Positions 1-64,000 of a stretch of DNA of 64,000 bases are shown here, piece after piece. The stretch comes from a virus (taxonomy: Duplodnaviria > Caudoviricetes): positions 1 to 64,000 of IMG/VR virus record IMGVR_UViG_3300031867_000031. One strand, 5' to 3'. Made by a program: the position numbers and the translations under genes. A model generated the notes under the pieces. That model ran no database searches and was not told where the DNA came from. It saw only the letters and a program-made list of their open reading frames with translations. Every line of letters starts with the position of its first letter. Within the stretch, counting starts at the first letter, position 1.

Positions 1-230
1 CTCTAAAAATTCCCCGGGGGTAGTATTTAAGGACTTCTTTCCATACTTTTTCGCGGAGCTCTCTTTGTTTTATCCTCTCCGACTTATGTGCCTACTGCAT
101 TTTTCTCGATATTCTGCTCATCGAGGTCTCCTTTCAAGAGTCTTAGCCGATAAAAGTCTCTTAAAACTTAGAGAGTTCCACGAAGAAGTATGGGAAAACT
201 TACAAAAAGTATATTTAAATTGGAGAAAAC

Positions 231-560
231 ATGGCGACAAAACGAGAAAAGCCAATTGGAACTTCTAAAAGAACTTCTCCACCAGCTCGATCACTTGAAA
301 ATCGAGAGAATCAGCTTATAGAAAAAGCTTATGCACTTGTCGAAGAGCGTATAGACAATGGTACAGCCTCTGCTCAAGAGATTGTACATTTTTTAAAGAT
401 GGGCGCAGCCAAATCTCAGCTTGAAAAAGAGAAGCTTGAAGCAGAAGTGCAGCTTCTTGCTTCTAAGAAAGAGATTATTGATGCCAATAAGCAAAGTAGC
501 GAAGCATATGCTGAAGCACTTGCGGCATTCAGATCATATAACGGAAGTTCTGATGAATAA
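231..560 (+). CDS. Putative terminase small subunit
   Basis: Helical 109-aa ORF (ENRENQLIEKAY...GTASAQEIVHFLKMG) heading the packaging module before HNH and terL; family resemblance from memory. Confidence 0.55.
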   Translation: MATKREKPIGTSKRTSPPARSLENRENQLIEKAYALVEERIDNGTASAQEIVHFLKMGAAKSQLEKEKLEAEVQLLASKKEIIDANKQSSEAYAEALAAFRSYNGSSDE

Positions 561-966
561 AATTAAGTCGTATCATGAGATGTTACAATTTCCAACATTA
601 GAAGAACGATTTCATTATCTTAGACTATTTGGGCATGTTGGCGAAGATACGTTTGGTTTTAACAGATACGTTAATCAAGCTTTTTACACAAGTAGACGTT
701 GGCGATCCATACGTTCGGAAGTCATAATCCGAGATGGTGCATGTAATCTTGCGCATTCAGATTATCCACTGTTCGGACGAGTTCACATTCATCATATCAA
801 CCCAGTTTCATTAGAGATGTTCGAGGACGAAGATCCATTATTGTTCGATTTGGATAATCTTGTATGTACAGATGAGCAAACTCATAGAGCTATTCATTAT
901 GGCGATGAGTCTTTACTTCTACAAGATTACAAACCAAGAACACCGGGCGATACAAAATTGTGGTAA
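553..966 (+). CDS. HNH endonuclease (packaging-associated)
   Basis: HIHHINP...NLVC...THRAIHYG HNH motif; ATG 553 overlaps upstream stop. Confidence 0.85.
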   Translation: MNKIKSYHEMLQFPTLEERFHYLRLFGHVGEDTFGFNRYVNQAFYTSRRWRSIRSEVIIRDGACNLAHSDYPLFGRVHIHHINPVSLEMFEDEDPLLFDLDNLVCTDEQTHRAIHYGDESLLLQDYKPRTPGDTKLW

Positions 967-1032
967 GGCAAAAAAAATAATAGATAGTAAATACAGCAAA
1001 AGAACGTAGACGAATTTTTAAGATTCCGATTC

Positions 1033-1149
1033 TTACAAGAACAAAACACCTAACTTAAACATTTTGTATACTACTCCACCGCATAATCCTACAGATAGAA
1101 TTACTCCAGTAGCCAATACTGAGTATAGTATTACGTCGGTTTTATCCAT
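1033..1149 (-). CDS. 38-aa hydrophobic membrane peptide (not in ORF track)
   Basis: MDKTDVILYSVLATGVILSVGLCGGVVYKMFKLGVLFL; GGAAAGG RBS; own TCGT-type promoter upstream on minus strand. Confidence 0.7.
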   Translation of the reverse strand: MDKTDVILYSVLATGVILSVGLCGGVVYKMFKLGVLFL

Positions 1150-1180
1150 TATAATTTCCTTTCCTAAATCGTCTACGTTC

Positions 1181-1207
1181 TCATATAATCAATAGTATTT
1201 TTAACGA
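1181..1207 (-). promoter_or_regulatory. Minus-strand copy of TCGY-N7-AC-N6-TATA promoter motif
   Basis: Reverse complement reads TCGTTAAAAATACTATTGATTATATGAG, same phasing as the + strand copies. Confidence 0.7.
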
Positions 1208-1224
1208 AGTAAGAAAGGATAACC

Positions 1225-1491
1225 GTGTCTTGGGTTCGAGTTCGAATCGCGAATTGTAAAAAAGCATCTATCAGACGAACCCCATGGATTCCTTTGCATG
1301 ATGAAGAAATTGTTGGAATTCGTGATGGTCCCGATCAAAAGTTAGATGCTGTCAAAACAGGCGATTTTATTGAGATTGATGTTGATCATTTTTGTTATGA
1401 CTGGACAGATCGTAAATTTTATAAAGTTCGAAATCCGGAAGGATGGATTTATGAAGGATGTGTCGACTTAGGAGGTAATAACGATGGTTGA
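1225..1491 (+). CDS. Small SH3-like protein
   Basis: IRDGPD...AVKTGDFIEI...FYKV...EGWIY pattern resembles SH3b; GAAAGG RBS. Confidence 0.45.
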   Translation: MSWVRVRIANCKKASIRRTPWIPLHDEEIVGIRDGPDQKLDAVKTGDFIEIDVDHFCYDWTDRKFYKVRNPEGWIYEGCVDLGGNNDG

Positions 1492-1843
1492 AGATACTGA
1501 TGTAATTCTTGAAGAAGTAAAACGAATGCTAAGTATAGAGCCATCGGTTACTGAGTTCGACATAGATATTGCAACCCATGTCAATTCTGCATTTTTTACA
1601 TTGTTTGAACTTGGGATAGGTCCATCGACTCCTTTTTACATTACTACTGACACAACATGGGAATCATTCGAAACGGCTGTTCCGAAACAAATTATTCTGG
1701 ATTATCTATTTCTAAAAACTAAACTTATTTTTGATCCTCCAGCATCGTCACCATTAATTGAAGCTATAAAAGATCGTATTTCTGAACTAGAGTTTCGAAT
1801 GAACATTTACACCGACAACGGTGGAGGCATTGTAAGTGGATAG
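1484..1843 (+). CDS. Head-tail adaptor-like protein
   Basis: ILEEVKRMLSI...HVNSAFFTLFELGIGP...LIFDPP...ELEFRM conserved pattern. Confidence 0.6.
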   Translation: MVEDTDVILEEVKRMLSIEPSVTEFDIDIATHVNSAFFTLFELGIGPSTPFYITTDTTWESFETAVPKQIILDYLFLKTKLIFDPPASSPLIEAIKDRISELEFRMNIYTDNGGGIVSG

Positions 1844-1865
1844 TAATTAAGATTGGAGTAATGCA

Positions 1866-3461
1866 ATGGGTTATGAAGATAATTATCTCATGCATCACGG
1901 AATTAAAGGCATGAAGTGGGGTGTTCGGCGTTTTCGCAATTACGATGGTACTCTAACTAGTGCAGGCAAAGCTCAGCGTAGAGCGCAGAGTTCTGGCGGC
2001 GGCATGTCTTCTAAGACTAAGAAGCGTCTTGCAACCGCTGCAAAAGTTGCTGGTGCTGCTGCAGCTGTTGGCGGCGCGGCATATCTTGCGAATCGCGCTA
2101 GTGGTGGACAGCTTGCTAATAATGTTAAATTTAATGCTCGATATGCTCGCGAGGTTGGTAGAGATGCCATCGACCGTGTGGCTGATACAAAAGCTGGATT
2201 AGCTGTTAGAAAAACTGCATCTACCTTACGAGATAAAGCATCCAATAGTAAAGTCGCTAACCTAGGTAGAACAGCTAAAGCACGTGCTCAGTATGCTATA
2301 GATAGTAATACTAAAATTACAGGCGCTAAACGACGTGCTGGAGAAGCACTTTCGAATGCTAGAACTCGTGTTTCTTCTGCTGCATCCAATGCTAGAGACC
2401 GAGTTTCTTCTGCTGCGTCTAATGCTAGAGACAGAGCTTCTTCTGCTGCATCTACCTTACGAGATAAAGCATCCAATAGTAAAGTCGCTAACCTAGGTAG
2501 AACAGCTAAAGCACGTGCTCAGTATGCTATAGATAGTAATACTAAAATTACAGGTGCTAAACGACGTGCTGGAGAAGCACTTTCGAATGCTAGAGATCGG
2601 CTAGCCAATGCTAGAGATCGTGTTTCTTCTGCTCCATCTAATCTGCGAAATAAACTGTCTAATCGAGCTAGCGTAGCTAAAGCACGTGCTCAGTATGCTA
2701 TAGATAGTAATACTAAAATTACAGGCGCTAAACGACGTGCTGGAGAAGCGCTTTCGAATGTTCGATCTAAAGCGTCAAAAACTTTTAACACTCTTGTTGA
2801 TAGAGGTCAGCAAGAGGTGGATAACAGAGCTGCTGCTAGAAATAGACGAAATGGGACAACTAGCTCCTTATCCAGAGCTGCTCGAGATTTGAATTCTACA
2901 GCAGATGCTCGTATTTCTAGAGCTCGTACGAATGTTAGAAATGCTGTTCGAAATGCTCCCGCTAATGCTAGAAGTGCCGCATCTAATGCTCGAGCAGCAG
3001 CAACTAACGCTATTCGAAATGCTCCAGCCAATGCTAGAAATGCTGCATCTAATGCCAGAGATCGTGTTTCTTCTGCTGCATCTGCTACTAGAAGTAGAGC
3101 TGTCAGTGGTGCCAGTTATTTACGAGACAGAGTTTCTTCTGTTGCGTCTAATGCGCGAACTCGCGCAGCCAATAGCAAACTCGTTACTAAAGCATCCAAT
3201 AGTAAACTTGCTAATCGAGCTAGAGTAGCTAAAGCACATGCTCAGTATGCTATAGATAGTAATACTAGAATTACAGGCGCTAAACGACGTGCTGGAGAAG
3301 CCGCCTCTTCTGCTAGGTCCAAGTTGAGTAATGCCGGCAGAATGGCAAGAAGTACTGCTAAGGCTGGCTATTATAGTACCGCTGGTAAGAGCAAGATACA
3401 AGAGCAGACAAGAACCGCCAAGCGTCGCGCCAATAATCGTCGTATGTATGGTAACGGTTAA
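1866..3461 (+). CDS. HHG-motif cargo protein 1, basic Ala/Arg/Ser/Asn repeat protein
   Basis: YLMHHGIKGMKWGVRRFRNYDGTLT N-terminus; internal repeats. Confidence 0.85.
   Translation: MGYEDNYLMHHGIKGMKWGVRRFRNYDGTLTSAGKAQRRAQSSGGGMSSKTKKRLATAAKVAGAAAAVGGAAYLANRASGGQLANNVKFNARYAREVGRDAIDRVADTKAGLAVRKTASTLRDKASNSKVANLGRTAKARAQYAIDSNTKITGAKRRAGEALSNARTRVSSAASNARDRVSSAASNARDRASSAASTLRDKASNSKVANLGRTAKARAQYAIDSNTKITGAKRRAGEALSNARDRLANARDRVSSAPSNLRNKLSNRASVAKARAQYAIDSNTKITGAKRRAGEALSNVRSKASKTFNTLVDRGQQEVDNRAAARNRRNGTTSSLSRAARDLNSTADARISRARTNVRNAVRNAPANARSAASNARAAATNAIRNAPANARNAASNARDRVSSAASATRSRAVSGASYLRDRVSSVASNARTRAANSKLVTKASNSKLANRARVAKAHAQYAIDSNTRITGAKRRAGEAASSARSKLSNAGRMARSTAKAGYYSTAGKSKIQEQTRTAKRRANNRRMYGNG
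2215..2594 (+). repeat. 149-bp near-perfect direct repeat (2215-2363, 2446-2594) with shorter copies near 2675-2760 and 3225-3300
   Basis: Encodes ...AKARAQYAIDSNTKITGAKRRAGEALSNAR; 231-bp offset. Confidence 0.9.
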
Positions 3462-3482
3462 TTCAAAATGGAAGTGATGCCG

Positions 3483-3947
3483 ATGAATGAACTATACCAT
3501 CATGGTATTAAAGGAATGCATTGGGGAGTTCGTCGGTTTCAGAATCCCGATGGAACATTAACCGATGCTGGAAAGCGACGTCAACAAATTTCGGATAGAC
3601 AAGTTCGTCGAGACATTAAACGACAGCGTAAGTGGAATGCCAAGAATGCTTCTCAGCTTAGTGATAAAGAATTAACAGATCAAATTCTTCGCCTTCAACG
3701 AGAGAAGCAACTTAAAGATCTTACTGCACAGACCATTAGACCTGCTAAGAAAAAAGTTCTTGACTATGTGGATCGATATGCCGGTCAAGCTATAAGTGCT
3801 GTAGTTACTGCTGCTACGGCTGCTTATGTTACCAATGCTATGACTGCTAGGTCGAATAAACGTCTTGCTGAAAAGGGATATCCTGTTAACATTAAGGGTT
3901 GGCATGTTGAAGACGGAACACTTGTTCCGAATACAAATAATAACTAA
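3483..3947 (+). CDS. HHG-motif cargo protein 2
   Basis: MNELYHHGIKGMHWGVRRFQNPDGTLTDAGKRR. Confidence 0.85.
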   Translation: MNELYHHGIKGMHWGVRRFQNPDGTLTDAGKRRQQISDRQVRRDIKRQRKWNAKNASQLSDKELTDQILRLQREKQLKDLTAQTIRPAKKKVLDYVDRYAGQAISAVVTAATAAYVTNAMTARSNKRLAEKGYPVNIKGWHVEDGTLVPNTNNN

Positions 3948-3973
3948 AGTTTGAGAAAGAGGTGCGGCTGTAT

Positions 3974-5719
3974 ATGAGCCTATCTAATACGGCCGTGCCG
4001 AAGTATTACGGCCTATTTCGAGATGCTGTTATTCGAGGAGAGATTCCTGTAAACGAAGAGATTTCTATGGAGATGAATCGTATAGATGATCTTATAGCAA
4101 ATCCCGGAGTTTTTTATGATGATCAAGCTGTTGAAGGTTGGGTTCGTTTTTGTAATAACGAATTAACTTTAACGGATGGCGCTGATTTAAATCTTCTTGA
4201 TACTTTTAAGCTATGGGGCGAACAGGTATTCGGATGGTATTATTTTGTCGAAGGATCTGTTTGGGAGCCGTATGCTGATGGACACGGTGGTCATTATGTG
4301 CGTAAATCTATTAAGAAACGGCTTACCAATAAGCAATTTTTAATAGTAGCTAGAGGTGCTGCCAAGTCGATGTATGCGGCATCTATTCAAGCATATTTTG
4401 CAGCAGTTGATTCAACTACTACGGATCAAATAGTTACAGCTCCTACTATTCGACAAGCAGAAGAAACGCTATCGCCCATTAGAACTGCATTAGCTAGAGC
4501 TAGAGGTCCTCTTTTTAAGTTTCTTACAGAAGGATCTATTAACAATACAACAGGATCTCGAATTAATAGACCAAAACTTGCTTCTACAAAAAAGGGTATA
4601 GAAAATTTCTTAACAAATTCTATCATAGAATCACGACCTATGTCTATTGATAAACTTCAGGGTTCTCGTTGCCGAGTTGCAACAATTGATGAGTGGCTTT
4701 CTGGAGACATCCGAGAAGATGTCATTGGTGCAATTGAACAAGGTGCATCGAAGAATGACGACTATCTTATAATCGCAACTTCTTCAGAAGGTACTGTTCG
4801 AAATAGCGCCGGTGATACAATCAAAATGGAATTGATGTCCATTCTTAAGGGCGAGTATATTAATCCACATGTATCAATCTGGTATTACAAATTAGATGAT
4901 GTTAAAGAAGTTGCCGATCCGGCAATGTGGATGAAAGCTCAGCCCAATATTGGAAAGACTGTAAGCTATGAAGTTTATCAGCTGGATGTAGAACGTGCAG
5001 AAAAGAATCCGTCGACGCGTAACGATATTCTTGCTAAGCGTTTTGGTATTCCAATGGAAGGCTATACGTACTTCTTTACGTATGAAGAAACGCTTCCCCA
5101 TAGACAACACGACTTTTGGTCTATGCCATGTGCGCTTGGTGCAGACCTGTCGCAAGGTGACGATTTTTGTGCTTTTACATTCTTGTTTCCTTTGCGAGAT
5201 GGTGCATTTGGCGTAAAAACTAGATGCTATGTTACCGAAGTTGCTGTTAAGAAATTACCTTTGGCAATGCGGCAAAAGTATGAAGAATTCATAAAAGAAT
5301 GCAGCTTAGTAGTATTAGGCGGAGCAGTTCTTGATATGATGGAAGTGTATCAAGATCTTGATGAATACATAATAAATTCTGATTATGATGTCGTGTGTTT
5401 TGGGTTTGATCCGTATAATGCTAAAGATTTTGTTGCTCGATGGGAAACTGAAAACGGTCCTTATGGAATCGAAAAAGTAATTCAAGGAGCTAGAACTGAA
5501 TCGGTTCCTCTTGGTGATCTAAAACATTTAGCCGAAGAGCGATTGCTATTATTCGATCAAGAATTAATGTCGTTCTGCATGGGAAACTGTATTACATTAG
5601 AAGATACTAATGGTAATAGAAAACTTCTTAAAAAGCGTAATGACAAAAAGATCGATAGCGTTGCGGCTATGATGGATGCTTATGTGGCCTATAAGATACA
5701 TCGTGACATGTTCGAATAG
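3974..5719 (+). CDS. terL: Terminase large subunit
   Basis: Walker A VARGAAKS, Walker B IDEW, nuclease GADLSQGDDF and KIDSVAA motifs. Confidence 0.92.
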   Translation: MSLSNTAVPKYYGLFRDAVIRGEIPVNEEISMEMNRIDDLIANPGVFYDDQAVEGWVRFCNNELTLTDGADLNLLDTFKLWGEQVFGWYYFVEGSVWEPYADGHGGHYVRKSIKKRLTNKQFLIVARGAAKSMYAASIQAYFAAVDSTTTDQIVTAPTIRQAEETLSPIRTALARARGPLFKFLTEGSINNTTGSRINRPKLASTKKGIENFLTNSIIESRPMSIDKLQGSRCRVATIDEWLSGDIREDVIGAIEQGASKNDDYLIIATSSEGTVRNSAGDTIKMELMSILKGEYINPHVSIWYYKLDDVKEVADPAMWMKAQPNIGKTVSYEVYQLDVERAEKNPSTRNDILAKRFGIPMEGYTYFFTYEETLPHRQHDFWSMPCALGADLSQGDDFCAFTFLFPLRDGAFGVKTRCYVTEVAVKKLPLAMRQKYEEFIKECSLVVLGGAVLDMMEVYQDLDEYIINSDYDVVCFGFDPYNAKDFVARWETENGPYGIEKVIQGARTESVPLGDLKHLAEERLLLFDQELMSFCMGNCITLEDTNGNRKLLKKRNDKKIDSVAAMMDAYVAYKIHRDMFE

Positions 5720-5754
5720 ATTTTAGATCCGAGTAAATAGTTGGGAGGTGACTA

Positions 5755-7176
5755 ATGTCATTAAAAGATCGTTTTGCTAGTGCTTGGAATGCATTTCAAT
5801 CTGAGCCAAAAAGACAAGAAGAGACTACTGAGCATTATACTAATATTAGTTATGGGAATTTTGGCTCATCTAGTTTCTATAGAAATGATCGTCATAGACT
5901 TCGGTTCAATAACGATCGGTCTATTCTTAATACTATTTTTAATAGAATCGCTAATGACGTTGCGTCTGTTCAGATCCAACATATTAGAACGGATAGTAAT
6001 GGACGTTACCTCGAAACTATTAAATCCGGACTAAACGAATGCATGACGTTATCAGCTAATCTCGACCAGACATCTAGAGATTTCTGGTTAGATTTAGTTT
6101 TATCGATGCTTGATGAAGGCGCTGTTGCGGCAGTACCAGTTGACACCGATAGAAATTTAGATCGAAATAATTCATTCGACGTACTTTCCATTAGAACCGG
6201 CCGCATTATTAATTGGGAGCCAAGTTCCGTCAAAATGGAAGTATACAACGAACGTAGCGGGTCTCAAGAGCAGATAACTCTACCAAAAGAAAAAGTTGCT
6301 ATTCTTGAGAACCCATTCTATTCGATAATGAATGAGCCGAATTCTACGCTAAAAAGGCTTGTTTATAAGATGAATTTGCTCGATCAGATCGATGGTCAAA
6401 AAGCTTCTACAAAACTTAACATGTTTATTAAATTGCCATATTCTTTGAAGTCTCCAACTCGTGTAGCACAAGCTGAAGAACGTAGAAAAACTATTGAAGA
6501 TCAATTAGTTAATTCTAAATACGGTATCGCGTATATTGATCAAGCTGAGCAAATTACACCCTTGGGCCGATCTCTTGAGAATGATTTGCCAGCACAGATT
6601 CAAACACTAACTGATCAATTGTATAATCAGATAGGTATTAGCGCAGATGTTTTTAAGGGTACTGCTAATCAAGAGCAGCAGTTAATTTATAATAAAAAAG
6701 TTTTAAAGCCAATATTAGATTTGATAGAGTTGGAGTTTACAAGAAAATTTCTTACTCCAACCGCTAGGACTCAAGGTCAAAAAATAGGTTATTTCATTGA
6801 CGCTTTCGATATGGTTACCCCGACGGAAGTTGGCGAAATGGCTAATTCTTTGAGTCGTAACGAAATTCTATCTGCTAATGAGTTTAGATCTATTCTTGGC
6901 TATAGACCTAACGATTCTGAAAGATCGGACCAGCTTATTAATAAGAATCTGCCGATTAATCAAGTTGATCCAAATGCTAATGCTGAAACTACTCAGCCGA
7001 AATTAGATACCGAATCAATGGCATTACCCGAAGAAGCTGAGGAATATTTATCTCAATCCGACGAAATGGAAAAAGAATCACTAAAACATGCCGAGTATGA
7101 TCCGACAGCTAGGCACAAACGTTATTTAAAGAAACGTGCAAAACTTGGAATAGGTAAAAGTAACAAAAGAAGATAG
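5755..7176 (+). CDS. Portal protein with C-terminal extension
   Basis: Follows terL; 473 aa; HK97-like portal features (LSANEFRSILG...DQL). Confidence 0.88.
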   Translation: MSLKDRFASAWNAFQSEPKRQEETTEHYTNISYGNFGSSSFYRNDRHRLRFNNDRSILNTIFNRIANDVASVQIQHIRTDSNGRYLETIKSGLNECMTLSANLDQTSRDFWLDLVLSMLDEGAVAAVPVDTDRNLDRNNSFDVLSIRTGRIINWEPSSVKMEVYNERSGSQEQITLPKEKVAILENPFYSIMNEPNSTLKRLVYKMNLLDQIDGQKASTKLNMFIKLPYSLKSPTRVAQAEERRKTIEDQLVNSKYGIAYIDQAEQITPLGRSLENDLPAQIQTLTDQLYNQIGISADVFKGTANQEQQLIYNKKVLKPILDLIELEFTRKFLTPTARTQGQKIGYFIDAFDMVTPTEVGEMANSLSRNEILSANEFRSILGYRPNDSERSDQLINKNLPINQVDPNANAETTQPKLDTESMALPEEAEEYLSQSDEMEKESLKHAEYDPTARHKRYLKKRAKLGIGKSNKRR

Positions 7177-7216
7177 GGAAACTTTATAAAAAGTAAATAT
7201 TTTTGGAGGATCTTAT

Positions 7217-9286
7217 ATGGATTACGATTTTTGTGGCTATGCCACTAAGAACGATCTGCTTTGTGCAGACGGTCGCGTAATCCGTCACGATGCCTTCAAG
7301 GAGAGTGATGGACAAATTGTGCCTCTTGTTTGGCAACATGTTCATTCTGATCCTAAAAATGTTTTGGGTCATGCGCTTCTTGAGAATCGTGATGATGGCG
7401 TGTATGCTTATGCGACGTTTAATAATACGCCGTCTGGTCAGCATGCAAAAGAGATGGTTAAACATGGTGATATTTCTGCCATGTCCATCTACGCGAATCG
7501 TCTTAAGCAATACGGTACGGATGTCGTTCATGGAATCATTCGTGAGGTAAGCCTCGTTCTTGCTGGCGCAAACCCTGGCGCATATATTGAAAACATTAGT
7601 TTTGCGCATGCTGATGGTACATACACAGATGTTGACGATGAAGCAGTCATTTATTCTGGACCAGATACTATCGACTATATTAGCCATGCAGATGAGGAGG
7701 ACGAAGTGGGAGACGATATTCTAGATCAGCTTTCTGATGAGCAGATCGATGCGATCAATCGAATTATTGATGCAGCAATTGATGGTGCAGTAGACGATCT
7801 CGATGATGAAGATGTTCTGGACGATCTTACGCCAGAGCAGCTTGAGACAATCGGCGACCTTATTGAGGATGCAGTAAGCGAAGCTCTTGAGCATGCCGAT
7901 GACGACGATGACGAGTATTACGACGATGACGACCTTGACGAAGACGACTACGATGAGGATGACTTCGACGAGGATGAAGACGAGGGCGATGACGTCCAGC
8001 ATTCGTATTATGATTACGATGAGTATTATGATTATGATATTCAGCATGCTGATGACGATCCTACTGTCGAGGATGTCTGGAATACTCTCAACGAAGAGCA
8101 AAAGAATTTAGTATATTTTCTGATTGGCCAGGCTAACGAGGATAATGTGGCCGAGCATAGCGCAATCTATGATGGAGGTTTTGACATGAAGCACAACGTT
8201 TTCGACGATGCGTACTATGACGACGAGGATGTTCTTACTCACGATGAGTTCGATGCTATTATGGCGGATGCCTATAATGCGAACTCTCTTCGCGATGTCT
8301 TCCTCGCACATGGTATCACCAATCTTGATGTTCTGTTCCCGGAGGCCAAGCTTGTTACCCCGACTCCTGAGATGATTTCTCGTGATATGGGCTGGGTTGA
8401 TCAGCTTTGGAATGCTATTAAACGCACTCCTTTCGCGCGTATTAAGTCTACTGCTGCTAACATTACCGCTCCTGAGGCTCGTGCAAGGGGTTATGTTAAG
8501 GGTAATCTGAAGGCCGAGGAGGTCATTGTTCTTCTTTCCCGTGAGACTTCCCCGCAGACGGTGTATAAGAAGCAAAAGCTTGATCGCGATGACGTTATCG
8601 ATATTACTGATATTGATGTCATTGCGTGGATGAAGCAGGAAATGCGCGTCATGCTTAATGAGGAGATTTGCCGCGCTATTCTTGTTAGTGATGGCCGTGG
8701 TAGCACGCATGCTGATAAGATTAAGGAAGATAAGATTCGTCCTATTTATCAGGATACTGATGTCTACACTATCCATTACGAGATCACGTATGGCGCCAAT
8801 GATACTGAGGATCAGAAGGCTAGTAAGATTGCTGATGCCGCAGTCCGCGCTCGTAAGGATTACAAGGGTTCCGGTACTCCGTGGCTCTTTGCTTCTAACG
8901 AGGTTATCTCTGATATGATGCTTGCGAAGGACACCATTGGCCGTCGTCTCTATAAGGACGAGGACGAGCTTAAGGCTGCTCTTCGCGTTTCCAAGATTGT
9001 CGAGTGCCCGATTCTCGAGAATGTTACTCGTAATCGTGCCGCTGATGCTACTGCTGGTATTACTGCTGCTACGATGGATCTTAAGGCTCTTATCTTCAAC
9101 CCGATTGATTATACGGTTGGTGCCGATAAGGGTGGCGCGGTTTCGCTCTTTGACGACTTCGATATCGACTACAACCAGATGAAGTATCTGATTGAGACTC
9201 GTATCTCGGGCGCGCTCACTAAGCCGTATAGTGCTATTGCTCTCGAGGTTGAGCATCCTGCTACGACTGGTGGTAATGAGGGTTAA
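7217..9286 (+). CDS. Prohead protease-acidic scaffold-major capsid fusion protein
   Basis: N-terminal HK97-type protease (PLVWQH, MSIYA, EVSLVLAGANP), Asp-rich linker, capsid domain from about GITNLDVLFPEAK. Confidence 0.88.
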   Translation: MDYDFCGYATKNDLLCADGRVIRHDAFKESDGQIVPLVWQHVHSDPKNVLGHALLENRDDGVYAYATFNNTPSGQHAKEMVKHGDISAMSIYANRLKQYGTDVVHGIIREVSLVLAGANPGAYIENISFAHADGTYTDVDDEAVIYSGPDTIDYISHADEEDEVGDDILDQLSDEQIDAINRIIDAAIDGAVDDLDDEDVLDDLTPEQLETIGDLIEDAVSEALEHADDDDDEYYDDDDLDEDDYDEDDFDEDEDEGDDVQHSYYDYDEYYDYDIQHADDDPTVEDVWNTLNEEQKNLVYFLIGQANEDNVAEHSAIYDGGFDMKHNVFDDAYYDDEDVLTHDEFDAIMADAYNANSLRDVFLAHGITNLDVLFPEAKLVTPTPEMISRDMGWVDQLWNAIKRTPFARIKSTAANITAPEARARGYVKGNLKAEEVIVLLSRETSPQTVYKKQKLDRDDVIDITDIDVIAWMKQEMRVMLNEEICRAILVSDGRGSTHADKIKEDKIRPIYQDTDVYTIHYEITYGANDTEDQKASKIADAAVRARKDYKGSGTPWLFASNEVISDMMLAKDTIGRRLYKDEDELKAALRVSKIVECPILENVTRNRAADATAGITAATMDLKALIFNPIDYTVGADKGGAVSLFDDFDIDYNQMKYLIETRISGALTKPYSAIALEVEHPATTGGNEG

Positions 9287-9324
9287 GTCTTAGATAAATC
9301 AAAATGGAAGGAGGGGTCGGCTAC

Positions 9325-9693
9325 ATGGGAGTATTTTATGGTCCGATAGGATTCGTTGAAACTGTCGAGGATCCGGAAGGATCTGGTATTTGGGTTGAAG
9401 TTCCAATCGAACGTAATTATCGAGGAGAGATCCAACGCAATACTAAGCGTTGGGATAGTGGGAATAATGTAAATCCCAATCTCAATATTTCAAATACTAT
9501 TTCTATAGTAGCCGATCCCTACTTTAACGATCATTTGAACAGTATTCGATATTTAAAGTGGCTTGGTGGATACTGGGAGATAACAAACGTTGATGTCGAA
9601 TTACCTCGATTAATATTGAGTATTGGAGGTGTGTATAATGGACCGACGGTTGGAACTTCAGACAATACTGGAGAACATCCTAGGATCCCGTAA
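9325..9693 (+). CDS. Head closure / head-to-tail stopper
   Basis: Position after capsid; ISIVADPY...IRYLKW.G..W.I..V.V..PRLIL pattern. Confidence 0.65.
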   Translation: MGVFYGPIGFVETVEDPEGSGIWVEVPIERNYRGEIQRNTKRWDSGNNVNPNLNISNTISIVADPYFNDHLNSIRYLKWLGGYWEITNVDVELPRLILSIGGVYNGPTVGTSDNTGEHPRIP

Positions 9694-9943
9694 TGTATAT
9701 TTTCAACCACCTTCTAATACTAAACTGTCCTATCCTTGTATCATATACAACCGAAGTAATATAGAGTCTAGGTATGCGAATAATGCTAAGTACAATACCA
9801 GAGTACGATATTCGCTTATGCTCATAGGAAGATCGCCAGAAAGTGAGCTTGTTGAAGAATTATTAAAGCTTCCTTACTGTTCCTATGATAGATTTTATAC
9901 AGCTGATACTTTAAATCACGATACGTTTACTTTATATTATTAA
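9638..9943 (+). CDS. Tail terminator protein
   Basis: NVYFQPP...LSYPCIIY pattern; precedes major tail gene. Confidence 0.65.
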   Translation: MDRRLELQTILENILGSRNVYFQPPSNTKLSYPCIIYNRSNIESRYANNAKYNTRVRYSLMLIGRSPESELVEELLKLPYCSYDRFYTADTLNHDTFTLYY

Positions 9944-9952
9944 GGAGTTAAC

Positions 9953-10639
9953 ATGCCCAATCCTACCTTTGCGATTGAGTGGGACAAAGCCGGTGAGCGT
10001 CTTTATGAGACTGGTGTAGACCGCGTTGTCCTGTATCCAATTCGCGATGCGATTACTGATCCCACTGATCCTTATTCTGCTGGTGTTGCATGGAATGGCG
10101 TTACTTCTATTAGCCAGTCTGCATCCGGTGGCGAGCCTACTCCGTTATGGGCTGACAACCTTAAGTATCTCAACCTGATGAGTGCCGAGGAGGCATCTTT
10201 ATCTATTGAGTGCTATACTTATCCTGATGAGTTTGAGGAGTGCGATGGCTCTCGCGAGATTGTCACTGGCGCTCGCATTGGCCAGCAGGCTCGTAAGATG
10301 TTCGGTCTTTCTTATCGTACGCTTGTCGGTAATGATCAGAAGCAGCAGGAGTTTGGCTATAAGCTGCATATTGTGTACGGTTGTCTTGCTTCGCCTTCTG
10401 AGCGTAGTTATTCTACTGTTAATGATTCTCCTGAGGCGATTAGCTTTAGTTATAGTATTACGACTACGCCGGTCGATGTAACCGGATTTAAGCCTACGTC
10501 TATTATTACTGTTGATAGTACTAAGACTGATACTTCTAAGCTGGCTGCTCTTGAGACTATTCTGTATGGAGCAGCTGGGCAGACCCCGGTTTCCGCCAAG
10601 CTTCCTCTGCCTGCGGAAATTATTACGGCGCTTACGTAA
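9953..10639 (+). CDS. Major tail protein
   Basis: WDKAGERLYETGVDRVVLY, AWNGVT, YTYPDEF, YKLHIVYG motifs; biased high-expression codons. Confidence 0.85.
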   Translation: MPNPTFAIEWDKAGERLYETGVDRVVLYPIRDAITDPTDPYSAGVAWNGVTSISQSASGGEPTPLWADNLKYLNLMSAEEASLSIECYTYPDEFEECDGSREIVTGARIGQQARKMFGLSYRTLVGNDQKQQEFGYKLHIVYGCLASPSERSYSTVNDSPEAISFSYSITTTPVDVTGFKPTSIITVDSTKTDTSKLAALETILYGAAGQTPVSAKLPLPAEIITALT

Positions 10640-10685
10640 TAATATTTTTATAGATATGTTGGACTCTTGAAAGGAACAATAGAAA

Positions 10686-11126
10686 ATGCTTAAGAAAACT
10701 ATTACCTATGAAGACTATAATGGTGATACAGTTACTGATGATTTCTATTTCAACCTTACTAAAGTCGAATGCATGGAGTTAGAGTATAGTTTTGGTGCGA
10801 ATAATACGTTGACCAATACTATTACAACATTAGTAGAATCAAACGATGTTGGCGCACTTATTGCGGCAATTAAGAAAATTCTACTAATGTCTTATGGCAT
10901 AAAAACTCCAGATGGAAAACGTTTCATTAAGAATGACTCTATTCGAGAAGAGTTTGAGCAGTCGCCTGCCTTTGAGAAAATTTATTGGGATTTGGTTACA
11001 AATCAGGATGAGGCTGCAAGTTTTATTAGTGGAATTGTTCCACAAAACGTTCGCGATAGTCTTGGGGCAGATCCTAAGCAGGCACTTCTTGATCGAATGC
11101 AGCAGTCTTTAAATGAGACCAAGTAA
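10686..11126 (+). CDS. Tail assembly chaperone
   Basis: MLKKTITYEDYNG...FYFNL; between major tail and tape measure genes. Confidence 0.65.
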   Translation: MLKKTITYEDYNGDTVTDDFYFNLTKVECMELEYSFGANNTLTNTITTLVESNDVGALIAAIKKILLMSYGIKTPDGKRFIKNDSIREEFEQSPAFEKIYWDLVTNQDEAASFISGIVPQNVRDSLGADPKQALLDRMQQSLNETK

Positions 11127-11148
11127 GTATTAATTATGGGAGGAGAGA

Positions 11149-11685
11149 ATGCTTCAAATTATCGTTCCTGGACGAGAATTATTTGATGAGGACACATTAA
11201 CGTTTACTCAAACTTCTGATACTTGTCTAAAATTGGAGCATTCTCTCCTTTCCATTTCAAAATGGGAGTCAAAGTGGTGTAAACCATTTTTGGGACGGGA
11301 ATCGCATAGTCCAACTGAGATGCTCGATTACATAAGATGTATGACATTGAATTCTGTTCCGAAAGAAGTTTACAATGCTTTGACTGAAGAAAACATGCGG
11401 GCTATATCTGACTATATAAATAGTCCGATGAGTGCTAGTAAAGTGTACACATCAGCGCCTAATACTGGTAAAAAAGAAACTGTTACCTCCGAATTGATTT
11501 ATTATTGGATGGTAACATATCAGATACCATTCGAATGTGAAAAGTGGCACATCAACCGTTTACTCATGCTCATTCAAATTTGCAATGCTAAAAACAATAC
11601 TAAGAAAATGAGTAGACAGGAAATATTAGCACAAAATAGAGCTCTGAACAAGGCTAGACGTAAAGCTCTTCATACGAAAGGTTAG
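11149..11685 (+). CDS. Tail assembly chaperone-like protein
   Basis: LEHSLLSISKWESKW, TSELIYYWM, KWHINRL motifs; position. Confidence 0.55.
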   Translation: MLQIIVPGRELFDEDTLTFTQTSDTCLKLEHSLLSISKWESKWCKPFLGRESHSPTEMLDYIRCMTLNSVPKEVYNALTEENMRAISDYINSPMSASKVYTSAPNTGKKETVTSELIYYWMVTYQIPFECEKWHINRLLMLIQICNAKNNTKKMSRQEILAQNRALNKARRKALHTKG

Positions 11686-11692
11686 TTTTGGT

Positions 11693-12073
11693 ATGATTAG
11701 AATTACTACTAAAGGCGATTTTAAAAACACCGAAGCATACCTAAACAAGCTAAAAGATACTAATCGAATAATTAGTATTTTAAATAAGTATGGTGAACGC
11801 GGAGTTGAGCTATTGCGAATAGCTACGCCTGTAGATAGTGGACAAACAGCTTCTTCTTGGGGGTACGAAATCGTTTCGAATGGCGATGAACATTCCATAC
11901 AATTTACTAATAGCAACGTTAATCGTGGTGTTAATATTGCTATAATTTTGCAGTATGGACATGGAACTCGCAATGGCGGTTATGTCCAAGGTCGAGATTA
12001 TATCAATCCAGCAATTCGTCAGGCATTTGATGAAATGCGCGATGAATTAGTTAGGGAGGTTCAGCGTATATGA
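11693..12073 (+). CDS. HK97 gp10-like neck/tail completion protein
   Basis: ATPVDSGQTASSW, LQYGHGT, YINPAI motifs. Confidence 0.7.
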   Translation: MIRITTKGDFKNTEAYLNKLKDTNRIISILNKYGERGVELLRIATPVDSGQTASSWGYEIVSNGDEHSIQFTNSNVNRGVNIAIILQYGHGTRNGGYVQGRDYINPAIRQAFDEMRDELVREVQRI

Positions 12074-15000
12074 GCGGTGTTATTGATACTAATGTTGTTA
12101 AAATGGTGTTTGAAAGCGCCGGCTTTGTGCAAAACGCTGAAAGCACTCTGTCTATACTGGATAGATTAAAGGGCGCTTTAAATTTTAAAGGCGCTGTTCA
12201 AGGATTAGAGAATATTGGTGCCAATGTTAAAAATATTGGCATGGATGGTCTTTATACAGGTGTTTATAAAGTACAAGACAGTTTTAATGTTTTAGATGTT
12301 GTAGCTACTCGAGTTATTCAAAATATTACAGATCGTGTTCAAGGAGCAGTTCATCAATTAGCAACTGCCGCTATTACTAAGCCGCTTAAAGACGGCTTTT
12401 CAGAGTATGAATTACAGATGAACTCGGTTCAGACGATAACGGCAAGTACTGGAGAGTCTATTGCATCAGTCAATGGATATTTGGATAAACTAAACGAGTA
12501 TGCTGACAAAACAATATATTCGTTTTCTGACATGACTACCAATATTGGTAAATTTACCAATGCTGGTGTAAAACTTGATAGAGCTGTTGCTGCAATCCAG
12601 GGTATTAGTAATGTCGCAGCTGTTTCTGGTGCTAATACTAATGAAGCATCTCGAGCAATGTATAACTTTGCTCAGGCTTTATCAGCTGGATCAGTAAAAT
12701 TAATTGACTGGAAGTCTATCGAGAATGCTAACATGGCGACGGTAGAATTTAAGAACCAGTTAATTAATACAGCTGTTGCAATGGGTACCCTTACAAAAAA
12801 GGGTGACGAATACGTTTCTACGACTAAAAACGCAAATGGTAAAACGTCTGAAGCATTTACTGCTACAAAAAACTTTAACGATTCTCTTCAATCACAATGG
12901 ATGACAGAAGAAGTTCTTGTTCAAACTCTCGAGCAATATTCTACTGACGTCCGAGAAATGACTGCTGAAGAAGAAAAAGCATATCGTGCTAAATTAATGA
13001 GTATCTATGGCGATGAGAAAAAAGTTGATTCGATTATTGAGTTAGCTAAGAAAGCAGCCAACGCTGCAAAAGACGTTAAAACATTTTCTCAGCTTATCGA
13101 TACTTTGAAAGAATCATTAGGTTCCGGATGGACTAAAACATGGCAGTATATATTTGGCGATCTTAATGAAGCTAAAGCTTTATGGACTGGCATAAATAAT
13201 GTTTTAAGTGGTTTTATTGACAAAGTATCTGATTCCAGAAATTCTATGCTTGAGACGTGGCATAAATCTGGTTATACTCTTAATAAGTACGGCGAAGTAA
13301 TAAAGGCGTACTATGATTCCGAGGGTAAACTAGTAGATAAATTACCAGAAAATGGTAAGCTATTTGACAAACATGGTAAAGAAGTTAAAGCTGTTGTAGA
13401 TGAAGAGACCAAAGAGATAGTTCCCGAATTAATTAAGAATGGTAAAATGATTCGGGAAGAAATGGGCGGTAGAGATTTTCTCATTGAGGGATTAAAAAAT
13501 GATTACAACGTGTTTGCAACTATTGCTAAGCAATTCACTAAATCGTTAGATAAAAACTTTTTTGGCGATGGCAAACAGTTACGTAATATTTCTATTACTG
13601 GGCAGACTCTTATTAGTCTTAGCGAAGCTTTTTATGATAGTAGTATAGCATTTAATAATGCTTGGACTAAAATGAAAAAGGGTAAGCCACAAGGATTGCT
13701 GAAAGAGCTTAGAGATAGTTTTGATTCCTTTACTAGTTCTTTACGAACGGGTGTCGAATCTGTTTCTGACATATTTTCTGGATTGGGTAATATTTTTAAA
13801 GCTTTTAAGTTATCGGACTTTTTCAATATTGGAACTCTTGATAGCATTATTAAATACTTTTCAGGTTTTGTTGGCGTATTAGATCGCTTTGGAGAAGCGT
13901 TCAAAGAGAATTTCGGAAATGATGCGCTTGGACTTAATAAAAGTGGGCTGATAACGTTCTTTAATGCGATAGTCGATACTTTAGAGTCAAAAGCGTTTAT
14001 TAAATTAGATTTAATGGTGGGCATTTTTGACGCGTTAGGTTCGGTTCTTCAACACATAATTGCTCCTTTTGGGACATTTTCTCAGATTTTGGGCAACGTT
14101 AGTTCAAAATGGATTGATTTTGTTGATGCTATTGAGAATGTGTTTTATGACAAGGACGAATCTAAATTTGAAAGTCTTTTTAAGACTTTAGCAGATAGCC
14201 TTAATCAATTTATTAACACTCTTAAAGATAAAGTTGATTTTTCTGCTTTTTCGGATCTGTTTGATTCGATAATAAAGATGATAAACAATAATGATACTAC
14301 TATATTTGGAATCATTGCCGATTCCATAACTAGTATAACAAATGTGATAAAAACTTTCCTAGGCATTGCTTCACCATTGACAGCAGCACTTGCGAAAATG
14401 CTTGGGCCATTTTTAGGAGATGCTGTACGTTGGATCAGTGATCTTGCTGCTCGATTTGAAGATTTTACAGCTTCTTTAGTTCCAAATAGTAAAGTAATTA
14501 AAGGCTTGCAAACACTATTTGAAGGTATTTTTAGCGTTTTAAGCTCTGTTGCAAATTTGATTGGTGATGTTGTTATCGGCGCTTGGGATGCTTTAGGGTC
14601 CATATTTAAAGACATACTTCCTACCGATATGGCGCTTAGCGATACTCTTACCGGAGTTGGCGATACTCTTAAAACCGTGTCTAAAATAATAGATACGTTT
14701 GTCAGCGGTGATGGTGCGCCAAAGCTATCTGACGTCATTAAAAAAATGGGCGAAAGATTTGGCGATTTGTTAAAAACAATCGGTAATGTTAATCCGCTTG
14801 AAAAATTACGTGACGTTTTTGTTAAATTGGGTGATGGCATTAAACATGCTCTTGGCGGAAGCAAGGACATGAGCCTTCTTGACACCATAACCGAAAAGAT
14901 AAAGAAGTTTTTACAGTCATTCAAAGACATGATTTCTGATAGTAATGGTAACTTAGATGCAGTAAAGTTATTTGAAGCCGGCGGAATAGGTTACGGCATA

Positions 15001-17664
15001 AAGAAACTTATCGATCTTTTCAAAGAACTTAAAAGTGGTACTGGTAATTTAAAGGGCGTCCTTACTATTATTAGTGATTTTAAACAAATTCTTGAGGATT
15101 TCGTCGAATCACTCGGCGATAAATTCAAAGCTGAAGTTATTAAAGCTGTCGGTGTCGCAATGCTTGAAGTTGCTGGCGCCATGTTTATTTTGTCTATGAT
15201 AGATTCTGGTGCATTAGCAAAATCTATTGCAGCAATGATGACGATTTTTAGAGAAATTGAACGAATTCTCGTAATTCTAAGCTCTTTAGATAAAGGTAAG
15301 GTTGCCGCTGGAGCAGCTGCAATAGGAGCAATGGGTACTGCTATACTCGAATTATCTGCGGCTATTGCCATTCTTGGTGGCATGGAGCTTGGCTCTATGG
15401 TACAAGGATTAGTAGGCGTAAGTATATTATTAGGAGAGCTTACCGCGGTTGCTTATGCATTTTCCAAGTTTGATAATGATTTAGCAAAGGGCGCTGCTGG
15501 ATTAGTTTTATTAGCATTTGCTCTTGATTTATTGGTTATTCCAGTTAAATCGTTTAGTAAACTTTCTTGGGAAAATTTGATAAAAGGTTTACTAGGTGTA
15601 ACCGTGTTGTTAGGCGGATTAGTGCTCGCGGTCGATAAAATGGCCGATAAAACTGAAAACATGGTTAAAGCTGGTATTGGTATATTACTCATATCAAAGG
15701 GTATTGGAATACTTGCTAAAGCAGTTGTTGCAATAAGTGGACTTTCTTGGGAAGGATTATCGAAGGGTCTAGCGGTTTTCGCGGTTTCATTAGTTGCTAT
15801 GGTTAAAGCAGCACAAGTTATATCTGATGGCAATCTTGCACCATCTTTATTAGCTCTTGGCGGAGCTATGATGATGCTTGGAGTCGCTATGAATTTTCTT
15901 GCTGCTGCTGGCATAGTGATGATGGCAGTATCGTGGGAAAGTTTAGGCAAGATGGCTGCTGTTCTCGCCGGTGCTTTAATTATGCTGGGAGCAGCTTCAT
16001 ATTTGATAAATGGTCCAAATTTATTAATGGTCGCTGGAGCAATAGCACTAGTGGCTACTGCATTTCTTGAGCTTAATGCTGCCGTTGGTATTGCACAAAT
16101 TGTCGGACCACTATGCACATCTATTGGGTTAGCTATTGAGGGTATGAGCTCTTCATTACAGTCTTTCGCCAGAAGTGAAGCGGCAAATGCTTTCCTATCA
16201 TTCTTGGAGAATGCTATATTATTCCTTCCGAAGCTAGCCGTTGGTTTGGCGAAAGCAATAATTGCACTGATCGTTGAACTTGGTAATGGAATTGCACAAA
16301 TTGTTAGTTCCATTGTCAAAATAGGCAAAGCAATCCTAGTCGGTATTGCTACCTTGATATCTGAAACTAGCGGTCTTATCATAAAGACCATTGTGCAATT
16401 AGGTAAAGACATACTTCAGGGAATCGGTGCATTACTTCCCGACATATTTAATCTTATTGCGCAGGCTCTTAGTCAAATACTTATATTCTTAGTCACAATG
16501 ACGCCTCGAATAGCTGCGGCAGCATTAGTAATGCTCGAGCAATTTATGGCAATAATGACTACGCATATACCGGTTATTGCAAATCTTGGTATGGAAATGG
16601 TAATTGCATTTATTAATGGTTTGGCAAATGCAATTGACACCAACAGTGATGCTCTTCTCGCTGCTGTGCAACACCTTATTACATCATTAGTCATGTTCTT
16701 GCTCAATTCTGCGGGAATGCTATTTGAAACGGCCGGAACATTAATATCTACATTTATATCTGGCATATTTGCTCAATCTGGTTCTGTTTCCGGTAGTGGT
16801 TCTTCAATTATAGCGTCATTAGTTGGAGCACTACTCGGCGGTGCTGGTAAGGTTATATCTTCGGCATTCTTACTTATGGGCAACTTTGTAAAATCTATAG
16901 TGCAGCGAATACCACAAGTTGCGTCCGCTGCAGGACAGATGATTTCAAGATTTGTATCTGGAATAGCAGCAAAAGCAGGCAGTGTTATTTCTGCTGGAGC
17001 GAATCTAATCAGTAAGGTTAAAGCTGGTATATCAAGAGGCATCGGTTCCTTATACAGTTCTGGAGCAAATGCAATACAAGGCTTTATTAATGGTATGACT
17101 AGTAAAGCTGGTGCGATTTGGAGTACGGCTGCATCGCTAGCCCAAAGTGCATGGAATGCTGTTAGAAAAAAGCTCAAAGAGCATTCACCGTCTCGAGTGA
17201 TGTTTGCAAGTGGCGTTAACTTTGCTCAGGGTTTTATTAATGGTTCTCAATCAAAGAATTCGGACATAGATAAGAACTCGAAAGCTCTCGTTGATACAGC
17301 AATGCATGCTTTTGATAAAGCTAATACTACCGAGCATGAATTTAGTATTACTCCAGTTATCGATGACTCTAAGATGGCTAATTCTAGTGCCTTTATGACA
17401 TTAAGTAATTTGTCAGTTCCGGACAATATTTCCGTAACTTATAACTTATCAAACATTGACAATTTGTTAAAAGATTCTGTTAATACTCAAAAAAGTTTAT
17501 ATTCATTGTTGTCCAGCGCAAATTTAGGTATTGATTACAATAAGCTCGGTGAGTCGCTAGCTAAATCGTTAATCAATTCTGGGCTACACGTTCAGATGGA
17601 TGGCGGACAGCTTATGGGTTATCTTGCTGGTGAAATCCGCGACGCTCGTCGCATGTACGGTTAG
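12070..17664 (+). CDS. Tape measure protein
   Basis: 1864 aa, helical, hydrophobic Ala/Gly-rich C-terminal half; tape-measure N-terminal domain (YADKTIYSFSDMT). Confidence 0.92.
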   Translation: MSGVIDTNVVKMVFESAGFVQNAESTLSILDRLKGALNFKGAVQGLENIGANVKNIGMDGLYTGVYKVQDSFNVLDVVATRVIQNITDRVQGAVHQLATAAITKPLKDGFSEYELQMNSVQTITASTGESIASVNGYLDKLNEYADKTIYSFSDMTTNIGKFTNAGVKLDRAVAAIQGISNVAAVSGANTNEASRAMYNFAQALSAGSVKLIDWKSIENANMATVEFKNQLINTAVAMGTLTKKGDEYVSTTKNANGKTSEAFTATKNFNDSLQSQWMTEEVLVQTLEQYSTDVREMTAEEEKAYRAKLMSIYGDEKKVDSIIELAKKAANAAKDVKTFSQLIDTLKESLGSGWTKTWQYIFGDLNEAKALWTGINNVLSGFIDKVSDSRNSMLETWHKSGYTLNKYGEVIKAYYDSEGKLVDKLPENGKLFDKHGKEVKAVVDEETKEIVPELIKNGKMIREEMGGRDFLIEGLKNDYNVFATIAKQFTKSLDKNFFGDGKQLRNISITGQTLISLSEAFYDSSIAFNNAWTKMKKGKPQGLLKELRDSFDSFTSSLRTGVESVSDIFSGLGNIFKAFKLSDFFNIGTLDSIIKYFSGFVGVLDRFGEAFKENFGNDALGLNKSGLITFFNAIVDTLESKAFIKLDLMVGIFDALGSVLQHIIAPFGTFSQILGNVSSKWIDFVDAIENVFYDKDESKFESLFKTLADSLNQFINTLKDKVDFSAFSDLFDSIIKMINNNDTTIFGIIADSITSITNVIKTFLGIASPLTAALAKMLGPFLGDAVRWISDLAARFEDFTASLVPNSKVIKGLQTLFEGIFSVLSSVANLIGDVVIGAWDALGSIFKDILPTDMALSDTLTGVGDTLKTVSKIIDTFVSGDGAPKLSDVIKKMGERFGDLLKTIGNVNPLEKLRDVFVKLGDGIKHALGGSKDMSLLDTITEKIKKFLQSFKDMISDSNGNLDAVKLFEAGGIGYGIKKLIDLFKELKSGTGNLKGVLTIISDFKQILEDFVESLGDKFKAEVIKAVGVAMLEVAGAMFILSMIDSGALAKSIAAMMTIFREIERILVILSSLDKGKVAAGAAAIGAMGTAILELSAAIAILGGMELGSMVQGLVGVSILLGELTAVAYAFSKFDNDLAKGAAGLVLLAFALDLLVIPVKSFSKLSWENLIKGLLGVTVLLGGLVLAVDKMADKTENMVKAGIGILLISKGIGILAKAVVAISGLSWEGLSKGLAVFAVSLVAMVKAAQVISDGNLAPSLLALGGAMMMLGVAMNFLAAAGIVMMAVSWESLGKMAAVLAGALIMLGAASYLINGPNLLMVAGAIALVATAFLELNAAVGIAQIVGPLCTSIGLAIEGMSSSLQSFARSEAANAFLSFLENAILFLPKLAVGLAKAIIALIVELGNGIAQIVSSIVKIGKAILVGIATLISETSGLIIKTIVQLGKDILQGIGALLPDIFNLIAQALSQILIFLVTMTPRIAAAALVMLEQFMAIMTTHIPVIANLGMEMVIAFINGLANAIDTNSDALLAAVQHLITSLVMFLLNSAGMLFETAGTLISTFISGIFAQSGSVSGSGSSIIASLVGALLGGAGKVISSAFLLMGNFVKSIVQRIPQVASAAGQMISRFVSGIAAKAGSVISAGANLISKVKAGISRGIGSLYSSGANAIQGFINGMTSKAGAIWSTAASLAQSAWNAVRKKLKEHSPSRVMFASGVNFAQGFINGSQSKNSDIDKNSKALVDTAMHAFDKANTTEHEFSITPVIDDSKMANSSAFMTLSNLSVPDNISVTYNLSNIDNLLKDSVNTQKSLYSLLSSANLGIDYNKLGESLAKSLINSGLHVQMDGGQLMGYLAGEIRDARRMYG

Positions 17665-17672
17665 GAGATGGT

Positions 17673-20039
17673 ATGGCTGGGCCTACTGAGGGCACTTACG
17701 TCATTGTTTCGGTTGGCGCATCCAAGGCCGTTGACGTGAAAGGTGCTAGCGATAAGAGCGGAACGAATGTTCAGACATGGGACCACACTGGTTCAGACGC
17801 TCAAATTTGGGCGTTTACTAAACCGGACAGCGTCTATTGGCAAATTTATTGCTCGCTTACTGGTAAATGTCTGGACATTCAAAATAGTAAGGTAACTGCT
17901 GGAACAAACGTGCGTCAGTGGAGTGACGACAACTCGAATGACCAGCGATGGAACGTTCAGGCCGATGGAAAGACTTGGACATACAAGGGAACGTCATATT
18001 CGACATATATATTCAAGCCGTCGACAAACTCCAATCTCGCGATGGCGGTTGCCGGAAATTCTACGACACGAGGCGCAAACATTCAGATAGCCAATGTGTC
18101 ATCGTCGAGCAACTTCCAACGATGGATTATGGTACCGGTCGAGGTTTTAACCGAAGCAGGATGCTACAACATCGTTCTTGCGGCTGATCCAAAAATGTGT
18201 GCTGATATTGCCGGAGGTTCGACCGCGAATTCTGCGAGTCTTATTGTAGAAACACTTAATGAAACGTCTGAAAGTCAGATATTTAGAGCGCAGGTTAATT
18301 CTCAGAGTAAACTTGTGAAGCTGATTAATGTTAAGTCCGGAAAAGCTTTGGATATTTACAAGGGTAGCACCAAAGCTGGAACCAACATTATTCAGTACAC
18401 TATTAGCAATAACAACAATCAGAATTGGCTTATCTATCCGAATGGCACCGTATCCATCGATGGGCAGACAACTCCTACGTATGAAGTTCGTGCCCAAATC
18501 GGCAACAATCTTACTATGGATTGTCAGGGCGGTGGAAAAACGGCTAAAACAAAGATCGAAACATGGACAAGGACTAATGGCATTAACCAGAGGTTTGCTT
18601 TTGTTAAAGCCGAACTTTCTGGAAATGATATTCCGCAACCTGGTCAGATTGATCAGCGGTCGTTTAGTCGCGATGGATACGGTGCTGTTTCGGTTAGTGG
18701 GTTGACATTTAGCTCAACCGAGACTGCGTTTCAAGCTCGTTATAAGGTTCGTACATATACTCGAGCAAAGCAGAGCTATACGGATTCTGCTTGGATGAGT
18801 GTTGACGACGATTCGACTGCTCGTTCTGGCTGGGGCGATGCTTGGGCTCCAGCATTTACCGGAACTCCTTCTGGCGGAAAGATTAGTATTCCGTTCAACA
18901 AGAGTTACGAAATCAGTGATAGTGCTCCTTATATCGATCTGATATTTGAGATTCGAGCGTTCCGTAATAGCTATGGCGCATCCAAGATGAAGGCGCATGG
19001 TCCGTCAAGGCAGACCACAATTTCTCTTACTGCTCGACCTGTTCTCACAATGTCCTCTATTGAGATGGTGAATGATTACGGTAACATTGGCCTTAAGAGC
19101 ACGGTCACGAATGCTTTGACGCAGGACTCGATTTTGCTTAGAGGACGTCTGGTTGATTCTACTGGACTGCCTATCAGCGAATGGACCAGTTCCCCAGACA
19201 TGTACACGATCCATTCTCTTGGTGAATATTTGTACAGGATTCCTGCTCCGGGAGAGGAAGTGACGTACGAGTTTACTTTGGTGAATCTTGACGGTACTCT
19301 TATTTCGCAAAAGTTTACTTCTACGGTAAACTATGGCTCTTCCACCGTGACCGTTACTCCAACAATTTCCTATGTTGAGGACGATACCGGCTGTGCATTT
19401 ATTACAAGTAATAAGCATACAAAAGATTATTGCTACATGGAAGTCGATACGCTTGATGGTATTGTTTGTGAGCCATGTCCAGAGATTACTGTTTCTTCTG
19501 GCCGAAAATGGAAGTGTGCACCGCCTTTGAATCGCGACGTTAACATCGTGGTTGTCGGCAATTCCGGCACGTCCTACGGTGTAGTTAAGAAGACCGTTCG
19601 AGTAAATTCTCATTTTTCGATGTGGAATTGGACGGACCCGGTCGCGCTAGACCATTACGCCGAGTGCGCAATTCTTGCTGTTAATGAGGAAAATCCTCCA
19701 CAGCAAACTCGACATTATATCACAGATCAGTTGTATATTAAGCCTATCGGACGTAGATATCCTGTTGGGTTTGCTAGCAATAATATTACCGCCGATATGA
19801 GTATCGATGCCAATGTTCTGGATGATGATGCAGAGTATATTGCTTCGACTCCATTACCAGAGCATGCTCGCGGTATTTATATTCGCAAGATGCTGACTCT
19901 TAGTGGTCAAGGAATTCATCCAGTTTACAGGACACCTTATGGCGATTGGCACACTGTTGCGATTGAAGAAATTGACTTTTCTAAAAAGGCTCTCGGATAT
20001 TCTAATGTAACAGTTAAGCAGTCGGTTGTGGAGGATTAG
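17673..20039 (+). CDS. Distal-tail-like protein with two N-terminal ricin-B lectin domains
   Basis: QxW repeats (AQIW, DQRW, FQRW, NQNW, NQRF), GKCLDI and GKALDI; first gene after tape measure. Confidence 0.7.
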   Translation: MAGPTEGTYVIVSVGASKAVDVKGASDKSGTNVQTWDHTGSDAQIWAFTKPDSVYWQIYCSLTGKCLDIQNSKVTAGTNVRQWSDDNSNDQRWNVQADGKTWTYKGTSYSTYIFKPSTNSNLAMAVAGNSTTRGANIQIANVSSSSNFQRWIMVPVEVLTEAGCYNIVLAADPKMCADIAGGSTANSASLIVETLNETSESQIFRAQVNSQSKLVKLINVKSGKALDIYKGSTKAGTNIIQYTISNNNNQNWLIYPNGTVSIDGQTTPTYEVRAQIGNNLTMDCQGGGKTAKTKIETWTRTNGINQRFAFVKAELSGNDIPQPGQIDQRSFSRDGYGAVSVSGLTFSSTETAFQARYKVRTYTRAKQSYTDSAWMSVDDDSTARSGWGDAWAPAFTGTPSGGKISIPFNKSYEISDSAPYIDLIFEIRAFRNSYGASKMKAHGPSRQTTISLTARPVLTMSSIEMVNDYGNIGLKSTVTNALTQDSILLRGRLVDSTGLPISEWTSSPDMYTIHSLGEYLYRIPAPGEEVTYEFTLVNLDGTLISQKFTSTVNYGSSTVTVTPTISYVEDDTGCAFITSNKHTKDYCYMEVDTLDGIVCEPCPEITVSSGRKWKCAPPLNRDVNIVVVGNSGTSYGVVKKTVRVNSHFSMWNWTDPVALDHYAECAILAVNEENPPQQTRHYITDQLYIKPIGRRYPVGFASNNITADMSIDANVLDDDAEYIASTPLPEHARGIYIRKMLTLSGQGIHPVYRTPYGDWHTVAIEEIDFSKKALGYSNVTVKQSVVED

Positions 20040-20041
20040 TC

Positions 20042-21127
20042 ATGGACTGGACCATCGCAAACTACAGCTATGACATTACCGTCAGTGTCGTTCACCAAAC
20101 CGACTTGGACAATGTACTTGGCTTTCTAGAGGGTGTTCAGAATAGCGGCATAACCATTACTGAGAACTATGAGTCAGATAGTCGTGTTCAGGCGAAGGTA
20201 TCCACATATGTGAAAGAGGGCGAGAGCGACGGATATGTCGACAATGCTCGTCTTCGCATAAGTATAACCATTCCGTCTGAAGACTGGTATGAAGAACTTG
20301 TAACAGGCTATGTCTCTGATATTTCAGAAACCATTGAACACGGTTATATAAATAGGTCTTACACAATCGAAGGAACTATCTGGGGTCTGCTCGATCATAA
20401 GATTAAAGATCCGATTACCATCGGTAAGGGCGCAAAACTGTTAACAATCTGGACCAATCTCATGAAGTCCCAGACTAAAATGCAGTACACAACTCAAGGC
20501 GCCCAAGACCATTCGTTCGGAAGCACAATCCTGTACGAACCTGGTAGCGACTTAAGCACGGTTTTATTCGAGATATCTGAAGGTTATGATCGAATGGACG
20601 TTGACGGACACGGTCGCGTCACTCTAACCAAGTATATCGCGCCATCCAAGCAGACTCCTTCGATTGTCATAGATGCTCATGATTTGTTTGGCTTAACTGT
20701 TGCGCCAATTAACAAAACTTATAAGAAATGGGAATCTCCTGGTCGAGCAATTGTCACGGCAACTATTTCGAAAGAGCAAAACGGTAAAACCACGCAGGAA
20801 GTTATTGCAGGTTCGTATGATGCTCCTGCGACAGACGATACATCAATCGATGTTCGAGGTTATTTGAAGGCTCGTTCTGATTCATATTCAGGAGCTAGCG
20901 AGAATCCTTCAAAATCGGAACTAGATTCCATAGCTAAGCAGAATTGGGAAGATGCCCAAGATAAGGGAAATGAGTGGACAGCGAGCAGTGTATTTGCGGA
21001 TTACCACGCAGGCATGGTTGCGACGTTCATTCCTCAAGGAGCTGATTCGAGTTGTAAAGTTCTGATAAAGAGCGTAACTACAAATCTCTCCGAATTTACG
21101 CAGGAACTTTCGATGAAAGAGGTTTAA
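20042..21127 (+). CDS. Baseplate hub (Tal/gp27-like) protein
   Basis: Position and size; RMDVDGHGRVTL pattern. Confidence 0.55.
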   Translation: MDWTIANYSYDITVSVVHQTDLDNVLGFLEGVQNSGITITENYESDSRVQAKVSTYVKEGESDGYVDNARLRISITIPSEDWYEELVTGYVSDISETIEHGYINRSYTIEGTIWGLLDHKIKDPITIGKGAKLLTIWTNLMKSQTKMQYTTQGAQDHSFGSTILYEPGSDLSTVLFEISEGYDRMDVDGHGRVTLTKYIAPSKQTPSIVIDAHDLFGLTVAPINKTYKKWESPGRAIVTATISKEQNGKTTQEVIAGSYDAPATDDTSIDVRGYLKARSDSYSGASENPSKSELDSIAKQNWEDAQDKGNEWTASSVFADYHAGMVATFIPQGADSSCKVLIKSVTTNLSEFTQELSMKEV

Positions 21128-21133
21128 TCTCTT

Positions 21134-24100
21134 ATGTTGAAATCAGAAGCCGCCGCTTATTTAGCCGGCGTAACTCAGACTGAGGGGGCGGAGGCTTCTG
21201 CTCCTACGAATCTTCACGTGATTACTGGTGAAGTGGGTGAAGCGTCTGCAGACGGCAAAACCCTTGTTAAAATTGATGGCCTCATGTTCTCCGAGAGTGA
21301 TGACCAATTTATTGAGGTTGATGCTCTCGGAGGACTTGAGGAAGGCGATATTGCAACTATTGTTCTGACTGGCGAGCAGGGGCATGCAATGACCCCGCTT
21401 GCTCTTGGTTCGATTGGCTCTGTAGACCGCATTACTGTTCGAATCGCTGCAATTGAGGCTGACTATATTAAAGTTGAGCAACTCGATGCGGCGAAGGCTC
21501 GAATTGGAGAGCTTGAGGCCGACCACGTGTCTGTCGACGACTTTAATGCCGCTACTGGTCGAATCGGCACTCTTGAAACCACTCGAGCTACCATCACAGA
21601 CCTCGAGGCGGCTAAGGCTAGAATTGGAACTCTTGAGGCTGACCATGTCTCTACTGATGACTTGAGCGCGGCTACTGCTAGAATCGGCACGCTTGAGACA
21701 AATACGGCTGACATCGGCACCATTCGCGCCAATTCTGCTAAGGTTCAGAACCTCACGGCTGCTGAGCTCGAGGCGGACCACGCTACTGTCGGGTCGTTGA
21801 GTACCACTTATGCGACTATTGCAAATCTAAATGCCGCAAATGGCCGAATCACGAATCTCGAATCGACCAAGGCCAACATCTCGGACCTTGAGGCCGATTA
21901 CATTACGGCAGACGAGATTGAGGCCACCTACATGCACGCTAACATGTCGAACAGCGACGTGGCGTGGATTGAGAATGGTACCATCAAGAACGGCGCGATT
22001 GTTAGTGCCATGATTAACGATGTCAGCGCAAATAAGCTGACGGCGGGCACTATCAATGGTTCGGTCATCAACGTTACGAACCTCAATGCCGATAACATCA
22101 CGACTGGCACCATCAATGGACAGCGCATCGGTGAGGGTTCGCTCAGTCTTTCAAAATTGGAAGATGATGTCTACACCGAATCTGAAGTTGATGCTAAGTT
22201 AGCAACAATGCAGTCTGAGATTGATGGCGCTATTGAGACTTGGACTGGAACCGCTGTACCTACGCTGAACAACTCTCCTGCGAGTAACTGGACGACTGCT
22301 GCGGTTAGGGATACGCACGTCGGCGACGTATATTTTGTTGTGAATTCTCAGTCGCAGCAGAATGGTTACAACTACCGATTCACAAAGAGTGGTAGTACAT
22401 ATTCTTGGCAGCTAATCAAGGACAGCGACGTAACCAATGCCTTGCAGAGACTTGAGACAGCTGAGGGCAAGATCACTACCTTCGACAGCGATATTTCCAC
22501 ACTCAAGACCGATACGGGCTCGTTAACTACAAGAACCACCAACCTTGAGACCCGCATGTCTGACGCAGAGGATGATATTCTCGATAAGGTTGATACGACG
22601 ACCTTCAACGAGGTCAGCGACACAGTAGACCAGCATTCGCAGACTATCTCTCAGCACACCACGGCAATCGCCAACAAGGCGGATAGTTCAACAGTCACCG
22701 CCGTTACGAACCGCGTCAGCAAGAATGAGCAGGACATCTCTGGCATTAACACCACCATCGGTGAGCTGCAAGAGACGGTCGAGAGCAAGGCAGACGGGTC
22801 GACTGTAACCACCATCAGCAACAAACTCAACACCGTGAGTGACACGGTTGACGGCCACACGCAGACCCTCACTAGCGTCCAGAACACTCTGAGCACCAAG
22901 GCAGACAGCTCCACCGTCAGTACCCTCACCACGAAGGTGAACAACGTCTCCGACACGGTTGATGGTCATACCTCGCAACTCTCAAGCATCACTACCACTC
23001 AGACCACGATGCAGGGCACCCTCGACAAGACGGTTAAATCCAGCATCCAGCTCTGGTACTCCAAGGCCAACACGACCGCGCCGAGCAAGCCTACTTCTCA
23101 GGTTACGAGCACTAGTACGTCTGGCAACGCTTGGCGAATCGTGGTGCCCGCCTACAACTCAAGCTACCCTCACTACTACTATTGCTGGCAGTATGAGTAT
23201 GCGGATGGTACCTATGGCTGGTCCGCGGTCGTGCGCGACATCGCCATGGGAGAGAGCCAGTCCACCGCTAGGACGGCTGATTCCAACGCATCCGCTGCGG
23301 TCACCACAGCCAACACCGCGAACGCTAACGCATCGACGGCCCTGTCCACGGCCAACACTGCCAATACCAACGCGTCGGACGCGAAGACCGCGGCAACCAC
23401 CGCTAGCACGACCGCATCCGAGGCCAAGACCACTGCGGAGACGGCGGCAAGCGACGCAAGCACGGCAAAGACCAACGCGGCGTCTGCCGTGAGCACGGCC
23501 AACTCCGCGAGCACCACGGCCACCAACGCCCAGAGCACGGCGAACGCCAACATCAAATCCAGCGTGCAGCTCTGGTTCACGAAGGCGAACAGCACGGCAC
23601 CGAGCAAGCCAACGTCGGTCGTCAGCACCAGCAACGCGAACACGGCGAACGCTTGGAACCTCGTGGTGCCAGTCTGGAACAGTGGCTACCCGCACTACTT
23701 CTACTGCTACCAGCAGCAGAAGGGCGATGGCAACTACCAGTGGACCGACGTCGTATACGACCGCGCCACCTCAGAGGCCCAGCAGCTCGCAAACACGACC
23801 AGCACGAGCCTCAGCACGCTACAGACGAACTACGCCACGTTCAAACAGACTACCGAGCAGTTCGAGTCAACGGTAGGCTCTAGGCTCACGACAATCGAGA
23901 GCGACATTGACGGTGTTGAGGAACGAGTCTCCGACAACGAGACCTCAATCTCCAACAACGCCTCGGCCATCGCCCTCAAGGCCAACTCCTCAGACGTTTA
24001 CACGAAGAGCACTGTTGACGGCAAGATTACGCAGGAGGTCACAGACCGCGACGCCGCAATCACCGCGAAGGCCAATGAGATTACCTCCACCGTCTCACAG

Positions 24101-27100
24101 AACTACACCACCAAGGACGAGTTTAATAACCTCGAGATTGGCGGGAGGAACTTCATACTTCGCTCCGGAGACTTCTACAGGTGGAACGGAACGACATCGA
24201 GTGAAGTGACTCTTGTTAATGAGGACGGTGGAACCTACGCAACCATAACACCGCCATCTGTTTCATGGTCAAACATATCTGGCTCCGCGCATCGTCCGAT
24301 TGAACTCTTGAACGGAAAGACCGTCACAATTTCCTGTGACGTTCGTGGGCATAACGTCCCAAGTAGCGCAGTTTCCAGCTTCTACCTGAACATTCATGGC
24401 TATGCCAACCAGACCACGGCAAGCAGAATCGGAACCATTGATTCTTGGTTTTTATCCTCTGTTCTGAAGGAAAACGAATGGGTGCGAATTAGCAAGACCT
24501 TAACGTTCGATGATGATGCACGAAAATCGTTTAGCCAGATTCCATCGGGATACACATACGAGAGCATCACGCACTTTGACGTTGCACTCTACAATCATGG
24601 CGGGTTCCCCATCGACTACCGTCACCCGCAGTTGGAATACGGCAACAAGGCCACTGAATGGACTCCCGCACCGGAGGACATCGAGACTCGCATATCATCG
24701 GCAGAGTCAAGCATCACCCAGAATGCCCAGAACATCGAACTCAAGGTGTCCAAGGACGGGGTAATCAGCTCAATCAACCAGAGTGCTGAGACGGTCAAGA
24801 TTCAGGCGTCGAAGGTCGAAATTAACGGCACTGCGATATTCTCAGCGATTAAGTCTAGTGCTGACGCCGCTTATGATGCCAAGGGTGCGGCCGCGACGGT
24901 TCAGGACAACTTAGACAATCTTGAGGTTGGTGGGAGGAATTTGCTGCCACAGACCCAGAATTGGGGCAAAGTTTCTACCAGTAATGGAACCGGAACTATC
25001 ACTAGCGATATGAAAGCTGGTTGCCAAATCTTAAAGTTCGTTTGGGGTTCAGGTAGTGCTGATGTGTTCTTTACCGGGAAATGGACTAGACCATTAGAAG
25101 CAAACGCATGGTATACACTTTCCTTTTGGGCAAGAGCGGACGCAGCAATCGACCTACGCAATTATTTATGGTCCCCAGCTGTTGTAGATGAGGGACGAAA
25201 TTCTGTCGGAAGAACAACATCATCTTCTGACGGAGCAATATTAACGCCAATCACGACGTCATGGGAACGCTATTGGATTGCATGGCACGTCAAAGCGGGA
25301 TCCTCTTTACCAAACAATGTTATGATTGGTAGATTGCTGTCGGCCGGAACCGTATACTTTGCTGGTGCAAAGTTTGAAAAGGGCAACAAAGCTACTGATT
25401 GGACTCCTGCACCAGAGGACCAAACAGCTTATGTTGATGACTCCATTTCATCGATTCAGGTCGGCAGTAGGAACCTGCTGAGATTGACTCAAAATCCCCA
25501 AGTGTCATCAACTGCGTGGTCTTACACGGCGGTGCCGATGAGCATTAATGGGTGGACGAAGTATGCTAACGCAGTAACTTTGGAGCGCAAAGATAACGGT
25601 ATAAAGGCAACTCACAATACTTCAAGCACTAGCGACGGTTTTGCTGTACCACTTGTCGCGTACAATGCCGTAACAGGCGGAGAGAGTCTTTCCGTTTCAT
25701 TCGAGTATCGAACCAACATGACCTCAATCGGAACGCCATATCTTCTTGCAACAACTAACGAAGGTGGTACCACTGGCAATACCTCTCTTGGCCATAGCGT
25801 TTCAGTAACAAAGTCCGAAACCGAGTGGGCTAAGTTCAGTGCTGTTTGGACATTCCCCACAGCAACAAATAAGGTCTATGCATTTCTTCTTCTGACTTAT
25901 GTAGCAACATCAGGTGGATGGATAGAGATTAAAGACGGCACGCTCAAGCTCGAAAAGGGCAACAAAGCTACCGACTGGACGCCCGCACCAGAAGACATCG
26001 ATGCTTCCATCGAAACAGCCTCTGGCAACGGCTTCTACGTCAAGTGGGACGACAACCAGGGAACCACATATGCTGGTGGTGAGGCAAGGTTCTACGCCTA
26101 CGACCCCGTCATGAAGACCAAGGGCACGGGTGCGGGCTGGGTTCTGTGGAACGGAGTCAAGCGCACGGTCCCGAGCGCCACGGTCAACCCGAACAGCGCA
26201 TATCCGTATAACATTCCCATCTATCTCGTGCTCAGGCTGTCAAGCGCTACGTCCACGACGGGCACCATCTATGCGGTCTGGTACAACGGCGGATGGAAGT
26301 CGGCCAATCCAGACGCGGCTACGAGCAGTGCCATCTCCGACTGGACGTGGGTAGAAGCGACTGATATCGTTCTTGCATCCTGTGTTGAGCCTTCGTCCGA
26401 GGCGCAGTTCACGGATTGCCAGACGTATGACCCGCCGCTGCTCTGTACGCAGGTGACCACCATCACGACGACGGCGGCATCCGCTCAGGCATTGGCGACC
26501 ACGGCAAACACCACCGCCAACGCGGCTGCGCCCAAGGCAAGCGCGGTCAAGCGCACCCAGCGCATCTGGTATCGCTCGAACAGCGCCACGGCTCCGGCTA
26601 CGCCTGGTACGGCATCCTCGAACTGGGTGACCAAGCCAGATGATGGTAACGCCGCGTGGACCAAGATGCACGTCGCCATCAGCAGCACGCACAAGTATAT
26701 CTACACGTGTGAGCAGTACGAGATGGCTAATGGCACGGTGGGATATACGTCCGTCCTGCTGGACAACACCATTACGGTAATCGACGGTGGAAACATTATC
26801 ACGGGTACCGTCACAGCGAATAAGCTCAATGCAGCTAACATCAATGCTAGCAAGACTTTGACCGTGGGCGCGATGACAGACGCAGCTGCCAGCACGATTC
26901 TGAATAGCAACATGGTAGTGGGCGGAAGAAACCTGCTTCTTGCGACGGGTACTCCGCAATCAAAGACCATGCCTGCAATAGCTGCTGGAAGCTATACTAC
27001 TTGGGATCCGTACAAGCTTGTTGGCGCATACAATACGTTAGGGTTGTCCGCTGGTGACAGCATAACAATCTCATTCGATTGGAGCGTTACTGGCGCAGCG

Positions 27101-28384
27101 GCGAACTCTACCCTCAAGATAGGAACAAACGTTGATCCTTGGGAATATTTCGGTGTTCTTGTAACCTTTGCGGCTGGAGCTTCGAGCGGGCATGTGAAGA
27201 AGACCTATACAGTTAGTTCAAAGTTGGCGTCGTGTGCTGGAACGACACTTCGCGCAAGAATTGATGCCGTTGGAACGGCAATCACGACTTCGATGGTGTT
27301 AACATTGTCCAACGTGAAACTCGAAAAGGGTAATAAGGCCACCGATTGGACTCCTGCTCCGGAGGACCAGACAGAATATGTCGATTCGATTACCTATCAG
27401 TCGGCCCGGCCGAACCTGAGCCCTTTTTTCACAATGCCACTTAATGATATCTACTCAAGCAATAATGCGAATGGATATTGGGACAACAACAAATCGATGA
27501 CTGGTTCTGGGGCGATCGTTCTTGAACAACTATCGGATGGATGGGCACATTATAATTATAATAACACCGGAACGAATATGGTATGGCTTACTATATATGA
27601 AATTGGTTCATGGCGTCATCTTGCAGGTGACTTGAAGGGTAATACAAAGTATACAGTCCTGATGGAATTTCGTAACGTCACTAAGAGTGGAAACGTGACC
27701 TGCATTGGCACCACGCAACATGCAACATCATGGCCTTCGATGTTTGTGGGAAACAGTAGTCTCGGAAACGTTGCTGTCGCTAATGGTTCTCAGTACCATG
27801 TCGGAACGACAATCGCCGATCCTTCGTCGGTCGCTAATTCGACACATTGTACAACCCGTACGCTTATTGCGATACCGCCTGGGGCTTCTATAACTTGTGA
27901 TCTCCGCGTGTCTCTTTATGAGGGCGAATATACCGGTCCATACAAGTCGTATTCTGGCGATATGCTATATGCCACTAATTCGGCATTGGAAGGCACCAAC
28001 GAATCGCTGGAAGGCGCCATCACTGACATTGGCGAGCTTTCGGACCAGCTTGTCGACACCACGACGGAGCAGAACAAGACCATTACCACCATCCAGACGT
28101 ATCTTAACTCATTAAGACAGGACCTTGACGCCGAGATTGAATCTCGCCAGAAGTGGCTCAATTTCGACACGGCTGAGGGTCTGATAATCGGAGCAAAAAA
28201 CAGCACGTTCAAGACAGTCACGACTAACACCTCGCAGCAGTTTAAAAACGGTGGCACAGTTCTAGCAGAGACGAGCGGCATGGAGTTCGTGGCACCTGTC
28301 ATGCGCTCCGATCAGATTCTCATAGGCAACTGGATGTGGACTAGGCGAGACAATGGAAACCTGTCCCTCAAGTGGATTGGATAG
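21134..28384 (+). CDS. Large tail fibre / host-specificity protein
   Basis: 2416 aa, coiled-coil heptads, four GxRNL(L/I)...GNKAT(D/E)WTPAPED modules, C-terminal NGNLSLKWIG. Confidence 0.85.
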   Translation: MLKSEAAAYLAGVTQTEGAEASAPTNLHVITGEVGEASADGKTLVKIDGLMFSESDDQFIEVDALGGLEEGDIATIVLTGEQGHAMTPLALGSIGSVDRITVRIAAIEADYIKVEQLDAAKARIGELEADHVSVDDFNAATGRIGTLETTRATITDLEAAKARIGTLEADHVSTDDLSAATARIGTLETNTADIGTIRANSAKVQNLTAAELEADHATVGSLSTTYATIANLNAANGRITNLESTKANISDLEADYITADEIEATYMHANMSNSDVAWIENGTIKNGAIVSAMINDVSANKLTAGTINGSVINVTNLNADNITTGTINGQRIGEGSLSLSKLEDDVYTESEVDAKLATMQSEIDGAIETWTGTAVPTLNNSPASNWTTAAVRDTHVGDVYFVVNSQSQQNGYNYRFTKSGSTYSWQLIKDSDVTNALQRLETAEGKITTFDSDISTLKTDTGSLTTRTTNLETRMSDAEDDILDKVDTTTFNEVSDTVDQHSQTISQHTTAIANKADSSTVTAVTNRVSKNEQDISGINTTIGELQETVESKADGSTVTTISNKLNTVSDTVDGHTQTLTSVQNTLSTKADSSTVSTLTTKVNNVSDTVDGHTSQLSSITTTQTTMQGTLDKTVKSSIQLWYSKANTTAPSKPTSQVTSTSTSGNAWRIVVPAYNSSYPHYYYCWQYEYADGTYGWSAVVRDIAMGESQSTARTADSNASAAVTTANTANANASTALSTANTANTNASDAKTAATTASTTASEAKTTAETAASDASTAKTNAASAVSTANSASTTATNAQSTANANIKSSVQLWFTKANSTAPSKPTSVVSTSNANTANAWNLVVPVWNSGYPHYFYCYQQQKGDGNYQWTDVVYDRATSEAQQLANTTSTSLSTLQTNYATFKQTTEQFESTVGSRLTTIESDIDGVEERVSDNETSISNNASAIALKANSSDVYTKSTVDGKITQEVTDRDAAITAKANEITSTVSQNYTTKDEFNNLEIGGRNFILRSGDFYRWNGTTSSEVTLVNEDGGTYATITPPSVSWSNISGSAHRPIELLNGKTVTISCDVRGHNVPSSAVSSFYLNIHGYANQTTASRIGTIDSWFLSSVLKENEWVRISKTLTFDDDARKSFSQIPSGYTYESITHFDVALYNHGGFPIDYRHPQLEYGNKATEWTPAPEDIETRISSAESSITQNAQNIELKVSKDGVISSINQSAETVKIQASKVEINGTAIFSAIKSSADAAYDAKGAAATVQDNLDNLEVGGRNLLPQTQNWGKVSTSNGTGTITSDMKAGCQILKFVWGSGSADVFFTGKWTRPLEANAWYTLSFWARADAAIDLRNYLWSPAVVDEGRNSVGRTTSSSDGAILTPITTSWERYWIAWHVKAGSSLPNNVMIGRLLSAGTVYFAGAKFEKGNKATDWTPAPEDQTAYVDDSISSIQVGSRNLLRLTQNPQVSSTAWSYTAVPMSINGWTKYANAVTLERKDNGIKATHNTSSTSDGFAVPLVAYNAVTGGESLSVSFEYRTNMTSIGTPYLLATTNEGGTTGNTSLGHSVSVTKSETEWAKFSAVWTFPTATNKVYAFLLLTYVATSGGWIEIKDGTLKLEKGNKATDWTPAPEDIDASIETASGNGFYVKWDDNQGTTYAGGEARFYAYDPVMKTKGTGAGWVLWNGVKRTVPSATVNPNSAYPYNIPIYLVLRLSSATSTTGTIYAVWYNGGWKSANPDAATSSAISDWTWVEATDIVLASCVEPSSEAQFTDCQTYDPPLLCTQVTTITTTAASAQALATTANTTANAAAPKASAVKRTQRIWYRSNSATAPATPGTASSNWVTKPDDGNAAWTKMHVAISSTHKYIYTCEQYEMANGTVGYTSVLLDNTITVIDGGNIITGTVTANKLNAANINASKTLTVGAMTDAAASTILNSNMVVGGRNLLLATGTPQSKTMPAIAAGSYTTWDPYKLVGAYNTLGLSAGDSITISFDWSVTGAAANSTLKIGTNVDPWEYFGVLVTFAAGASSGHVKKTYTVSSKLASCAGTTLRARIDAVGTAITTSMVLTLSNVKLEKGNKATDWTPAPEDQTEYVDSITYQSARPNLSPFFTMPLNDIYSSNNANGYWDNNKSMTGSGAIVLEQLSDGWAHYNYNNTGTNMVWLTIYEIGSWRHLAGDLKGNTKYTVLMEFRNVTKSGNVTCIGTTQHATSWPSMFVGNSSLGNVAVANGSQYHVGTTIADPSSVANSTHCTTRTLIAIPPGASITCDLRVSLYEGEYTGPYKSYSGDMLYATNSALEGTNESLEGAITDIGELSDQLVDTTTEQNKTITTIQTYLNSLRQDLDAEIESRQKWLNFDTAEGLIIGAKNSTFKTVTTNTSQQFKNGGTVLAETSGMEFVAPVMRSDQILIGNWMWTRRDNGNLSLKWIG

Positions 28385-28387
28385 CAT

Positions 28388-30124
28388 ATGGCAACAGCAT
28401 ACGGTGGATATTACACTGGGGCGGGTTATAATGCGTTCCGTGCGAGGATGGACTATTCGACCTCCGCTAGTACCGATACATCTGCGACTATTCAGGTAGT
28501 CGTTAAGTGTCAGATGGGTAGCGGTCATGACTCGGGCGGCAACTTCAGGGGAACCGCCAACATCAACGGAAGTACAAGTTCGTGGACTGGCAGTAGCTAC
28601 TACTCAGCTGGCGGAACGTACACGATGGGCACCAAGACGCTGTCCATTACAAAGACACATTCTGCGCAATCCATTACAGTCAAGGCGACAGTCACGTCCA
28701 CCTATGCATGGAGTGGTCACAGCTCCACGGCATCTGCAACGGTATCTGTACCTGCAAAGAAAAGTTATAACATAACCTACAACGCCAATACAGGTAGCGG
28801 CGAACCAGGTTCTCAGACCAAATGGTATGGCGAGACGCTGAAGCTCTCGACGACGGTTCCGAAGCTTGACGGCTACGACTTCATGGGTTGGTCTATTACA
28901 CAGAGCTCTCCTGGGTCGGGTGAAGTAAAGTACGCGGCAGGAGGCAGCTACGAAGATAATGCGGCGGCTACTCTTTACGCTGTCTGGAAGCGTGCTTATA
29001 TTCCTCCGAAAATCAGCGCACTTTCCGTCTACCGCGCATCCGACACGATTGGAACGGCATCGGATGAGGGTAAATACTGCTATGTCAAATGCACGTGGTC
29101 GGTTGATATATCGCTAACTAGCGGCAATAAAGGTAAGACGCTCCTCATAGAGTATAAGGCCGCATCTGAAACATTGTGGACCTCCGCGAAGTCGGTATCT
29201 CTCACGAAAGCATCAGACACCACCCAGACGACAGCACTCAATACAGCCAGCTTTGAAACGGGTACAACATATCATATTCGAGTGACGGTTAGCGATACAT
29301 CTGGCCAGACGGGTAACACAGCTTCCGCTACATCGACATTGTCTCCGGCATTTTATACGCTAGATTTTGGTAACCAAGGTCATAACATAGGAATTGGACA
29401 TGCGGCCGATTTGGATTACGGCGTTGACGTGGGCATCAAACTACGTTGCGATAATGTGAACTTTGAGATTTTGGACTCTGATATTCCTCCAGCCGGCACA
29501 GATCCAAGCGGTGATGTAACTGTTTGGGGTAATGGTCTCTACATGTATCCATCGATTGCGGCCGGAGAAACTGATCAAGAATTAGCCGTTGGTTATATTC
29601 GAGCCATGCATCGTGGCGATGGCTCTTGGAATCCTCGAGCTCGTGGCATTCAGATAGAGGCCCAACGAGGAACCGGAACCAATCGAAAAACCAACGCGCT
29701 GAATCTTCTTTTGGATAATAGCGGAAACGCCACGGTAGAGATGACGCAGGCGGCTGCTTGGAGAAAAGCATTAGGCGAAACCGATTGGGCGAATCTACCT
29801 CTTGAAAGCAACGCACAGTCATATTCTGATTCTTGGCTGCCTAAATACAAACGTCACGTTGGCAGTCTTGTTACCATACGAGGTGCTGTTAAACCAAAAT
29901 CACAAGTGGCCGCTGGCAGCAATTTTTTAATTGGCATATTGCCAACCGGATTCAGACCTAGTTTGCAGTGTAACACTATTTGCCAGGGTTCTGGCGGTGC
30001 GATATTCTTGTTGGCTGTTTATGAAGACGGCAAAGTTCAGTGCGAACGTTATCGTAACGGCTCTACTAATGCCGCCATCCCAACGTCAGCATGGGTTTCG
30101 TTCTCATTCACGTTTGCTTTGTAA
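28388..30124 (+). CDS. Minor tail / receptor-binding protein with InlB B-repeat-like domain
   Basis: YNITYNANTGSG...GYDFMGWS...TLYAVW B-repeat; TLDF motif; beta-rich C-terminus. Confidence 0.65.
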   Translation: MATAYGGYYTGAGYNAFRARMDYSTSASTDTSATIQVVVKCQMGSGHDSGGNFRGTANINGSTSSWTGSSYYSAGGTYTMGTKTLSITKTHSAQSITVKATVTSTYAWSGHSSTASATVSVPAKKSYNITYNANTGSGEPGSQTKWYGETLKLSTTVPKLDGYDFMGWSITQSSPGSGEVKYAAGGSYEDNAAATLYAVWKRAYIPPKISALSVYRASDTIGTASDEGKYCYVKCTWSVDISLTSGNKGKTLLIEYKAASETLWTSAKSVSLTKASDTTQTTALNTASFETGTTYHIRVTVSDTSGQTGNTASATSTLSPAFYTLDFGNQGHNIGIGHAADLDYGVDVGIKLRCDNVNFEILDSDIPPAGTDPSGDVTVWGNGLYMYPSIAAGETDQELAVGYIRAMHRGDGSWNPRARGIQIEAQRGTGTNRKTNALNLLLDNSGNATVEMTQAAAWRKALGETDWANLPLESNAQSYSDSWLPKYKRHVGSLVTIRGAVKPKSQVAAGSNFLIGILPTGFRPSLQCNTICQGSGGAIFLLAVYEDGKVQCERYRNGSTNAAIPTSAWVSFSFTFAL

Positions 30125-30134
30125 GGAGGATATT

Positions 30135-30746
30135 TTGGAAACACTAATCCGTAAGGTCATGATGCCAGATGGTGTGGTCCGTAACGAGCACCGTATTACC
30201 TGCATCACAAGCCGAATTGACCAAGATACGGTTATTGATGTCGAGAGTTCCGGCGAAAACGTGTCAGGCTATATTACCAAACTTATCATTTCTCCTTATG
30301 AGGGTATTTTAACCGAGGAGCAGGCCTTTGATATTTTAAAAAATGATCCGTTATTCTTAGAGTGGATCGACCCGGTTCAGGATGCTCTCGATGAGTTGCT
30401 CCCAATCCTAACCGACGAGCAGGCCGAGATGGTTACCAACATGTACCCCGAGTGGGCTGTTGATATTTCCTACACGGCCGGTGAGCGTATTCAGTATAAC
30501 TCGAAGCTTTACCGTTGCGTGCAGGCGCATACCTCGCAGGAGGGTTGGGAGCCGCCTATTACTCCTGCTCTGTGGACTCGTACGGCACCGGAGGGTGATA
30601 TTCCAGAATGGATTCAGCCGACTGGCGCTCAGGACGCATATAACAAGGGTGACAAGGTAAAGCATAACGATTCGACTTGGATTTCAGACGTCGATGCGAA
30701 TGTCTGGGAACCCGGTATCTATGGATGGACGGCTAGCAATGAGTAA
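30135..30746 (+). CDS. CBM5/12-like carbohydrate-binding protein
   Basis: MYPEW...YTAGERIQYNSKLYRCVQAHTSQEGWEP..TPALW; TTG start after GGAGG. Confidence 0.7.
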   Translation: METLIRKVMMPDGVVRNEHRITCITSRIDQDTVIDVESSGENVSGYITKLIISPYEGILTEEQAFDILKNDPLFLEWIDPVQDALDELLPILTDEQAEMVTNMYPEWAVDISYTAGERIQYNSKLYRCVQAHTSQEGWEPPITPALWTRTAPEGDIPEWIQPTGAQDAYNKGDKVKHNDSTWISDVDANVWEPGIYGWTASNE

Positions 30747-31428
30747 TTCTCGTGATGCAATTGTGGCATATTGCCGCAGGAACCTTGGCTGTTCTTATAG
30801 CTATACTCCGTCTGGCGGTGTTGAAGGACGATCCTATAATTGTTCCTACCTAAGCACTTGCGCATACAAGGCTGCTGGTCTGACCATTCCTGGTTGGCAG
30901 GGTCATCAAAATGGTGATGGTTCACAGTCAGATTGGGTTTATCGCAACGGCCATTGGACCACTGATAAATCCAAACTAAAGCCGGGCGATTTGGTCTTCT
31001 TTGGAACAAGTCGCACTAATACCGGTCATGTTGGAGTGGTTAGCAGGTCAGGCACAGTTCCTTATATTATCGACAGCACGCCAAGTCGAGGAGTAGCAGA
31101 GCGTCTGCTCCCCACTGGTGCAGGCTTTGTTGGAGGAGGATGGCCGCTTGCTAATCTTCCTGCGGACAGTACAAAAACGGAGGGATTCACTGTGAATAAG
31201 ACAGTTACCGTTCGTAGCGATTTTCTGCGAGTCCGAGATGCCCCTTCTATTAAGACGGGCAAAGTCGTCATGAGTGGTGGCAAAGAGGTTCACTATGCTA
31301 AGGGCGATACCGTAACGATTGATTCTATCATAATCGGAGACGATGGTTATGCATGGGGGCACTACATCGGAGCTTCTAGTAAGAAAGACCGATACATTGC
31401 ATTAGGAATCCTCGAAAACGCTCGATAA
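30739..31428 (+). CDS. Endolysin, NlpC/P60 catalytic domain plus SH3-like cell-wall-binding domain
   Basis: YNCSYL (Cys), LKPGDLVFF, GHVGVV (His); C-terminal LRVRDAPS...GYAWGHY. Confidence 0.85.
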   Translation: MSNSRDAIVAYCRRNLGCSYSYTPSGGVEGRSYNCSYLSTCAYKAAGLTIPGWQGHQNGDGSQSDWVYRNGHWTTDKSKLKPGDLVFFGTSRTNTGHVGVVSRSGTVPYIIDSTPSRGVAERLLPTGAGFVGGGWPLANLPADSTKTEGFTVNKTVTVRSDFLRVRDAPSIKTGKVVMSGGKEVHYAKGDTVTIDSIIIGDDGYAWGHYIGASSKKDRYIALGILENAR

Positions 31429-31458
31429 ATTAGTTTCCGTCTAATCTGGTGTTGTGAG

Positions 31459-31626
31459 ATGCGGTTTAAACCACTTCCAAAAGACCAATGCCCTGCCTGT
31501 GGATCATATATGTATATTCCGCAAGGGTCCATAAGATCAACTCGCGACGGAGCTTATTTCGATTTGGTTTGTACAAATTGCACATTACGTCTTTCTAGCT
31601 ATAAACCAAAGAAGAAAAAGCGTTAG
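31459..31626 (+). CDS. Small zinc-ribbon protein (not in ORF track)
   Basis: CPACG...CTNC, Lys-rich tail, 55 aa. Confidence 0.55.
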   Translation: MRFKPLPKDQCPACGSYMYIPQGSIRSTRDGAYFDLVCTNCTLRLSSYKPKKKKR

Positions 31627-31644
31627 AGAGGGGTAGATTTGCTG

Positions 31645-31714
31645 TGGGAGGTTTTCATGAGCGCTCGGGACTTAGGCGAAAACCACAATCTGGGAATGGT
31701 GGGGTTCTTAGATT
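31645..31714 (+). ncRNA. Structured element with TGGTGGGG-loop hairpin
   Basis: AATCTGGGAA-TGGTGGGG-TTCTTAGATT stem-loop (31687-31714). Confidence 0.45.
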
Positions 31715-31786
31715 TTTCTGATGCATTCAAAATGGAAGTCTTTTTAAACGTTTAACGCAAAATTTTCCCAGGGGATGATTTCGAAG

Positions 31787-31960
31787 ATGCAAGTTGAAAT
31801 CGAGGAGGTTAAAGCTACAAAAACACGTGATGTACATCATGTGCGTTTTGAGAACAAGACCGATTATCAAAAAGCAAAATGGATGCTTTCTCGAATTCCT
31901 ATTACATATGCGGTCAACGACTTCACTCATACTTTATATTTTCTCGGAAAGAAGTTTTAG
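31787..31960 (+). CDS. Hypothetical protein
   Basis: ORF in operon orientation. Confidence 0.5.
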   Translation: MQVEIEEVKATKTRDVHHVRFENKTDYQKAKWMLSRIPITYAVNDFTHTLYFLGKKF

Positions 31961-31969
31961 GAGGTCAAC

Positions 31970-32200
31970 ATGTCTCGCAGTCGAAAAAAGCATCCACTTA
32001 TTCAATGCTGCGGTGACAAGAGCTTAAAGAAATTATTCAATCGTCGTTTTCGACGCAAGAAAGATCTCGATTTCCCTTCTTACGGAGCTTATCGTAAAGC
32101 GAATAATTCTTGGGAAATTTGTGACACTCTTATGGGTTATTTTAATGTTGAACTAATACCCTTTACAGAAGAGCGTAAGTATTGGTATTCGATGAAGTAA
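31970..32200 (+). CDS. Conserved basic phage hypothetical protein
   Basis: MSRSRKKHP...NRRFRRK; GGAGG RBS. Confidence 0.65.
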   Translation: MSRSRKKHPLIQCCGDKSLKKLFNRRFRRKKDLDFPSYGAYRKANNSWEICDTLMGYFNVELIPFTEERKYWYSMK

Positions 32201-32253
32201 TGCATTATGCTCTTTAGTTTTACAACACGTTTATATTTTAGGAGCTGATAATA

Positions 32254-32658
32254 GTGCTTATTCTGACTAATGATACTAGCTTAACGCTTGGGCCTAATCA
32301 GTCCGTTACTTTTAACTTAGAAATCCTGCATACGGGTTGTGCGGAGTGCCATCGTATCAGTTCTGGTGCTGTTACCCTTCGTATGCAGCAGGCAATCTAT
32401 GATATTTTCTTTAAGGCGAATATTGGTTCTACGACAGCTGGCGATGCAGCACAGCTTACTATGTTCCTGAATGGTTCGCCCATGACGGAGACGACTATGG
32501 TATCTACCACCGATGCTGTCGGCGATGTAAATAATGTAGCGTGTGAGACTGGGGTGCATACGTGCTGTTGCGGTCCCGAGACGCTTACAATTGTGAATAA
32601 TGGTGAGACGACGGTTGTAGTTGAGCAGCCTCTTCTGAAGATTAAGAGGGTTGCTTAA
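32254..32658 (+). CDS. BclA-C-like beta-sandwich protein
   Basis: GCAECHR...YDIFFKANIG...TLTIVN pattern common in gut phages. Confidence 0.5.
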   Translation: MLILTNDTSLTLGPNQSVTFNLEILHTGCAECHRISSGAVTLRMQQAIYDIFFKANIGSTTAGDAAQLTMFLNGSPMTETTMVSTTDAVGDVNNVACETGVHTCCCGPETLTIVNNGETTVVVEQPLLKIKRVA

Positions 32659-32660
32659 AC

Positions 32661-33011
32661 ATGATGATTAATTTACCCGCCGGATTGATATTTCAGACCA
32701 TTCTTACTGGCACGGTTGGATGGTTGGTTAAACTTGTATTAGACACACTTAAAAGTTATAGCGACGAGAGTAAGGCTTGGCGCAAAAAGATGGATGAAAA
32801 AATGGATGGGATTGGAGATGCCACTCAGGCAACCATGCGTACCACCATTCTTCATTATTGCGAAAAGTATATTACTCGTAAGTGGATTACCTCAGAAGAG
32901 CTTAGTTCGCTCATGGATATGCATAAAAAGTATACCGTCATAAATCCTAAGAACGGTTTTATAGATTCATATGTTGAACGCGTCAAGCAACTCGAGATTC
33001 GGGAAGTTTAG
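32661..33011 (+). CDS. Single-TM holin-associated membrane protein
   Basis: N-terminal TM, then ILHYCEKYI...LMDMHKKY...NG. Confidence 0.5.
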   Translation: MMINLPAGLIFQTILTGTVGWLVKLVLDTLKSYSDESKAWRKKMDEKMDGIGDATQATMRTTILHYCEKYITRKWITSEELSSLMDMHKKYTVINPKNGFIDSYVERVKQLEIREV

Positions 33012-33025
33012 GAAAGGATATTTTT

Positions 33026-33463
33026 ATGGCTGAGGTTGACGAGAAAAAGATTGTTGTTAAGGCGCCTATTCACCCCCATTATGCTATCAAGAATTCAGAT
33101 GGTTGGGGTGCTGAAATGCTCGGTGTTGAGGCTATGGATGGTAGTGATATCGGGTATGCTGGTATTTTAGGTCTTCCCATTATTAATTTTACCATCGAAG
33201 CTGCTGATATTCTAAAGGCGCGCGTTCGCAATAAGCGTGGTAAGTGGCTTCCTTATAAAACTGGTTTTGGTATGAACAAGGCCGAGGCTCTTGGCGATGA
33301 TACACCCATTACTGGCATTGAGATTATCGGAGCAGGTTTTATATTTAGTATTCATGCTAAAGGCGGTTCTTGGTTACCGGTTATGAAGACAAGCGATACT
33401 GAGGGCACTACTTTAGCTGTTGCTGGTTCATCTATTGACGCTATTTGGATTGATAAGGTTTAA
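33026..33463 (+). CDS. Stand-alone lysin-type cell-wall-binding-like domain protein
   Basis: Two repeats (GKWLPY / GSWLPV; GYAG...PI; IDAI) without a catalytic domain. Confidence 0.4.
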   Translation: MAEVDEKKIVVKAPIHPHYAIKNSDGWGAEMLGVEAMDGSDIGYAGILGLPIINFTIEAADILKARVRNKRGKWLPYKTGFGMNKAEALGDDTPITGIEIIGAGFIFSIHAKGGSWLPVMKTSDTEGTTLAVAGSSIDAIWIDKV

Positions 33464-33491
33464 AAATTAATTTATTAAAAAGGATTCTATC

Positions 33492-33665
33492 ATGATTATT
33501 AACATAGGTGAACTTATTAATAAACGTGGAAATGGTAATCGTCGTTCTCGCAAGAAGATAGACATTATAGACAATCGTCCTAGTTCAGCATCTATTGAAG
33601 AAGCTAAAGCTAAGGTGCAGGAAATTATTGAACGAGGTAAAAAGAAGCGCGATGCCGATGTTTGA
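33492..33665 (+). CDS. Small basic hypothetical protein (57 aa, not in track)
   Basis: AAAGGA RBS; MIINIGELINKRGNG... Confidence 0.5.
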   Translation: MIINIGELINKRGNGNRRSRKKIDIIDNRPSSASIEEAKAKVQEIIERGKKKRDADV

Positions 33666-33764
33666 AGACGCAGCAATTAATTTATGTAGAATAATAGGCA
33701 TTATAATAGCTGTATGCTGTTTTGGATTAATACTATACAACGACTATTAATAAAATTCAAAATG

Positions 33765-33820
33765 GAACCCAAAGTTCTATAAATTTTATTATGGAGCTTT
33801 GGGTTTCTCTTTTATTTTTA
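33765..33820 (+). terminator. Intrinsic terminator
   Basis: AACCCAAAGTTC...GAGCTTTGGGTT hairpin followed by T-tract. Confidence 0.7.
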
Positions 33821-33884
33821 TAAAGCCTGAATTTTTCCGTCAGGATTTTTCAGAAAACAAAACCAATTTAGGAGTTGATATTTT

Positions 33885-34091
33885 ATGATTCTTAGTAACA
33901 AATATTATGATCTTCTTAAGTGGATTGCACTTATTGTTCTTCCCGCTCTCGGTACTTTATATTTTGGGCTTGCCAGGATTTGGGGACTCCCGTTCGGTGA
34001 GGAAATTGTTGGTACTATTACCGTTATCGATACGTTTCTTGGCGCGCTTCTTGGCGTTAGTACTAATAATTATTATAAGCAGAATGAGTAA
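33885..34091 (+). CDS. Holin (Dp-1-like family)
   Basis: LSNKYYDLLKWIALIVLPALGTLY...WGLP...IVGTIT..DTFLGALLGVS; two TMs. Confidence 0.85.
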   Translation: MILSNKYYDLLKWIALIVLPALGTLYFGLARIWGLPFGEEIVGTITVIDTFLGALLGVSTNNYYKQNE

Positions 34092-34112
34092 TTCCAACAT
34101 GGGAGGTCAATA

Positions 34113-35111
34113 ATGGAGTATTTACCCTCCTATAAGGATGATTTATATTTAGCTCACCATGGTATTCTTGGCCAAAAGTGGGGTGTTAGACGATTTCAAA
34201 ACTCAGATGGTTCTTTAACCCGTGCTGGCAGAGCTCGATACGGCAATTCAGAAAATAGTACTAAATCCAATAACAAACTTAAAACTGCTGCAAAAGTTGC
34301 TGGCGCGGCTACGGCTGTTGGTTTAGCCGGAATGGGTGCGTACGCAATATCTAAGAGTGGCATGCCGGTTGGCGGAGTACATAATATTTCTGAATTGCGT
34401 AAACCTGGTTTACCAATTTTAACTCAACGTGACAGTTCCATGGCTACTGCTGCTATAAAAGTTAACCCGAATGCCAAAAGCGGAAATGATGCATATTTGT
34501 TTAATTGTACTCATTGCTCAGTTGCATATGATCTTCGTAGACGAGGTTATGATGTTGAAGCTGGACCAGGCCATGTGCATCTAGAGCGTTTTATGCGAAA
34601 AGCATATGCTGGAGCAGAATACCATACTATTCCGGGTATAAGTTCTGGTGGAGGAGCTGCGGCTAAAGATAGAGAGCTTAGTATTAAAAATCTTCGTACT
34701 AATCTACGAATGCAAAAACAAGCTCAAAAACAAGCCATCGATGATCCCCAAGGTTTTGCTAGAGATCAAAGACGGATGACTGACAATATTCTTAAACAAT
34801 GTGAGGATATGGGTCCTGGAGCTAGAGGAGCTATTAATCTTACTCTTGCTAACGGTATGGGTCATTGTATTGCTTTTGAATGCGACGAAAAAGGTCAGGC
34901 GCATCTTATTGATTCGCAGCTAATTGCTACAACTACTGGAATACTTGGAATGGGTGGTGCGCATGGCACCAGAGGTTCCTCATATGTTGATGATTTTATA
35001 GCTAAAAGCATACTTCCATGTATGCCAGTTAGTGTAACGCGGTATGATAATGCAGAACCGAACATTGAGTTTTTAAAGAAGAAACGAATAGTAGTACCAA
35101 GTGAAGGTTAG
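34113..35111 (+). CDS. HHG-motif cargo protein 3 with papain-fold (Tox-PL-like) toxin domain
   Basis: LAHHGILGQKWGVRR N-terminus; NCTHC..AYDLRRRGYDVEA, GHCIAFE, LIDSQ catalytic-triad pattern. Confidence 0.75.
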   Translation: MEYLPSYKDDLYLAHHGILGQKWGVRRFQNSDGSLTRAGRARYGNSENSTKSNNKLKTAAKVAGAATAVGLAGMGAYAISKSGMPVGGVHNISELRKPGLPILTQRDSSMATAAIKVNPNAKSGNDAYLFNCTHCSVAYDLRRRGYDVEAGPGHVHLERFMRKAYAGAEYHTIPGISSGGGAAAKDRELSIKNLRTNLRMQKQAQKQAIDDPQGFARDQRRMTDNILKQCEDMGPGARGAINLTLANGMGHCIAFECDEKGQAHLIDSQLIATTTGILGMGGAHGTRGSSYVDDFIAKSILPCMPVSVTRYDNAEPNIEFLKKKRIVVPSEG

Positions 35112-35125
35112 TGAGGTGAATATTA

Positions 35126-35368
35126 ATGTCTCCGGATCGTGCGATAAAAATTGCTGAAAATAAATTGCATATGGTCTGTACTGGTTTTGGATATGAATAC
35201 GAAGGCGATTACTATTTAGAAATGGCTCCACAGAATTATAATCCGAACAAAGATGGTGCAATTTCTGATTCTTGTTATAAAGTTGATTCTGTTACGGCAA
35301 AAGTGACGCCATATAGTCCGGCGGTAAATGGTATACAAGATATTAGAAAGATGCACTTTTTTAATTAA
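35126..35368 (+). CDS. Putative immunity protein
   Basis: 80-aa gene directly after the toxin-like ORF; A..IA...L helix followed by beta strands; lacks HHG motif. Confidence 0.5.
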   Translation: MSPDRAIKIAENKLHMVCTGFGYEYEGDYYLEMAPQNYNPNKDGAISDSCYKVDSVTAKVTPYSPAVNGIQDIRKMHFFN

Positions 35369-35380
35369 ACGGTGGTAGCC

Positions 35381-36022
35381 ATGTATGAAATGAATGATTT
35401 ATTTTTAATGCATCATGGAATCAAGGGTCAGAAATGGGGTGTAAGAAGATTTCAAAATCCTGATGGCTCTTTAACTAAAGCAGGAACTAAAAGATATCGA
35501 CAGGAACGTCGATCATTGAGACGAGATATTCGAAAAATACAAAGATCTAACTATTTAAAAACTGGTAGCATTGACGGCAAATACGCTAGTAAAGTGAATA
35601 AAAAAATAAGCACGGCTCAACGCAATGACAAAGAATACCAGAGACTTAGTAGGAAAGTTACGCAAGCAGAAAACGAAGCTTCAGCTGCTTCAAACTTAAG
35701 AGATAGAGCATCAGAACATAATATGGACATTGCGGAATATGAGTATGATAAAGCATATTCCAGATTAAATACAGCACTTACTGAAAAAGAAGCACGAGGT
35801 AAACAAATAGCAGATCGATATTTAAACGAATATCATAATGCTAAAATTAAAGATCTAGGTTTTAGTGATGTTGAACAAGGTAGAAAATATTTTGAACACT
35901 ATAATTTATTAAACGTTGTTTATACTGATTCGAATGCTGGCTCTAGGAATGCTAATAGAGCAATAGATGCCATACGTGACAGTGCGAAAATAGCCAATGC
36001 ATATCGCAAAGCTCATAGCTAA
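35381..36022 (+). CDS. HHG-motif cargo protein 4
   Basis: FLMHHGIKGQKWGVRRFQNPDGSLTKAG. Confidence 0.85.
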   Translation: MYEMNDLFLMHHGIKGQKWGVRRFQNPDGSLTKAGTKRYRQERRSLRRDIRKIQRSNYLKTGSIDGKYASKVNKKISTAQRNDKEYQRLSRKVTQAENEASAASNLRDRASEHNMDIAEYEYDKAYSRLNTALTEKEARGKQIADRYLNEYHNAKIKDLGFSDVEQGRKYFEHYNLLNVVYTDSNAGSRNANRAIDAIRDSAKIANAYRKAHS

Positions 36023-36038
36023 TTAAAAGGTGGTAGCT

Positions 36039-37091
36039 ATGGACGAAACAAGTGATTTATTTTTAATGCATCACGGAATTAAAGGTATGAAGTGGGGAGT
36101 GCGTAGATTCGAGGATGCAAATGGCCATCTTACGCCTGCCGGTAAGCGTCGATATGGTATACAAGATGCTCGCAAATATTATAAAATTAATAGACTTCAG
36201 CGAATGAGTGAGCGAAGCGATAATCCTAGAATAAAGAATTTACTTTCTGGAGAAATTCGTCGAACGCAAACTCGTTCTGATAGAAAACACGCCGATTTAA
36301 ACAAACAAGATATTAATGCCGGTAGAGAAATTGTCGCGAAGCACAGACTTAAATGGGCGGGAGTTAATACTGCTGCTAAAGCCGCATTAACAGCTGCTGG
36401 ATCTGCGTATTTATATTCTAATCCTAATACTAGAGCACTTGCTCCTGTTGCATTAGCTGGTGGAGCGGCATTAACTTATGGCAGTGCTAAAAAAGTGCCA
36501 TATTACTTTATGGAAAATCGTCGCTATAAGCAAGTTAATCCAAAAAATGTTACAACAAAAGGATTGACTAAAAAGCAACAGGCACTCCGTAAAGCTGGAA
36601 AAATTGCATTAGGAGTTGGAGCAACAGCAGCCGTAGCCGGAACAAGCGCATATTTACTTAGTAAAGCTGCTAGAAATAACGCTAATAACAATACACCTAA
36701 AAAAGCGAGTGTTGCTACACAAGCCGTTTATGATGCTAATAAACAGTATACTAAATCTAAAGCACAAGAAGCTGCTAAAGCATCAACCAAAAATGCTGTT
36801 AGAAATGGTGTATCTCAAGCTGGTCGAACTGTTAGAAATGTAGTAGGAAATGCCGCTCGAGCAGGTGTTCGAACTGTTAGAAATGCCGTGGTTAGTCGAG
36901 TTACACGAGATTTCGATCCAGATGATCCTAGTACATATGCTACGGCTATTCGAAATGGTCGAGACATATATAATAATATTAATAGTATTCGAACTAACGG
37001 TGCTCCGGCAGTGATTAGTATGGCGACACAAGCAACAATTGATGCGACTAACGATTTAATTGAGCGTTATAGAAATCGTCGAATGTCTTAG
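36039..37091 (+). CDS. HHG-motif cargo protein 5 with Gly/Ala hydrophobic segments
   Basis: FLMHHGIKGMKWGVRRFEDANGHLTPAG. Confidence 0.85.
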   Translation: MDETSDLFLMHHGIKGMKWGVRRFEDANGHLTPAGKRRYGIQDARKYYKINRLQRMSERSDNPRIKNLLSGEIRRTQTRSDRKHADLNKQDINAGREIVAKHRLKWAGVNTAAKAALTAAGSAYLYSNPNTRALAPVALAGGAALTYGSAKKVPYYFMENRRYKQVNPKNVTTKGLTKKQQALRKAGKIALGVGATAAVAGTSAYLLSKAARNNANNNTPKKASVATQAVYDANKQYTKSKAQEAAKASTKNAVRNGVSQAGRTVRNVVGNAARAGVRTVRNAVVSRVTRDFDPDDPSTYATAIRNGRDIYNNINSIRTNGAPAVISMATQATIDATNDLIERYRNRRMS

Positions 37092-37102
37092 GAGATATTA
37101 CT

Positions 37103-37396
37103 ATGAGTGATTTATACGGCGAAATGACTGATGAAAAGTTTAATAAACTTGCTACTACTACCATTGCTAATTGGTGGAATAATCAGGATGAACTTGTTGA
37201 CATATTCGGTTCAATTTCTCCAGATGAAGTGTATACTACATGGAAATGTAAAGCTATTGAGAATTTTAAAGGTTTATTCGGTGTTCCCCGCGATGGTGAT
37301 GGTTTATATTTCGAGTTTACATTCCATGGTAAGAAAAACTGCTGTTATCTCGACGTTTATAAAAAGCAAACTCAAATAATTGTCGATCTTAATTAA
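37103..37396 (+). CDS. DUF6275-like phage protein
   Basis: VYTTWKCKAIENFKGL...YFEFTFHG...YLDVYKK pattern (recognised from memory). Confidence 0.55.
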   Translation: MSDLYGEMTDEKFNKLATTTIANWWNNQDELVDIFGSISPDEVYTTWKCKAIENFKGLFGVPRDGDGLYFEFTFHGKKNCCYLDVYKKQTQIIVDLN

Positions 37397-37478
37397 AAAT
37401 AGAATACAGTCCGCATAAAATACCTTTCCTACATTGAGAGATACAAGAGGTGTGTCTCATATTTTGAAAGGAGAAAAG

Positions 37479-37898
37479 GTGTTAATTCCGATTAAGTTTC
37501 TAGAGTATATGGGATTTATTAAAAACGTGGAGGTTAGTGAAGAAGGACCATCATCTAAAGATTTGTTAGAGGAGCACTTGAAAGAGTGCATAACAGAAAA
37601 TGCGTTGGAGCACGTTGACACTGATAAAGCAACCAAGGGAGCACAGAACATCGAATTGCTCACAAAGTCAATGGAGCATCTTGAAAAAGCAGAAGCAGAG
37701 CGACTTAAAGTCGAACTTCAGCTAGCGGAGGCTCGGAGACGACAATGGGTTAATTGGGATGTTGTGCTGCCTAAAATGGTAGCAATAGGTGTCACAGGTG
37801 CCGTAACAGTGTTTTGGTTGTGCCTTGAACAAGGTACTCCGATACCAATGAGATTGGTGAAGATGGCATCGGACTTGACTGTCCCACGCGGACTGTAA
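37479..37898 (+). CDS. Coiled-coil protein with C-terminal TM
   Basis: GAAAGGAG RBS before GTG; hydrophobic VVLPKMVAIGVTGAVTVFW. Confidence 0.65.
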   Translation: MLIPIKFLEYMGFIKNVEVSEEGPSSKDLLEEHLKECITENALEHVDTDKATKGAQNIELLTKSMEHLEKAEAERLKVELQLAEARRRQWVNWDVVLPKMVAIGVTGAVTVFWLCLEQGTPIPMRLVKMASDLTVPRGL

Positions 37899-37909
37899 AA
37901 AACTCTAGA

Positions 37910-37950
37910 GGTGGTTAGTCGAAAGATTAACCACCTTTTCTTTTTTTTTC
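37910..37950 (+). terminator. Intrinsic terminator
   Basis: GGTGGTTAGTC-GAAA-GATTAACCACC then T-tract. Confidence 0.85.
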
Positions 37951-37982
37951 AAAAGATGATAGGAGGGAGGAGTAGAAGACAT

Positions 37983-38624
37983 ATGGAGCATATTCCTACT
38001 TTCATTGACCAATTAGATGCAGATTATATTTCACACCATGGCATTAAAGGAATGCGTTGGGGTGTAAGAAGATATCAAAATCCTGATGGCACATTAACGG
38101 CTAAAGGTAAACAAAGATATAAAAATACTAAGGTAATGTATAAAGATTTGAAAAAACAAGTACACAAGCAACGTGCTAAAGAACATGGCGGATCTAATAG
38201 ATGGAGGACAGTTACTCCAATAGGCGAACATTCTCGTAAATACATAGATGATATTTCGAAAAAAGAAGAGGCATATCGTAATTCAGATGCCTATAAGAAA
38301 TGGGAAAAAGATTATGATAGTTTTCAAAAAAATTGGAATAGAAAATTTGAAAAAACACCTACTTATGATTCAAAATTAATAGACCAATATAATAAAGAAG
38401 ATCGCGAAATGATTAAAAAACGACCTAGAAAAAATTTCAAAAGTCCCTATGATGGTTTTTATACAGTTACTTCACAAGGTAGAAAATACACTAAACGTTA
38501 TCTTAATGGTGCCGGCAGAGATTTATCTATGGCCTATGTTAGAGATTTGGGCTATTCAGAATCTACAGCTAGTAAAATGGTTGATCAAATGATAAAGTCT
38601 GGACGAACTCTTGGCATGGACTGA
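37983..38624 (+). CDS. HHG-motif cargo protein 6
   Basis: MEHIPTFIDQLDADYISHHGIKGMRWGVRRYQNPDGTLT. Confidence 0.85.
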   Translation: MEHIPTFIDQLDADYISHHGIKGMRWGVRRYQNPDGTLTAKGKQRYKNTKVMYKDLKKQVHKQRAKEHGGSNRWRTVTPIGEHSRKYIDDISKKEEAYRNSDAYKKWEKDYDSFQKNWNRKFEKTPTYDSKLIDQYNKEDREMIKKRPRKNFKSPYDGFYTVTSQGRKYTKRYLNGAGRDLSMAYVRDLGYSESTASKMVDQMIKSGRTLGMD

Positions 38625-38660
38625 CGATCAACCACTTTTTCTTTTTAAGGATTTTTCAAA

Positions 38661-38948
38661 ATGGAAGAAACGTTGTATATACTTATTAGAGAAAACATAA
38701 ACCATGGAATTCGATCTTATCAAATTATTGATTATAATACTGACTATGATGTTTTAAATAGTCAACGCGAGTATTTAATTAACCGCATTTTTGAGCGTGG
38801 CGATGGTTGGCTCTCTGAATTTGCATATGATTCATTTGGAAAATCATCAATTGTTAGATACGCTATGCTTCGGGATACTATTAGAATTTGTTTTTCTGAA
38901 GAGAAAAGTGTAGGTATACAATTTAAAATAATAATCCTGACTCATTAG
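38661..38948 (+). CDS. Hypothetical protein
   Basis: 95-aa ORF, AAGGA RBS. Confidence 0.55.
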   Translation: MEETLYILIRENINHGIRSYQIIDYNTDYDVLNSQREYLINRIFERGDGWLSEFAYDSFGKSSIVRYAMLRDTIRICFSEEKSVGIQFKIIILTH

Positions 38949-39000
38949 TTAATATTTTAAATCTAATTGAGTTCGCCAATTTTACCGACTCTTATATGAG

Positions 39001-39087
39001 AAGAATAGTAAAATAGTAGGTTAAAAGGTAAAACCACTATCACCGGACAGAAATACGGGTTCGAGCCCCGTCTATTTTACTATTCTT
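39001..39087 (+). ncRNA. tRNA-like small RNA with 16-bp closing stem and no normal anticodon loop
   Basis: D-arm GGTT-AAAAGGTAA-AACC, T-arm ACGGG-TTCGAGC-CCCGT, own promoter at 38973, T-tract after. Confidence 0.6.
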
Positions 39088-39123
39088 TTTATTTTTTAGC
39101 TTCACAAGAATAGGAGGGTAGAA

Positions 39124-39849
39124 GTGGAACACCTACCATCATTTATAGATGATCTTCATGTTGATATTAAGCCGTCATTTATTGCGCATTCATTTAGAGA
39201 TGAACATGATGCTAAAATGATGTATGGGTTGCCTAAGGTAAAGAAATTTCCTATGCCTGACGCAAAGCATGTACGATCTGCTATTAGGTTTTTTAATTAC
39301 GCTAAACCATCTCAAGAACAAGAGTTAGCTAATGCTATTCTAGCTCGAATGGATGATTATGGTATCGACCCCGATGATATTAATGTCGGTGATGATAATC
39401 GTTTTAAGAAATATTTACAGCATTCATATTTAGCGCATCATGGCATTAAAGGAATGCATTGGGGTGTGAGAAGGTATGAAAATTATGACGGCACTCTAAC
39501 CGCTGCCGGTAAAAAACGTTATGAAGGATTAGATCGCAAAAGTCAAAAAGCTAAAAAGAAATATTTAAAAATGATGGATAAAGATATGGAAAATCATTTT
39601 TACAATCAGTTAAGTCCGAATGCTAGAAAAGTTTCTGCAATTGGGCGCAATGGACGTGAGATACTTGGACAAGCTTGGGGAGAAGCGTATCGAAAAGGAT
39701 ACGTAACCGATAAAGATCATGCACAAATTAAGAAAGCAGCTAAAGAGACTCGTTCATATATGTCCAAAAAGTATGGCGATTCTGCAATGAAAGCTTTTAC
39801 AAGATCTGGAGTACTTTTTAGAAAAATTGATGATTTTGATACGTTATAG
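39124..39849 (+). CDS. HHG-motif cargo protein 7 (internal motif, extra N-terminal domain)
   Basis: FIAHS...KKFPMPDAKHVRSAIRFF...YLQHSYLAHHGIKGMHWGVRR. Confidence 0.85.
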   Translation: MEHLPSFIDDLHVDIKPSFIAHSFRDEHDAKMMYGLPKVKKFPMPDAKHVRSAIRFFNYAKPSQEQELANAILARMDDYGIDPDDINVGDDNRFKKYLQHSYLAHHGIKGMHWGVRRYENYDGTLTAAGKKRYEGLDRKSQKAKKKYLKMMDKDMENHFYNQLSPNARKVSAIGRNGREILGQAWGEAYRKGYVTDKDHAQIKKAAKETRSYMSKKYGDSAMKAFTRSGVLFRKIDDFDTL

Positions 39850-39939
39850 AATCAACTATACTTTTATATTTTTCGCAGAAAAAACTCCTCCTTTATAGCA
39901 AGAGTCCAAAAGAGACTTAACTATTGAGAGGAGTTGTAT

Positions 39940-40254
39940 ATGAGCGGGACAGCTATTCCAGCATATAACCATGATGACCGTAATCATTGGTTTATTTGGC
40001 ATGTGTTGGCTCACGAGCTCACGGAGGAGGATTTCGAGGCAATTCAGTTGGCCCTCATCGAGCGCGAGGATGATCACAAAGCGATTGACAAGACGCAAGT
40101 GGTGTTCCACGAATTCGATAAGGGAACTATGATGCAGCCAAGGCCTGTTCCTGAGTTTTATAAGCAAAAGGCGCATCGCTACGTAGACTGGTCTACGGCC
40201 ATGGATATTTGCATGGTCCTTAGCAAGTACACAGATTTCTATAGCAAGAAGTAA
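39940..40254 (+). CDS. Hypothetical cassette protein
   Basis: Promoter 39873, GGAG RBS, terminator 40265. Confidence 0.75.
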   Translation: MSGTAIPAYNHDDRNHWFIWHVLAHELTEEDFEAIQLALIEREDDHKAIDKTQVVFHEFDKGTMMQPRPVPEFYKQKAHRYVDWSTAMDICMVLSKYTDFYSKK

Positions 40255-40264
40255 AGGACTTTTG

Positions 40265-40310
40265 AAAAAGGATTGTGAGGTCGAAAGACTTTACAATCCT
40301 TTTTTCTTTT
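40265..40310 (+). terminator. Intrinsic terminator
   Basis: AAAAAGGATTGTGAGGTC-GAAA-GACTTTACAATCCTTTTT. Confidence 0.85.
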
Positions 40311-40485
40311 TTTTACTATACTTTATTTTTTAGGAGGAATTAGACGTTAGTTATATTTCAAATCATGGTATTTTAGTGTATGAAACACTCTTACAAAACC
40401 CCAGGTAAACGGCTTGTTAAAAAGCGTTTTTAGAGCTTAAAAATTGACAAACGACTAATTACCCATAAAGTTGGCGATTTCAATT

Positions 40486-40857
40486 ATGTCGTATGATAGA
40501 GATGGTGATATTTTTAAGCTTCATAATATAGGAGTCTCGGATATGAAACTTTCAGAGTTTTACAAATTGTCTAAACAACGAATTCGTCAAATTATTTTTG
40601 AGCAACGTCGTAGACATAGAAAAGGCAACCCTGATATTCCACAAATTGATACCATGTGCAGAATTCTTGGTTGGAGAGAAAATGAGAGAGGAAAACTTCA
40701 ATCGATTTTGCACAAGAATGGATACACTTCGTATGATGATAAATGGCGAGATTTATCCTCGGATGATATTTTAGCCATACCTTTGTTGGGGCCGTCTGCT
40801 GTGTGCATTATTTGGCTTGCTCAAAACATGGATGACGAAACGGATTCGACTAAATAG
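40486..40857 (+). CDS. sigma4-like HTH plus alphaCTD-like HhH protein
   Basis: YKLSKQRIRQII HTH; LSSDDILAIPLLGPSAV HhH. Confidence 0.6.
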   Translation: MSYDRDGDIFKLHNIGVSDMKLSEFYKLSKQRIRQIIFEQRRRHRKGNPDIPQIDTMCRILGWRENERGKLQSILHKNGYTSYDDKWRDLSSDDILAIPLLGPSAVCIIWLAQNMDDETDSTK

Positions 40858-40868
40858 GATTTGGATAT

Positions 40869-41057
40869 TTGATGATACTTTTAGTTATTAGCATTTTGGT
40901 ATCTATAACGATAGATGCTTCGCTTAAAGTAATTAGTTTTATGAGTATGTATTCGAGATATATGAGTTCTGCATATTTGAAATTTATTAGAGCGCAAATT
41001 GCTATTAGCATAATCGAGCTATTTAGTATTGCGTTGTTGATAGTTCGGTTGGGTTAG
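40869..41057 (+). CDS. Small membrane protein
   Basis: Two hydrophobic segments. Confidence 0.45.
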   Translation: MMILLVISILVSITIDASLKVISFMSMYSRYMSSAYLKFIRAQIAISIIELFSIALLIVRLG

Positions 41058-41071
41058 GAGGGTAAAAGATT

Positions 41072-41699
41072 ATGGAGTATCTTCCGACTTTTATTGATCA
41101 ATTAGATGTAGATTATATTTCACATCATGGAATTAAAGGAATGCATTGGGGGTATAAGAAGGTATCAGAATGCTGATGGTTCTTTGACACCTGCTGGAAG
41201 AAAACGGTATGACGAAACAACAAAGCTTATGCGACGTGCTGATTCTTATGAATCTGCTGCTAAACATTTAAATTCGCAAATACATCCTAACAAAAGTAGG
41301 ATAGAACGCGCTAGAATAATGACTCAAGCTGTAAAAGCACAACAAAAAGCGGATCGTATACGCTCAAGATTAGACCCCGATATTGTTTCTAAAATTGAAC
41401 AGGATAGAAAAATTGAATTGAAGAAAAAGCAAGCGGCAAAAGAAAAAGAATGGCATAATAGTCCATCTAGCAGAAGATATCGTTTTATGGATGACGCAAT
41501 GCATGAAGTATTTGGAGCAAATACCAAAAGTGATTATAGGAATCTATATAGAGAAATGAGTAAGGACAAACGTTTTAAAAATTTATTAGATTCTGAAGAT
41601 AATGATGATTACAAAGAAGCAGAAGCGGCTTGGCTTAAAAAGCATGGGTATTGGGAATCATATTTAGATGCTATACATAATGGTTATAAAGACATATAA
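41072..41699 (+). pseudogene. HHG-motif cargo protein 8, frameshifted in a G5 run
   Basis: MEYLPTFIDQLDVDYISHHGIKGMHWG then extra G in 41148-41152; GIRRYQNADGSLTPAG continues in another frame. Confidence 0.75.
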
Positions 41700-41729
41700 T
41701 CTCATATAGGATGATTGGTTAGTATATCT

Positions 41730-41772
41730 GGGGCTGGATGTCGTAAGATTTCCAGCTCCTTATATTTTTTTT
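41730..41772 (+). terminator. Intrinsic terminator
   Basis: GGGCTGGA...TCCAGCTC hairpin then T-tract. Confidence 0.65.
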
Positions 41773-41833
41773 GCCTACCTCGCTAAAAAAACTTTCCTAA
41801 AATAAGAGAAAGTTCTATAAAGGAGGTAAAGAA

Positions 41834-42058
41834 ATGAGTGAAATAAAATTTAGCGATAGAATGATATTTGCAACAAAGCATTTGATCAAGAGCATAGAGT
41901 TGTCGGTAGATAATTCTGTAGCATCTATAAAATCGATTGGTATGTTATCAAGAGGTAATATGGAGCAATGGAGTTATTCTCGAAGCTCTATGAAGACTAG
42001 AAAAGCTGCTAAGAATGTACATATTAAAATCGCTAAAGCAGCGATGGTTGTAAAATAG
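41834..42058 (+). CDS. Hypothetical cassette protein
   Basis: Promoter 41780, AGGAGG RBS. Confidence 0.7.
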   Translation: MSEIKFSDRMIFATKHLIKSIELSVDNSVASIKSIGMLSRGNMEQWSYSRSSMKTRKAAKNVHIKIAKAAMVVK

Positions 42059-42199
42059 AACTTTTTAGAGAAGTCGATGTATAGAAAGTTTATGCATGGA
42101 CTTTCTCTTTTTTTGTTATATTTACCTTTTGTAAAAATTTTTGTCTCGTTAAATTTACCTTTTGTATTATAAGAAGGGCGCTAGAAGGAGCGATGAAAA

Positions 42200-42355
42200 A
42201 TGAAGTGCGAAATTTGTAAGAAGAACAATGGACGGAAGTATAAAAGTGAAGTGTTTGATACGATTTGTCTTTGTGACAAATGTGTTAAACAACTTGGCGG
42301 AAAGAAAAAGGCCATTGAGGCTTATGAAATTGGGAATGTAGTTTTTGTTAAGTAG
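42200..42355 (+). CDS. Small zinc-finger protein (51 aa, not in track)
   Basis: MKCEICKK...CLCDKC; promoter 42146; GAAGGAG RBS. Confidence 0.7.
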   Translation: MKCEICKKNNGRKYKSEVFDTICLCDKCVKQLGGKKKAIEAYEIGNVVFVK

Positions 42356-42446
42356 TATTTAACCAGCGCCCTTCTTTTTACCATTGATTATATTTTTTCG
42401 CATTTTTAACTTTTATTTATATAGGATTCTATGAAAGGAGATAAAA

Positions 42447-42698
42447 GTGTATTTGACATCTTTTGAACAAATGTTATTGCAAGATCACATACAAGTTTAT
42501 AAGAATCGACGCGAAGCATTGTTAATAGATCTTAATATTTATAAGATGGATGTTAGCTTTATGCGAGATGCAATAAAGCGTAATGATTATAAAAGATATA
42601 AGGTTTGGAAAAAATTCGTATACAGATCATATAAACGAGTAAAAGTAACAGCACTACAAGTGTTGAAATACATGTTTGTTTATGCAAGATTGATTTAG
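42447..42698 (+). CDS. Hypothetical cassette protein
   Basis: Promoter 42398, GAAAGGAG RBS, GTG start. Confidence 0.7.
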   Translation: MYLTSFEQMLLQDHIQVYKNRREALLIDLNIYKMDVSFMRDAIKRNDYKRYKVWKKFVYRSYKRVKVTALQVLKYMFVYARLI

Positions 42699-42769
42699 AA
42701 TTCTATATAGACGCCGCTTTTACAGGGCGTTTATATTTTTGTCTCGCTATAATAACCATTCATATAATG

Positions 42770-42907
42770 AGGAAGAGGAGTATAAACCCCGGCAGGCTTA
42801 GGTGTCTTACCACTGCGCGGAGCCCTAAGTCAGGTCGGACAAATAGTTCAATGGTAGAACGCCGATCTATAATGACGGAGACTCAGGTTCGAAGCCTGAA
42901 ACTTCCT
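42770..42907 (+). ncRNA. tRNA-mimic small RNA with 5-prime insertion
   Basis: AGGAAG/CTTCCT closing stem, D-arm GTTC-AATGGTA-GAAC, T-arm TCAGG-TTCGAAG-CCTGA; promoter 42744. Confidence 0.55.
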
Positions 42908-42947
42908 TTTATATTTTTGTCTCGTTAAATTTACTTTCCCTAATATA

Positions 42948-43062
42948 GGAAGAGAGGTACATTTTATGCGAATGGAACGGCTGAAAAGCAAGGCGACACG
43001 GCAGTACCTGCGGTGACCCAGTAATAGGTAGCATATAGGTTAAAGGCCTATCATTTTTTTTT
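42948..43062 (+). ncRNA. Promoter-driven structured small RNA (or 16-aa micro-ORF)
   Basis: Promoter 42922; AGGTAC/GTACCT stem; ATAGG/CCTAT hairpin plus T-tract. Confidence 0.4.
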
Positions 43063-43151
43063 CGTTATATTTACTTTTTATAAAAATTTTTGCCTCGCTA
43101 AAAATACTATTCCTAATATAGGAAAGTTGGACCTAGTAGAAAGGCACAAAA

Positions 43152-43328
43152 ATGATGTCAAAGAAGTTTACGGATGCCACGACATGCTTGCTGGTTACAA
43201 CTATCGTAAGTGGTTACGTGGTGGCCAGGTTTGCACCACGTATCGGCTATACGATAGCCTGGACCAGCTACCTGTTGGCGGCTGGGACTTCCTTGGCAAG
43301 CGCAGTTTGCGCTTTCAAGGAACTCTAG
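43152..43328 (+). CDS. 58-aa two-TM membrane peptide (frame missed by ORF track)
   Basis: GAAAGG RBS then MMSKKFTDATTCLLVTTIVSGYVVARFAPRIGYTIAWTSYLLAAGTSLASAVCAFKEL; promoter 43095. Confidence 0.7.
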   Translation: MMSKKFTDATTCLLVTTIVSGYVVARFAPRIGYTIAWTSYLLAAGTSLASAVCAFKEL

Positions 43329-43460
43329 TTCTAAAAGAGAAGTTCATGTAGAAAGTTTATACATGGGCTTTCTCTTTTTCGTTATATTTACTTTTTGTAT
43401 TTTTTTTTCGCACATTTAACTAGTCCTTATATAGGTAGAACCTATAGAAAGGAATTTACG

Positions 43461-43715
43461 ATGAGTAAGATTTATAAGATCAAGTACCTCACTTGGTATG
43501 AAGATTGGGATCGTTATATTCAACATGAGTATACATATCTGAACGAAATATCGGATCTGGAGGCAGCGATAGCAATAGCAAAATCGGTTGTCGATCAGTA
43601 CATATTATGCTCAGATGACTATGCTACATTTGAACTGAACAATCACCATTTTGGCGCATACCAAGAGGACAGGATTATGGGTCAAGCTGACGGAATTCGA
43701 GTATGGGTTGAATGA
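43461..43715 (+). CDS. Cassette protein, copy 1 (MSKIYKIKY family)
   Basis: Near-identical to 44727-44981. Confidence 0.85.
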   Translation: MSKIYKIKYLTWYEDWDRYIQHEYTYLNEISDLEAAIAIAKSVVDQYILCSDDYATFELNNHHFGAYQEDRIMGQADGIRVWVE

Positions 43716-43807
43716 GCTATAGACGCCGCTTTTATAGGGCGTTTATATTTTTGCCTCGTTGAAAATACCATTACTTATATAGGAAGAAATCCGTAGAAAG
43801 GATAGAC

Positions 43808-44038
43808 ATGAAACATTGGTATTGGGCATGCGAACTTTCTAATGGCGAATTTACTGCAAACACATTTGCGGATGCATCGTCACTTTACGAGGTTTGGAAT
43901 AAGATTGAGCAAATCTTTACCAGGCGAGTAGCAAGGGGACGTATAGATCCGACTAGTTTAACAGTAGATGAAACTGGAATAAAGTTCGTAGAGACTCGTC
44001 ATCACGACCAAATCGAGTGGCGAATTTGTATGGATTAA
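43808..44038 (+). CDS. Hypothetical cassette protein
   Basis: Promoter 43756, GAAAGGA RBS. Confidence 0.75.
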   Translation: MKHWYWACELSNGEFTANTFADASSLYEVWNKIEQIFTRRVARGRIDPTSLTVDETGIKFVETRHHDQIEWRICMD

Positions 44039-44166
44039 ACCAAAGAGAGAAGTCAATGTATAGAAAGTTTATACATGGGCTTTCTCTTTTTGTTATATTT
44101 ACTTTTTGTATTTTTTTTTCGCAATTTTAACTCATACTATATAGGATGAGTTAAGATTGGAGATTT

Positions 44167-44457
44167 ATGAAATACGAAATAAAAATCGCATGGTATTTAT
44201 CAAAAAATTTACCAGTAATCGAACAAACTATTGGGTTTTGTGATAATAAAAAGAAAGCTTATAGATTAATTGTTGGTATAGCAAAAATGATTGCTAAGTA
44301 TCAAACAATTGACTATAACTGTATAGAATTAAAAAATTGTAAACGAGGCGCTATATTTGGAAAAATTGCGATTATTGAACACTTAGATAAAATGCAACGA
44401 AAGTATGGTCCATTTTATACCCATCCACTAGTGTTAGGGAAACCTAAAAACTTATAG
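44167..44457 (+). CDS. Hypothetical cassette protein
   Basis: Promoter 44119, GGGAG RBS. Confidence 0.7.
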   Translation: MKYEIKIAWYLSKNLPVIEQTIGFCDNKKKAYRLIVGIAKMIAKYQTIDYNCIELKNCKRGAIFGKIAIIEHLDKMQRKYGPFYTHPLVLGKPKNL

Positions 44458-44508
44458 CAAGTTGATATTTAACTTGCTTTTAGTTTTTTTTACGTTAGGA
44501 GATGTATT

Positions 44509-44685
44509 ATGGTAGATGAACAGAAAAAACTTAAAAAGGTTCTCGATGATATTCAAGAAAAACTTACTCATTATCCTTCTATAGTGGATGAAGATCCAAA
44601 CCAAGATGAATATTATTTAGTGGTTTTACCATTAACAAAATCTGAAATGAAAGCGTTAGAAAAACTTATATCTTCGCACATTTAA
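44509..44685 (+). CDS. Small hypothetical protein (58 aa, not in track)
   Basis: AGGAG RBS; stop falls inside the next promoter copy. Confidence 0.55.
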   Translation: MVDEQKKLKKVLDDIQEKLTHYPSIVDEDPNQDEYYLVVLPLTKSEMKALEKLISSHI

Positions 44686-44726
44686 CCAGTCCTTATATAG
44701 GTAGAACCTATAGAAAGGAATTTACG

Positions 44727-44981
44727 ATGAGTAAGATTTATAAAATCAAGTACCTCATTTGGAATGAAGATTGGGATCGTTATATTCAACACGAGTATAC
44801 ATATCTGAACGAAATATCGGATCTGGAGGTAGCGATAGCAATAGCAAAATCGCTTGTCGACCAGTACATATCGTGCTCGGATAACTATATCACATTTGAG
44901 CTTAACGATCGCCATTTTGGTGCATACCAAGAGGACAGGTTTATGGCTCAAGCAGACGGAATTCGAGTATGGGTTGCGTAA
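44727..44981 (+). CDS. Cassette protein, copy 2 (MSKIYKIKY family)
   Basis: Duplicated together with its promoter and terminator. Confidence 0.85.
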   Translation: MSKIYKIKYLIWNEDWDRYIQHEYTYLNEISDLEVAIAIAKSLVDQYISCSDNYITFELNDRHFGAYQEDRFMAQADGIRVWVA

Positions 44982-45078
44982 GATATAGGCGCCGCTTTTA
45001 CAGGGCGTTTATATTTTTGCCTCGTTGAATTTACCTTTACTTATATAGGAAAGTAATAAACTATTCAGGAGGTAAAAA

Positions 45079-45285
45079 ATGAGTTTTTATTGCGTTTATG
45101 GCTATGCAGACAACGACTGCGGATGGACTGAAGATTTCAACAATCTCGAAGAGGCTAAAAATCGTCTTTCGGAGATTATGACAGAAGATGAGGTTGCTGA
45201 TATTACAGAGACAGAAGGCGGCGAGAATAGTATAGTGCATTACAAGACAAATGACGGATACAACTACGGAATCAGTTTGTTCTAA
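45079..45285 (+). CDS. Small acidic cassette protein
   Basis: Promoter 45022, AGGAGG RBS. Confidence 0.75.
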   Translation: MSFYCVYGYADNDCGWTEDFNNLEEAKNRLSEIMTEDEVADITETEGGENSIVHYKTNDGYNYGISLF

Positions 45286-45394
45286 CTAAAAAGAGAGGTC
45301 GACGTATAGAAAGTTTATACGTGGACTTTCTCTTTTTTATATTTACTTTTTGTAAAAATTTTTGCTTCGCTAAAATTACTATTCATATTTTAGA

Positions 45395-45567
45395 AAGGGA
45401 GAGAAACTAAGAGATCGTAGAGCCATTGCTGGTGAAAACCCAGCCATCTATGCGAACGGCCACCTGTAGTCAGCATAGACTCGCCCCTTTTATATTTGTA
45501 GCGGACCTAGGTGGTATGAGGGAGACTAGGCAAAGAGGAATCGACAAAGGTCGAGCGGTAAATCCGT
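45395..45567 (+). ncRNA. Two tandem multibranched structured RNA elements
   Basis: Promoter 45367; AAGGG/CCCCTT, GCTGG/CCAGC, CTATGC/GCATAG; then GCGGA/TCCGT, CCTAG/CTAGG, TCGAC/GTCGA. Confidence 0.4.
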
Positions 45568-45724
45568 GGGAAAAACAGGTATTTATTTTTTTTCTCGCAA
45601 AAATTACGTTTCATATAATGAGATGGAGTAGAGTAAGAATGTAGCAGGTAAACAGTGCTTGTTATATTTTTATTGCTGCTCAAAATTTTTATGGCCAAAA
45701 GTGCCAAGAGAGGAGTTTTGTAGT

Positions 45725-46069
45725 ATGAAGCTGTCAAAAGAGATTTTGGATAAACTTCGTGATGCTTGGGGTGATCAAGGCGAGCTTTATCCGTGGACGA
45801 CCGGTGCAGAGGTTCTTACGGGTATCCCGGTCATGGAAGATGAGGAACAAGATAAGGTCTCTGCGACTGATAAGAAATCGACCAAGCCGCTCTATAAGAC
45901 TTACGAAGACCTTGCTTATATTTCAGCAATGGAATCAACTCGCTGCCACATGTTGATCAATAAGCTTAAGGCCACTATTGATCTTCTTGATGCTCAACAG
46001 CAGTACTATGAAGCTATAAGTGCCATCGAGCGCGATAATGAGTCGTTTGGATTTGATCTAGACATTTAA
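45725..46069 (+). CDS. Hypothetical protein, C-terminal coiled coil
   Basis: GAGGAG RBS; terminator at 46081. Confidence 0.7.
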   Translation: MKLSKEILDKLRDAWGDQGELYPWTTGAEVLTGIPVMEDEEQDKVSATDKKSTKPLYKTYEDLAYISAMESTRCHMLINKLKATIDLLDAQQQYYEAISAIERDNESFGFDLDI

Positions 46070-46080
46070 ATGCAATAAGA

Positions 46081-46122
46081 ATATGAGAGGTGCTAATGGA
46101 ATAAGCATCTCTCATATTTTTT
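46081..46122 (+). terminator. Intrinsic terminator
   Basis: ATATGAGAGGTGCT...AGCATCTCTCATAT then T-tract. Confidence 0.8.
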
Positions 46123-46139
46123 ACTGAAAGGTTTGTGTA

Positions 46140-46412
46140 ATGAGCAAAACATGGCTAAGCGAAGACGATATTGACCCATTTGATCAAGCAGCGGTGCGTG
46201 CTTACTTACTAGACATTGAGCGAGAATACAATAAAAAACGAGAACAACTCTATTATAAAACTCAATCATATTTTCATCAATCTATATCCAGCGATTACAC
46301 TAAAGAAGAAGATCTTCACGAAATCATTAATGAGTGTGAACGATTGAAGCAGCAACATAGAGATTTTAAAAAATTTGTAGCCGATATTAGAGGAACTAAA
46401 TACGTTATTTAA
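46140..46412 (+). CDS. Hypothetical helical protein
   Basis: GAAAGG RBS. Confidence 0.7.
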   Translation: MSKTWLSEDDIDPFDQAAVRAYLLDIEREYNKKREQLYYKTQSYFHQSISSDYTKEEDLHEIINECERLKQQHRDFKKFVADIRGTKYVI

Positions 46413-46438
46413 ATAATCAAGATTAGAAAGGATCAATA

Positions 46439-46741
46439 ATGCTTGAAGTACATGTTATATTTCCTGAGCAGAAAGATGCTTATGTAGCAAATACTAGAGT
46501 GTGCGAATTTTTTCAAGGTTCGTTAGCATTTATTGATAATAATATTATCGTAACACCTGTTGTGTCAGAATACATAGGCGATCGTAAAACATGGGCGTTT
46601 GATATTTGCTTTTCCGATGAAGGCACGGACCATAGACTTGTTATTACTGGCGGCGAGCTTCTTTTGCAAAACGGCATGAGTAATGTATGGGCATTTAGTA
46701 AAGTGGACAATTATGTCAATCGAAAAGATAGCACGGAATAA
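46439..46741 (+). CDS. Hypothetical protein
   Basis: GAAAGGA RBS. Confidence 0.7.
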   Translation: MLEVHVIFPEQKDAYVANTRVCEFFQGSLAFIDNNIIVTPVVSEYIGDRKTWAFDICFSDEGTDHRLVITGGELLLQNGMSNVWAFSKVDNYVNRKDSTE

Positions 46742-47084
46742 AGAAATTTTGGCGAAACATCGAGCCGGATTGTCATATTCTGACTTAGCGAATGAATACG
46801 AAATTAGCATACCTAGAATTCGACAAATACTTCAAAAAGAACGAGCATATGGATTATCCAAGCCAAGCATGATATTTGAAATTAAACAATCATGTGAAGA
46901 TTTTAATGCTGCAGATGGTATGCTTTTCAGAATTCTAAATGCTCTACATAACGAACGTATTGATATTCACGGCAGATGGCTAAAACTATCCAGAGAGGAG
47001 ATGTTGTCAATACGAGGAATAGGTCAACAAGCCGTTGATATTTTAATACATGCACAAGAGATTGCAAAAAAAAGTGAAAGGTGA
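46713..47084 (+). CDS. sigma4-like HTH plus alphaCTD-like HhH protein
   Basis: RNKEIL...GLSYSDLANEYEISIPRIRQIL; LSREEMLSIRGIGQQAV. Confidence 0.7.
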   Translation: MSIEKIARNKEILAKHRAGLSYSDLANEYEISIPRIRQILQKERAYGLSKPSMIFEIKQSCEDFNAADGMLFRILNALHNERIDIHGRWLKLSREEMLSIRGIGQQAVDILIHAQEIAKKSER

Positions 47085-47344
47085 TACACGATATGGGTAA
47101 GATTCGATTTTTTATTAAAGGTATGCACACGACTTTTGATCTAGTTCTCATAGTAACGATATGGGCCCTTTCTGAAAAGAATACTCGTCTCGAAAATGAA
47201 ATAAAAGATTTGACAAAACAGAATCCTCGTTCACCATATTCTTTTAAGAAACAGTCGACAACCAAATCTGTACCGAAAGAACAAGCTAAGTATCCTATCG
47301 GTTTTGCATCAGTTCTTGATATTTTCGAGGATAATAATGATTGA
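47081..47344 (+). CDS. Single-TM protein
   Basis: FDLVLIVTIWAL then coiled coil. Confidence 0.55.
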   Translation: MIHDMGKIRFFIKGMHTTFDLVLIVTIWALSEKNTRLENEIKDLTKQNPRSPYSFKKQSTTKSVPKEQAKYPIGFASVLDIFEDNND

Positions 47345-47630
47345 CGCACGTGATTATTCCACATTGGAAGAACTCAAAAAAGCAATGATGCATGAGTGTG
47401 ACGCGCAAGTTTCAGAAATAATGATGTCTGAATTACGATCTTTAGATGCTGATATTTCTCAAATGCAAAGCTTAACCAATAACTATTCTTTTATTAATGA
47501 GGTAGCGAACCTTAAACGTAACGATATTTATTGGAAAGTAGATCGTATTCAAGAATTAGCAAAAAGAGTTTTTTATACAGCATTATCAATGAAAAACACA
47601 TGCCGACTTATACCAGGAGATGATATTTAA
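47337..47630 (+). CDS. Hypothetical coiled-coil protein
   Basis: GAGG RBS; coupled ORF. Confidence 0.6.
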   Translation: MIDARDYSTLEELKKAMMHECDAQVSEIMMSELRSLDADISQMQSLTNNYSFINEVANLKRNDIYWKVDRIQELAKRVFYTALSMKNTCRLIPGDDI

Positions 47631-47920
47631 TGAGGATGCCTGATAATCCGCATACTTCTGTGAAGCCTGAGGTTAGAGCTGCAATATTGGATGAGCCAGA
47701 AAAAAGATTAGATTTTTTAAAAAGTCAGGTGGTCTTTCTAGAAGAGAATCTGACGGATGATGAAAAATCTGACAAACTTATTGCAGCAAAGTTGGAAGCG
47801 TTGACGCAAAAAATTTCTCAGTTAGAAAATTTAGTAAATCAAATGAGTGACGCTTGCGAAAAAGGTGAGAAAGAAGTCATTGCATTACTTAACACTTTTG
47901 AGCCTATTAAACGTGATTGA
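47630..47920 (+). CDS. Hypothetical coiled-coil protein
   Basis: Start/stop overlap. Confidence 0.65.
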   Translation: MRMPDNPHTSVKPEVRAAILDEPEKRLDFLKSQVVFLEENLTDDEKSDKLIAAKLEALTQKISQLENLVNQMSDACEKGEKEVIALLNTFEPIKRD

Positions 47921-47979
47921 TATTCTCGCAATTTTTACGTTTTGTATAATAGGTTAGGTAGGCATAGATTGAAAAGGAG

Positions 47980-48216
47980 ATGATTGCTATGCCGAGTGGA
48001 GTTAAGATTGCGAAGTTTGTCGGTGGACTAATTGAGGTATGCTTTCTAGTGTCGTTTGTATACGAGTGCGGCAAGGAAGCTGGGCGAAAGGAGCAGCAAG
48101 AAGAGACTGCTCAGCAAGCTCAGGATCCTTCGCTGATCGATGCAAAGGACTTTGTGGAGCTGCTAAAAAATGTTGACAAGGAAGTAATCAGCAAAGCTCG
48201 GTTTACAGTTAAGTAA
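47980..48216 (+). CDS. Single-TM cassette protein
   Basis: Promoter 47926; AAAGGAG RBS; terminator 48243. Confidence 0.7.
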   Translation: MIAMPSGVKIAKFVGGLIEVCFLVSFVYECGKEAGRKEQQEETAQQAQDPSLIDAKDFVELLKNVDKEVISKARFTVK

Positions 48217-48242
48217 GCCAAGTAAAGCCTTAAAACCTATAT

Positions 48243-48277
48243 AGAAGGATCTGTAGAAATACAGGTCCTTCTTTTTT
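48243..48277 (+). terminator. Intrinsic terminator
   Basis: AGAAGGATCTGTA-GAAA-TACAGGTCCTTCT then T-tract. Confidence 0.85.
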
Positions 48278-48302
48278 ATTTTTTAAAAGGAGAATTTTTA
48301 AC

Positions 48303-48668
48303 ATGCTTATTCCGCTAAAACTTTACGGATTTTTGTCAAATTTACATGATGCTGCAATTGATATAAAAAATGATAGTAAAACTAAAGCAGGAACAGTTAT
48401 TGAATACATTATCGATAATCCAGATAAAGTAATTCTTGGAATTGGTACAGTAGCCAGTCTTCTGAGAGCTAGTCAAAGTCTTGTTGTAAGTCATCGAAAT
48501 TATTCTCAGCGCAAGTATGCAGAGCGGTCATATTACGATCCTCATACTCATACTAAGTGGATGCTTCGCAGACAACTTACTAATTACGAAAAGAAATCAC
48601 TTAATCAACGAGTCAGCAACGGAGAAACTGCCGTTGATATTTTAGAAGAAATGGGGGTACTTAAATGA
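48303..48668 (+). CDS. Conserved phage hypothetical protein
   Basis: YYDPHTHTKW.LRRQLT...GET..DILEEMGVLK. Confidence 0.7.
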   Translation: MLIPLKLYGFLSNLHDAAIDIKNDSKTKAGTVIEYIIDNPDKVILGIGTVASLLRASQSLVVSHRNYSQRKYAERSYYDPHTHTKWMLRRQLTNYEKKSLNQRVSNGETAVDILEEMGVLK

Positions 48669-49009
48669 CTGAACAAATAGATCCTTTAGAAAACAAATCT
48701 CAAAAAGACGTTCATTTATATTTGTGTGATGGAAAAGCTTGTTCCGAAGAAGACAAAAAGTGCTGTTGGACACAAAATTTACCACCCGATTTAACATGCA
48801 GACATACAACAAACGAAGAGCATTCATTAGCTAAAAAACTCAGGGGTCTAATTCCAACAAAATTCTACCCATTTTCAGGAAACAAGCATGTTTTGGTCGA
48901 GCACTTTGATTATAAGTATGCAAAGAAAGATGCTTTAGAAAAATTTCTGAATTCTCTACCCAAAAAGAAAGACACTGGTGAATCGAATAATGACGAAGAA
49001 CAAGGATAA
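48665..49009 (+). CDS. Cys-containing hypothetical protein
   Basis: YLCDGKAC...CRHTT..EH putative metal site. Confidence 0.65.
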   Translation: MTEQIDPLENKSQKDVHLYLCDGKACSEEDKKCCWTQNLPPDLTCRHTTNEEHSLAKKLRGLIPTKFYPFSGNKHVLVEHFDYKYAKKDALEKFLNSLPKKKDTGESNNDEEQG

Positions 49010-49475
49010 CCCATTTCATCAGGCATGTATTGATGCGTGCATCAAACTTGATAAGAAAAAGGGACTTGGAACTTACGCTTATAACATTTTAGAGGACAAT
49101 GGTATAATTGAGCATATTCTTAATGGAACTTTGAATTTGAATGATTATACCGATAGGGATTTAGAATCCTTTCGCGGATTGGGTTTTACCACAATTGAAA
49201 TACTTCGCGTAGCGTGGAATTTATATATGAAAAAGCCTTTGCAAAAAGCATTGGATTTAGATCCAGCAATGCTGCGAGGATATTCTACTGGTAAAGATCT
49301 TATTCGATGGATTAAAGACCATAAACTCGAACACAAACGAGTATATTATGCGCATCATGATTGTGTCGGTTTTGTAATAGAAACGCGCGAATTCGAAGGT
49401 ATGGAGTATGACACCACTGCAGATCTAAATGTTATTAATGGCGATTATGTAGAAGTTCGGGAGCATATTTCATGA
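48990..49475 (+). CDS. alphaCTD-like domain protein
   Basis: LEDNGIIEHILNG...YTDRDLESFRGLG aligns with 57660 paralogue. Confidence 0.6.
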   Translation: MTKNKDNPFHQACIDACIKLDKKKGLGTYAYNILEDNGIIEHILNGTLNLNDYTDRDLESFRGLGFTTIEILRVAWNLYMKKPLQKALDLDPAMLRGYSTGKDLIRWIKDHKLEHKRVYYAHHDCVGFVIETREFEGMEYDTTADLNVINGDYVEVREHIS

Positions 49476-49666
49476 GTGGACAAAATATTTATGCTATGTT
49501 CTGCAAAGTATTCGGCGGATTGAAAAACGACGTTCGAATGTTTAAAACCCATGGAGATCGGTCTATTATATTATACCTGACAAATGGTGAACTGCCATTA
49601 TTGTTTACAGTAGTCGATAGCCAAAGAGAGATTTGGACATTAGAGCCTGTAATTAATACTAAATGA
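49472..49666 (+). CDS. Hypothetical protein
   Basis: ATGA overlap with upstream gene. Confidence 0.6.
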   Translation: MSGQNIYAMFCKVFGGLKNDVRMFKTHGDRSIILYLTNGELPLLFTVVDSQREIWTLEPVINTK

Positions 49667-49688
49667 TATTTTGAAAAGAGGTTGCATA

Positions 49689-50180
49689 ATGAGTTTTAAT
49701 TTTTTAAATGGACTTGATTTAAATAATGGTAGAATTTTTATTATTATGGTCGGACCACCTGGAGCAGGAAAGACGATCGCATCTAAGAAACTCGTAGACG
49801 ATTACGGTTTTATTCGAATTTGTCCGGATGATATTCGGGAAGAAATTACTGGTAACGCTAATAATCAGGATCGTAATGAAGAGGTATTCACCAAAGTTTA
49901 TTCGAGACTTAGTGAATACTTGAATCAAGGTTTTAATGTGGTGTATGATGCTACAAATTGTAGATCTGCATATCGTTTTAAAGTTCTTGATATTGCTCGA
50001 AAATCGGCTAATACGATAGTTTGTATGGTATCAACTACTCCTATTGGCGATTGTTTGGAGCGTAATAAAAATCGTTACGAACGTCATGTTCCAGAAGAAG
50101 TAATTGAGCGAATGTATTTTACACTCAAAAAGCATCCGCCAACGATTTTTGAAGGGTATGATCTAATTGTCGGTTTCTAA
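49689..50180 (+). CDS. P-loop kinase (AAA_33 / polynucleotide-kinase-like)
   Basis: GPPGAGKT Walker A, CPDDIR, YDATN, VPEEVIERM. Confidence 0.85.
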   Translation: MSFNFLNGLDLNNGRIFIIMVGPPGAGKTIASKKLVDDYGFIRICPDDIREEITGNANNQDRNEEVFTKVYSRLSEYLNQGFNVVYDATNCRSAYRFKVLDIARKSANTIVCMVSTTPIGDCLERNKNRYERHVPEEVIERMYFTLKKHPPTIFEGYDLIVGF

Positions 50181-50532
50181 TAAAGAGTATGATTCATGCT
50201 CTTCAGAATTATATTCGAATTTGGATAAAATCAGACATTTAATTTCGGAGCCAGCTCTATATGAGCAAATGGCAGAAGAATGTTCCGAGCTCAGTCAAGC
50301 ACTTTTGAAAAAAGCTCGTAAACTGCGAAATGAAAACTATACGCCAAAGTCATATTCTGAAATTAATGACAATTTAATTGAAGAATACACGGATGTCAGA
50401 CTTTGTGCAATGGTGCTTTCCTTATCAATTGACGAGACAATTCTCTCTGAAAAACTAAATCGATGGATATTTCGAAATAGTGATATAGGAAAAAATCTTA
50501 TGGCGAATGGAGAACCATATGAAAATTCTTGA
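50167..50532 (+). CDS. MazG-like nucleotide pyrophosphatase
   Basis: QMAEECSELSQALLK...EEYTDV. Confidence 0.7.
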   Translation: MSVSNKEYDSCSSELYSNLDKIRHLISEPALYEQMAEECSELSQALLKKARKLRNENYTPKSYSEINDNLIEEYTDVRLCAMVLSLSIDETILSEKLNRWIFRNSDIGKNLMANGEPYENS

Positions 50533-51163
50533 TGCTTCTTACAAAATTGTGCGTCTCCAAAAAGAAATTGATGTAGATCAGATAAGTGATGCATATTGTA
50601 TGTGCTACGAAACACCGCATCCCACATCATATGAAAAGCAATGTGATATTATTAGAAATCATAGAAAACATGGATCGCCGCTTGAGCATTCTATTATGAC
50701 TGTCGATTTCGTAATTAATCGTGGAATTAGTCATGAATTGGTTCGCCATAGGCATACTGGATATTCTCAGCAGTCTACTCGCTATTGCAATTTTAGTAAA
50801 AATAAATTCGGTAACAGTGTAAGTTTTATACGAGATTCTAGAATCTCGATCGATAATGCGGCGCTGTACGATCTATGGATTCGTGGATTACAAGCTGATG
50901 AAGACGAATATTTTGAACGTTTAAACATGGGTCAAACACCAGAAGAAGCACGAGGATGTTTGCCGAATGATCTGGCAACACGACTAAAAGTATCGACTAA
51001 TTTCCGCGAATGGCATGATATTTTCACGTTGCGTTGTGATACTCATGCCCATTATCAAATGCGAGAGATTATGAGGCCTTTGTGCGAAGAGATGATTTGC
51101 GAGCTTCCTTGTATTTTTGACGATATTCATCCCGAGTTGGATTTTGTGGTGCTTGATGATTAA
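50519..51163 (+). CDS. thyX: FAD-dependent thymidylate synthase
   Basis: HGSPLEH, SHELVRHRHTGYSQQSTRY (RHRX7S), EEARGCLP, LRCDTHAHYQMR. Confidence 0.92.
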   Translation: MKILDASYKIVRLQKEIDVDQISDAYCMCYETPHPTSYEKQCDIIRNHRKHGSPLEHSIMTVDFVINRGISHELVRHRHTGYSQQSTRYCNFSKNKFGNSVSFIRDSRISIDNAALYDLWIRGLQADEDEYFERLNMGQTPEEARGCLPNDLATRLKVSTNFREWHDIFTLRCDTHAHYQMREIMRPLCEEMICELPCIFDDIHPELDFVVLDD

Positions 51164-51380
51164 TAACTGGGAATTCCGGCAAGATATTAAGCGCAATGCT
51201 TTAAAAAGAATCGTTCAAGATGGAAATTCTCTACAATCATTGATAAGTATTTTGGATTTACAACTTAGTACTGATCAAAATGATAATGCTATTGAAACGC
51301 TCTCATTTATAGAAACAGTGTTAACTCAAATGGATGCTGATTGTGGATCATTGGGCACAGCATTAAATTACGAACAGTAA
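51156..51380 (+). CDS. Hypothetical protein
   Basis: Coupled to thyX stop. Confidence 0.5.
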   Translation: MINNWEFRQDIKRNALKRIVQDGNSLQSLISILDLQLSTDQNDNAIETLSFIETVLTQMDADCGSLGTALNYEQ

Positions 51381-51393
51381 GGAATTATATTTT

Positions 51394-51717
51394 ATGGCTC
51401 AGCAGAAAGCATTTACAGATCCTCATCAAAAATCTGGAGAAAAGGAAGCAATTGATATTGTTTATAAATGGTATAAAAATCAACATAGAAAAATTGATCG
51501 CGATTCAATCTATGTCGTATGGTTTGCTTTTATCGGCTATAGCGGATTTAAATGCATGGTCACATCGCATGATTACAAAGATTATTTCTTTGAGATTACT
51601 GTGAATAAACGAACGGGCGAAATGCGATGCGATTGTTTTAAACGCGTTGAATATATTGTAAAGCCTGCTGACCACGATAAGCATGAATCCGATTCTAATG
51701 ATATTTCACTTATATAA
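51394..51717 (+). CDS. DUF6275-like paralogue
   Basis: IYVVWF...YFFEITVN...DCFKR resembles 37103 gene. Confidence 0.5.
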   Translation: MAQQKAFTDPHQKSGEKEAIDIVYKWYKNQHRKIDRDSIYVVWFAFIGYSGFKCMVTSHDYKDYFFEITVNKRTGEMRCDCFKRVEYIVKPADHDKHESDSNDISLI

Positions 51718-51781
51718 CTCTCGCAGAATTAACTCGCACTATAATAGGTAGGTATTACAAATACGTTTGAAAGGCGATGCA

Positions 51782-51955
51782 ATGGACGTTAGTGTTATGT
51801 GCGAGTATCTGATTGATTCCATAATGATACTTGTTGGCATGGGTGTGCTGGTGCACATCTATGCGGAGCAAAGGTATCAGGAAGGAATGGAGAAGGGAAT
51901 GCGCATGCAGCGGAAGATTGATCGCGCTGCTAGACGCGGAGAGTTTTATCGGTAG
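51782..51955 (+). CDS. Single-TM cassette protein
   Basis: Promoter 51721; terminator hairpin 51956-51995. Confidence 0.6.
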   Translation: MDVSVMCEYLIDSIMILVGMGVLVHIYAEQRYQEGMEKGMRMQRKIDRAARRGEFYR

Positions 51956-52033
51956 AGAAGAGGGGATCTATAGAAAATTATGGATCCCCTCTTTTATGTT
52001 TTTGCATGCTTTTCTTTAGAAAGGATTTCAGGC

Positions 52034-52783
52034 ATGAGCGGTACAATTAACGACGCAATTGTTGGTGCAGTTGTTGGAAATATTCTCGGAACTGATAGAT
52101 GGCTAATTGGTCGTGACGAATCTAAAGAAACTTTAAATGATGATATTCAAATGTATATAGAAAAATCGATGACGCTAAATGCTATGTCTAAAATTATTCG
52201 ATCGATGAAACACTACGATGGTTTTTGTATTGATGATATTTCTTCAAAAATCAAAACGATCGATGGTCTGTGTAGTGGTAGCGAAAATTGTTATGTTACT
52301 CCCAATGATGGATCGGTTTTATGTTGGATTTATTTAGCCGCGTTTTCTGATATTTTTGTCGAGCATGATTATTCTTTAGACTTCACAATTAGTAGTATTT
52401 GTAAAGCCACACATGCTGATGACGATACTATAAATCTTTGCATTGAATATTGTCATCTTATTCATGATATTTTCTGTAATCACATGGATCAGGAAAGAAT
52501 TCTGCAATTTCTTCCAGAACTTGATATTCTTGCTGGAGATGTTCCGATATATCGAGATGCAAAGTCGACGTTTTTCGCTGGACTTTGGGCATTTGTTCAC
52601 GCAACAAGTTATGAAAATGCTTTGCATAATTGTGCCGAACTTGATCATGGCCGAGGTTTTACAAATTGGATTCCGACAGTTGCTGGAACACTTGCTGGTT
52701 TATATTTCGGATCCAATTCAATTCCACAGTATCTTATAAAGGATTTCAAAATCGATGATTATTTGAATAGCTTGACTTTTTAA
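52034..52783 (+). CDS. ADP-ribosylglycohydrolase-like protein
   Basis: GAVVGNILG, NDDIQM, THAD, VAGTLAGLYFG..SIP motifs; acidic metal ligands partly degenerate. Confidence 0.65.
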   Translation: MSGTINDAIVGAVVGNILGTDRWLIGRDESKETLNDDIQMYIEKSMTLNAMSKIIRSMKHYDGFCIDDISSKIKTIDGLCSGSENCYVTPNDGSVLCWIYLAAFSDIFVEHDYSLDFTISSICKATHADDDTINLCIEYCHLIHDIFCNHMDQERILQFLPELDILAGDVPIYRDAKSTFFAGLWAFVHATSYENALHNCAELDHGRGFTNWIPTVAGTLAGLYFGSNSIPQYLIKDFKIDDYLNSLTF

Positions 52784-52796
52784 GAGGCGAATTTTT

Positions 52797-53072
52797 ATGG
52801 AAAATCATATTGTAATTATTGCGTGTTTTGCATTTATTGGCATGGTCATACTTTTGTTCGTAATAACATTTGCTACTTACCACATCGGCTATAATAACGG
52901 CTATGCCACTGGGTATAAAGATAGTAGACGAGATATTCGACGAAAGCGAATAAATGCTAATTATTCTCAATCATTCGACAATATAAGAATTTTGCCACTA
53001 AAATCCAAAAAGCCAGTATATATTAACAGTAGATCAAAGTATGAGGCCGTTGACTATGACAAAAACTGTTAA
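52797..53072 (+). CDS. Single-TM protein
   Basis: N-terminal TM, GYNNGYATGY. Confidence 0.6.
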   Translation: MENHIVIIACFAFIGMVILLFVITFATYHIGYNNGYATGYKDSRRDIRRKRINANYSQSFDNIRILPLKSKKPVYINSRSKYEAVDYDKNC

Positions 53073-53301
53073 TGACCCTGTAAACCATCCTAGCCATTAT
53101 ACTCAAGGCGATATAGAATGTATTGATGCTATCAAGGCAAGCATGACACCAGAAGCCTTTATTGGATATTTAAAAGGTAATTGTATTAAGTATTTATGGC
53201 GAACTGGTTTAAAAAATGATGCTGTTGAGGATATTCGCAAAGCAGGCTGGTATTTAAATAAGCTTGAAGAGGCTTTGAAAGATGGTGAAGCTAATGCCTA
53301 A
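53056..53301 (+). CDS. DUF3310 family protein
   Basis: DPVNHPSHYTQGDIECIDAI...KGNCIKYLWR..LKN..VEDIRKA.WYL. Confidence 0.85.
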   Translation: MTKTVNDPVNHPSHYTQGDIECIDAIKASMTPEAFIGYLKGNCIKYLWRTGLKNDAVEDIRKAGWYLNKLEEALKDGEANA

Positions 53302-54046
53302 TTTGGACTATAATTATTCATACGAATTATATGCTATACGGGATAGCGTGATTAATAAAAGTGGTTTTTGTATTTCAGAATTACCCAATCCAGATCGTAT
53401 AACAATGGATAATGAAGAGCAACGTTTTGGTAAATCACTAATAACTATTACCCTATTATGGAATTCATCAATGCCTCGCTTTCTTCCTGACTATAGATAT
53501 ATTTTACTTCAATATAAAGATGCTGATGAATGTCTTGCATATATGATGAAAGCCACGGCCATTAATCGAGTCAGTTATGGAGAAAGCGAAGCAATTTTTC
53601 GTGCTGTTTTACCAGATACGAATATTCTCAAAGCTGTGCTAGAATACCGAGAGAAAACTAAATATTGTAATGGTGTACGACGTATATCGGAGGAGCGTTT
53701 CATGTTTACGAATGCTTTGGAAAATGCACTCAACTCTGCTTTTAGATATGGAACTACTAATACACCGCTTATTAAAGAACTTTTCTATAATGAACCGCAT
53801 ACTATTGTTAAGTGGAATGATGGAACCACTACTGTGGTTGGCTGTGCAGAAGGTGAAGAATTCAGTAAAGAATTGGGTCTTTCTGTTGCCATTGCTGAAA
53901 AGTATTTTGAAGTTCTAGGTTTTCCGTATCCTCGAGCAGCTCTAAAGAAGTTGACCGAAAATGGACATGATCAAACGGCTAAGACAAAGGCTCGTAGGGA
54001 TTTTAAAGCTGCTAAAAAGGCTAAGAAGATCGAAACCGAGGAGTAA
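53294..54046 (+). CDS. Phage protein with conserved C-terminal domain
   Basis: NEPHTIVKWNDGTTTVVGC..GEEFSKELGL. Confidence 0.7.
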   Translation: MPNLDYNYSYELYAIRDSVINKSGFCISELPNPDRITMDNEEQRFGKSLITITLLWNSSMPRFLPDYRYILLQYKDADECLAYMMKATAINRVSYGESEAIFRAVLPDTNILKAVLEYREKTKYCNGVRRISEERFMFTNALENALNSAFRYGTTNTPLIKELFYNEPHTIVKWNDGTTTVVGCAEGEEFSKELGLSVAIAEKYFEVLGFPYPRAALKKLTENGHDQTAKTKARRDFKAAKKAKKIETEE

Positions 54047-54051
54047 GTATA

Positions 54052-54297
54052 ATGTCTGATCGGTGGTTTGATTTATATTTATTCTTAGTTGGCGAAGCTA
54101 ATGTTTTATATAAACTTAGCCACCTTTCTAAAGAAGATGCTGATAAATATGCAGACTACTGGATAGAGATGAATGACATGCATGATTACATGCTTGTTTT
54201 AGAAGGATCTACTCCGTGGGATGATACTCCTACCATTATTGAAAAATCCCCAGAATGGATTTTTCTAGAGTATGCTCGATTGCAGATAGAAGGGTGA
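54052..54297 (+). CDS. Hypothetical protein
   Basis: GAGGAG RBS. Confidence 0.6.
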   Translation: MSDRWFDLYLFLVGEANVLYKLSHLSKEDADKYADYWIEMNDMHDYMLVLEGSTPWDDTPTIIEKSPEWIFLEYARLQIEG

Positions 54298-54301
54298 TAT
54301 T

Positions 54302-54592
54302 TTGGTTCAATTAGATGACGAAGTGTATGCTAAACTTAAAAAAGATGCCGATGATAACCGACAAATAGTAGCAATTGTTCGATGGGTTGTAATCGCCATC
54401 ATGTTTCTTAGTATATTTTTCTTCTGGGGAAAGCAAATACTCGATATGGATATTCGACGTAGACAAATGGAACTCGAATGTCAATTGGCAATTACTAAAG
54501 CCGAGAATAATGTAGAAGTTAGGAAAATTGAATCTGAAGGCATGGATTTAGATGATTATATTCTATGGCTAAATGCTCGCGAAAAGGATTAG
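54302..54592 (+). CDS. Single-TM coiled-coil protein
   Basis: IVAIVRWVVIAIMFLSIFFFWG. Confidence 0.6.
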   Translation: MVQLDDEVYAKLKKDADDNRQIVAIVRWVVIAIMFLSIFFFWGKQILDMDIRRRQMELECQLAITKAENNVEVRKIESEGMDLDDYILWLNAREKD

Positions 54593-54736
54593 GGTGATGG
54601 AAATTGAACAAGTTTTAATGGCAGTAATCATATGTGTATTAGCATGTGTGATAGCTGCCATAATTATTCAAAGTTTGTTTTTGGTTAAGATGTTGACATT
54701 AGTGTTTATATTTTTGTCATGGGGTGTGTTACTAAT

Positions 54737-55102
54737 ATGATTAGAAAGAACGGATACTATAAACTAAACATTGACGATTTTGTTAAAATTTGTAAGCATT
54801 TTGGCTTAAATCCAAATAGTACCACAGTTCAAACTTTTCCCGGAATGATGTTTTCGGAATATCGTTTCTATGATATTTTTACTAATGCTGAGTTAGTATC
54901 ATTTTATGATCATGATGGAATGTTTCGAACTAGAAAGAATGCTACTGATTTTTATGAAGAGCCTATTAGCAACGTTCTTGGTAAAAATCCTGATATGCCT
55001 CCATCCGATATGATGAGTGCTATTAAGAAAAATGTTCACAAAGCACCCGCAAAGATTCGGCAAAAAATTGCTGAAACTAAACAGCAAATAGCAGATAAGT
55101 AG
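54737..55102 (+). CDS. Hypothetical protein
   Basis: ORF in gene run. Confidence 0.6.
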   Translation: MIRKNGYYKLNIDDFVKICKHFGLNPNSTTVQTFPGMMFSEYRFYDIFTNAELVSFYDHDGMFRTRKNATDFYEEPISNVLGKNPDMPPSDMMSAIKKNVHKAPAKIRQKIAETKQQIADK

Positions 55103-55223
55103 TTCGCAAAAATTACCATTCCTTTAATGAGGAGATAGGAGAGTGAAGTACGTTGAGATTATACGAGAAGCTCTCCTTTATATTTTTCCTCACTATGCAA
55201 ATCTCTTGAAAGGAGAAAAAATT

Positions 55224-55478
55224 ATGGCAGCGGATCCCAACACGACTAGCGATACAAATACTTATGAGGATGATACCCATCGCTATACAAAGGTTGACGG
55301 GAAGTATATTCGCAAGATGGTTAATGATTGGATTGACGATAATCCCGGCAAGACTATTGGGTTTATATTTCTTGCTGGGACTGTCCTTACTTGCAAAGTC
55401 TTTCAGAATATTTGCACTAGGGCAGTGTACAAGGGTAATCTGCGTACCATTAAGTATTTGATGAAGTACTCTAAGTAA
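55224..55478 (+). CDS. Single-TM protein after structured leader
   Basis: GAAAGGAG RBS at about 55208; promoter 55104. Confidence 0.65.
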   Translation: MAADPNTTSDTNTYEDDTHRYTKVDGKYIRKMVNDWIDDNPGKTIGFIFLAGTVLTCKVFQNICTRAVYKGNLRTIKYLMKYSK

Positions 55479-55516
55479 ATGATATTTTATAAGCTCAATA
55501 GAAAGCGAGAACTAAA

Positions 55517-55975
55517 ATGATTAAGAAGTATATTCATTATGGTGACACTGAATTCAAACTAGATAAATTCAATCCTATTGCTAATTGTGTATGCTTCAGC
55601 AAACCAGAGGGTGGATTGTGGGCAAGTCCTTGTGACTCGGATAATAATTGGTACGAATGGTGTATGGATAATCATTTTCGTATAGAACGTTTAATTGATT
55701 CGTTTATATTTACTATTAAGGACAATGCTCAAATTTTGAGTATTAAAAGCCATGGTGATCTAGTCCGCCTTAAGCAAAATGGTTTGTGCTTAGATTTTAG
55801 TTCTCGGTATTCATCTGCAAGGGATGAATTCTATCTGGACTTTGAGAAACTTCTCAAATTGGGTTGCGATGCAATAGAGGTTTATATTCGGGATACAATC
55901 TATATGGATCTCTATGGATGGGATTGCGATTCTTTGTTGGTTCTTAATCCGGATTGCATCATTCCAATAAAGTAA
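55517..55975 (+). CDS. Conserved phage protein (possible ART-like fold)
   Basis: YIHYG, KPEGGLWASP, WYEWC, YGWDCDSLLVLN. Confidence 0.6.
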   Translation: MIKKYIHYGDTEFKLDKFNPIANCVCFSKPEGGLWASPCDSDNNWYEWCMDNHFRIERLIDSFIFTIKDNAQILSIKSHGDLVRLKQNGLCLDFSSRYSSARDEFYLDFEKLLKLGCDAIEVYIRDTIYMDLYGWDCDSLLVLNPDCIIPIK

Positions 55976-56123
55976 GTTTATATTTGGTGGGTGTCAGGTT
56001 TTGCACAGGAGACTGACATAAAATCCAGAAAGTGTGTTTGATATTTGGTACTACTCGATCGAGACACTATAGAACCTAGGCTATAGTGGGCTGCTAGTAC
56101 CGTAGGGGCAACTGGATATTTTT

Positions 56124-56229
56124 GGAGCCGTATAGTATGCAAAGTGGTTGGTTGAATCCGAGAGAGATTCGTAAAATGAGTCCAACCGCATGGGTTCGAC
56201 GGTATGATTAGATTGGTGGGGATCTAGTC
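56124..56229 (+). ncRNA. Structured RNA element with TGGTGGGG-loop 3-prime hairpin
   Basis: GCCGT/ACGGT, GTGGTTGG/CCAACCGC, GAATC/GATTC, GATTAGAT/ATCTAGTC. Confidence 0.55.
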
Positions 56230-56262
56230 GTTTTATATTCTTGAACAGAAAGCGATTTGGTC

Positions 56263-56454
56263 ATGGCTATTCATAAAGATGTGGAAGCGCATTGTCCGAG
56301 ATGTGATACTGATGTTCATTTCCAAATTAATATGCGATATGTTGATTATAACGGCATCATTCCATGTTTGAGATGTCCTAGATGCAATATTGAATGTCCG
56401 GCATATGCGTTTAATGAGTTTTTAAGAACTGGAAAGATAGTTATTGGCGTGTAG
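56263..56454 (+). CDS. Zinc-ribbon protein, copy 1
   Basis: HCPRCD...CLRCPRC; paralogue of 58066. Confidence 0.8.
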   Translation: MAIHKDVEAHCPRCDTDVHFQINMRYVDYNGIIPCLRCPRCNIECPAYAFNEFLRTGKIVIGV

Positions 56455-56461
56455 ATAATTT

Positions 56462-56537
56462 GCGCCCTTAGCTCAGTTGGCAGAGCAGGGGACTTTTAAT
56501 CCCAAGGTCATGGGTTCGAGACCCATAGGGCGCACCA
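56462..56537 (+). tRNA. tRNA-Lys(UUU)
   Basis: Full cloverleaf, anticodon TTT, encoded CCA. Confidence 0.95.
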
Positions 56538-56550
56538 TTTATATTTTTAT

Positions 56551-56642
56551 GGAGCCGAATAAGTATGTAGTTGGTAGTCGAATGACTTTAAACTGAAGCC
56601 AACTGTAGGAAAAGGCATGGCTAGATAGGGCGGGGATCTGGT
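56551..56642 (+). ncRNA. Paralogous structured RNA element (GGCGGGG loop)
   Basis: Shares GGAGCCG, AGTATG, GTTGG/CCAAC, GCATGG and TAGAT..GGGGATCT with 56124 element. Confidence 0.55.
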
Positions 56643-56675
56643 TTATATTTCAAGCTCGAGAGAAAGCGAGAGGTA

Positions 56676-56945
56676 ATGAAAGTTGTAATCAATGATTGTT
56701 TCGGCGGTTTTTCTATTAATCATGAAATCGCTAAACAATATTTTAATGGCGAATGGTATGAAATAAAACGAACCGATCCTACTCTAATCTCTTTGATAGA
56801 GTCGGGTATAGACTGCAACGGTTCAAGTGCAGAATTGAAAGTAGTAGAAATTCCTGAGAATGCTACTGATTGGCGTATGATTGAATACGATGGAGCAGAG
56901 TACATCATATATGTAGTCGACGGTAAAATGCATTCTATTTATTAA
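56676..56945 (+). CDS. Conserved phage hypothetical protein
   Basis: MKVVINDCFGGFSI...RTDPTL...LKVVEIP...EYDG. Confidence 0.8.
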   Translation: MKVVINDCFGGFSINHEIAKQYFNGEWYEIKRTDPTLISLIESGIDCNGSSAELKVVEIPENATDWRMIEYDGAEYIIYVVDGKMHSIY

Positions 56946-56955
56946 TGATGTTTAC

Positions 56956-57121
56956 GGGAGACATTTATTGTCACAATGCCTAAAGTTGTAGGGAGTTCTG
57001 GTGGGGTTAGGCATTTGAATATTTATGGGTGAGTTCCCGCCATTGGAAGCGTTCTAGAGTAGGCTTCTAATGGATAGGTGTTAGTGCAACTCGGACTAGT
57101 AGCGGGGATGGGTCTACTAGT
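56956..57121 (+). ncRNA. Two tandem structured elements with G-rich loops
   Basis: ATGCCTAA..TGGTGGGG-TTAGGCAT; CCATTGGAAGC/GCTTCTAATGG; ACTAGTAG-CGGGGATGGGT-CTACTAGT. Confidence 0.5.
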
Positions 57122-57132
57122 GAATTATATTT

Positions 57133-57216
<84 letters not shown>

Positions 57217-57250
57217 TTTATATTTTTAACTCTTCATAGAAAGTAACAAA

Positions 57251-57493
57251 ATGATTACTATAAACATTAGCCGTGATGATGCAATTTATCTGCAGGCAAT
57301 TTTGCAAAGTGATAAGAACGAATATTGTGATGGTATTATAAGCCTTGAAGAAATTATGCAAACAGATCCTGATAGACTACTTGGTAAAAGAAAGCAAACG
57401 CCAAGCGAGGCCATTGAGACTACTCAAAAAGCCGTCGGTGTTTTAGACCGAGTACTTGATCAATTGGCGCAAAATATTCAAACTAAGGAATAA
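57251..57493 (+). CDS. Hypothetical protein
   Basis: AGAAAG RBS. Confidence 0.65.
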   Translation: MITINISRDDAIYLQAILQSDKNEYCDGIISLEEIMQTDPDRLLGKRKQTPSEAIETTQKAVGVLDRVLDQLAQNIQTKE

Positions 57494-57659
57494 AATGTTT
57501 ATTTTTAATCGAGGGATAGAACCATGAACGATCCTGACGATTTTACTTTTTTAGAAAAAGTATTAATGATACTTAGTTATATTCTCGTATTCGCGTTAAT
57601 TTTTAAAACGTCTGGATAAGCAATGAATAATACAACAGCTCTAAAGAAAGCGAAACAGC

Positions 57660-58079
57660 ATGAGTAATGAAAAACGAAATCAAGAAATTTTTAATCTTAA
57701 AGAAAGTGGCATGTCATATTCGCAAATAGGATCCAAATTTAATCTTTCTAAAGAACGAATTCGTCAAATTTATTTAAAAGAACAGCGTCATATAGAATCC
57801 GAAGAACTTCATGTCAAAGCAGTAAATGGCACTATCGTGTATACTTTTTGGGATGCGTTAATAGATGTTTGTGAAACTAAATCGCAAGCTGTACGAATTC
57901 ACAATTGTCTTAATCGGGCTGGCATCATTCATGAAATAGAAGTTGGAAGTGGTTCTTTGGATTCGTATTCTGATGAATTGCTGCTATCTATTCGAAATTT
58001 TGGAGTGCTATCATTGATATTTTCAAGAAGAGCGTATAAGAAATTCGTGGAAAAGAGACAAGCTAATGTCAATTCATAA
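57660..58079 (+). CDS. sigma4-like HTH plus RNA polymerase alphaCTD-like protein
   Basis: GMSYSQIGSKFNLSKERIRQI; VRIHNCLNRAGI...YSDELLLSIRNFGVLSL. Confidence 0.75.
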   Translation: MSNEKRNQEIFNLKESGMSYSQIGSKFNLSKERIRQIYLKEQRHIESEELHVKAVNGTIVYTFWDALIDVCETKSQAVRIHNCLNRAGIIHEIEVGSGSLDSYSDELLLSIRNFGVLSLIFSRRAYKKFVEKRQANVNS

Positions 58080-58257
58080 GACCATTTCTGCTCATTGTCC
58101 AAAATGTGACAACGATGTTGATTTTGAAATTAACATGCGGTATGTAGATTATGATGGAATAATTCCGTGTCTAAGATGTCCTCAATGCAATATTGAATGT
58201 CCGGCATATTCATTTAGCAATTTTTTGAAAACTGGAATAGTTCGAATTGGTGTGTAA
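58066..58257 (+). CDS. Zinc-ribbon protein, copy 2
   Basis: HCPKCD...CLRCPQC; paralogue of 56263. Confidence 0.8.
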   Translation: MSIHKTISAHCPKCDNDVDFEINMRYVDYDGIIPCLRCPQCNIECPAYSFSNFLKTGIVRIGV

Positions 58258-58266
58258 AATGTTTAT

Positions 58267-58342
58267 GCGCCCTTAGCTCAGTTGGTAGAGCAGGAGACTT
58301 TTAATCTCAAGGTCATGGGTTCGAGACCCATAGGGCGCACCA
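58267..58342 (+). tRNA. tRNA-Lys(UUU), second copy
   Basis: Full cloverleaf, CCA; three differences from copy 1. Confidence 0.95.
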
Positions 58343-58375
58343 TTTATATTTTTAATTAAAAGGAACAAGAATTGT

Positions 58376-58573
58376 ATGAATAATTGGAATAAATATTTTA
58401 TTAAAGATGTATTACTTGTATCAATTGTGTCTACCATCGGATTTGTTTACTCGATTAGTGAAATGGCTAAGCTATGGTTTAATTATATATTTAATCCGAT
58501 GCAGCTAATGCTAGTAGCTATATGTTTGTTCATCATTCTTACAATTGTATTTATATTTGCAGGAAGAGTTTAG
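58376..58573 (+). CDS. Two-TM membrane protein
   Basis: Two hydrophobic helices. Confidence 0.65.
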   Translation: MNNWNKYFIKDVLLVSIVSTIGFVYSISEMAKLWFNYIFNPMQLMLVAICLFIILTIVFIFAGRV

Positions 58574-58590
58574 ATACCATGCTGATTAAT

Positions 58591-58662
58591 GGCCTTGTAG
58601 CATAACGGTTAGTGCAGCCGGCTCATAACCGGTGGATCAGAGTTCAACTCTCTGCGGGGCCA
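58591..58662 (+). tRNA. tRNA with CAU anticodon (probably Ile2, possibly Met)
   Basis: Cloverleaf GGCCTTG...CGGGGCC-A, GCCGG-CTCATAA-CCGGT; no encoded CCA. Confidence 0.85.
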
Positions 58663-58698
58663 CCTATTGATATTTTAGCTCACGAGAAAGCAAGATCA

Positions 58699-59130
58699 AT
58701 GAATACTAAAAAGATGGTAAAATTTAATCCGAATGATATTTTAGAAAAATTGGAAAATCTAGGTATCAAACAATCGTATTTGGGTAATCAGAATTCTATT
58801 TACTACATCGGATATTCTAATGCGATTATTAGCAAAGCATTTAGAACTGGTATGATACATCCAGATGTCTTAGACAAAATCGAAACATTAATTACATATT
58901 TAAGTAATCCATGTTTAAAACGACCAACTATCATTAACTTTGTAGAATTACAAACTCGTAATGATATTCTACAAAAACAAGTAGATTCTCTAAAAGATCG
59001 AGATGCTGATAAAGTAAAAGAGCTCACAGACATAATCAGACAAGTATCAACTGATCTAACAGTCTATAGCGAGCAATTTCTACGTGCCAGCAATTTCTTA
59101 GACTATTCTATAAAAAAAAAAAATAACTGA
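58699..59130 (+). CDS. XRE-like HTH plus coiled-coil protein
   Basis: Paralogue of 59653 (LG..S...IG.S...I). Confidence 0.6.
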   Translation: MNTKKMVKFNPNDILEKLENLGIKQSYLGNQNSIYYIGYSNAIISKAFRTGMIHPDVLDKIETLITYLSNPCLKRPTIINFVELQTRNDILQKQVDSLKDRDADKVKELTDIIRQVSTDLTVYSEQFLRASNFLDYSIKKKNN

Positions 59131-59144
59131 TATTTGTGCTTAAT

Positions 59145-59217
59145 GCCCCTGTAGCTCAGTGGATAGAGCAGAGGTCTTCTAAACCTAAGGTCGCAGGTTC
59201 GAATCCTGTCAGGGGCA
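59145..59217 (+). tRNA. tRNA-Arg(UCU)
   Basis: Cloverleaf, anticodon TCT; no encoded CCA. Confidence 0.92.
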
Positions 59218-59245
59218 CCTATTGATATTTTAGGAGTATGGCATC

Positions 59246-59392
59246 ATGACAGTAAAAGAATTAATAGAAATTCTAAAAAAGTATGATCCAGAATTGAAAG
59301 TTATGATCGCCAGTGATGAGTTTGGCGATATTGAGCTAGAGATTCAAAACGTTTGGCAAAACAATATTGATGGTGGTCCATTAATTGGATGA
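59246..59392 (+). CDS. Small hypothetical protein (48 aa, not in track)
   Basis: MTVKELIEILKKYDPELKV, a common phage N-terminus; AGGAG RBS. Confidence 0.6.
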   Translation: MTVKELIEILKKYDPELKVMIASDEFGDIELEIQNVWQNNIDGGPLIG

Positions 59393-59432
59393 TCTTTATA
59401 GGAATAAAAAATGATTTATATTTGGAGAAATT

Positions 59433-59630
59433 ATGAAAATTGGTGTAGGTGCAACAGACGGTAAGCGATACGAATTGCTACAAGAATTTCCATCCGTAAA
59501 TGATGCCGTTCAGCAAATAAAAGAAGCCAATAGAATAGCAAATGCACAAAATCCTATCGAAATACCATGCAAGAATGACTATTATATTTTTAGTCATTGC
59601 GTAGTATCCGTATATCCAATACTTTATTAA
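59433..59630 (+). CDS. Hypothetical protein
   Basis: GGAG RBS. Confidence 0.6.
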   Translation: MKIGVGATDGKRYELLQEFPSVNDAVQQIKEANRIANAQNPIEIPCKNDYYIFSHCVVSVYPILY

Positions 59631-59652
59631 AATGATACATTTGGAGATTTAA

Positions 59653-59970
59653 ATGCCAAATTGCGGAATACATTATCCAATAAATCCGGAATGGTTTAAA
59701 GAAGCATTAGATGACAGAGGAATAAGTATCCGAAGTTTAGGAAATCCAGATTCTATATTTTTTATTGGACTAAGTGATAAAACTATTTTTAGGGGACTAA
59801 AAAACGGATGGTTTTCTGAAAAAACTTTAAATAAATTATCTGATATTTTAGATATAGAAGACTTTTTAGTAAAGCCAGACTATGAAACAGAATTAGAAAT
59901 TCTGAGACAAGAAAATAAAGAACTTCGAACAATTATATCCAAAATTAAAAGTTTAATTGGAGAAATATGA
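59653..59970 (+). CDS. XRE-like HTH plus coiled-coil protein
   Basis: RGISIRSLG...IGLSDKTIFRGLKNG. Confidence 0.6.
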   Translation: MPNCGIHYPINPEWFKEALDDRGISIRSLGNPDSIFFIGLSDKTIFRGLKNGWFSEKTLNKLSDILDIEDFLVKPDYETELEILRQENKELRTIISKIKSLIGEI

Positions 59971-60344
59971 AAAAGATGGGCGTTTGTCTCTCAATTATAC
60001 TTGCAATCACTATTATATTTCTAACCCTGCCTGGTTGTACTGGTTGTACTGAAGCAGAACGCAAATCGACCGAGATTAGTCGTGAAGCAGACGAATTCAA
60101 AACTCCAAGAAAACTAACAATCATCAATACTCGTACTGACAAGATTGTTTTAGAGTTTATAGGAACGTTCTCGGTTCAGTCGAGTGCTGGAGCTATTGAT
60201 ATTTTGTGTGCTGTTGGCAAAGACAAATATGAAAAGCATTTCTTCACTCTAAATGACTGGACGATCTACGTTGTAGAAGACATTTCAAGTAATGGCGGGG
60301 ACTTATATTTTCGACAAATCAAATACTATCCAGAGAATCAGTAA
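59967..60344 (+). CDS. Lipoprotein
   Basis: Signal peptide with LPGC lipobox; ISREADEF..PRKLTIINTRTD. Confidence 0.75.
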   Translation: MKKMGVCLSIILAITIIFLTLPGCTGCTEAERKSTEISREADEFKTPRKLTIINTRTDKIVLEFIGTFSVQSSAGAIDILCAVGKDKYEKHFFTLNDWTIYVVEDISSNGGDLYFRQIKYYPENQ

Positions 60345-60390
60345 ACATTCTAACGAGATTATTAGAATGTATTGAAAGAATGGTTCTTAT

Positions 60391-60690
60391 ATGATAGAAC
60401 GATATATTGATCAAATAAAAGCGCTTCAGAATCTTGGTTATACTACAATGGAAATAGCTAAGAAGTTACACATTAATCCGACTAGTTTACGTTGTTACTT
60501 TCATACTCATAGGGAATTATTCCCAAGACAAAGATCATATAGAACAGTATCCGAAGAAGAAAGTGCAGATTTTTATAAAGAATGTATTGACGAAGGGTTG
60601 ACTCAAACCGAAATAGCAAAAAAGCATAATGTTGCTCCAGAAACTGTGCACCGTCATATTTTAAAACAAATTAAGAAGCATTCAAAATGA
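60391..60690 (+). CDS. Tandem HTH DNA-binding protein
   Basis: GYTTMEIAKKLHINPTSL and GLTQTEIAKKHNVAPETV. Confidence 0.75.
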   Translation: MIERYIDQIKALQNLGYTTMEIAKKLHINPTSLRCYFHTHRELFPRQRSYRTVSEEESADFYKECIDEGLTQTEIAKKHNVAPETVHRHILKQIKKHSK

Positions 60691-61292
60691 TTGACTATAT
60701 TTTACCTGTTCAGCAAGAAGTTAAATCAGGAGAGTCTATTATGAGTCCGATTCACAATGGTAAAGGCATGATTGTAATTGGTTATCAAGGAATTGGTAAA
60801 AGTACTCTAGCATCAAAGCGAGATGGTATTATTGATCTCGAATCTAGTAATTTTAAAATCGATGGCGAACGTGATGAAAATTGGTACATTATATATTGTC
60901 GCATAGCAGTATCGCTTGCTTGTCAAGGCTATATTGTTCTAATCTCGTCACATGAGTGTGTTAGATCGGAACTTCGAAAGTACAATCCTAATAATCCTAA
61001 AGACAAGTATACAGTTGTGATTATTTGCCCGCATTATGTTCTCGAGGATCAATGGATACAGCGTCTACATAATCGTTATATTCAAGATCGATCCGATAAG
61101 AACTATGCTGCATGGAAAGACGCTGAAGCGCATTTTGTCGATTCGATCCAGTCAATGACGCAAGGTGTAGTATTCTCTATTATACTTTTGGATTCTATGG
61201 ACTACGATCTTGGCGGACTTATTATGTCTCTTTATCGAGCTAGTCAACCTAAAACACATTTTTCACAACGAATTCGAGAAGAAGGATGTTAG
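60687..61292 (+). CDS. P-loop NTP-binding protein
   Basis: VIGYQGIGKST Walker A, IDLES. Confidence 0.75.
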   Translation: MIDYILPVQQEVKSGESIMSPIHNGKGMIVIGYQGIGKSTLASKRDGIIDLESSNFKIDGERDENWYIIYCRIAVSLACQGYIVLISSHECVRSELRKYNPNNPKDKYTVVIICPHYVLEDQWIQRLHNRYIQDRSDKNYAAWKDAEAHFVDSIQSMTQGVVFSIILLDSMDYDLGGLIMSLYRASQPKTHFSQRIREEGC

Positions 61293-61299
61293 ATATTTT

Positions 61300-61461
61300 A
61301 TGGATAGACCAACTTTTGAAAAATTCTATCATATATTGATAGCTATTCAAGTTATTGTTGGTTTGGTAAATGATGAAAGTTTTAGATTTTGGATATTTCA
61401 TTTTCTAATTTTCACAATATTAGCCGCCTTACTACTTATAGTATCTAACCGTACAGAATAA
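61300..61461 (+). CDS. Small two-TM protein
   Basis: Hydrophobic segments. Confidence 0.45.
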   Translation: MDRPTFEKFYHILIAIQVIVGLVNDESFRFWIFHFLIFTILAALLLIVSNRTE

Positions 61462-61487
61462 TAGCTCTTGAAAGGAGAATTATATTT

Positions 61488-61694
61488 ATGGCAATGGAAG
61501 ATATTGCATCACGTTTTAAATTCGTTAAGATGAATGACGAACAAAAGCGGGCATCCGAAAAGATTCGAGAAGAGGTTCTTAATCTAGCAGACATTACTGA
61601 TATTTATTGTCCAGATAGTCGAGAGAAATCTCTAGCATTAACTAAACTTCAAGAGTTTATGTTCTGGGCAAATACATGTATTTCGCATAACTAA
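61488..61694 (+). CDS. Acb2/Tad1-like helical-hairpin protein (candidate immune-signal sponge)
   Basis: CPDSREKSLALTKLQEFMFWAN resembles Tad1 SRENACALTHVEEALMWMN. Confidence 0.6.
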   Translation: MAMEDIASRFKFVKMNDEQKRASEKIREEVLNLADITDIYCPDSREKSLALTKLQEFMFWANTCISHN

Positions 61695-61739
61695 TAATTA
61701 TATTTTCATAGTCAATACTCAAAAGAAAGTGAAAAGATC

Positions 61740-62276
61740 ATGACACAGGAAGTTAAGGTTGCTATTATTGCTACAACTGGTATGGTTGCTATAGTAGGTG
61801 CACTTATTTATTCCAACCATGCTGAAAAGAAACGTCAACTTAAAACAAAGCAGGAAAATCGAAAGCTTGAAGCTGAGACAAAGCTCAAGCAAGCAGAGAT
61901 TGAAGGGACATATCCTCCAGAGTATTGGATTGCCAAGAAGGCTGAGGCAGAAGCTGATGCGCAAGTTCGTCAAGCGCGCATCGAATCGGAAGAGCGTCTT
62001 AAGATAGATCAGCGCAATAGAGAAGATGCTGATCGAAAGGCTCAGAGAGAATTCGAGAAGGATGCTCCTGAGTCATATTGGCAGCATAAGCGCTTCAAGG
62101 AAGAAGAGGAGACCAAGCGTAAGCAACTTGAGATTGATGATCAGCGCAGGCGTCGTCTCGAGGAGCAGGAACGTGATATTGCTGCTAAGCAGGCTAAGTC
62201 TCTTGAAGAGGGAACCAAAGCTCTAGAGAAAGCACTTCGAACTGCTAACTACGCATCCACTATGTTTGGGTATTGA
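61740..62276 (+). CDS. Membrane-anchored coiled-coil protein with internal repeat
   Basis: N-terminal TM; YPPEYW and APESYW repeat units. Confidence 0.75.
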   Translation: MTQEVKVAIIATTGMVAIVGALIYSNHAEKKRQLKTKQENRKLEAETKLKQAEIEGTYPPEYWIAKKAEAEADAQVRQARIESEERLKIDQRNREDADRKAQREFEKDAPESYWQHKRFKEEEETKRKQLEIDDQRRRRLEEQERDIAAKQAKSLEEGTKALEKALRTANYASTMFGY

Positions 62277-62283
62277 TATTTTA

Positions 62284-62376
62284 GCCGGGAGCAGCGGTGT
62301 AGCCGATGTAGGAGCTATACTCGGGAATGAGATCTGCACGAGATAGTACATGGCGTAATTAGGTGGGGACTATCTC
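62284..62376 (+). ncRNA. Structured RNA element with GGTGGGG loop
   Basis: GTGTAGC/GCTATAC; GAGATAGT...GGTGGGG-ACTATCTC. Confidence 0.5.
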
Positions 62377-62415
62377 AATTATATTTTTAAATCTTTATAG
62401 AAAGCATTCCATAAA

Positions 62416-62703
62416 ATGATTGGTAATGGAGTAGACATGTATGATCTTGTCGTCAACATACACGATAAGATGGATATTCGTTTGACACCAATGCCTGAAA
62501 AAATTTGGATAGGAGTAATCGAAAAGATGAATCCTTCTCCACCAGTTCCCAGAAAGAAAACCAAATGTTATAGCCGACGTCAAGTATATTTGTATAATGG
62601 TCGACGCGTGTTCAGTATGGTTCGAGATTACGAAAAGAACGAATTCGATTTCTATTATATTCCAGATGACGAATTGTGCTTCATAGAGAAAGTAATGCTA
62701 TGA
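62416..62703 (+). CDS. Hypothetical protein
   Basis: AGAAAG RBS. Confidence 0.6.
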   Translation: MIGNGVDMYDLVVNIHDKMDIRLTPMPEKIWIGVIEKMNPSPPVPRKKTKCYSRRQVYLYNGRRVFSMVRDYEKNEFDFYYIPDDELCFIEKVML

Positions 62704-63263
62704 CATTTTTACATCAACTATTCGAATTAAGAAAGCGTGGACCAGAACGTCACGATTGTACTGCTCCATACGACGTTATATTTAGACTACCGAATAGACA
62801 CCCAACTGTTAACCAATTTCTAAATAGCATTATAGCTCATAAGGATGAATGGGGGAAAGTACATATTTCACCTGGCTCAGCATACACTACTGTATGGGAT
62901 CTTATGGGTTATCATGGAAAGATTGACAGTCTTGAATACCGTTGGGGTGAATGGGTCAAAAATTATGATATTTTTGTAGAGAAGTATGGTAATCGAAAGA
63001 TCAAATCTGCTACAGCTGATGGCGGATGGTCATTGATGGATTACACACTTCTTTTAGAGGATGACGATATGAAGTATGAAGAATTCGGCGATATTGATAT
63101 TCCAGCGGATTTCGAATTTTCCATAAAAGATGGTCGATCATGTATCGAACGAATGCATGAAGAAAAGTTGTTAACCACGTCTGAGTATAATTCTGTAATG
63201 ACTATTATCGACGGTGCAGAAGCACGAAAGTACGAATCTATAAAGGCGTTAAATAATGGATGA
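62700..63263 (+). CDS. Hypothetical protein
   Basis: GCT/DCT-APYDV-like N-terminus, ADGGWSLMDY. Confidence 0.7.
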   Translation: MTFLHQLFELRKRGPERHDCTAPYDVIFRLPNRHPTVNQFLNSIIAHKDEWGKVHISPGSAYTTVWDLMGYHGKIDSLEYRWGEWVKNYDIFVEKYGNRKIKSATADGGWSLMDYTLLLEDDDMKYEEFGDIDIPADFEFSIKDGRSCIERMHEEKLLTTSEYNSVMTIIDGAEARKYESIKALNNG

Positions 63264-63546
63264 CAACGAACTTACTTTTAATTTTTTAAAAGGCCCGTTC
63301 CCGGAAAAGATAGTTTTACACAGACTAATTACAACTGTCGATGAACAAAAGACAGAAGAATTATATTTTAAACGAGTCTATTGCTATGCGATTGTACACA
63401 TGTATGATGAAGATAATGTTGTAGGAAGTTGCATATGTTCTAATTGCAATAACTCATTGGGCCTTTTTGAAAAGTTTTGTCCGCATTGCGGAGCAAAAAT
63501 TCAAGGAAAGAAAATTTTAGATAAGGATGGTAATGAAATTGATTGA
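63256..63546 (+). CDS. Zinc-ribbon protein
   Basis: CSNC...FCPHCGAK. Confidence 0.75.
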   Translation: MDDNELTFNFLKGPFPEKIVLHRLITTVDEQKTEELYFKRVYCYAIVHMYDEDNVVGSCICSNCNNSLGLFEKFCPHCGAKIQGKKILDKDGNEID

Positions 63547-63634
63547 CTATTAACATTGATATTTTCGCAAAATTTACTCTTTATTAGTTGACCGGACCAG
63601 CAATGGTCAGAAAAACTCTTGAAAGGAGATAGGA

Positions 63635-63877
63635 ATGGATACGGTCAAGAATGCACTGGGCAGGATTAAGAACTTTATATTTGGCATGAAGACTGAGCAG
63701 AAGATGAAGTTCGCAGCTTCGTTGCTTATGCTGTTCGGCAGCAGCGCATTGGCGTTGTCTGCTGCTCAGGATAGTGATGATGACATGATTGATATTTCTG
63801 ATCAGGCCGAGGTACTGGATAGTTCTGAGGTTGTCGAGACGATCGAGTCCGATACTATTGAGAGTGATACCGAGTAA
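63635..63877 (+). CDS. Single-TM acidic-tail cassette protein
   Basis: Promoter 63565, GAAAGGAG RBS, terminator 63903. Confidence 0.75.
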   Translation: MDTVKNALGRIKNFIFGMKTEQKMKFAASLLMLFGSSALALSAAQDSDDDMIDISDQAEVLDSSEVVETIESDTIESDTE

Positions 63878-63902
63878 ACTGATATTTGTTAATGTCGGTC
63901 AG

Positions 63903-63945
63903 AAAGTAAGGAGTCTGAATAAGGCTCCTTACTTTTTTACTTTTT
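63903..63945 (+). terminator. Intrinsic terminator
   Basis: AAAGTAAGGAGTC...GGCTCCTTACTTT then T-tract. Confidence 0.8.
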
Positions 63946-64000
63946 TATTACTATTTATATTTTTGTTAGGAGAAAACATTGCCTAAGTTATTTGTTAGCC

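Follow-up and report, generated by a model that had tools for sequence, protein, structure and literature searches.

In many short units of a gut phage and its relatives, the predicted first bases of the RNA may pair with a sequence just before the unit's own terminator

Why are the small genes of a tailed phage bracketed by inverted repeats that reach from the promoter to beyond the gene's end, and do these repeats act in RNA? For the window, the 64,000-nt stretch of gut-phage DNA analysed here, an earlier note had listed ten such pairs and proposed that each cassette is clasped by repeats at constant positions, joining the transcript start to the stop-codon region. Nine of the ten pairs are fully complementary, with 0–1 G-U each; the tenth, 43129-36/43325-32, contains an internal C·U mismatch. 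Several helices are longer than first listed: 41807-18/42055-66 (12 bp), 42171-82/42365-76 (12 bp, perfect) and, on the minus strand, 1182-1169/1013-1000 (14 bp). That the arm sequences differ in every cassette was borne out, and non-cognate arms fail to pair. The claim that each cassette is clasped was overstated; a specific helix is present in four to six of the eleven coding units in the window and absent from three. Together with the related phages, the sequences point to a gene-by-gene RNA "clasp" in many short units, in which a unit's first bases would pair with sequence just before its own terminator.

The units are headed by a 28-nt promoter motif (TCGC, seven variable positions, AC, six variable positions, T, then NNNAT, then RGG), of which a position weight matrix (PWM) finds about 25 copies. 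It is of a non-sigma70 type: most copies have no TTGACA-type -35 box, and the invariant TCGC and AC lie inside the would-be spacer. The promoter's downstream edge, at motif positions 24-28, is where the 5′ arm begins, and for this arm the proposed constancy of position holds. Helix 5′ boundaries peak at positions 25-26; coverage by cognate helices is at background (~5%) over positions 6-21, rises between 24 and 27, is 20-28% at positions 27-39, and is again at background by about 44. Strong 5′ arms span positions 26-40 and stop short of the Shine-Dalgarno sequence, with 11-34 nt left before the start codon. The few helices in which GAAAGGAG takes part pair with generic terminator flanks. Transcription probably starts at the conserved purine near motif position about 26. 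Reading the TATAAT-like hexamer as a sigma70 -10 box would instead put +1 near position 32 and leave half of each arm, positions 26-31, outside the transcript. The start at about 26 is favoured because the onset of complementarity is sharp at 25-27 and because the phage encodes an RNA polymerase with a GADFDGD motif (L001:15356-18118), which makes a non-sigma70 start site plausible.

Complementarity was assessed in 102 independent promoter-headed units or groups from the window, related phages and metagenome contigs, comparing cognate ends (5′ and 3′ ends of the same unit) with non-cognate ends (those of different units). Among the 11 window cassettes, the longest cognate helix averaged 8.8 bp, compared with 6.35 bp (sd 1.1, max 9) for the 110 non-cognate combinations, and mean duplex energy was -15.4 versus -10.6 kcal/mol. 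None of 20,000 permutations matched the window's helix length (one G-U permitted) or its duplex energy, and counting Watson-Crick pairs only gave p = 0.0025 for helix length. The excess recurred in relatives: 18 of 53 ortholog groups ranked in the top 5% of non-cognate pairs (2.65 expected; p = 4.5e-11), as did 13 of the 36 groups without a member from this genome (p about 1e-8). Over the 102 groups, mean duplex energy was -13.6 kcal/mol for cognate and -10.0 kcal/mol for non-cognate ends (p<1e-9), with reversed-sequence controls at -10.4 kcal/mol, and 13 of the 102 units reached -20 kcal/mol where 0-1 were expected. Promoter-less ORFs of the same genome (n=82) showed no cognate excess (-9.91 vs -9.93 kcal/mol, p = 0.64), and the off-diagonal values of the 11-cassette comparison showed no enrichment of arm pairing between adjacent units. 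As a class, then, the complementarity lies far above the shuffled background, both by permutation of the window cassettes and across the 102 groups, and the leader/3′-UTR complementarity expected of bacterial cis 5′UTR-3′UTR pairing exceeds chance against non-cognate, reversed and promoter-less controls. The share of units that are closed ranges from about a quarter (strict helix and energy criteria) to two thirds (folding).

In the window, units 41780, 42146, 42398, 47926 (by energy) and the minus-strand unit 1207 exceed background singly; units 39873, 43408/44674 and 43756 are borderline, and 43095, 44119 and 45022 are at chance level. Unit 39873 has a weak match to the promoter motif (39873-39900, plus strand as for all units below unless stated; PWM score 12.5). 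Its 5′ arm CAAGAGTCC (39899-39907) and 3′ arm GGACTTTTG (40256-40264), which adjoins the terminator at 40264-40305, form 9 bp with one G-U (rank fraction 0.08). A rival local partner for this 5′ arm lies at about 39912-39918. In unit 43756, the weak 5′ arm AATCCGTA (43788-43795) pairs over 8 bp, one of them G-U, with TATGGATT (44029-44036) in the last codons; the pair is not above background alone, and its changes in orthologues are wobble-compatible. Such cases raise the possibility that the pairing is driven by chance and motif composition, that is, by purine-rich leaders (AGGAAAG) facing T-rich terminator flanks and by TATAG-like palindromes in promoters and terminator stems. In units 43095, 44119, 45022 and 43756 this would account for the pairs of 7-8 bp, a shortness that the earlier note had itself pointed out; these pairs lie within the range of non-cognate ends and are not individually significant. 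It would also explain why the unit-42398 helix extends upstream into TATATA, as well as the residual long-range pairing in the swap control described below. But it leaves the cognate-specific excess unexplained in any control. For the class as a whole chance complementarity was accordingly rejected, and we consider it extremely unlikely as a general explanation; it stands for individual weak pairs.

The position of the 3′ arm is fixed relative to the terminator or T-run and not, as had been thought, to the stop codon, from which its start ranges between -22 and +35. Two classes of unit can be distinguished on this basis. In class II, which comprises most closed units, the 3′ arm lies mostly 0-4 nt, and in a few cases up to 15 nt, before a complete and strong terminator hairpin. 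In class I, the T-run follows the 3′ arm directly, so that the 5′/3′ helix forms the terminator stem, with the ORF or small RNA as its loop. At least eight independent units have this arrangement (a 10-17 bp, GC-containing helix, a T-run at once, and no other hairpin before the next promoter), among them 42146 and 1207 in the window and units in L147, L143, L139, L152 and L176. They thus share the stem and immediate U-run of an intrinsic terminator, and lack its short hairpin loop, an entire ORF or small RNA of about 55-330 nt taking that place.

Unit 42146 (promoter 42146-42173, PWM score 28.2) is the clearest class I case. Its 5′ arm AAGAAGGGCGCT (42171-42182, motif positions 26-37) forms a perfect 12-bp duplex of -22.5 kcal/mol, which beats every non-cognate pair; a 51-codon ORF (42200-42355) lies in the loop, and the 3′ arm with its T-run, AGCGCCCTTCTT (42365-42379), is the unit's only terminator-like element. 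Unit 1207, on the minus strand (promoter 1180-1207, PWM score 25.6), has the 5′ arm GAGAACGTAGACGA at 1169-1182 (motif positions 26-39) and the 3′ arm TCGTCTACGTTCTT at 1000-1013, followed by a T-rich tail and no other terminator hairpin. The 14-bp helix, with one G-U, is paired in the whole-transcript minimum free energy (MFE) fold and encloses an ORF of 38 codons (1033-1149) read from the sequence.

In the remaining strong window units, the 3′ arm lies at or just before a terminator. In unit 41780 (promoter 41780-41807), the 5′ arm AGAAAGTTCTAT (41807-41818) forms 12 bp with ATAGAACTTTTT (42055-42066), which overlaps the stop codon of a 74-codon ORF (41834-42058) and adjoins the hairpin at 42067-42108; in the L083/L147 orthologue the 5′ arm has been remodelled with complementarity kept. 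In unit 42398 (promoter 42398-42425), ATAGGATTCTA (42421-42431) pairs over 11 bp, with one G-U, with TAGAATTCTAT (42696-42706), which likewise overlaps the stop codon and adjoins the terminator at 42706-42735. The 3′ arm carries a C-to-T change in L082 that retains pairing as G-U; the arm is a palindrome, and can equally be read as a direct or an inverted repeat. Unit 47926 (promoter 47926-47953) has an interrupted helix, in which ATAGGTT, a 4-nt internal loop and AGGC (47949-47963) face GCCT, an internal loop and AACCTAT (48223-48240), 2 nt before the terminator at 48243-48272; duplex energy is -17.7 to -22 kcal/mol (rank fraction 0.037). Overlap with the stop codon is common among class II arms and tells against closing helices, since a terminating ribosome would melt such arms.

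The class I layout suggests that termination or attenuation of the phage RNA polymerase might be the primary role, the 5′ arm being the upstream strand of a whole-unit terminator (class I) or part of a pre-formed helix on which the terminator stacks (class II), with ribosomes on the leader perhaps tuning read-through to the following unit. Supporting this possibility, the 3′ arms of class I units are found 7-31 nt beyond the stop codon, mostly outside the footprint of a terminating ribosome, and non-coding units share the design. Yet most closed units, being class II, possess a complete strong terminator anyway, and with 150-330 nt in the loop intrinsic termination is kinetically disfavoured. 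We regard this alternative as unlikely but the most serious of those considered.

Non-coding units on the same promoter are closed alike, from motif position 26, and include the longest helix found. In the tRNA-like unit 38973 (promoter 38973-39000, PWM score 19.4), a 19-bp terminal helix joins 38998-39016 to 39072-39090, which runs into the U-run; in a conserved 150-nt tRNA-like unit (promoter 42744-42771), GAGGAAG (42769-42775) pairs with CTTCCTT (42902-42908) just before the T-run. Both were identified in MFE folds. Because helices are longest (17-19 bp) around structured non-coding RNAs such as that at 38998-39090, the arms might be processing stems, whose 5′/3′ duplex a double-strand-specific RNase would cut to give mature RNAs with defined paired ends. 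The 5′/3′ duplex of Staphylococcus aureus icaR is an RNase III substrate (PMC7821165), and stacking on the terminator would here yield a continuous helix of 25-30 bp. Against the ~20 bp associated with RNase III, though, the phage helices are mostly 8-14 bp, which is short, with a few of 17-19 bp, and would exceed 20 bp only if stacked; moreover, units with their own promoter and terminator require no processing for separation. Processing is quite improbable as the main function.

Whole-transcript partition functions paired the first 12 nt with the 3′-end region (mean probability above 0.5) in 65 of 102 units, compared with 17% when the 5′ end was taken from another unit. RNAalifold places the terminal helix outermost in orthologues, and whole-transcript folding recovers it too. 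In four orthologues of unit 42146, ten of the 12 pairs are invariant and two changed only to G-U, while the ORF and 3′-UTR spacer diverge. Compensatory changes include a C-G replaced by U-A (L149/L147 pair), a U-A replaced by C-G (L171/L090 pair) and the remodelled distal helix half of the unit-41780 family. The covariation anticipated for these cassettes was found in part. Wobble-compatible and a few compensatory changes occur, the tally being 4 compensatory and 11 one-sided compatible changes versus 34 "broken" cells, many of them in helices that are weak or align poorly; where helices are interrupted, and at their flanks, G·U mismatches number 15 and A·C mismatches 3, an excess that is not significant against a compositional background of 36:18. 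The evolutionary support for the helices is thin. Selection at the RNA level, as the earlier note proposed, is nonetheless favoured because the orthologue changes are wobble-compatible or compensatory and because folding recovers the terminal helix; it is partly supported, too, by complementarity that is cognate-specific, replicated in relatives and absent without the promoter, in arms lying between promoter edge and T-run.

The same observations bear on a role in DNA, under which the arms would be scars of genes inserted into promoter-proximal hairpin loops, or recombination or cruciform signals of mobile cassettes, with no part in RNA. Without its ORF a class I unit would be reduced to a short, perfect terminator, nearly empty units occur at 55104 and 65687 (the latter with a 3-codon mini-ORF), the array is mosaic between relatives, and the 5′ arm overlaps conserved promoter positions 24-28. 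But each unit has arm sequences of its own, which sets the arms apart from transposon ends and attC core sites, and G-U wobble and compensatory changes maintain the pairing. The signal runs from the promoter's downstream edge, where it begins sharply, to the T-run and so within the predicted RNA, and neighbouring units show no enrichment. We therefore judge a purely DNA-level origin very improbable.

On balance, the repeats seem somewhat more apt to be RNA-level "closing helices" that hold both RNA ends, probably for end protection, than anything else. Transcripts from the phage-specific promoter would begin near motif position 26, and their first 8-17 nt would pair with a unit-specific sequence at their own 3′ end. 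In class II, the closing helix and terminator hairpin could stack, burying the 5′ end at the junction; in class I, the helix would also define the 3′ end. With both ends in one helical unit, short early mRNAs and small RNAs might be shielded from decay that starts at a free 5′ end (RNase J1 or RNase Y type) and also from 3′ exonucleases. If 5′ protection were strictly required, local 5′ hairpins should be more frequent in units that lack a long-range helix; no such enrichment is seen. A bolder proposal, to which we give little credence, is that through its closing helix each unit autonomously controls termination and attenuation by the phage's single-chain RNA polymerase: the 5′ end would have to fold back to build or buttress the terminator, a free or ribosome-covered leader would decide between stopping and running into the next early gene, and new genes would be taken up into promoter-hairpin "landing pad" loops.

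Flanking sequences that pair over a distance, with a functional RNA in the loop, recall the leader-trailer helices of 16S and 23S rRNA and the RNase III sites of T7 early RNA. Those stems, at least about 20 bp long, are cleaved by RNase III within a long polycistronic precursor; the phage helices, in contrast, are 8-19 bp long and lie at the very ends of predicted primary transcripts. Class I units resemble intrinsic terminators in their GC-containing stem followed directly by a T-run, but their loop of 150-330 nt holds an entire ORF, and the predicted RNA 5′ end supplies the upstream stem strand. Integron cassettes and transposon terminal inverted repeats were rejected as models, the phage arms differing per unit with no shared core or end sequence.

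The array itself resembles the PeSL (promoter-early stem-loop) cassettes of T4-type phages, in which small accessory ORFs are bounded by repeated promoter-plus-terminator modules and shuffled between relatives (Arbiol et al. 2010, PMC2839356); the many promoter copies, recurrent terminator types and mosaic orthology with L082 and L083 all fit. PeSL stem-loops, however, are local hairpins in the intergenic module, and cross-gene, unit-specific pairing is not described for them (PMC2839356); their promoters are sigma70-type, whereas the present motif does not fit a sigma70-consensus early promoter, most copies having no TTGACA-type -35 box.

Clasps of the kind proposed here had been described only in a few single bacterial mRNAs. 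The S. aureus icaR 3′ UTR pairs with the ribosome-binding site through an anti-Shine-Dalgarno sequence and blocks translation, and RNAIII has a long-range cis helix between its 5′ and 3′ ends (PMC7821165). The phage units would likewise pair an RNA's two ends in cis over a long range; blockade of the icaR type was rejected for them, the 5′ arms ending upstream of the Shine-Dalgarno sequence. Closest is the hbs mRNA of Bacillus subtilis, a short monocistronic message whose leader forms a helix of about 14 bp with the part of the 3′ UTR that immediately precedes the terminator; this helix leaves the Shine-Dalgarno sequence free and modulates ribonuclease access (Braun, Durand & Condon 2017, PMC5737220). 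The predicted phage helix would similarly join the leader to the region by the terminator. Unlike that of hbs, it starts at the predicted first nucleotide, either adjoins the terminator or stands in for it, and closes non-coding RNAs as well; and whereas hbs is a single cellular gene, the phage layout recurs in dozens of units, with a different sequence each time.

The phage genome is 82,331 bp long, the window being its first 64 kb, and carries siphovirus-type structural genes for terminase, portal and a tape measure protein of 1864 aa. The reference phage collection held no close relative of this phage; uncultured relatives, by terminase similarity, number in the hundreds. Between 39.8 and 48.3 kb the plus strand carries an array of very short units. 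Each opens with a conserved motif resembling a promoter; a leader bearing a strong Shine-Dalgarno sequence comes next, then an ORF of 50-105 codons, in some units replaced by a small structured RNA, and finally a terminator. Units are named here by the start coordinate of the motif. With the array as nucleotide query, the phage collection gave no match in either near or distant mode; two cassette proteins used as peptide-pattern queries retrieved no loci, and the unit-42146 protein matched only a single cluster in a large protein database. The ORFs at 43461-43715 and 44727-44981 are 84-codon paralogues with identical leaders. The tail of ORF 44509-44685, which precedes the second paralogue, overlaps that paralogue's promoter, an arrangement suggestive of a recent duplication or insertion of a cassette.

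An earlier note held that each cassette ORF is clasped by an inverted repeat. When all ten listed pairs were re-read, nine were complementary as described and the pair 43129/43325 proved to be internally mismatched. Leaders (motif position 24 to start codon) were then compared with stop-codon regions (+/-25 nt) in all combinations of the 11 coding units in the window. The longest cognate helix, formed within one unit, averaged 8.8 bp, versus 6.35 bp (maximum 9) for non-cognate combinations, and mean duplex energies were -15.4 and -10.6 kcal/mol, respectively. The complementarity is above randomised background: in 20,000 permutations, neither the helix length with one G-U allowed nor the duplex energy of the cognate pairing was equalled, and Watson-Crick-only helix length gave p = 0.0025. 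The signal is carried by units 41780 (12 bp), 42146 (12 bp, perfect), 42398 (11 bp), 47926, 39873 and minus-strand 1207 (14 bp); the arm of unit 42398, TAGAATTCTA, is palindromic and equally readable as a direct repeat. Units 43095, 44119 and 45022 were at chance level, 8-bp pairs had no significance individually, and pairing between the 3' end of one window unit and the 5' end of the next was at background. The inverted-repeat observation is real but partial, a specific helix being present in four to six of the eleven window units rather than in every cassette.

The motif that heads the units has a fixed 28-nt frame: TCGC, seven variable bases, AC, six variable bases, T, NNNAT and RGG. Positions T1, C2, G3, C4, A12, C13, T20, A24 and T25 are near-invariant. 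R26, which is 99% purine, comes next, then G27 and G28, and beyond about position 29 conservation is lost. The genome holds about 25 copies, at 37411-55131 in the window, in L001, a stretch of the same genome (genome 63565-77438), and on the minus strand at 1180-1207. Related phage genomes of 62-88 kb also carry the motif; a scan of viral contigs with the exact promoter pattern gave no match.

Alignment on this frame defines the 5' arm of the closing helix. Coverage by cognate helices of >=8 bp is at background (about 5%) over motif positions 6-21, rises at positions 24-27, holds at 20-28% over 27-39 and is back to background by ~44, with 5' helix boundaries peaking at positions 25-26. The 5' arm thus runs from the downstream promoter edge to a point short of the Shine-Dalgarno sequence. 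Arm positions had been described as constant, which is borne out by this onset but not by the distance from the stop codon: the 3' arm, previously assigned to the stop-codon region, starts anywhere from -22 to +35 relative to the stop and is tied instead to the end of the unit. There it takes two forms. In class I (at least eight cases, among them units 42146 and 1207 and units in the related stretches L147, L143, L139, L152 and L176) a T-run directly follows the 3' arm and any other hairpin is absent. In class II (~10 strong cases, e.g. 41780, 42398 and 47926) the arm lies 0-4 nt before a separate terminator hairpin.

Terminators of two recurrent families are reused behind different ORFs, at 42067-42115, 43336-43378, 44046-44090 and 45294-45335, and also at 42706-42735, 43717-43745 and 44983-45012. 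Type A has a stem of ~17 bp, AGAGAAGTC..GACTTTCTCT, and type B is TATAGACGCC..GGCGTTTATA. The consensus with which leaders begin (AGGAAAGT) is similar to the type A ascending arm, which makes leaders complementary in a generic way to the descending arm. In ORF 39942-40254, the last codons and 3' flank (40240-40262) directly repeat the unit's own leader (39893-39918), TATAGCAAGA ... GGACTT, as is also the case in orthologues from the related stretches L149, L164 and L175. Since this leader also folds into a local hairpin, the 3' copy could act as a competing alternative partner.

Replication was sought in relatives (L082, L083, L088, L090 and others) retrieved through a neighbouring protein, together with whole related genomes and relatives found with a conserved tRNA-like RNA of the array as query. 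Units were called automatically from a promoter position weight matrix, a Shine-Dalgarno-preceded ORF and a downstream T-run, and clustered into ortholog groups. The cognate duplex fell within the best 5% of non-cognate pairs in 18 of 53 groups (2.65 expected; p = 4.5e-11), and in 13 of the 36 groups without a member from this genome. Across 102 groups, cognate duplexes had a mean energy of -13.6 kcal/mol; non-cognate pairs averaged -10.0, and reversal of either window, a control retaining local composition, gave -10.4; 13 units reached -20 kcal/mol, where 0-1 were expected. No cognate effect was seen in 82 ORFs of this genome that lack the promoter motif (-9.91 vs -9.93 kcal/mol). Partition functions computed for whole transcripts had the first 12 nt paired with the 3'-end region in 65 of 102 units (mean probability above 0.5), versus 17% when the first 16 nt were exchanged among units. 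Minimum-free-energy folds of the window units recovered the same helix partners.

RNA-level selection, as the earlier note proposed, is probable. The complementarity is confined to the stretch from promoter edge to T-run, and class I arms together with their T-run are built like intrinsic terminators. Four orthologues of the unit-42146 family differ in ORF and 3'-UTR spacer but keep the arms nearly unchanged: 10 of 12 pairs never vary, and the two that do change to G-U. RNAalifold placed the terminal helix outermost in two families. Compensatory changes occur between L149 and L147, where GAGAAAGGAGCAAG/TTTGCTCC... becomes ...GTAAG/TTTACTCC..., and between L171 and L090 (TGTTACT/AGTAACA to CGTTACT/AGTAACG); the unit-41780 helix has its distal half remade as TTTG/CAAA in L147. 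Pooled over orthologues, however, the support is thin, four double and 11 single compatible changes being set against 34 broken cells, many of which belong to helices that are weak or align poorly. Where helices are interrupted, and at their flanks, the mismatches comprised 15 G.U and 3 A.C, an asymmetry no more than suggestive, since it falls short of significance given a compositional background of 36:18. In two related stretches (L145, units at 4183 and 6816 on the minus strand; L162, unit 753), one and the same leader precedes two different ORFs, and the leader of one orthologue complements the 3' flank of another (GGTAATAGA/TCTATTACC). This suggests recombination inside units that parts matched arms.

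The RNA-level reading depends on where transcription starts. If the AT-rich hexamer were read as a sigma70-type element, +1 would lie near position 32 and half of each arm would be untranscribed, so that the complementarity at positions 26-31 would require a DNA-level explanation. A TTGACA-type -35 box is absent from most motif copies, and the invariant blocks occupy what would be the sigma70 spacer. A start at about position 26, predicted from the helix onset, is the simpler reading given the sharp onset at 25-27, the invariant purine at 26 and a phage-encoded polymerase; it would give a T7-like layout, with a conserved motif extending up to +1. The polymerase is a candidate only: a 920-aa protein (L001:15356-18118; genome 78356-81118) has GADFDGD at residues 539-545, flanked by helix-turn-helix or sigma-region-4-like modules at both ends, and gave no sequence match to solved structures. 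Single-chain two-barrel RNA polymerases are known from YonO (PMC5467207), and phage P23-45, which also has such a polymerase, carries conserved motifs directly upstream of mapped transcription starts (PMC10770324). The 920-aa protein is a candidate enzyme of this kind that could read the 28-nt motif, and the promoter class is probably read by a YonO-like polymerase.

Non-coding units with the same promoter follow the same closing rule. The 93-nt promoter-driven RNA at 38998-39090 has a 19-bp terminal helix, starting at motif position 26 and running into the U-run, round a tRNA-like fold that ARAGORN called at 39010-39080 as a tRNA of undetermined type with a two-base anticodon. A conserved structured RNA of ~150 nt (42769-42918), with its own promoter, is closed by GAGGAAG/CTTCCTT and has a partial tRNA match (Rfam RF00005 at 42844-42899, 34 bits). 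It served as a handle for retrieving related arrays: a 37-nt core with two positions left free matched 28 metagenome stretches, and a 42-nt version matched five viral-contig stretches. Near-empty units were seen at window 55104-55190 and genome 65687-65770 (L001 about 2687-2770), consisting of a promoter, a 7-8 bp closing helix round a ~30-nt loop and a T-run; in one of them, the loop carries a 3-codon mini-ORF (ATG GAA AAG TAA) together with a Shine-Dalgarno sequence.

The closing helix would bring the start of the RNA up against the terminator hairpin, or would itself be the terminator stem, so that both RNA ends would come to lie in one helical unit. We favour end protection as its function, with 3'-end definition in addition in class I units. 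A simple protection model is weakened on two counts. Units without a long-range helix showed no enrichment of local 5' hairpins among 102 units, which leaves such hairpins unsupported as a substitute; and in many class II units the arm overlaps with the stop codon, where terminating ribosomes would melt it. Termination or attenuation, to which the terminator-like form of class I arms is relevant, and RNase III-type processing of the helices are live rivals to protection. A reading as circular or ligated mRNA is unsupported, since this genome gave no match to RNA ligase or RtcB families.

The helices provide dozens of natural cases of 'paralogous covariation', a test set for mRNA end protection or termination, and a concrete start-site prediction (motif position ~26) for an uncharacterised promoter class. 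The compact module of promoter, closing stem and terminator might also be of use in stabilising short transcripts. A literature search turned up no description of closing helices as a systematic rule in phage transcription units, or of the same layout in phage mRNAs. The array is like the PeSL cassettes of T4-type phages, in which repeated promoter-plus-terminator modules surround small shuffled ORFs; unlike the promoters here, those of PeSL are sigma70-type, and PeSL is without described gene-spanning, unit-specific pairing (PMC2839356). The nearest mechanistic relatives are isolated 5'/3'-UTR interactions (hbs, icaR and RNAIII) and rRNA leader-trailer stems. In icaR the pairing covers the Shine-Dalgarno sequence, whereas the arms here leave it uncovered, and the helix is here a design rule for a whole class of phage units, coding and non-coding, unit-specific in sequence and linked to a phage-specific promoter and to the terminator.
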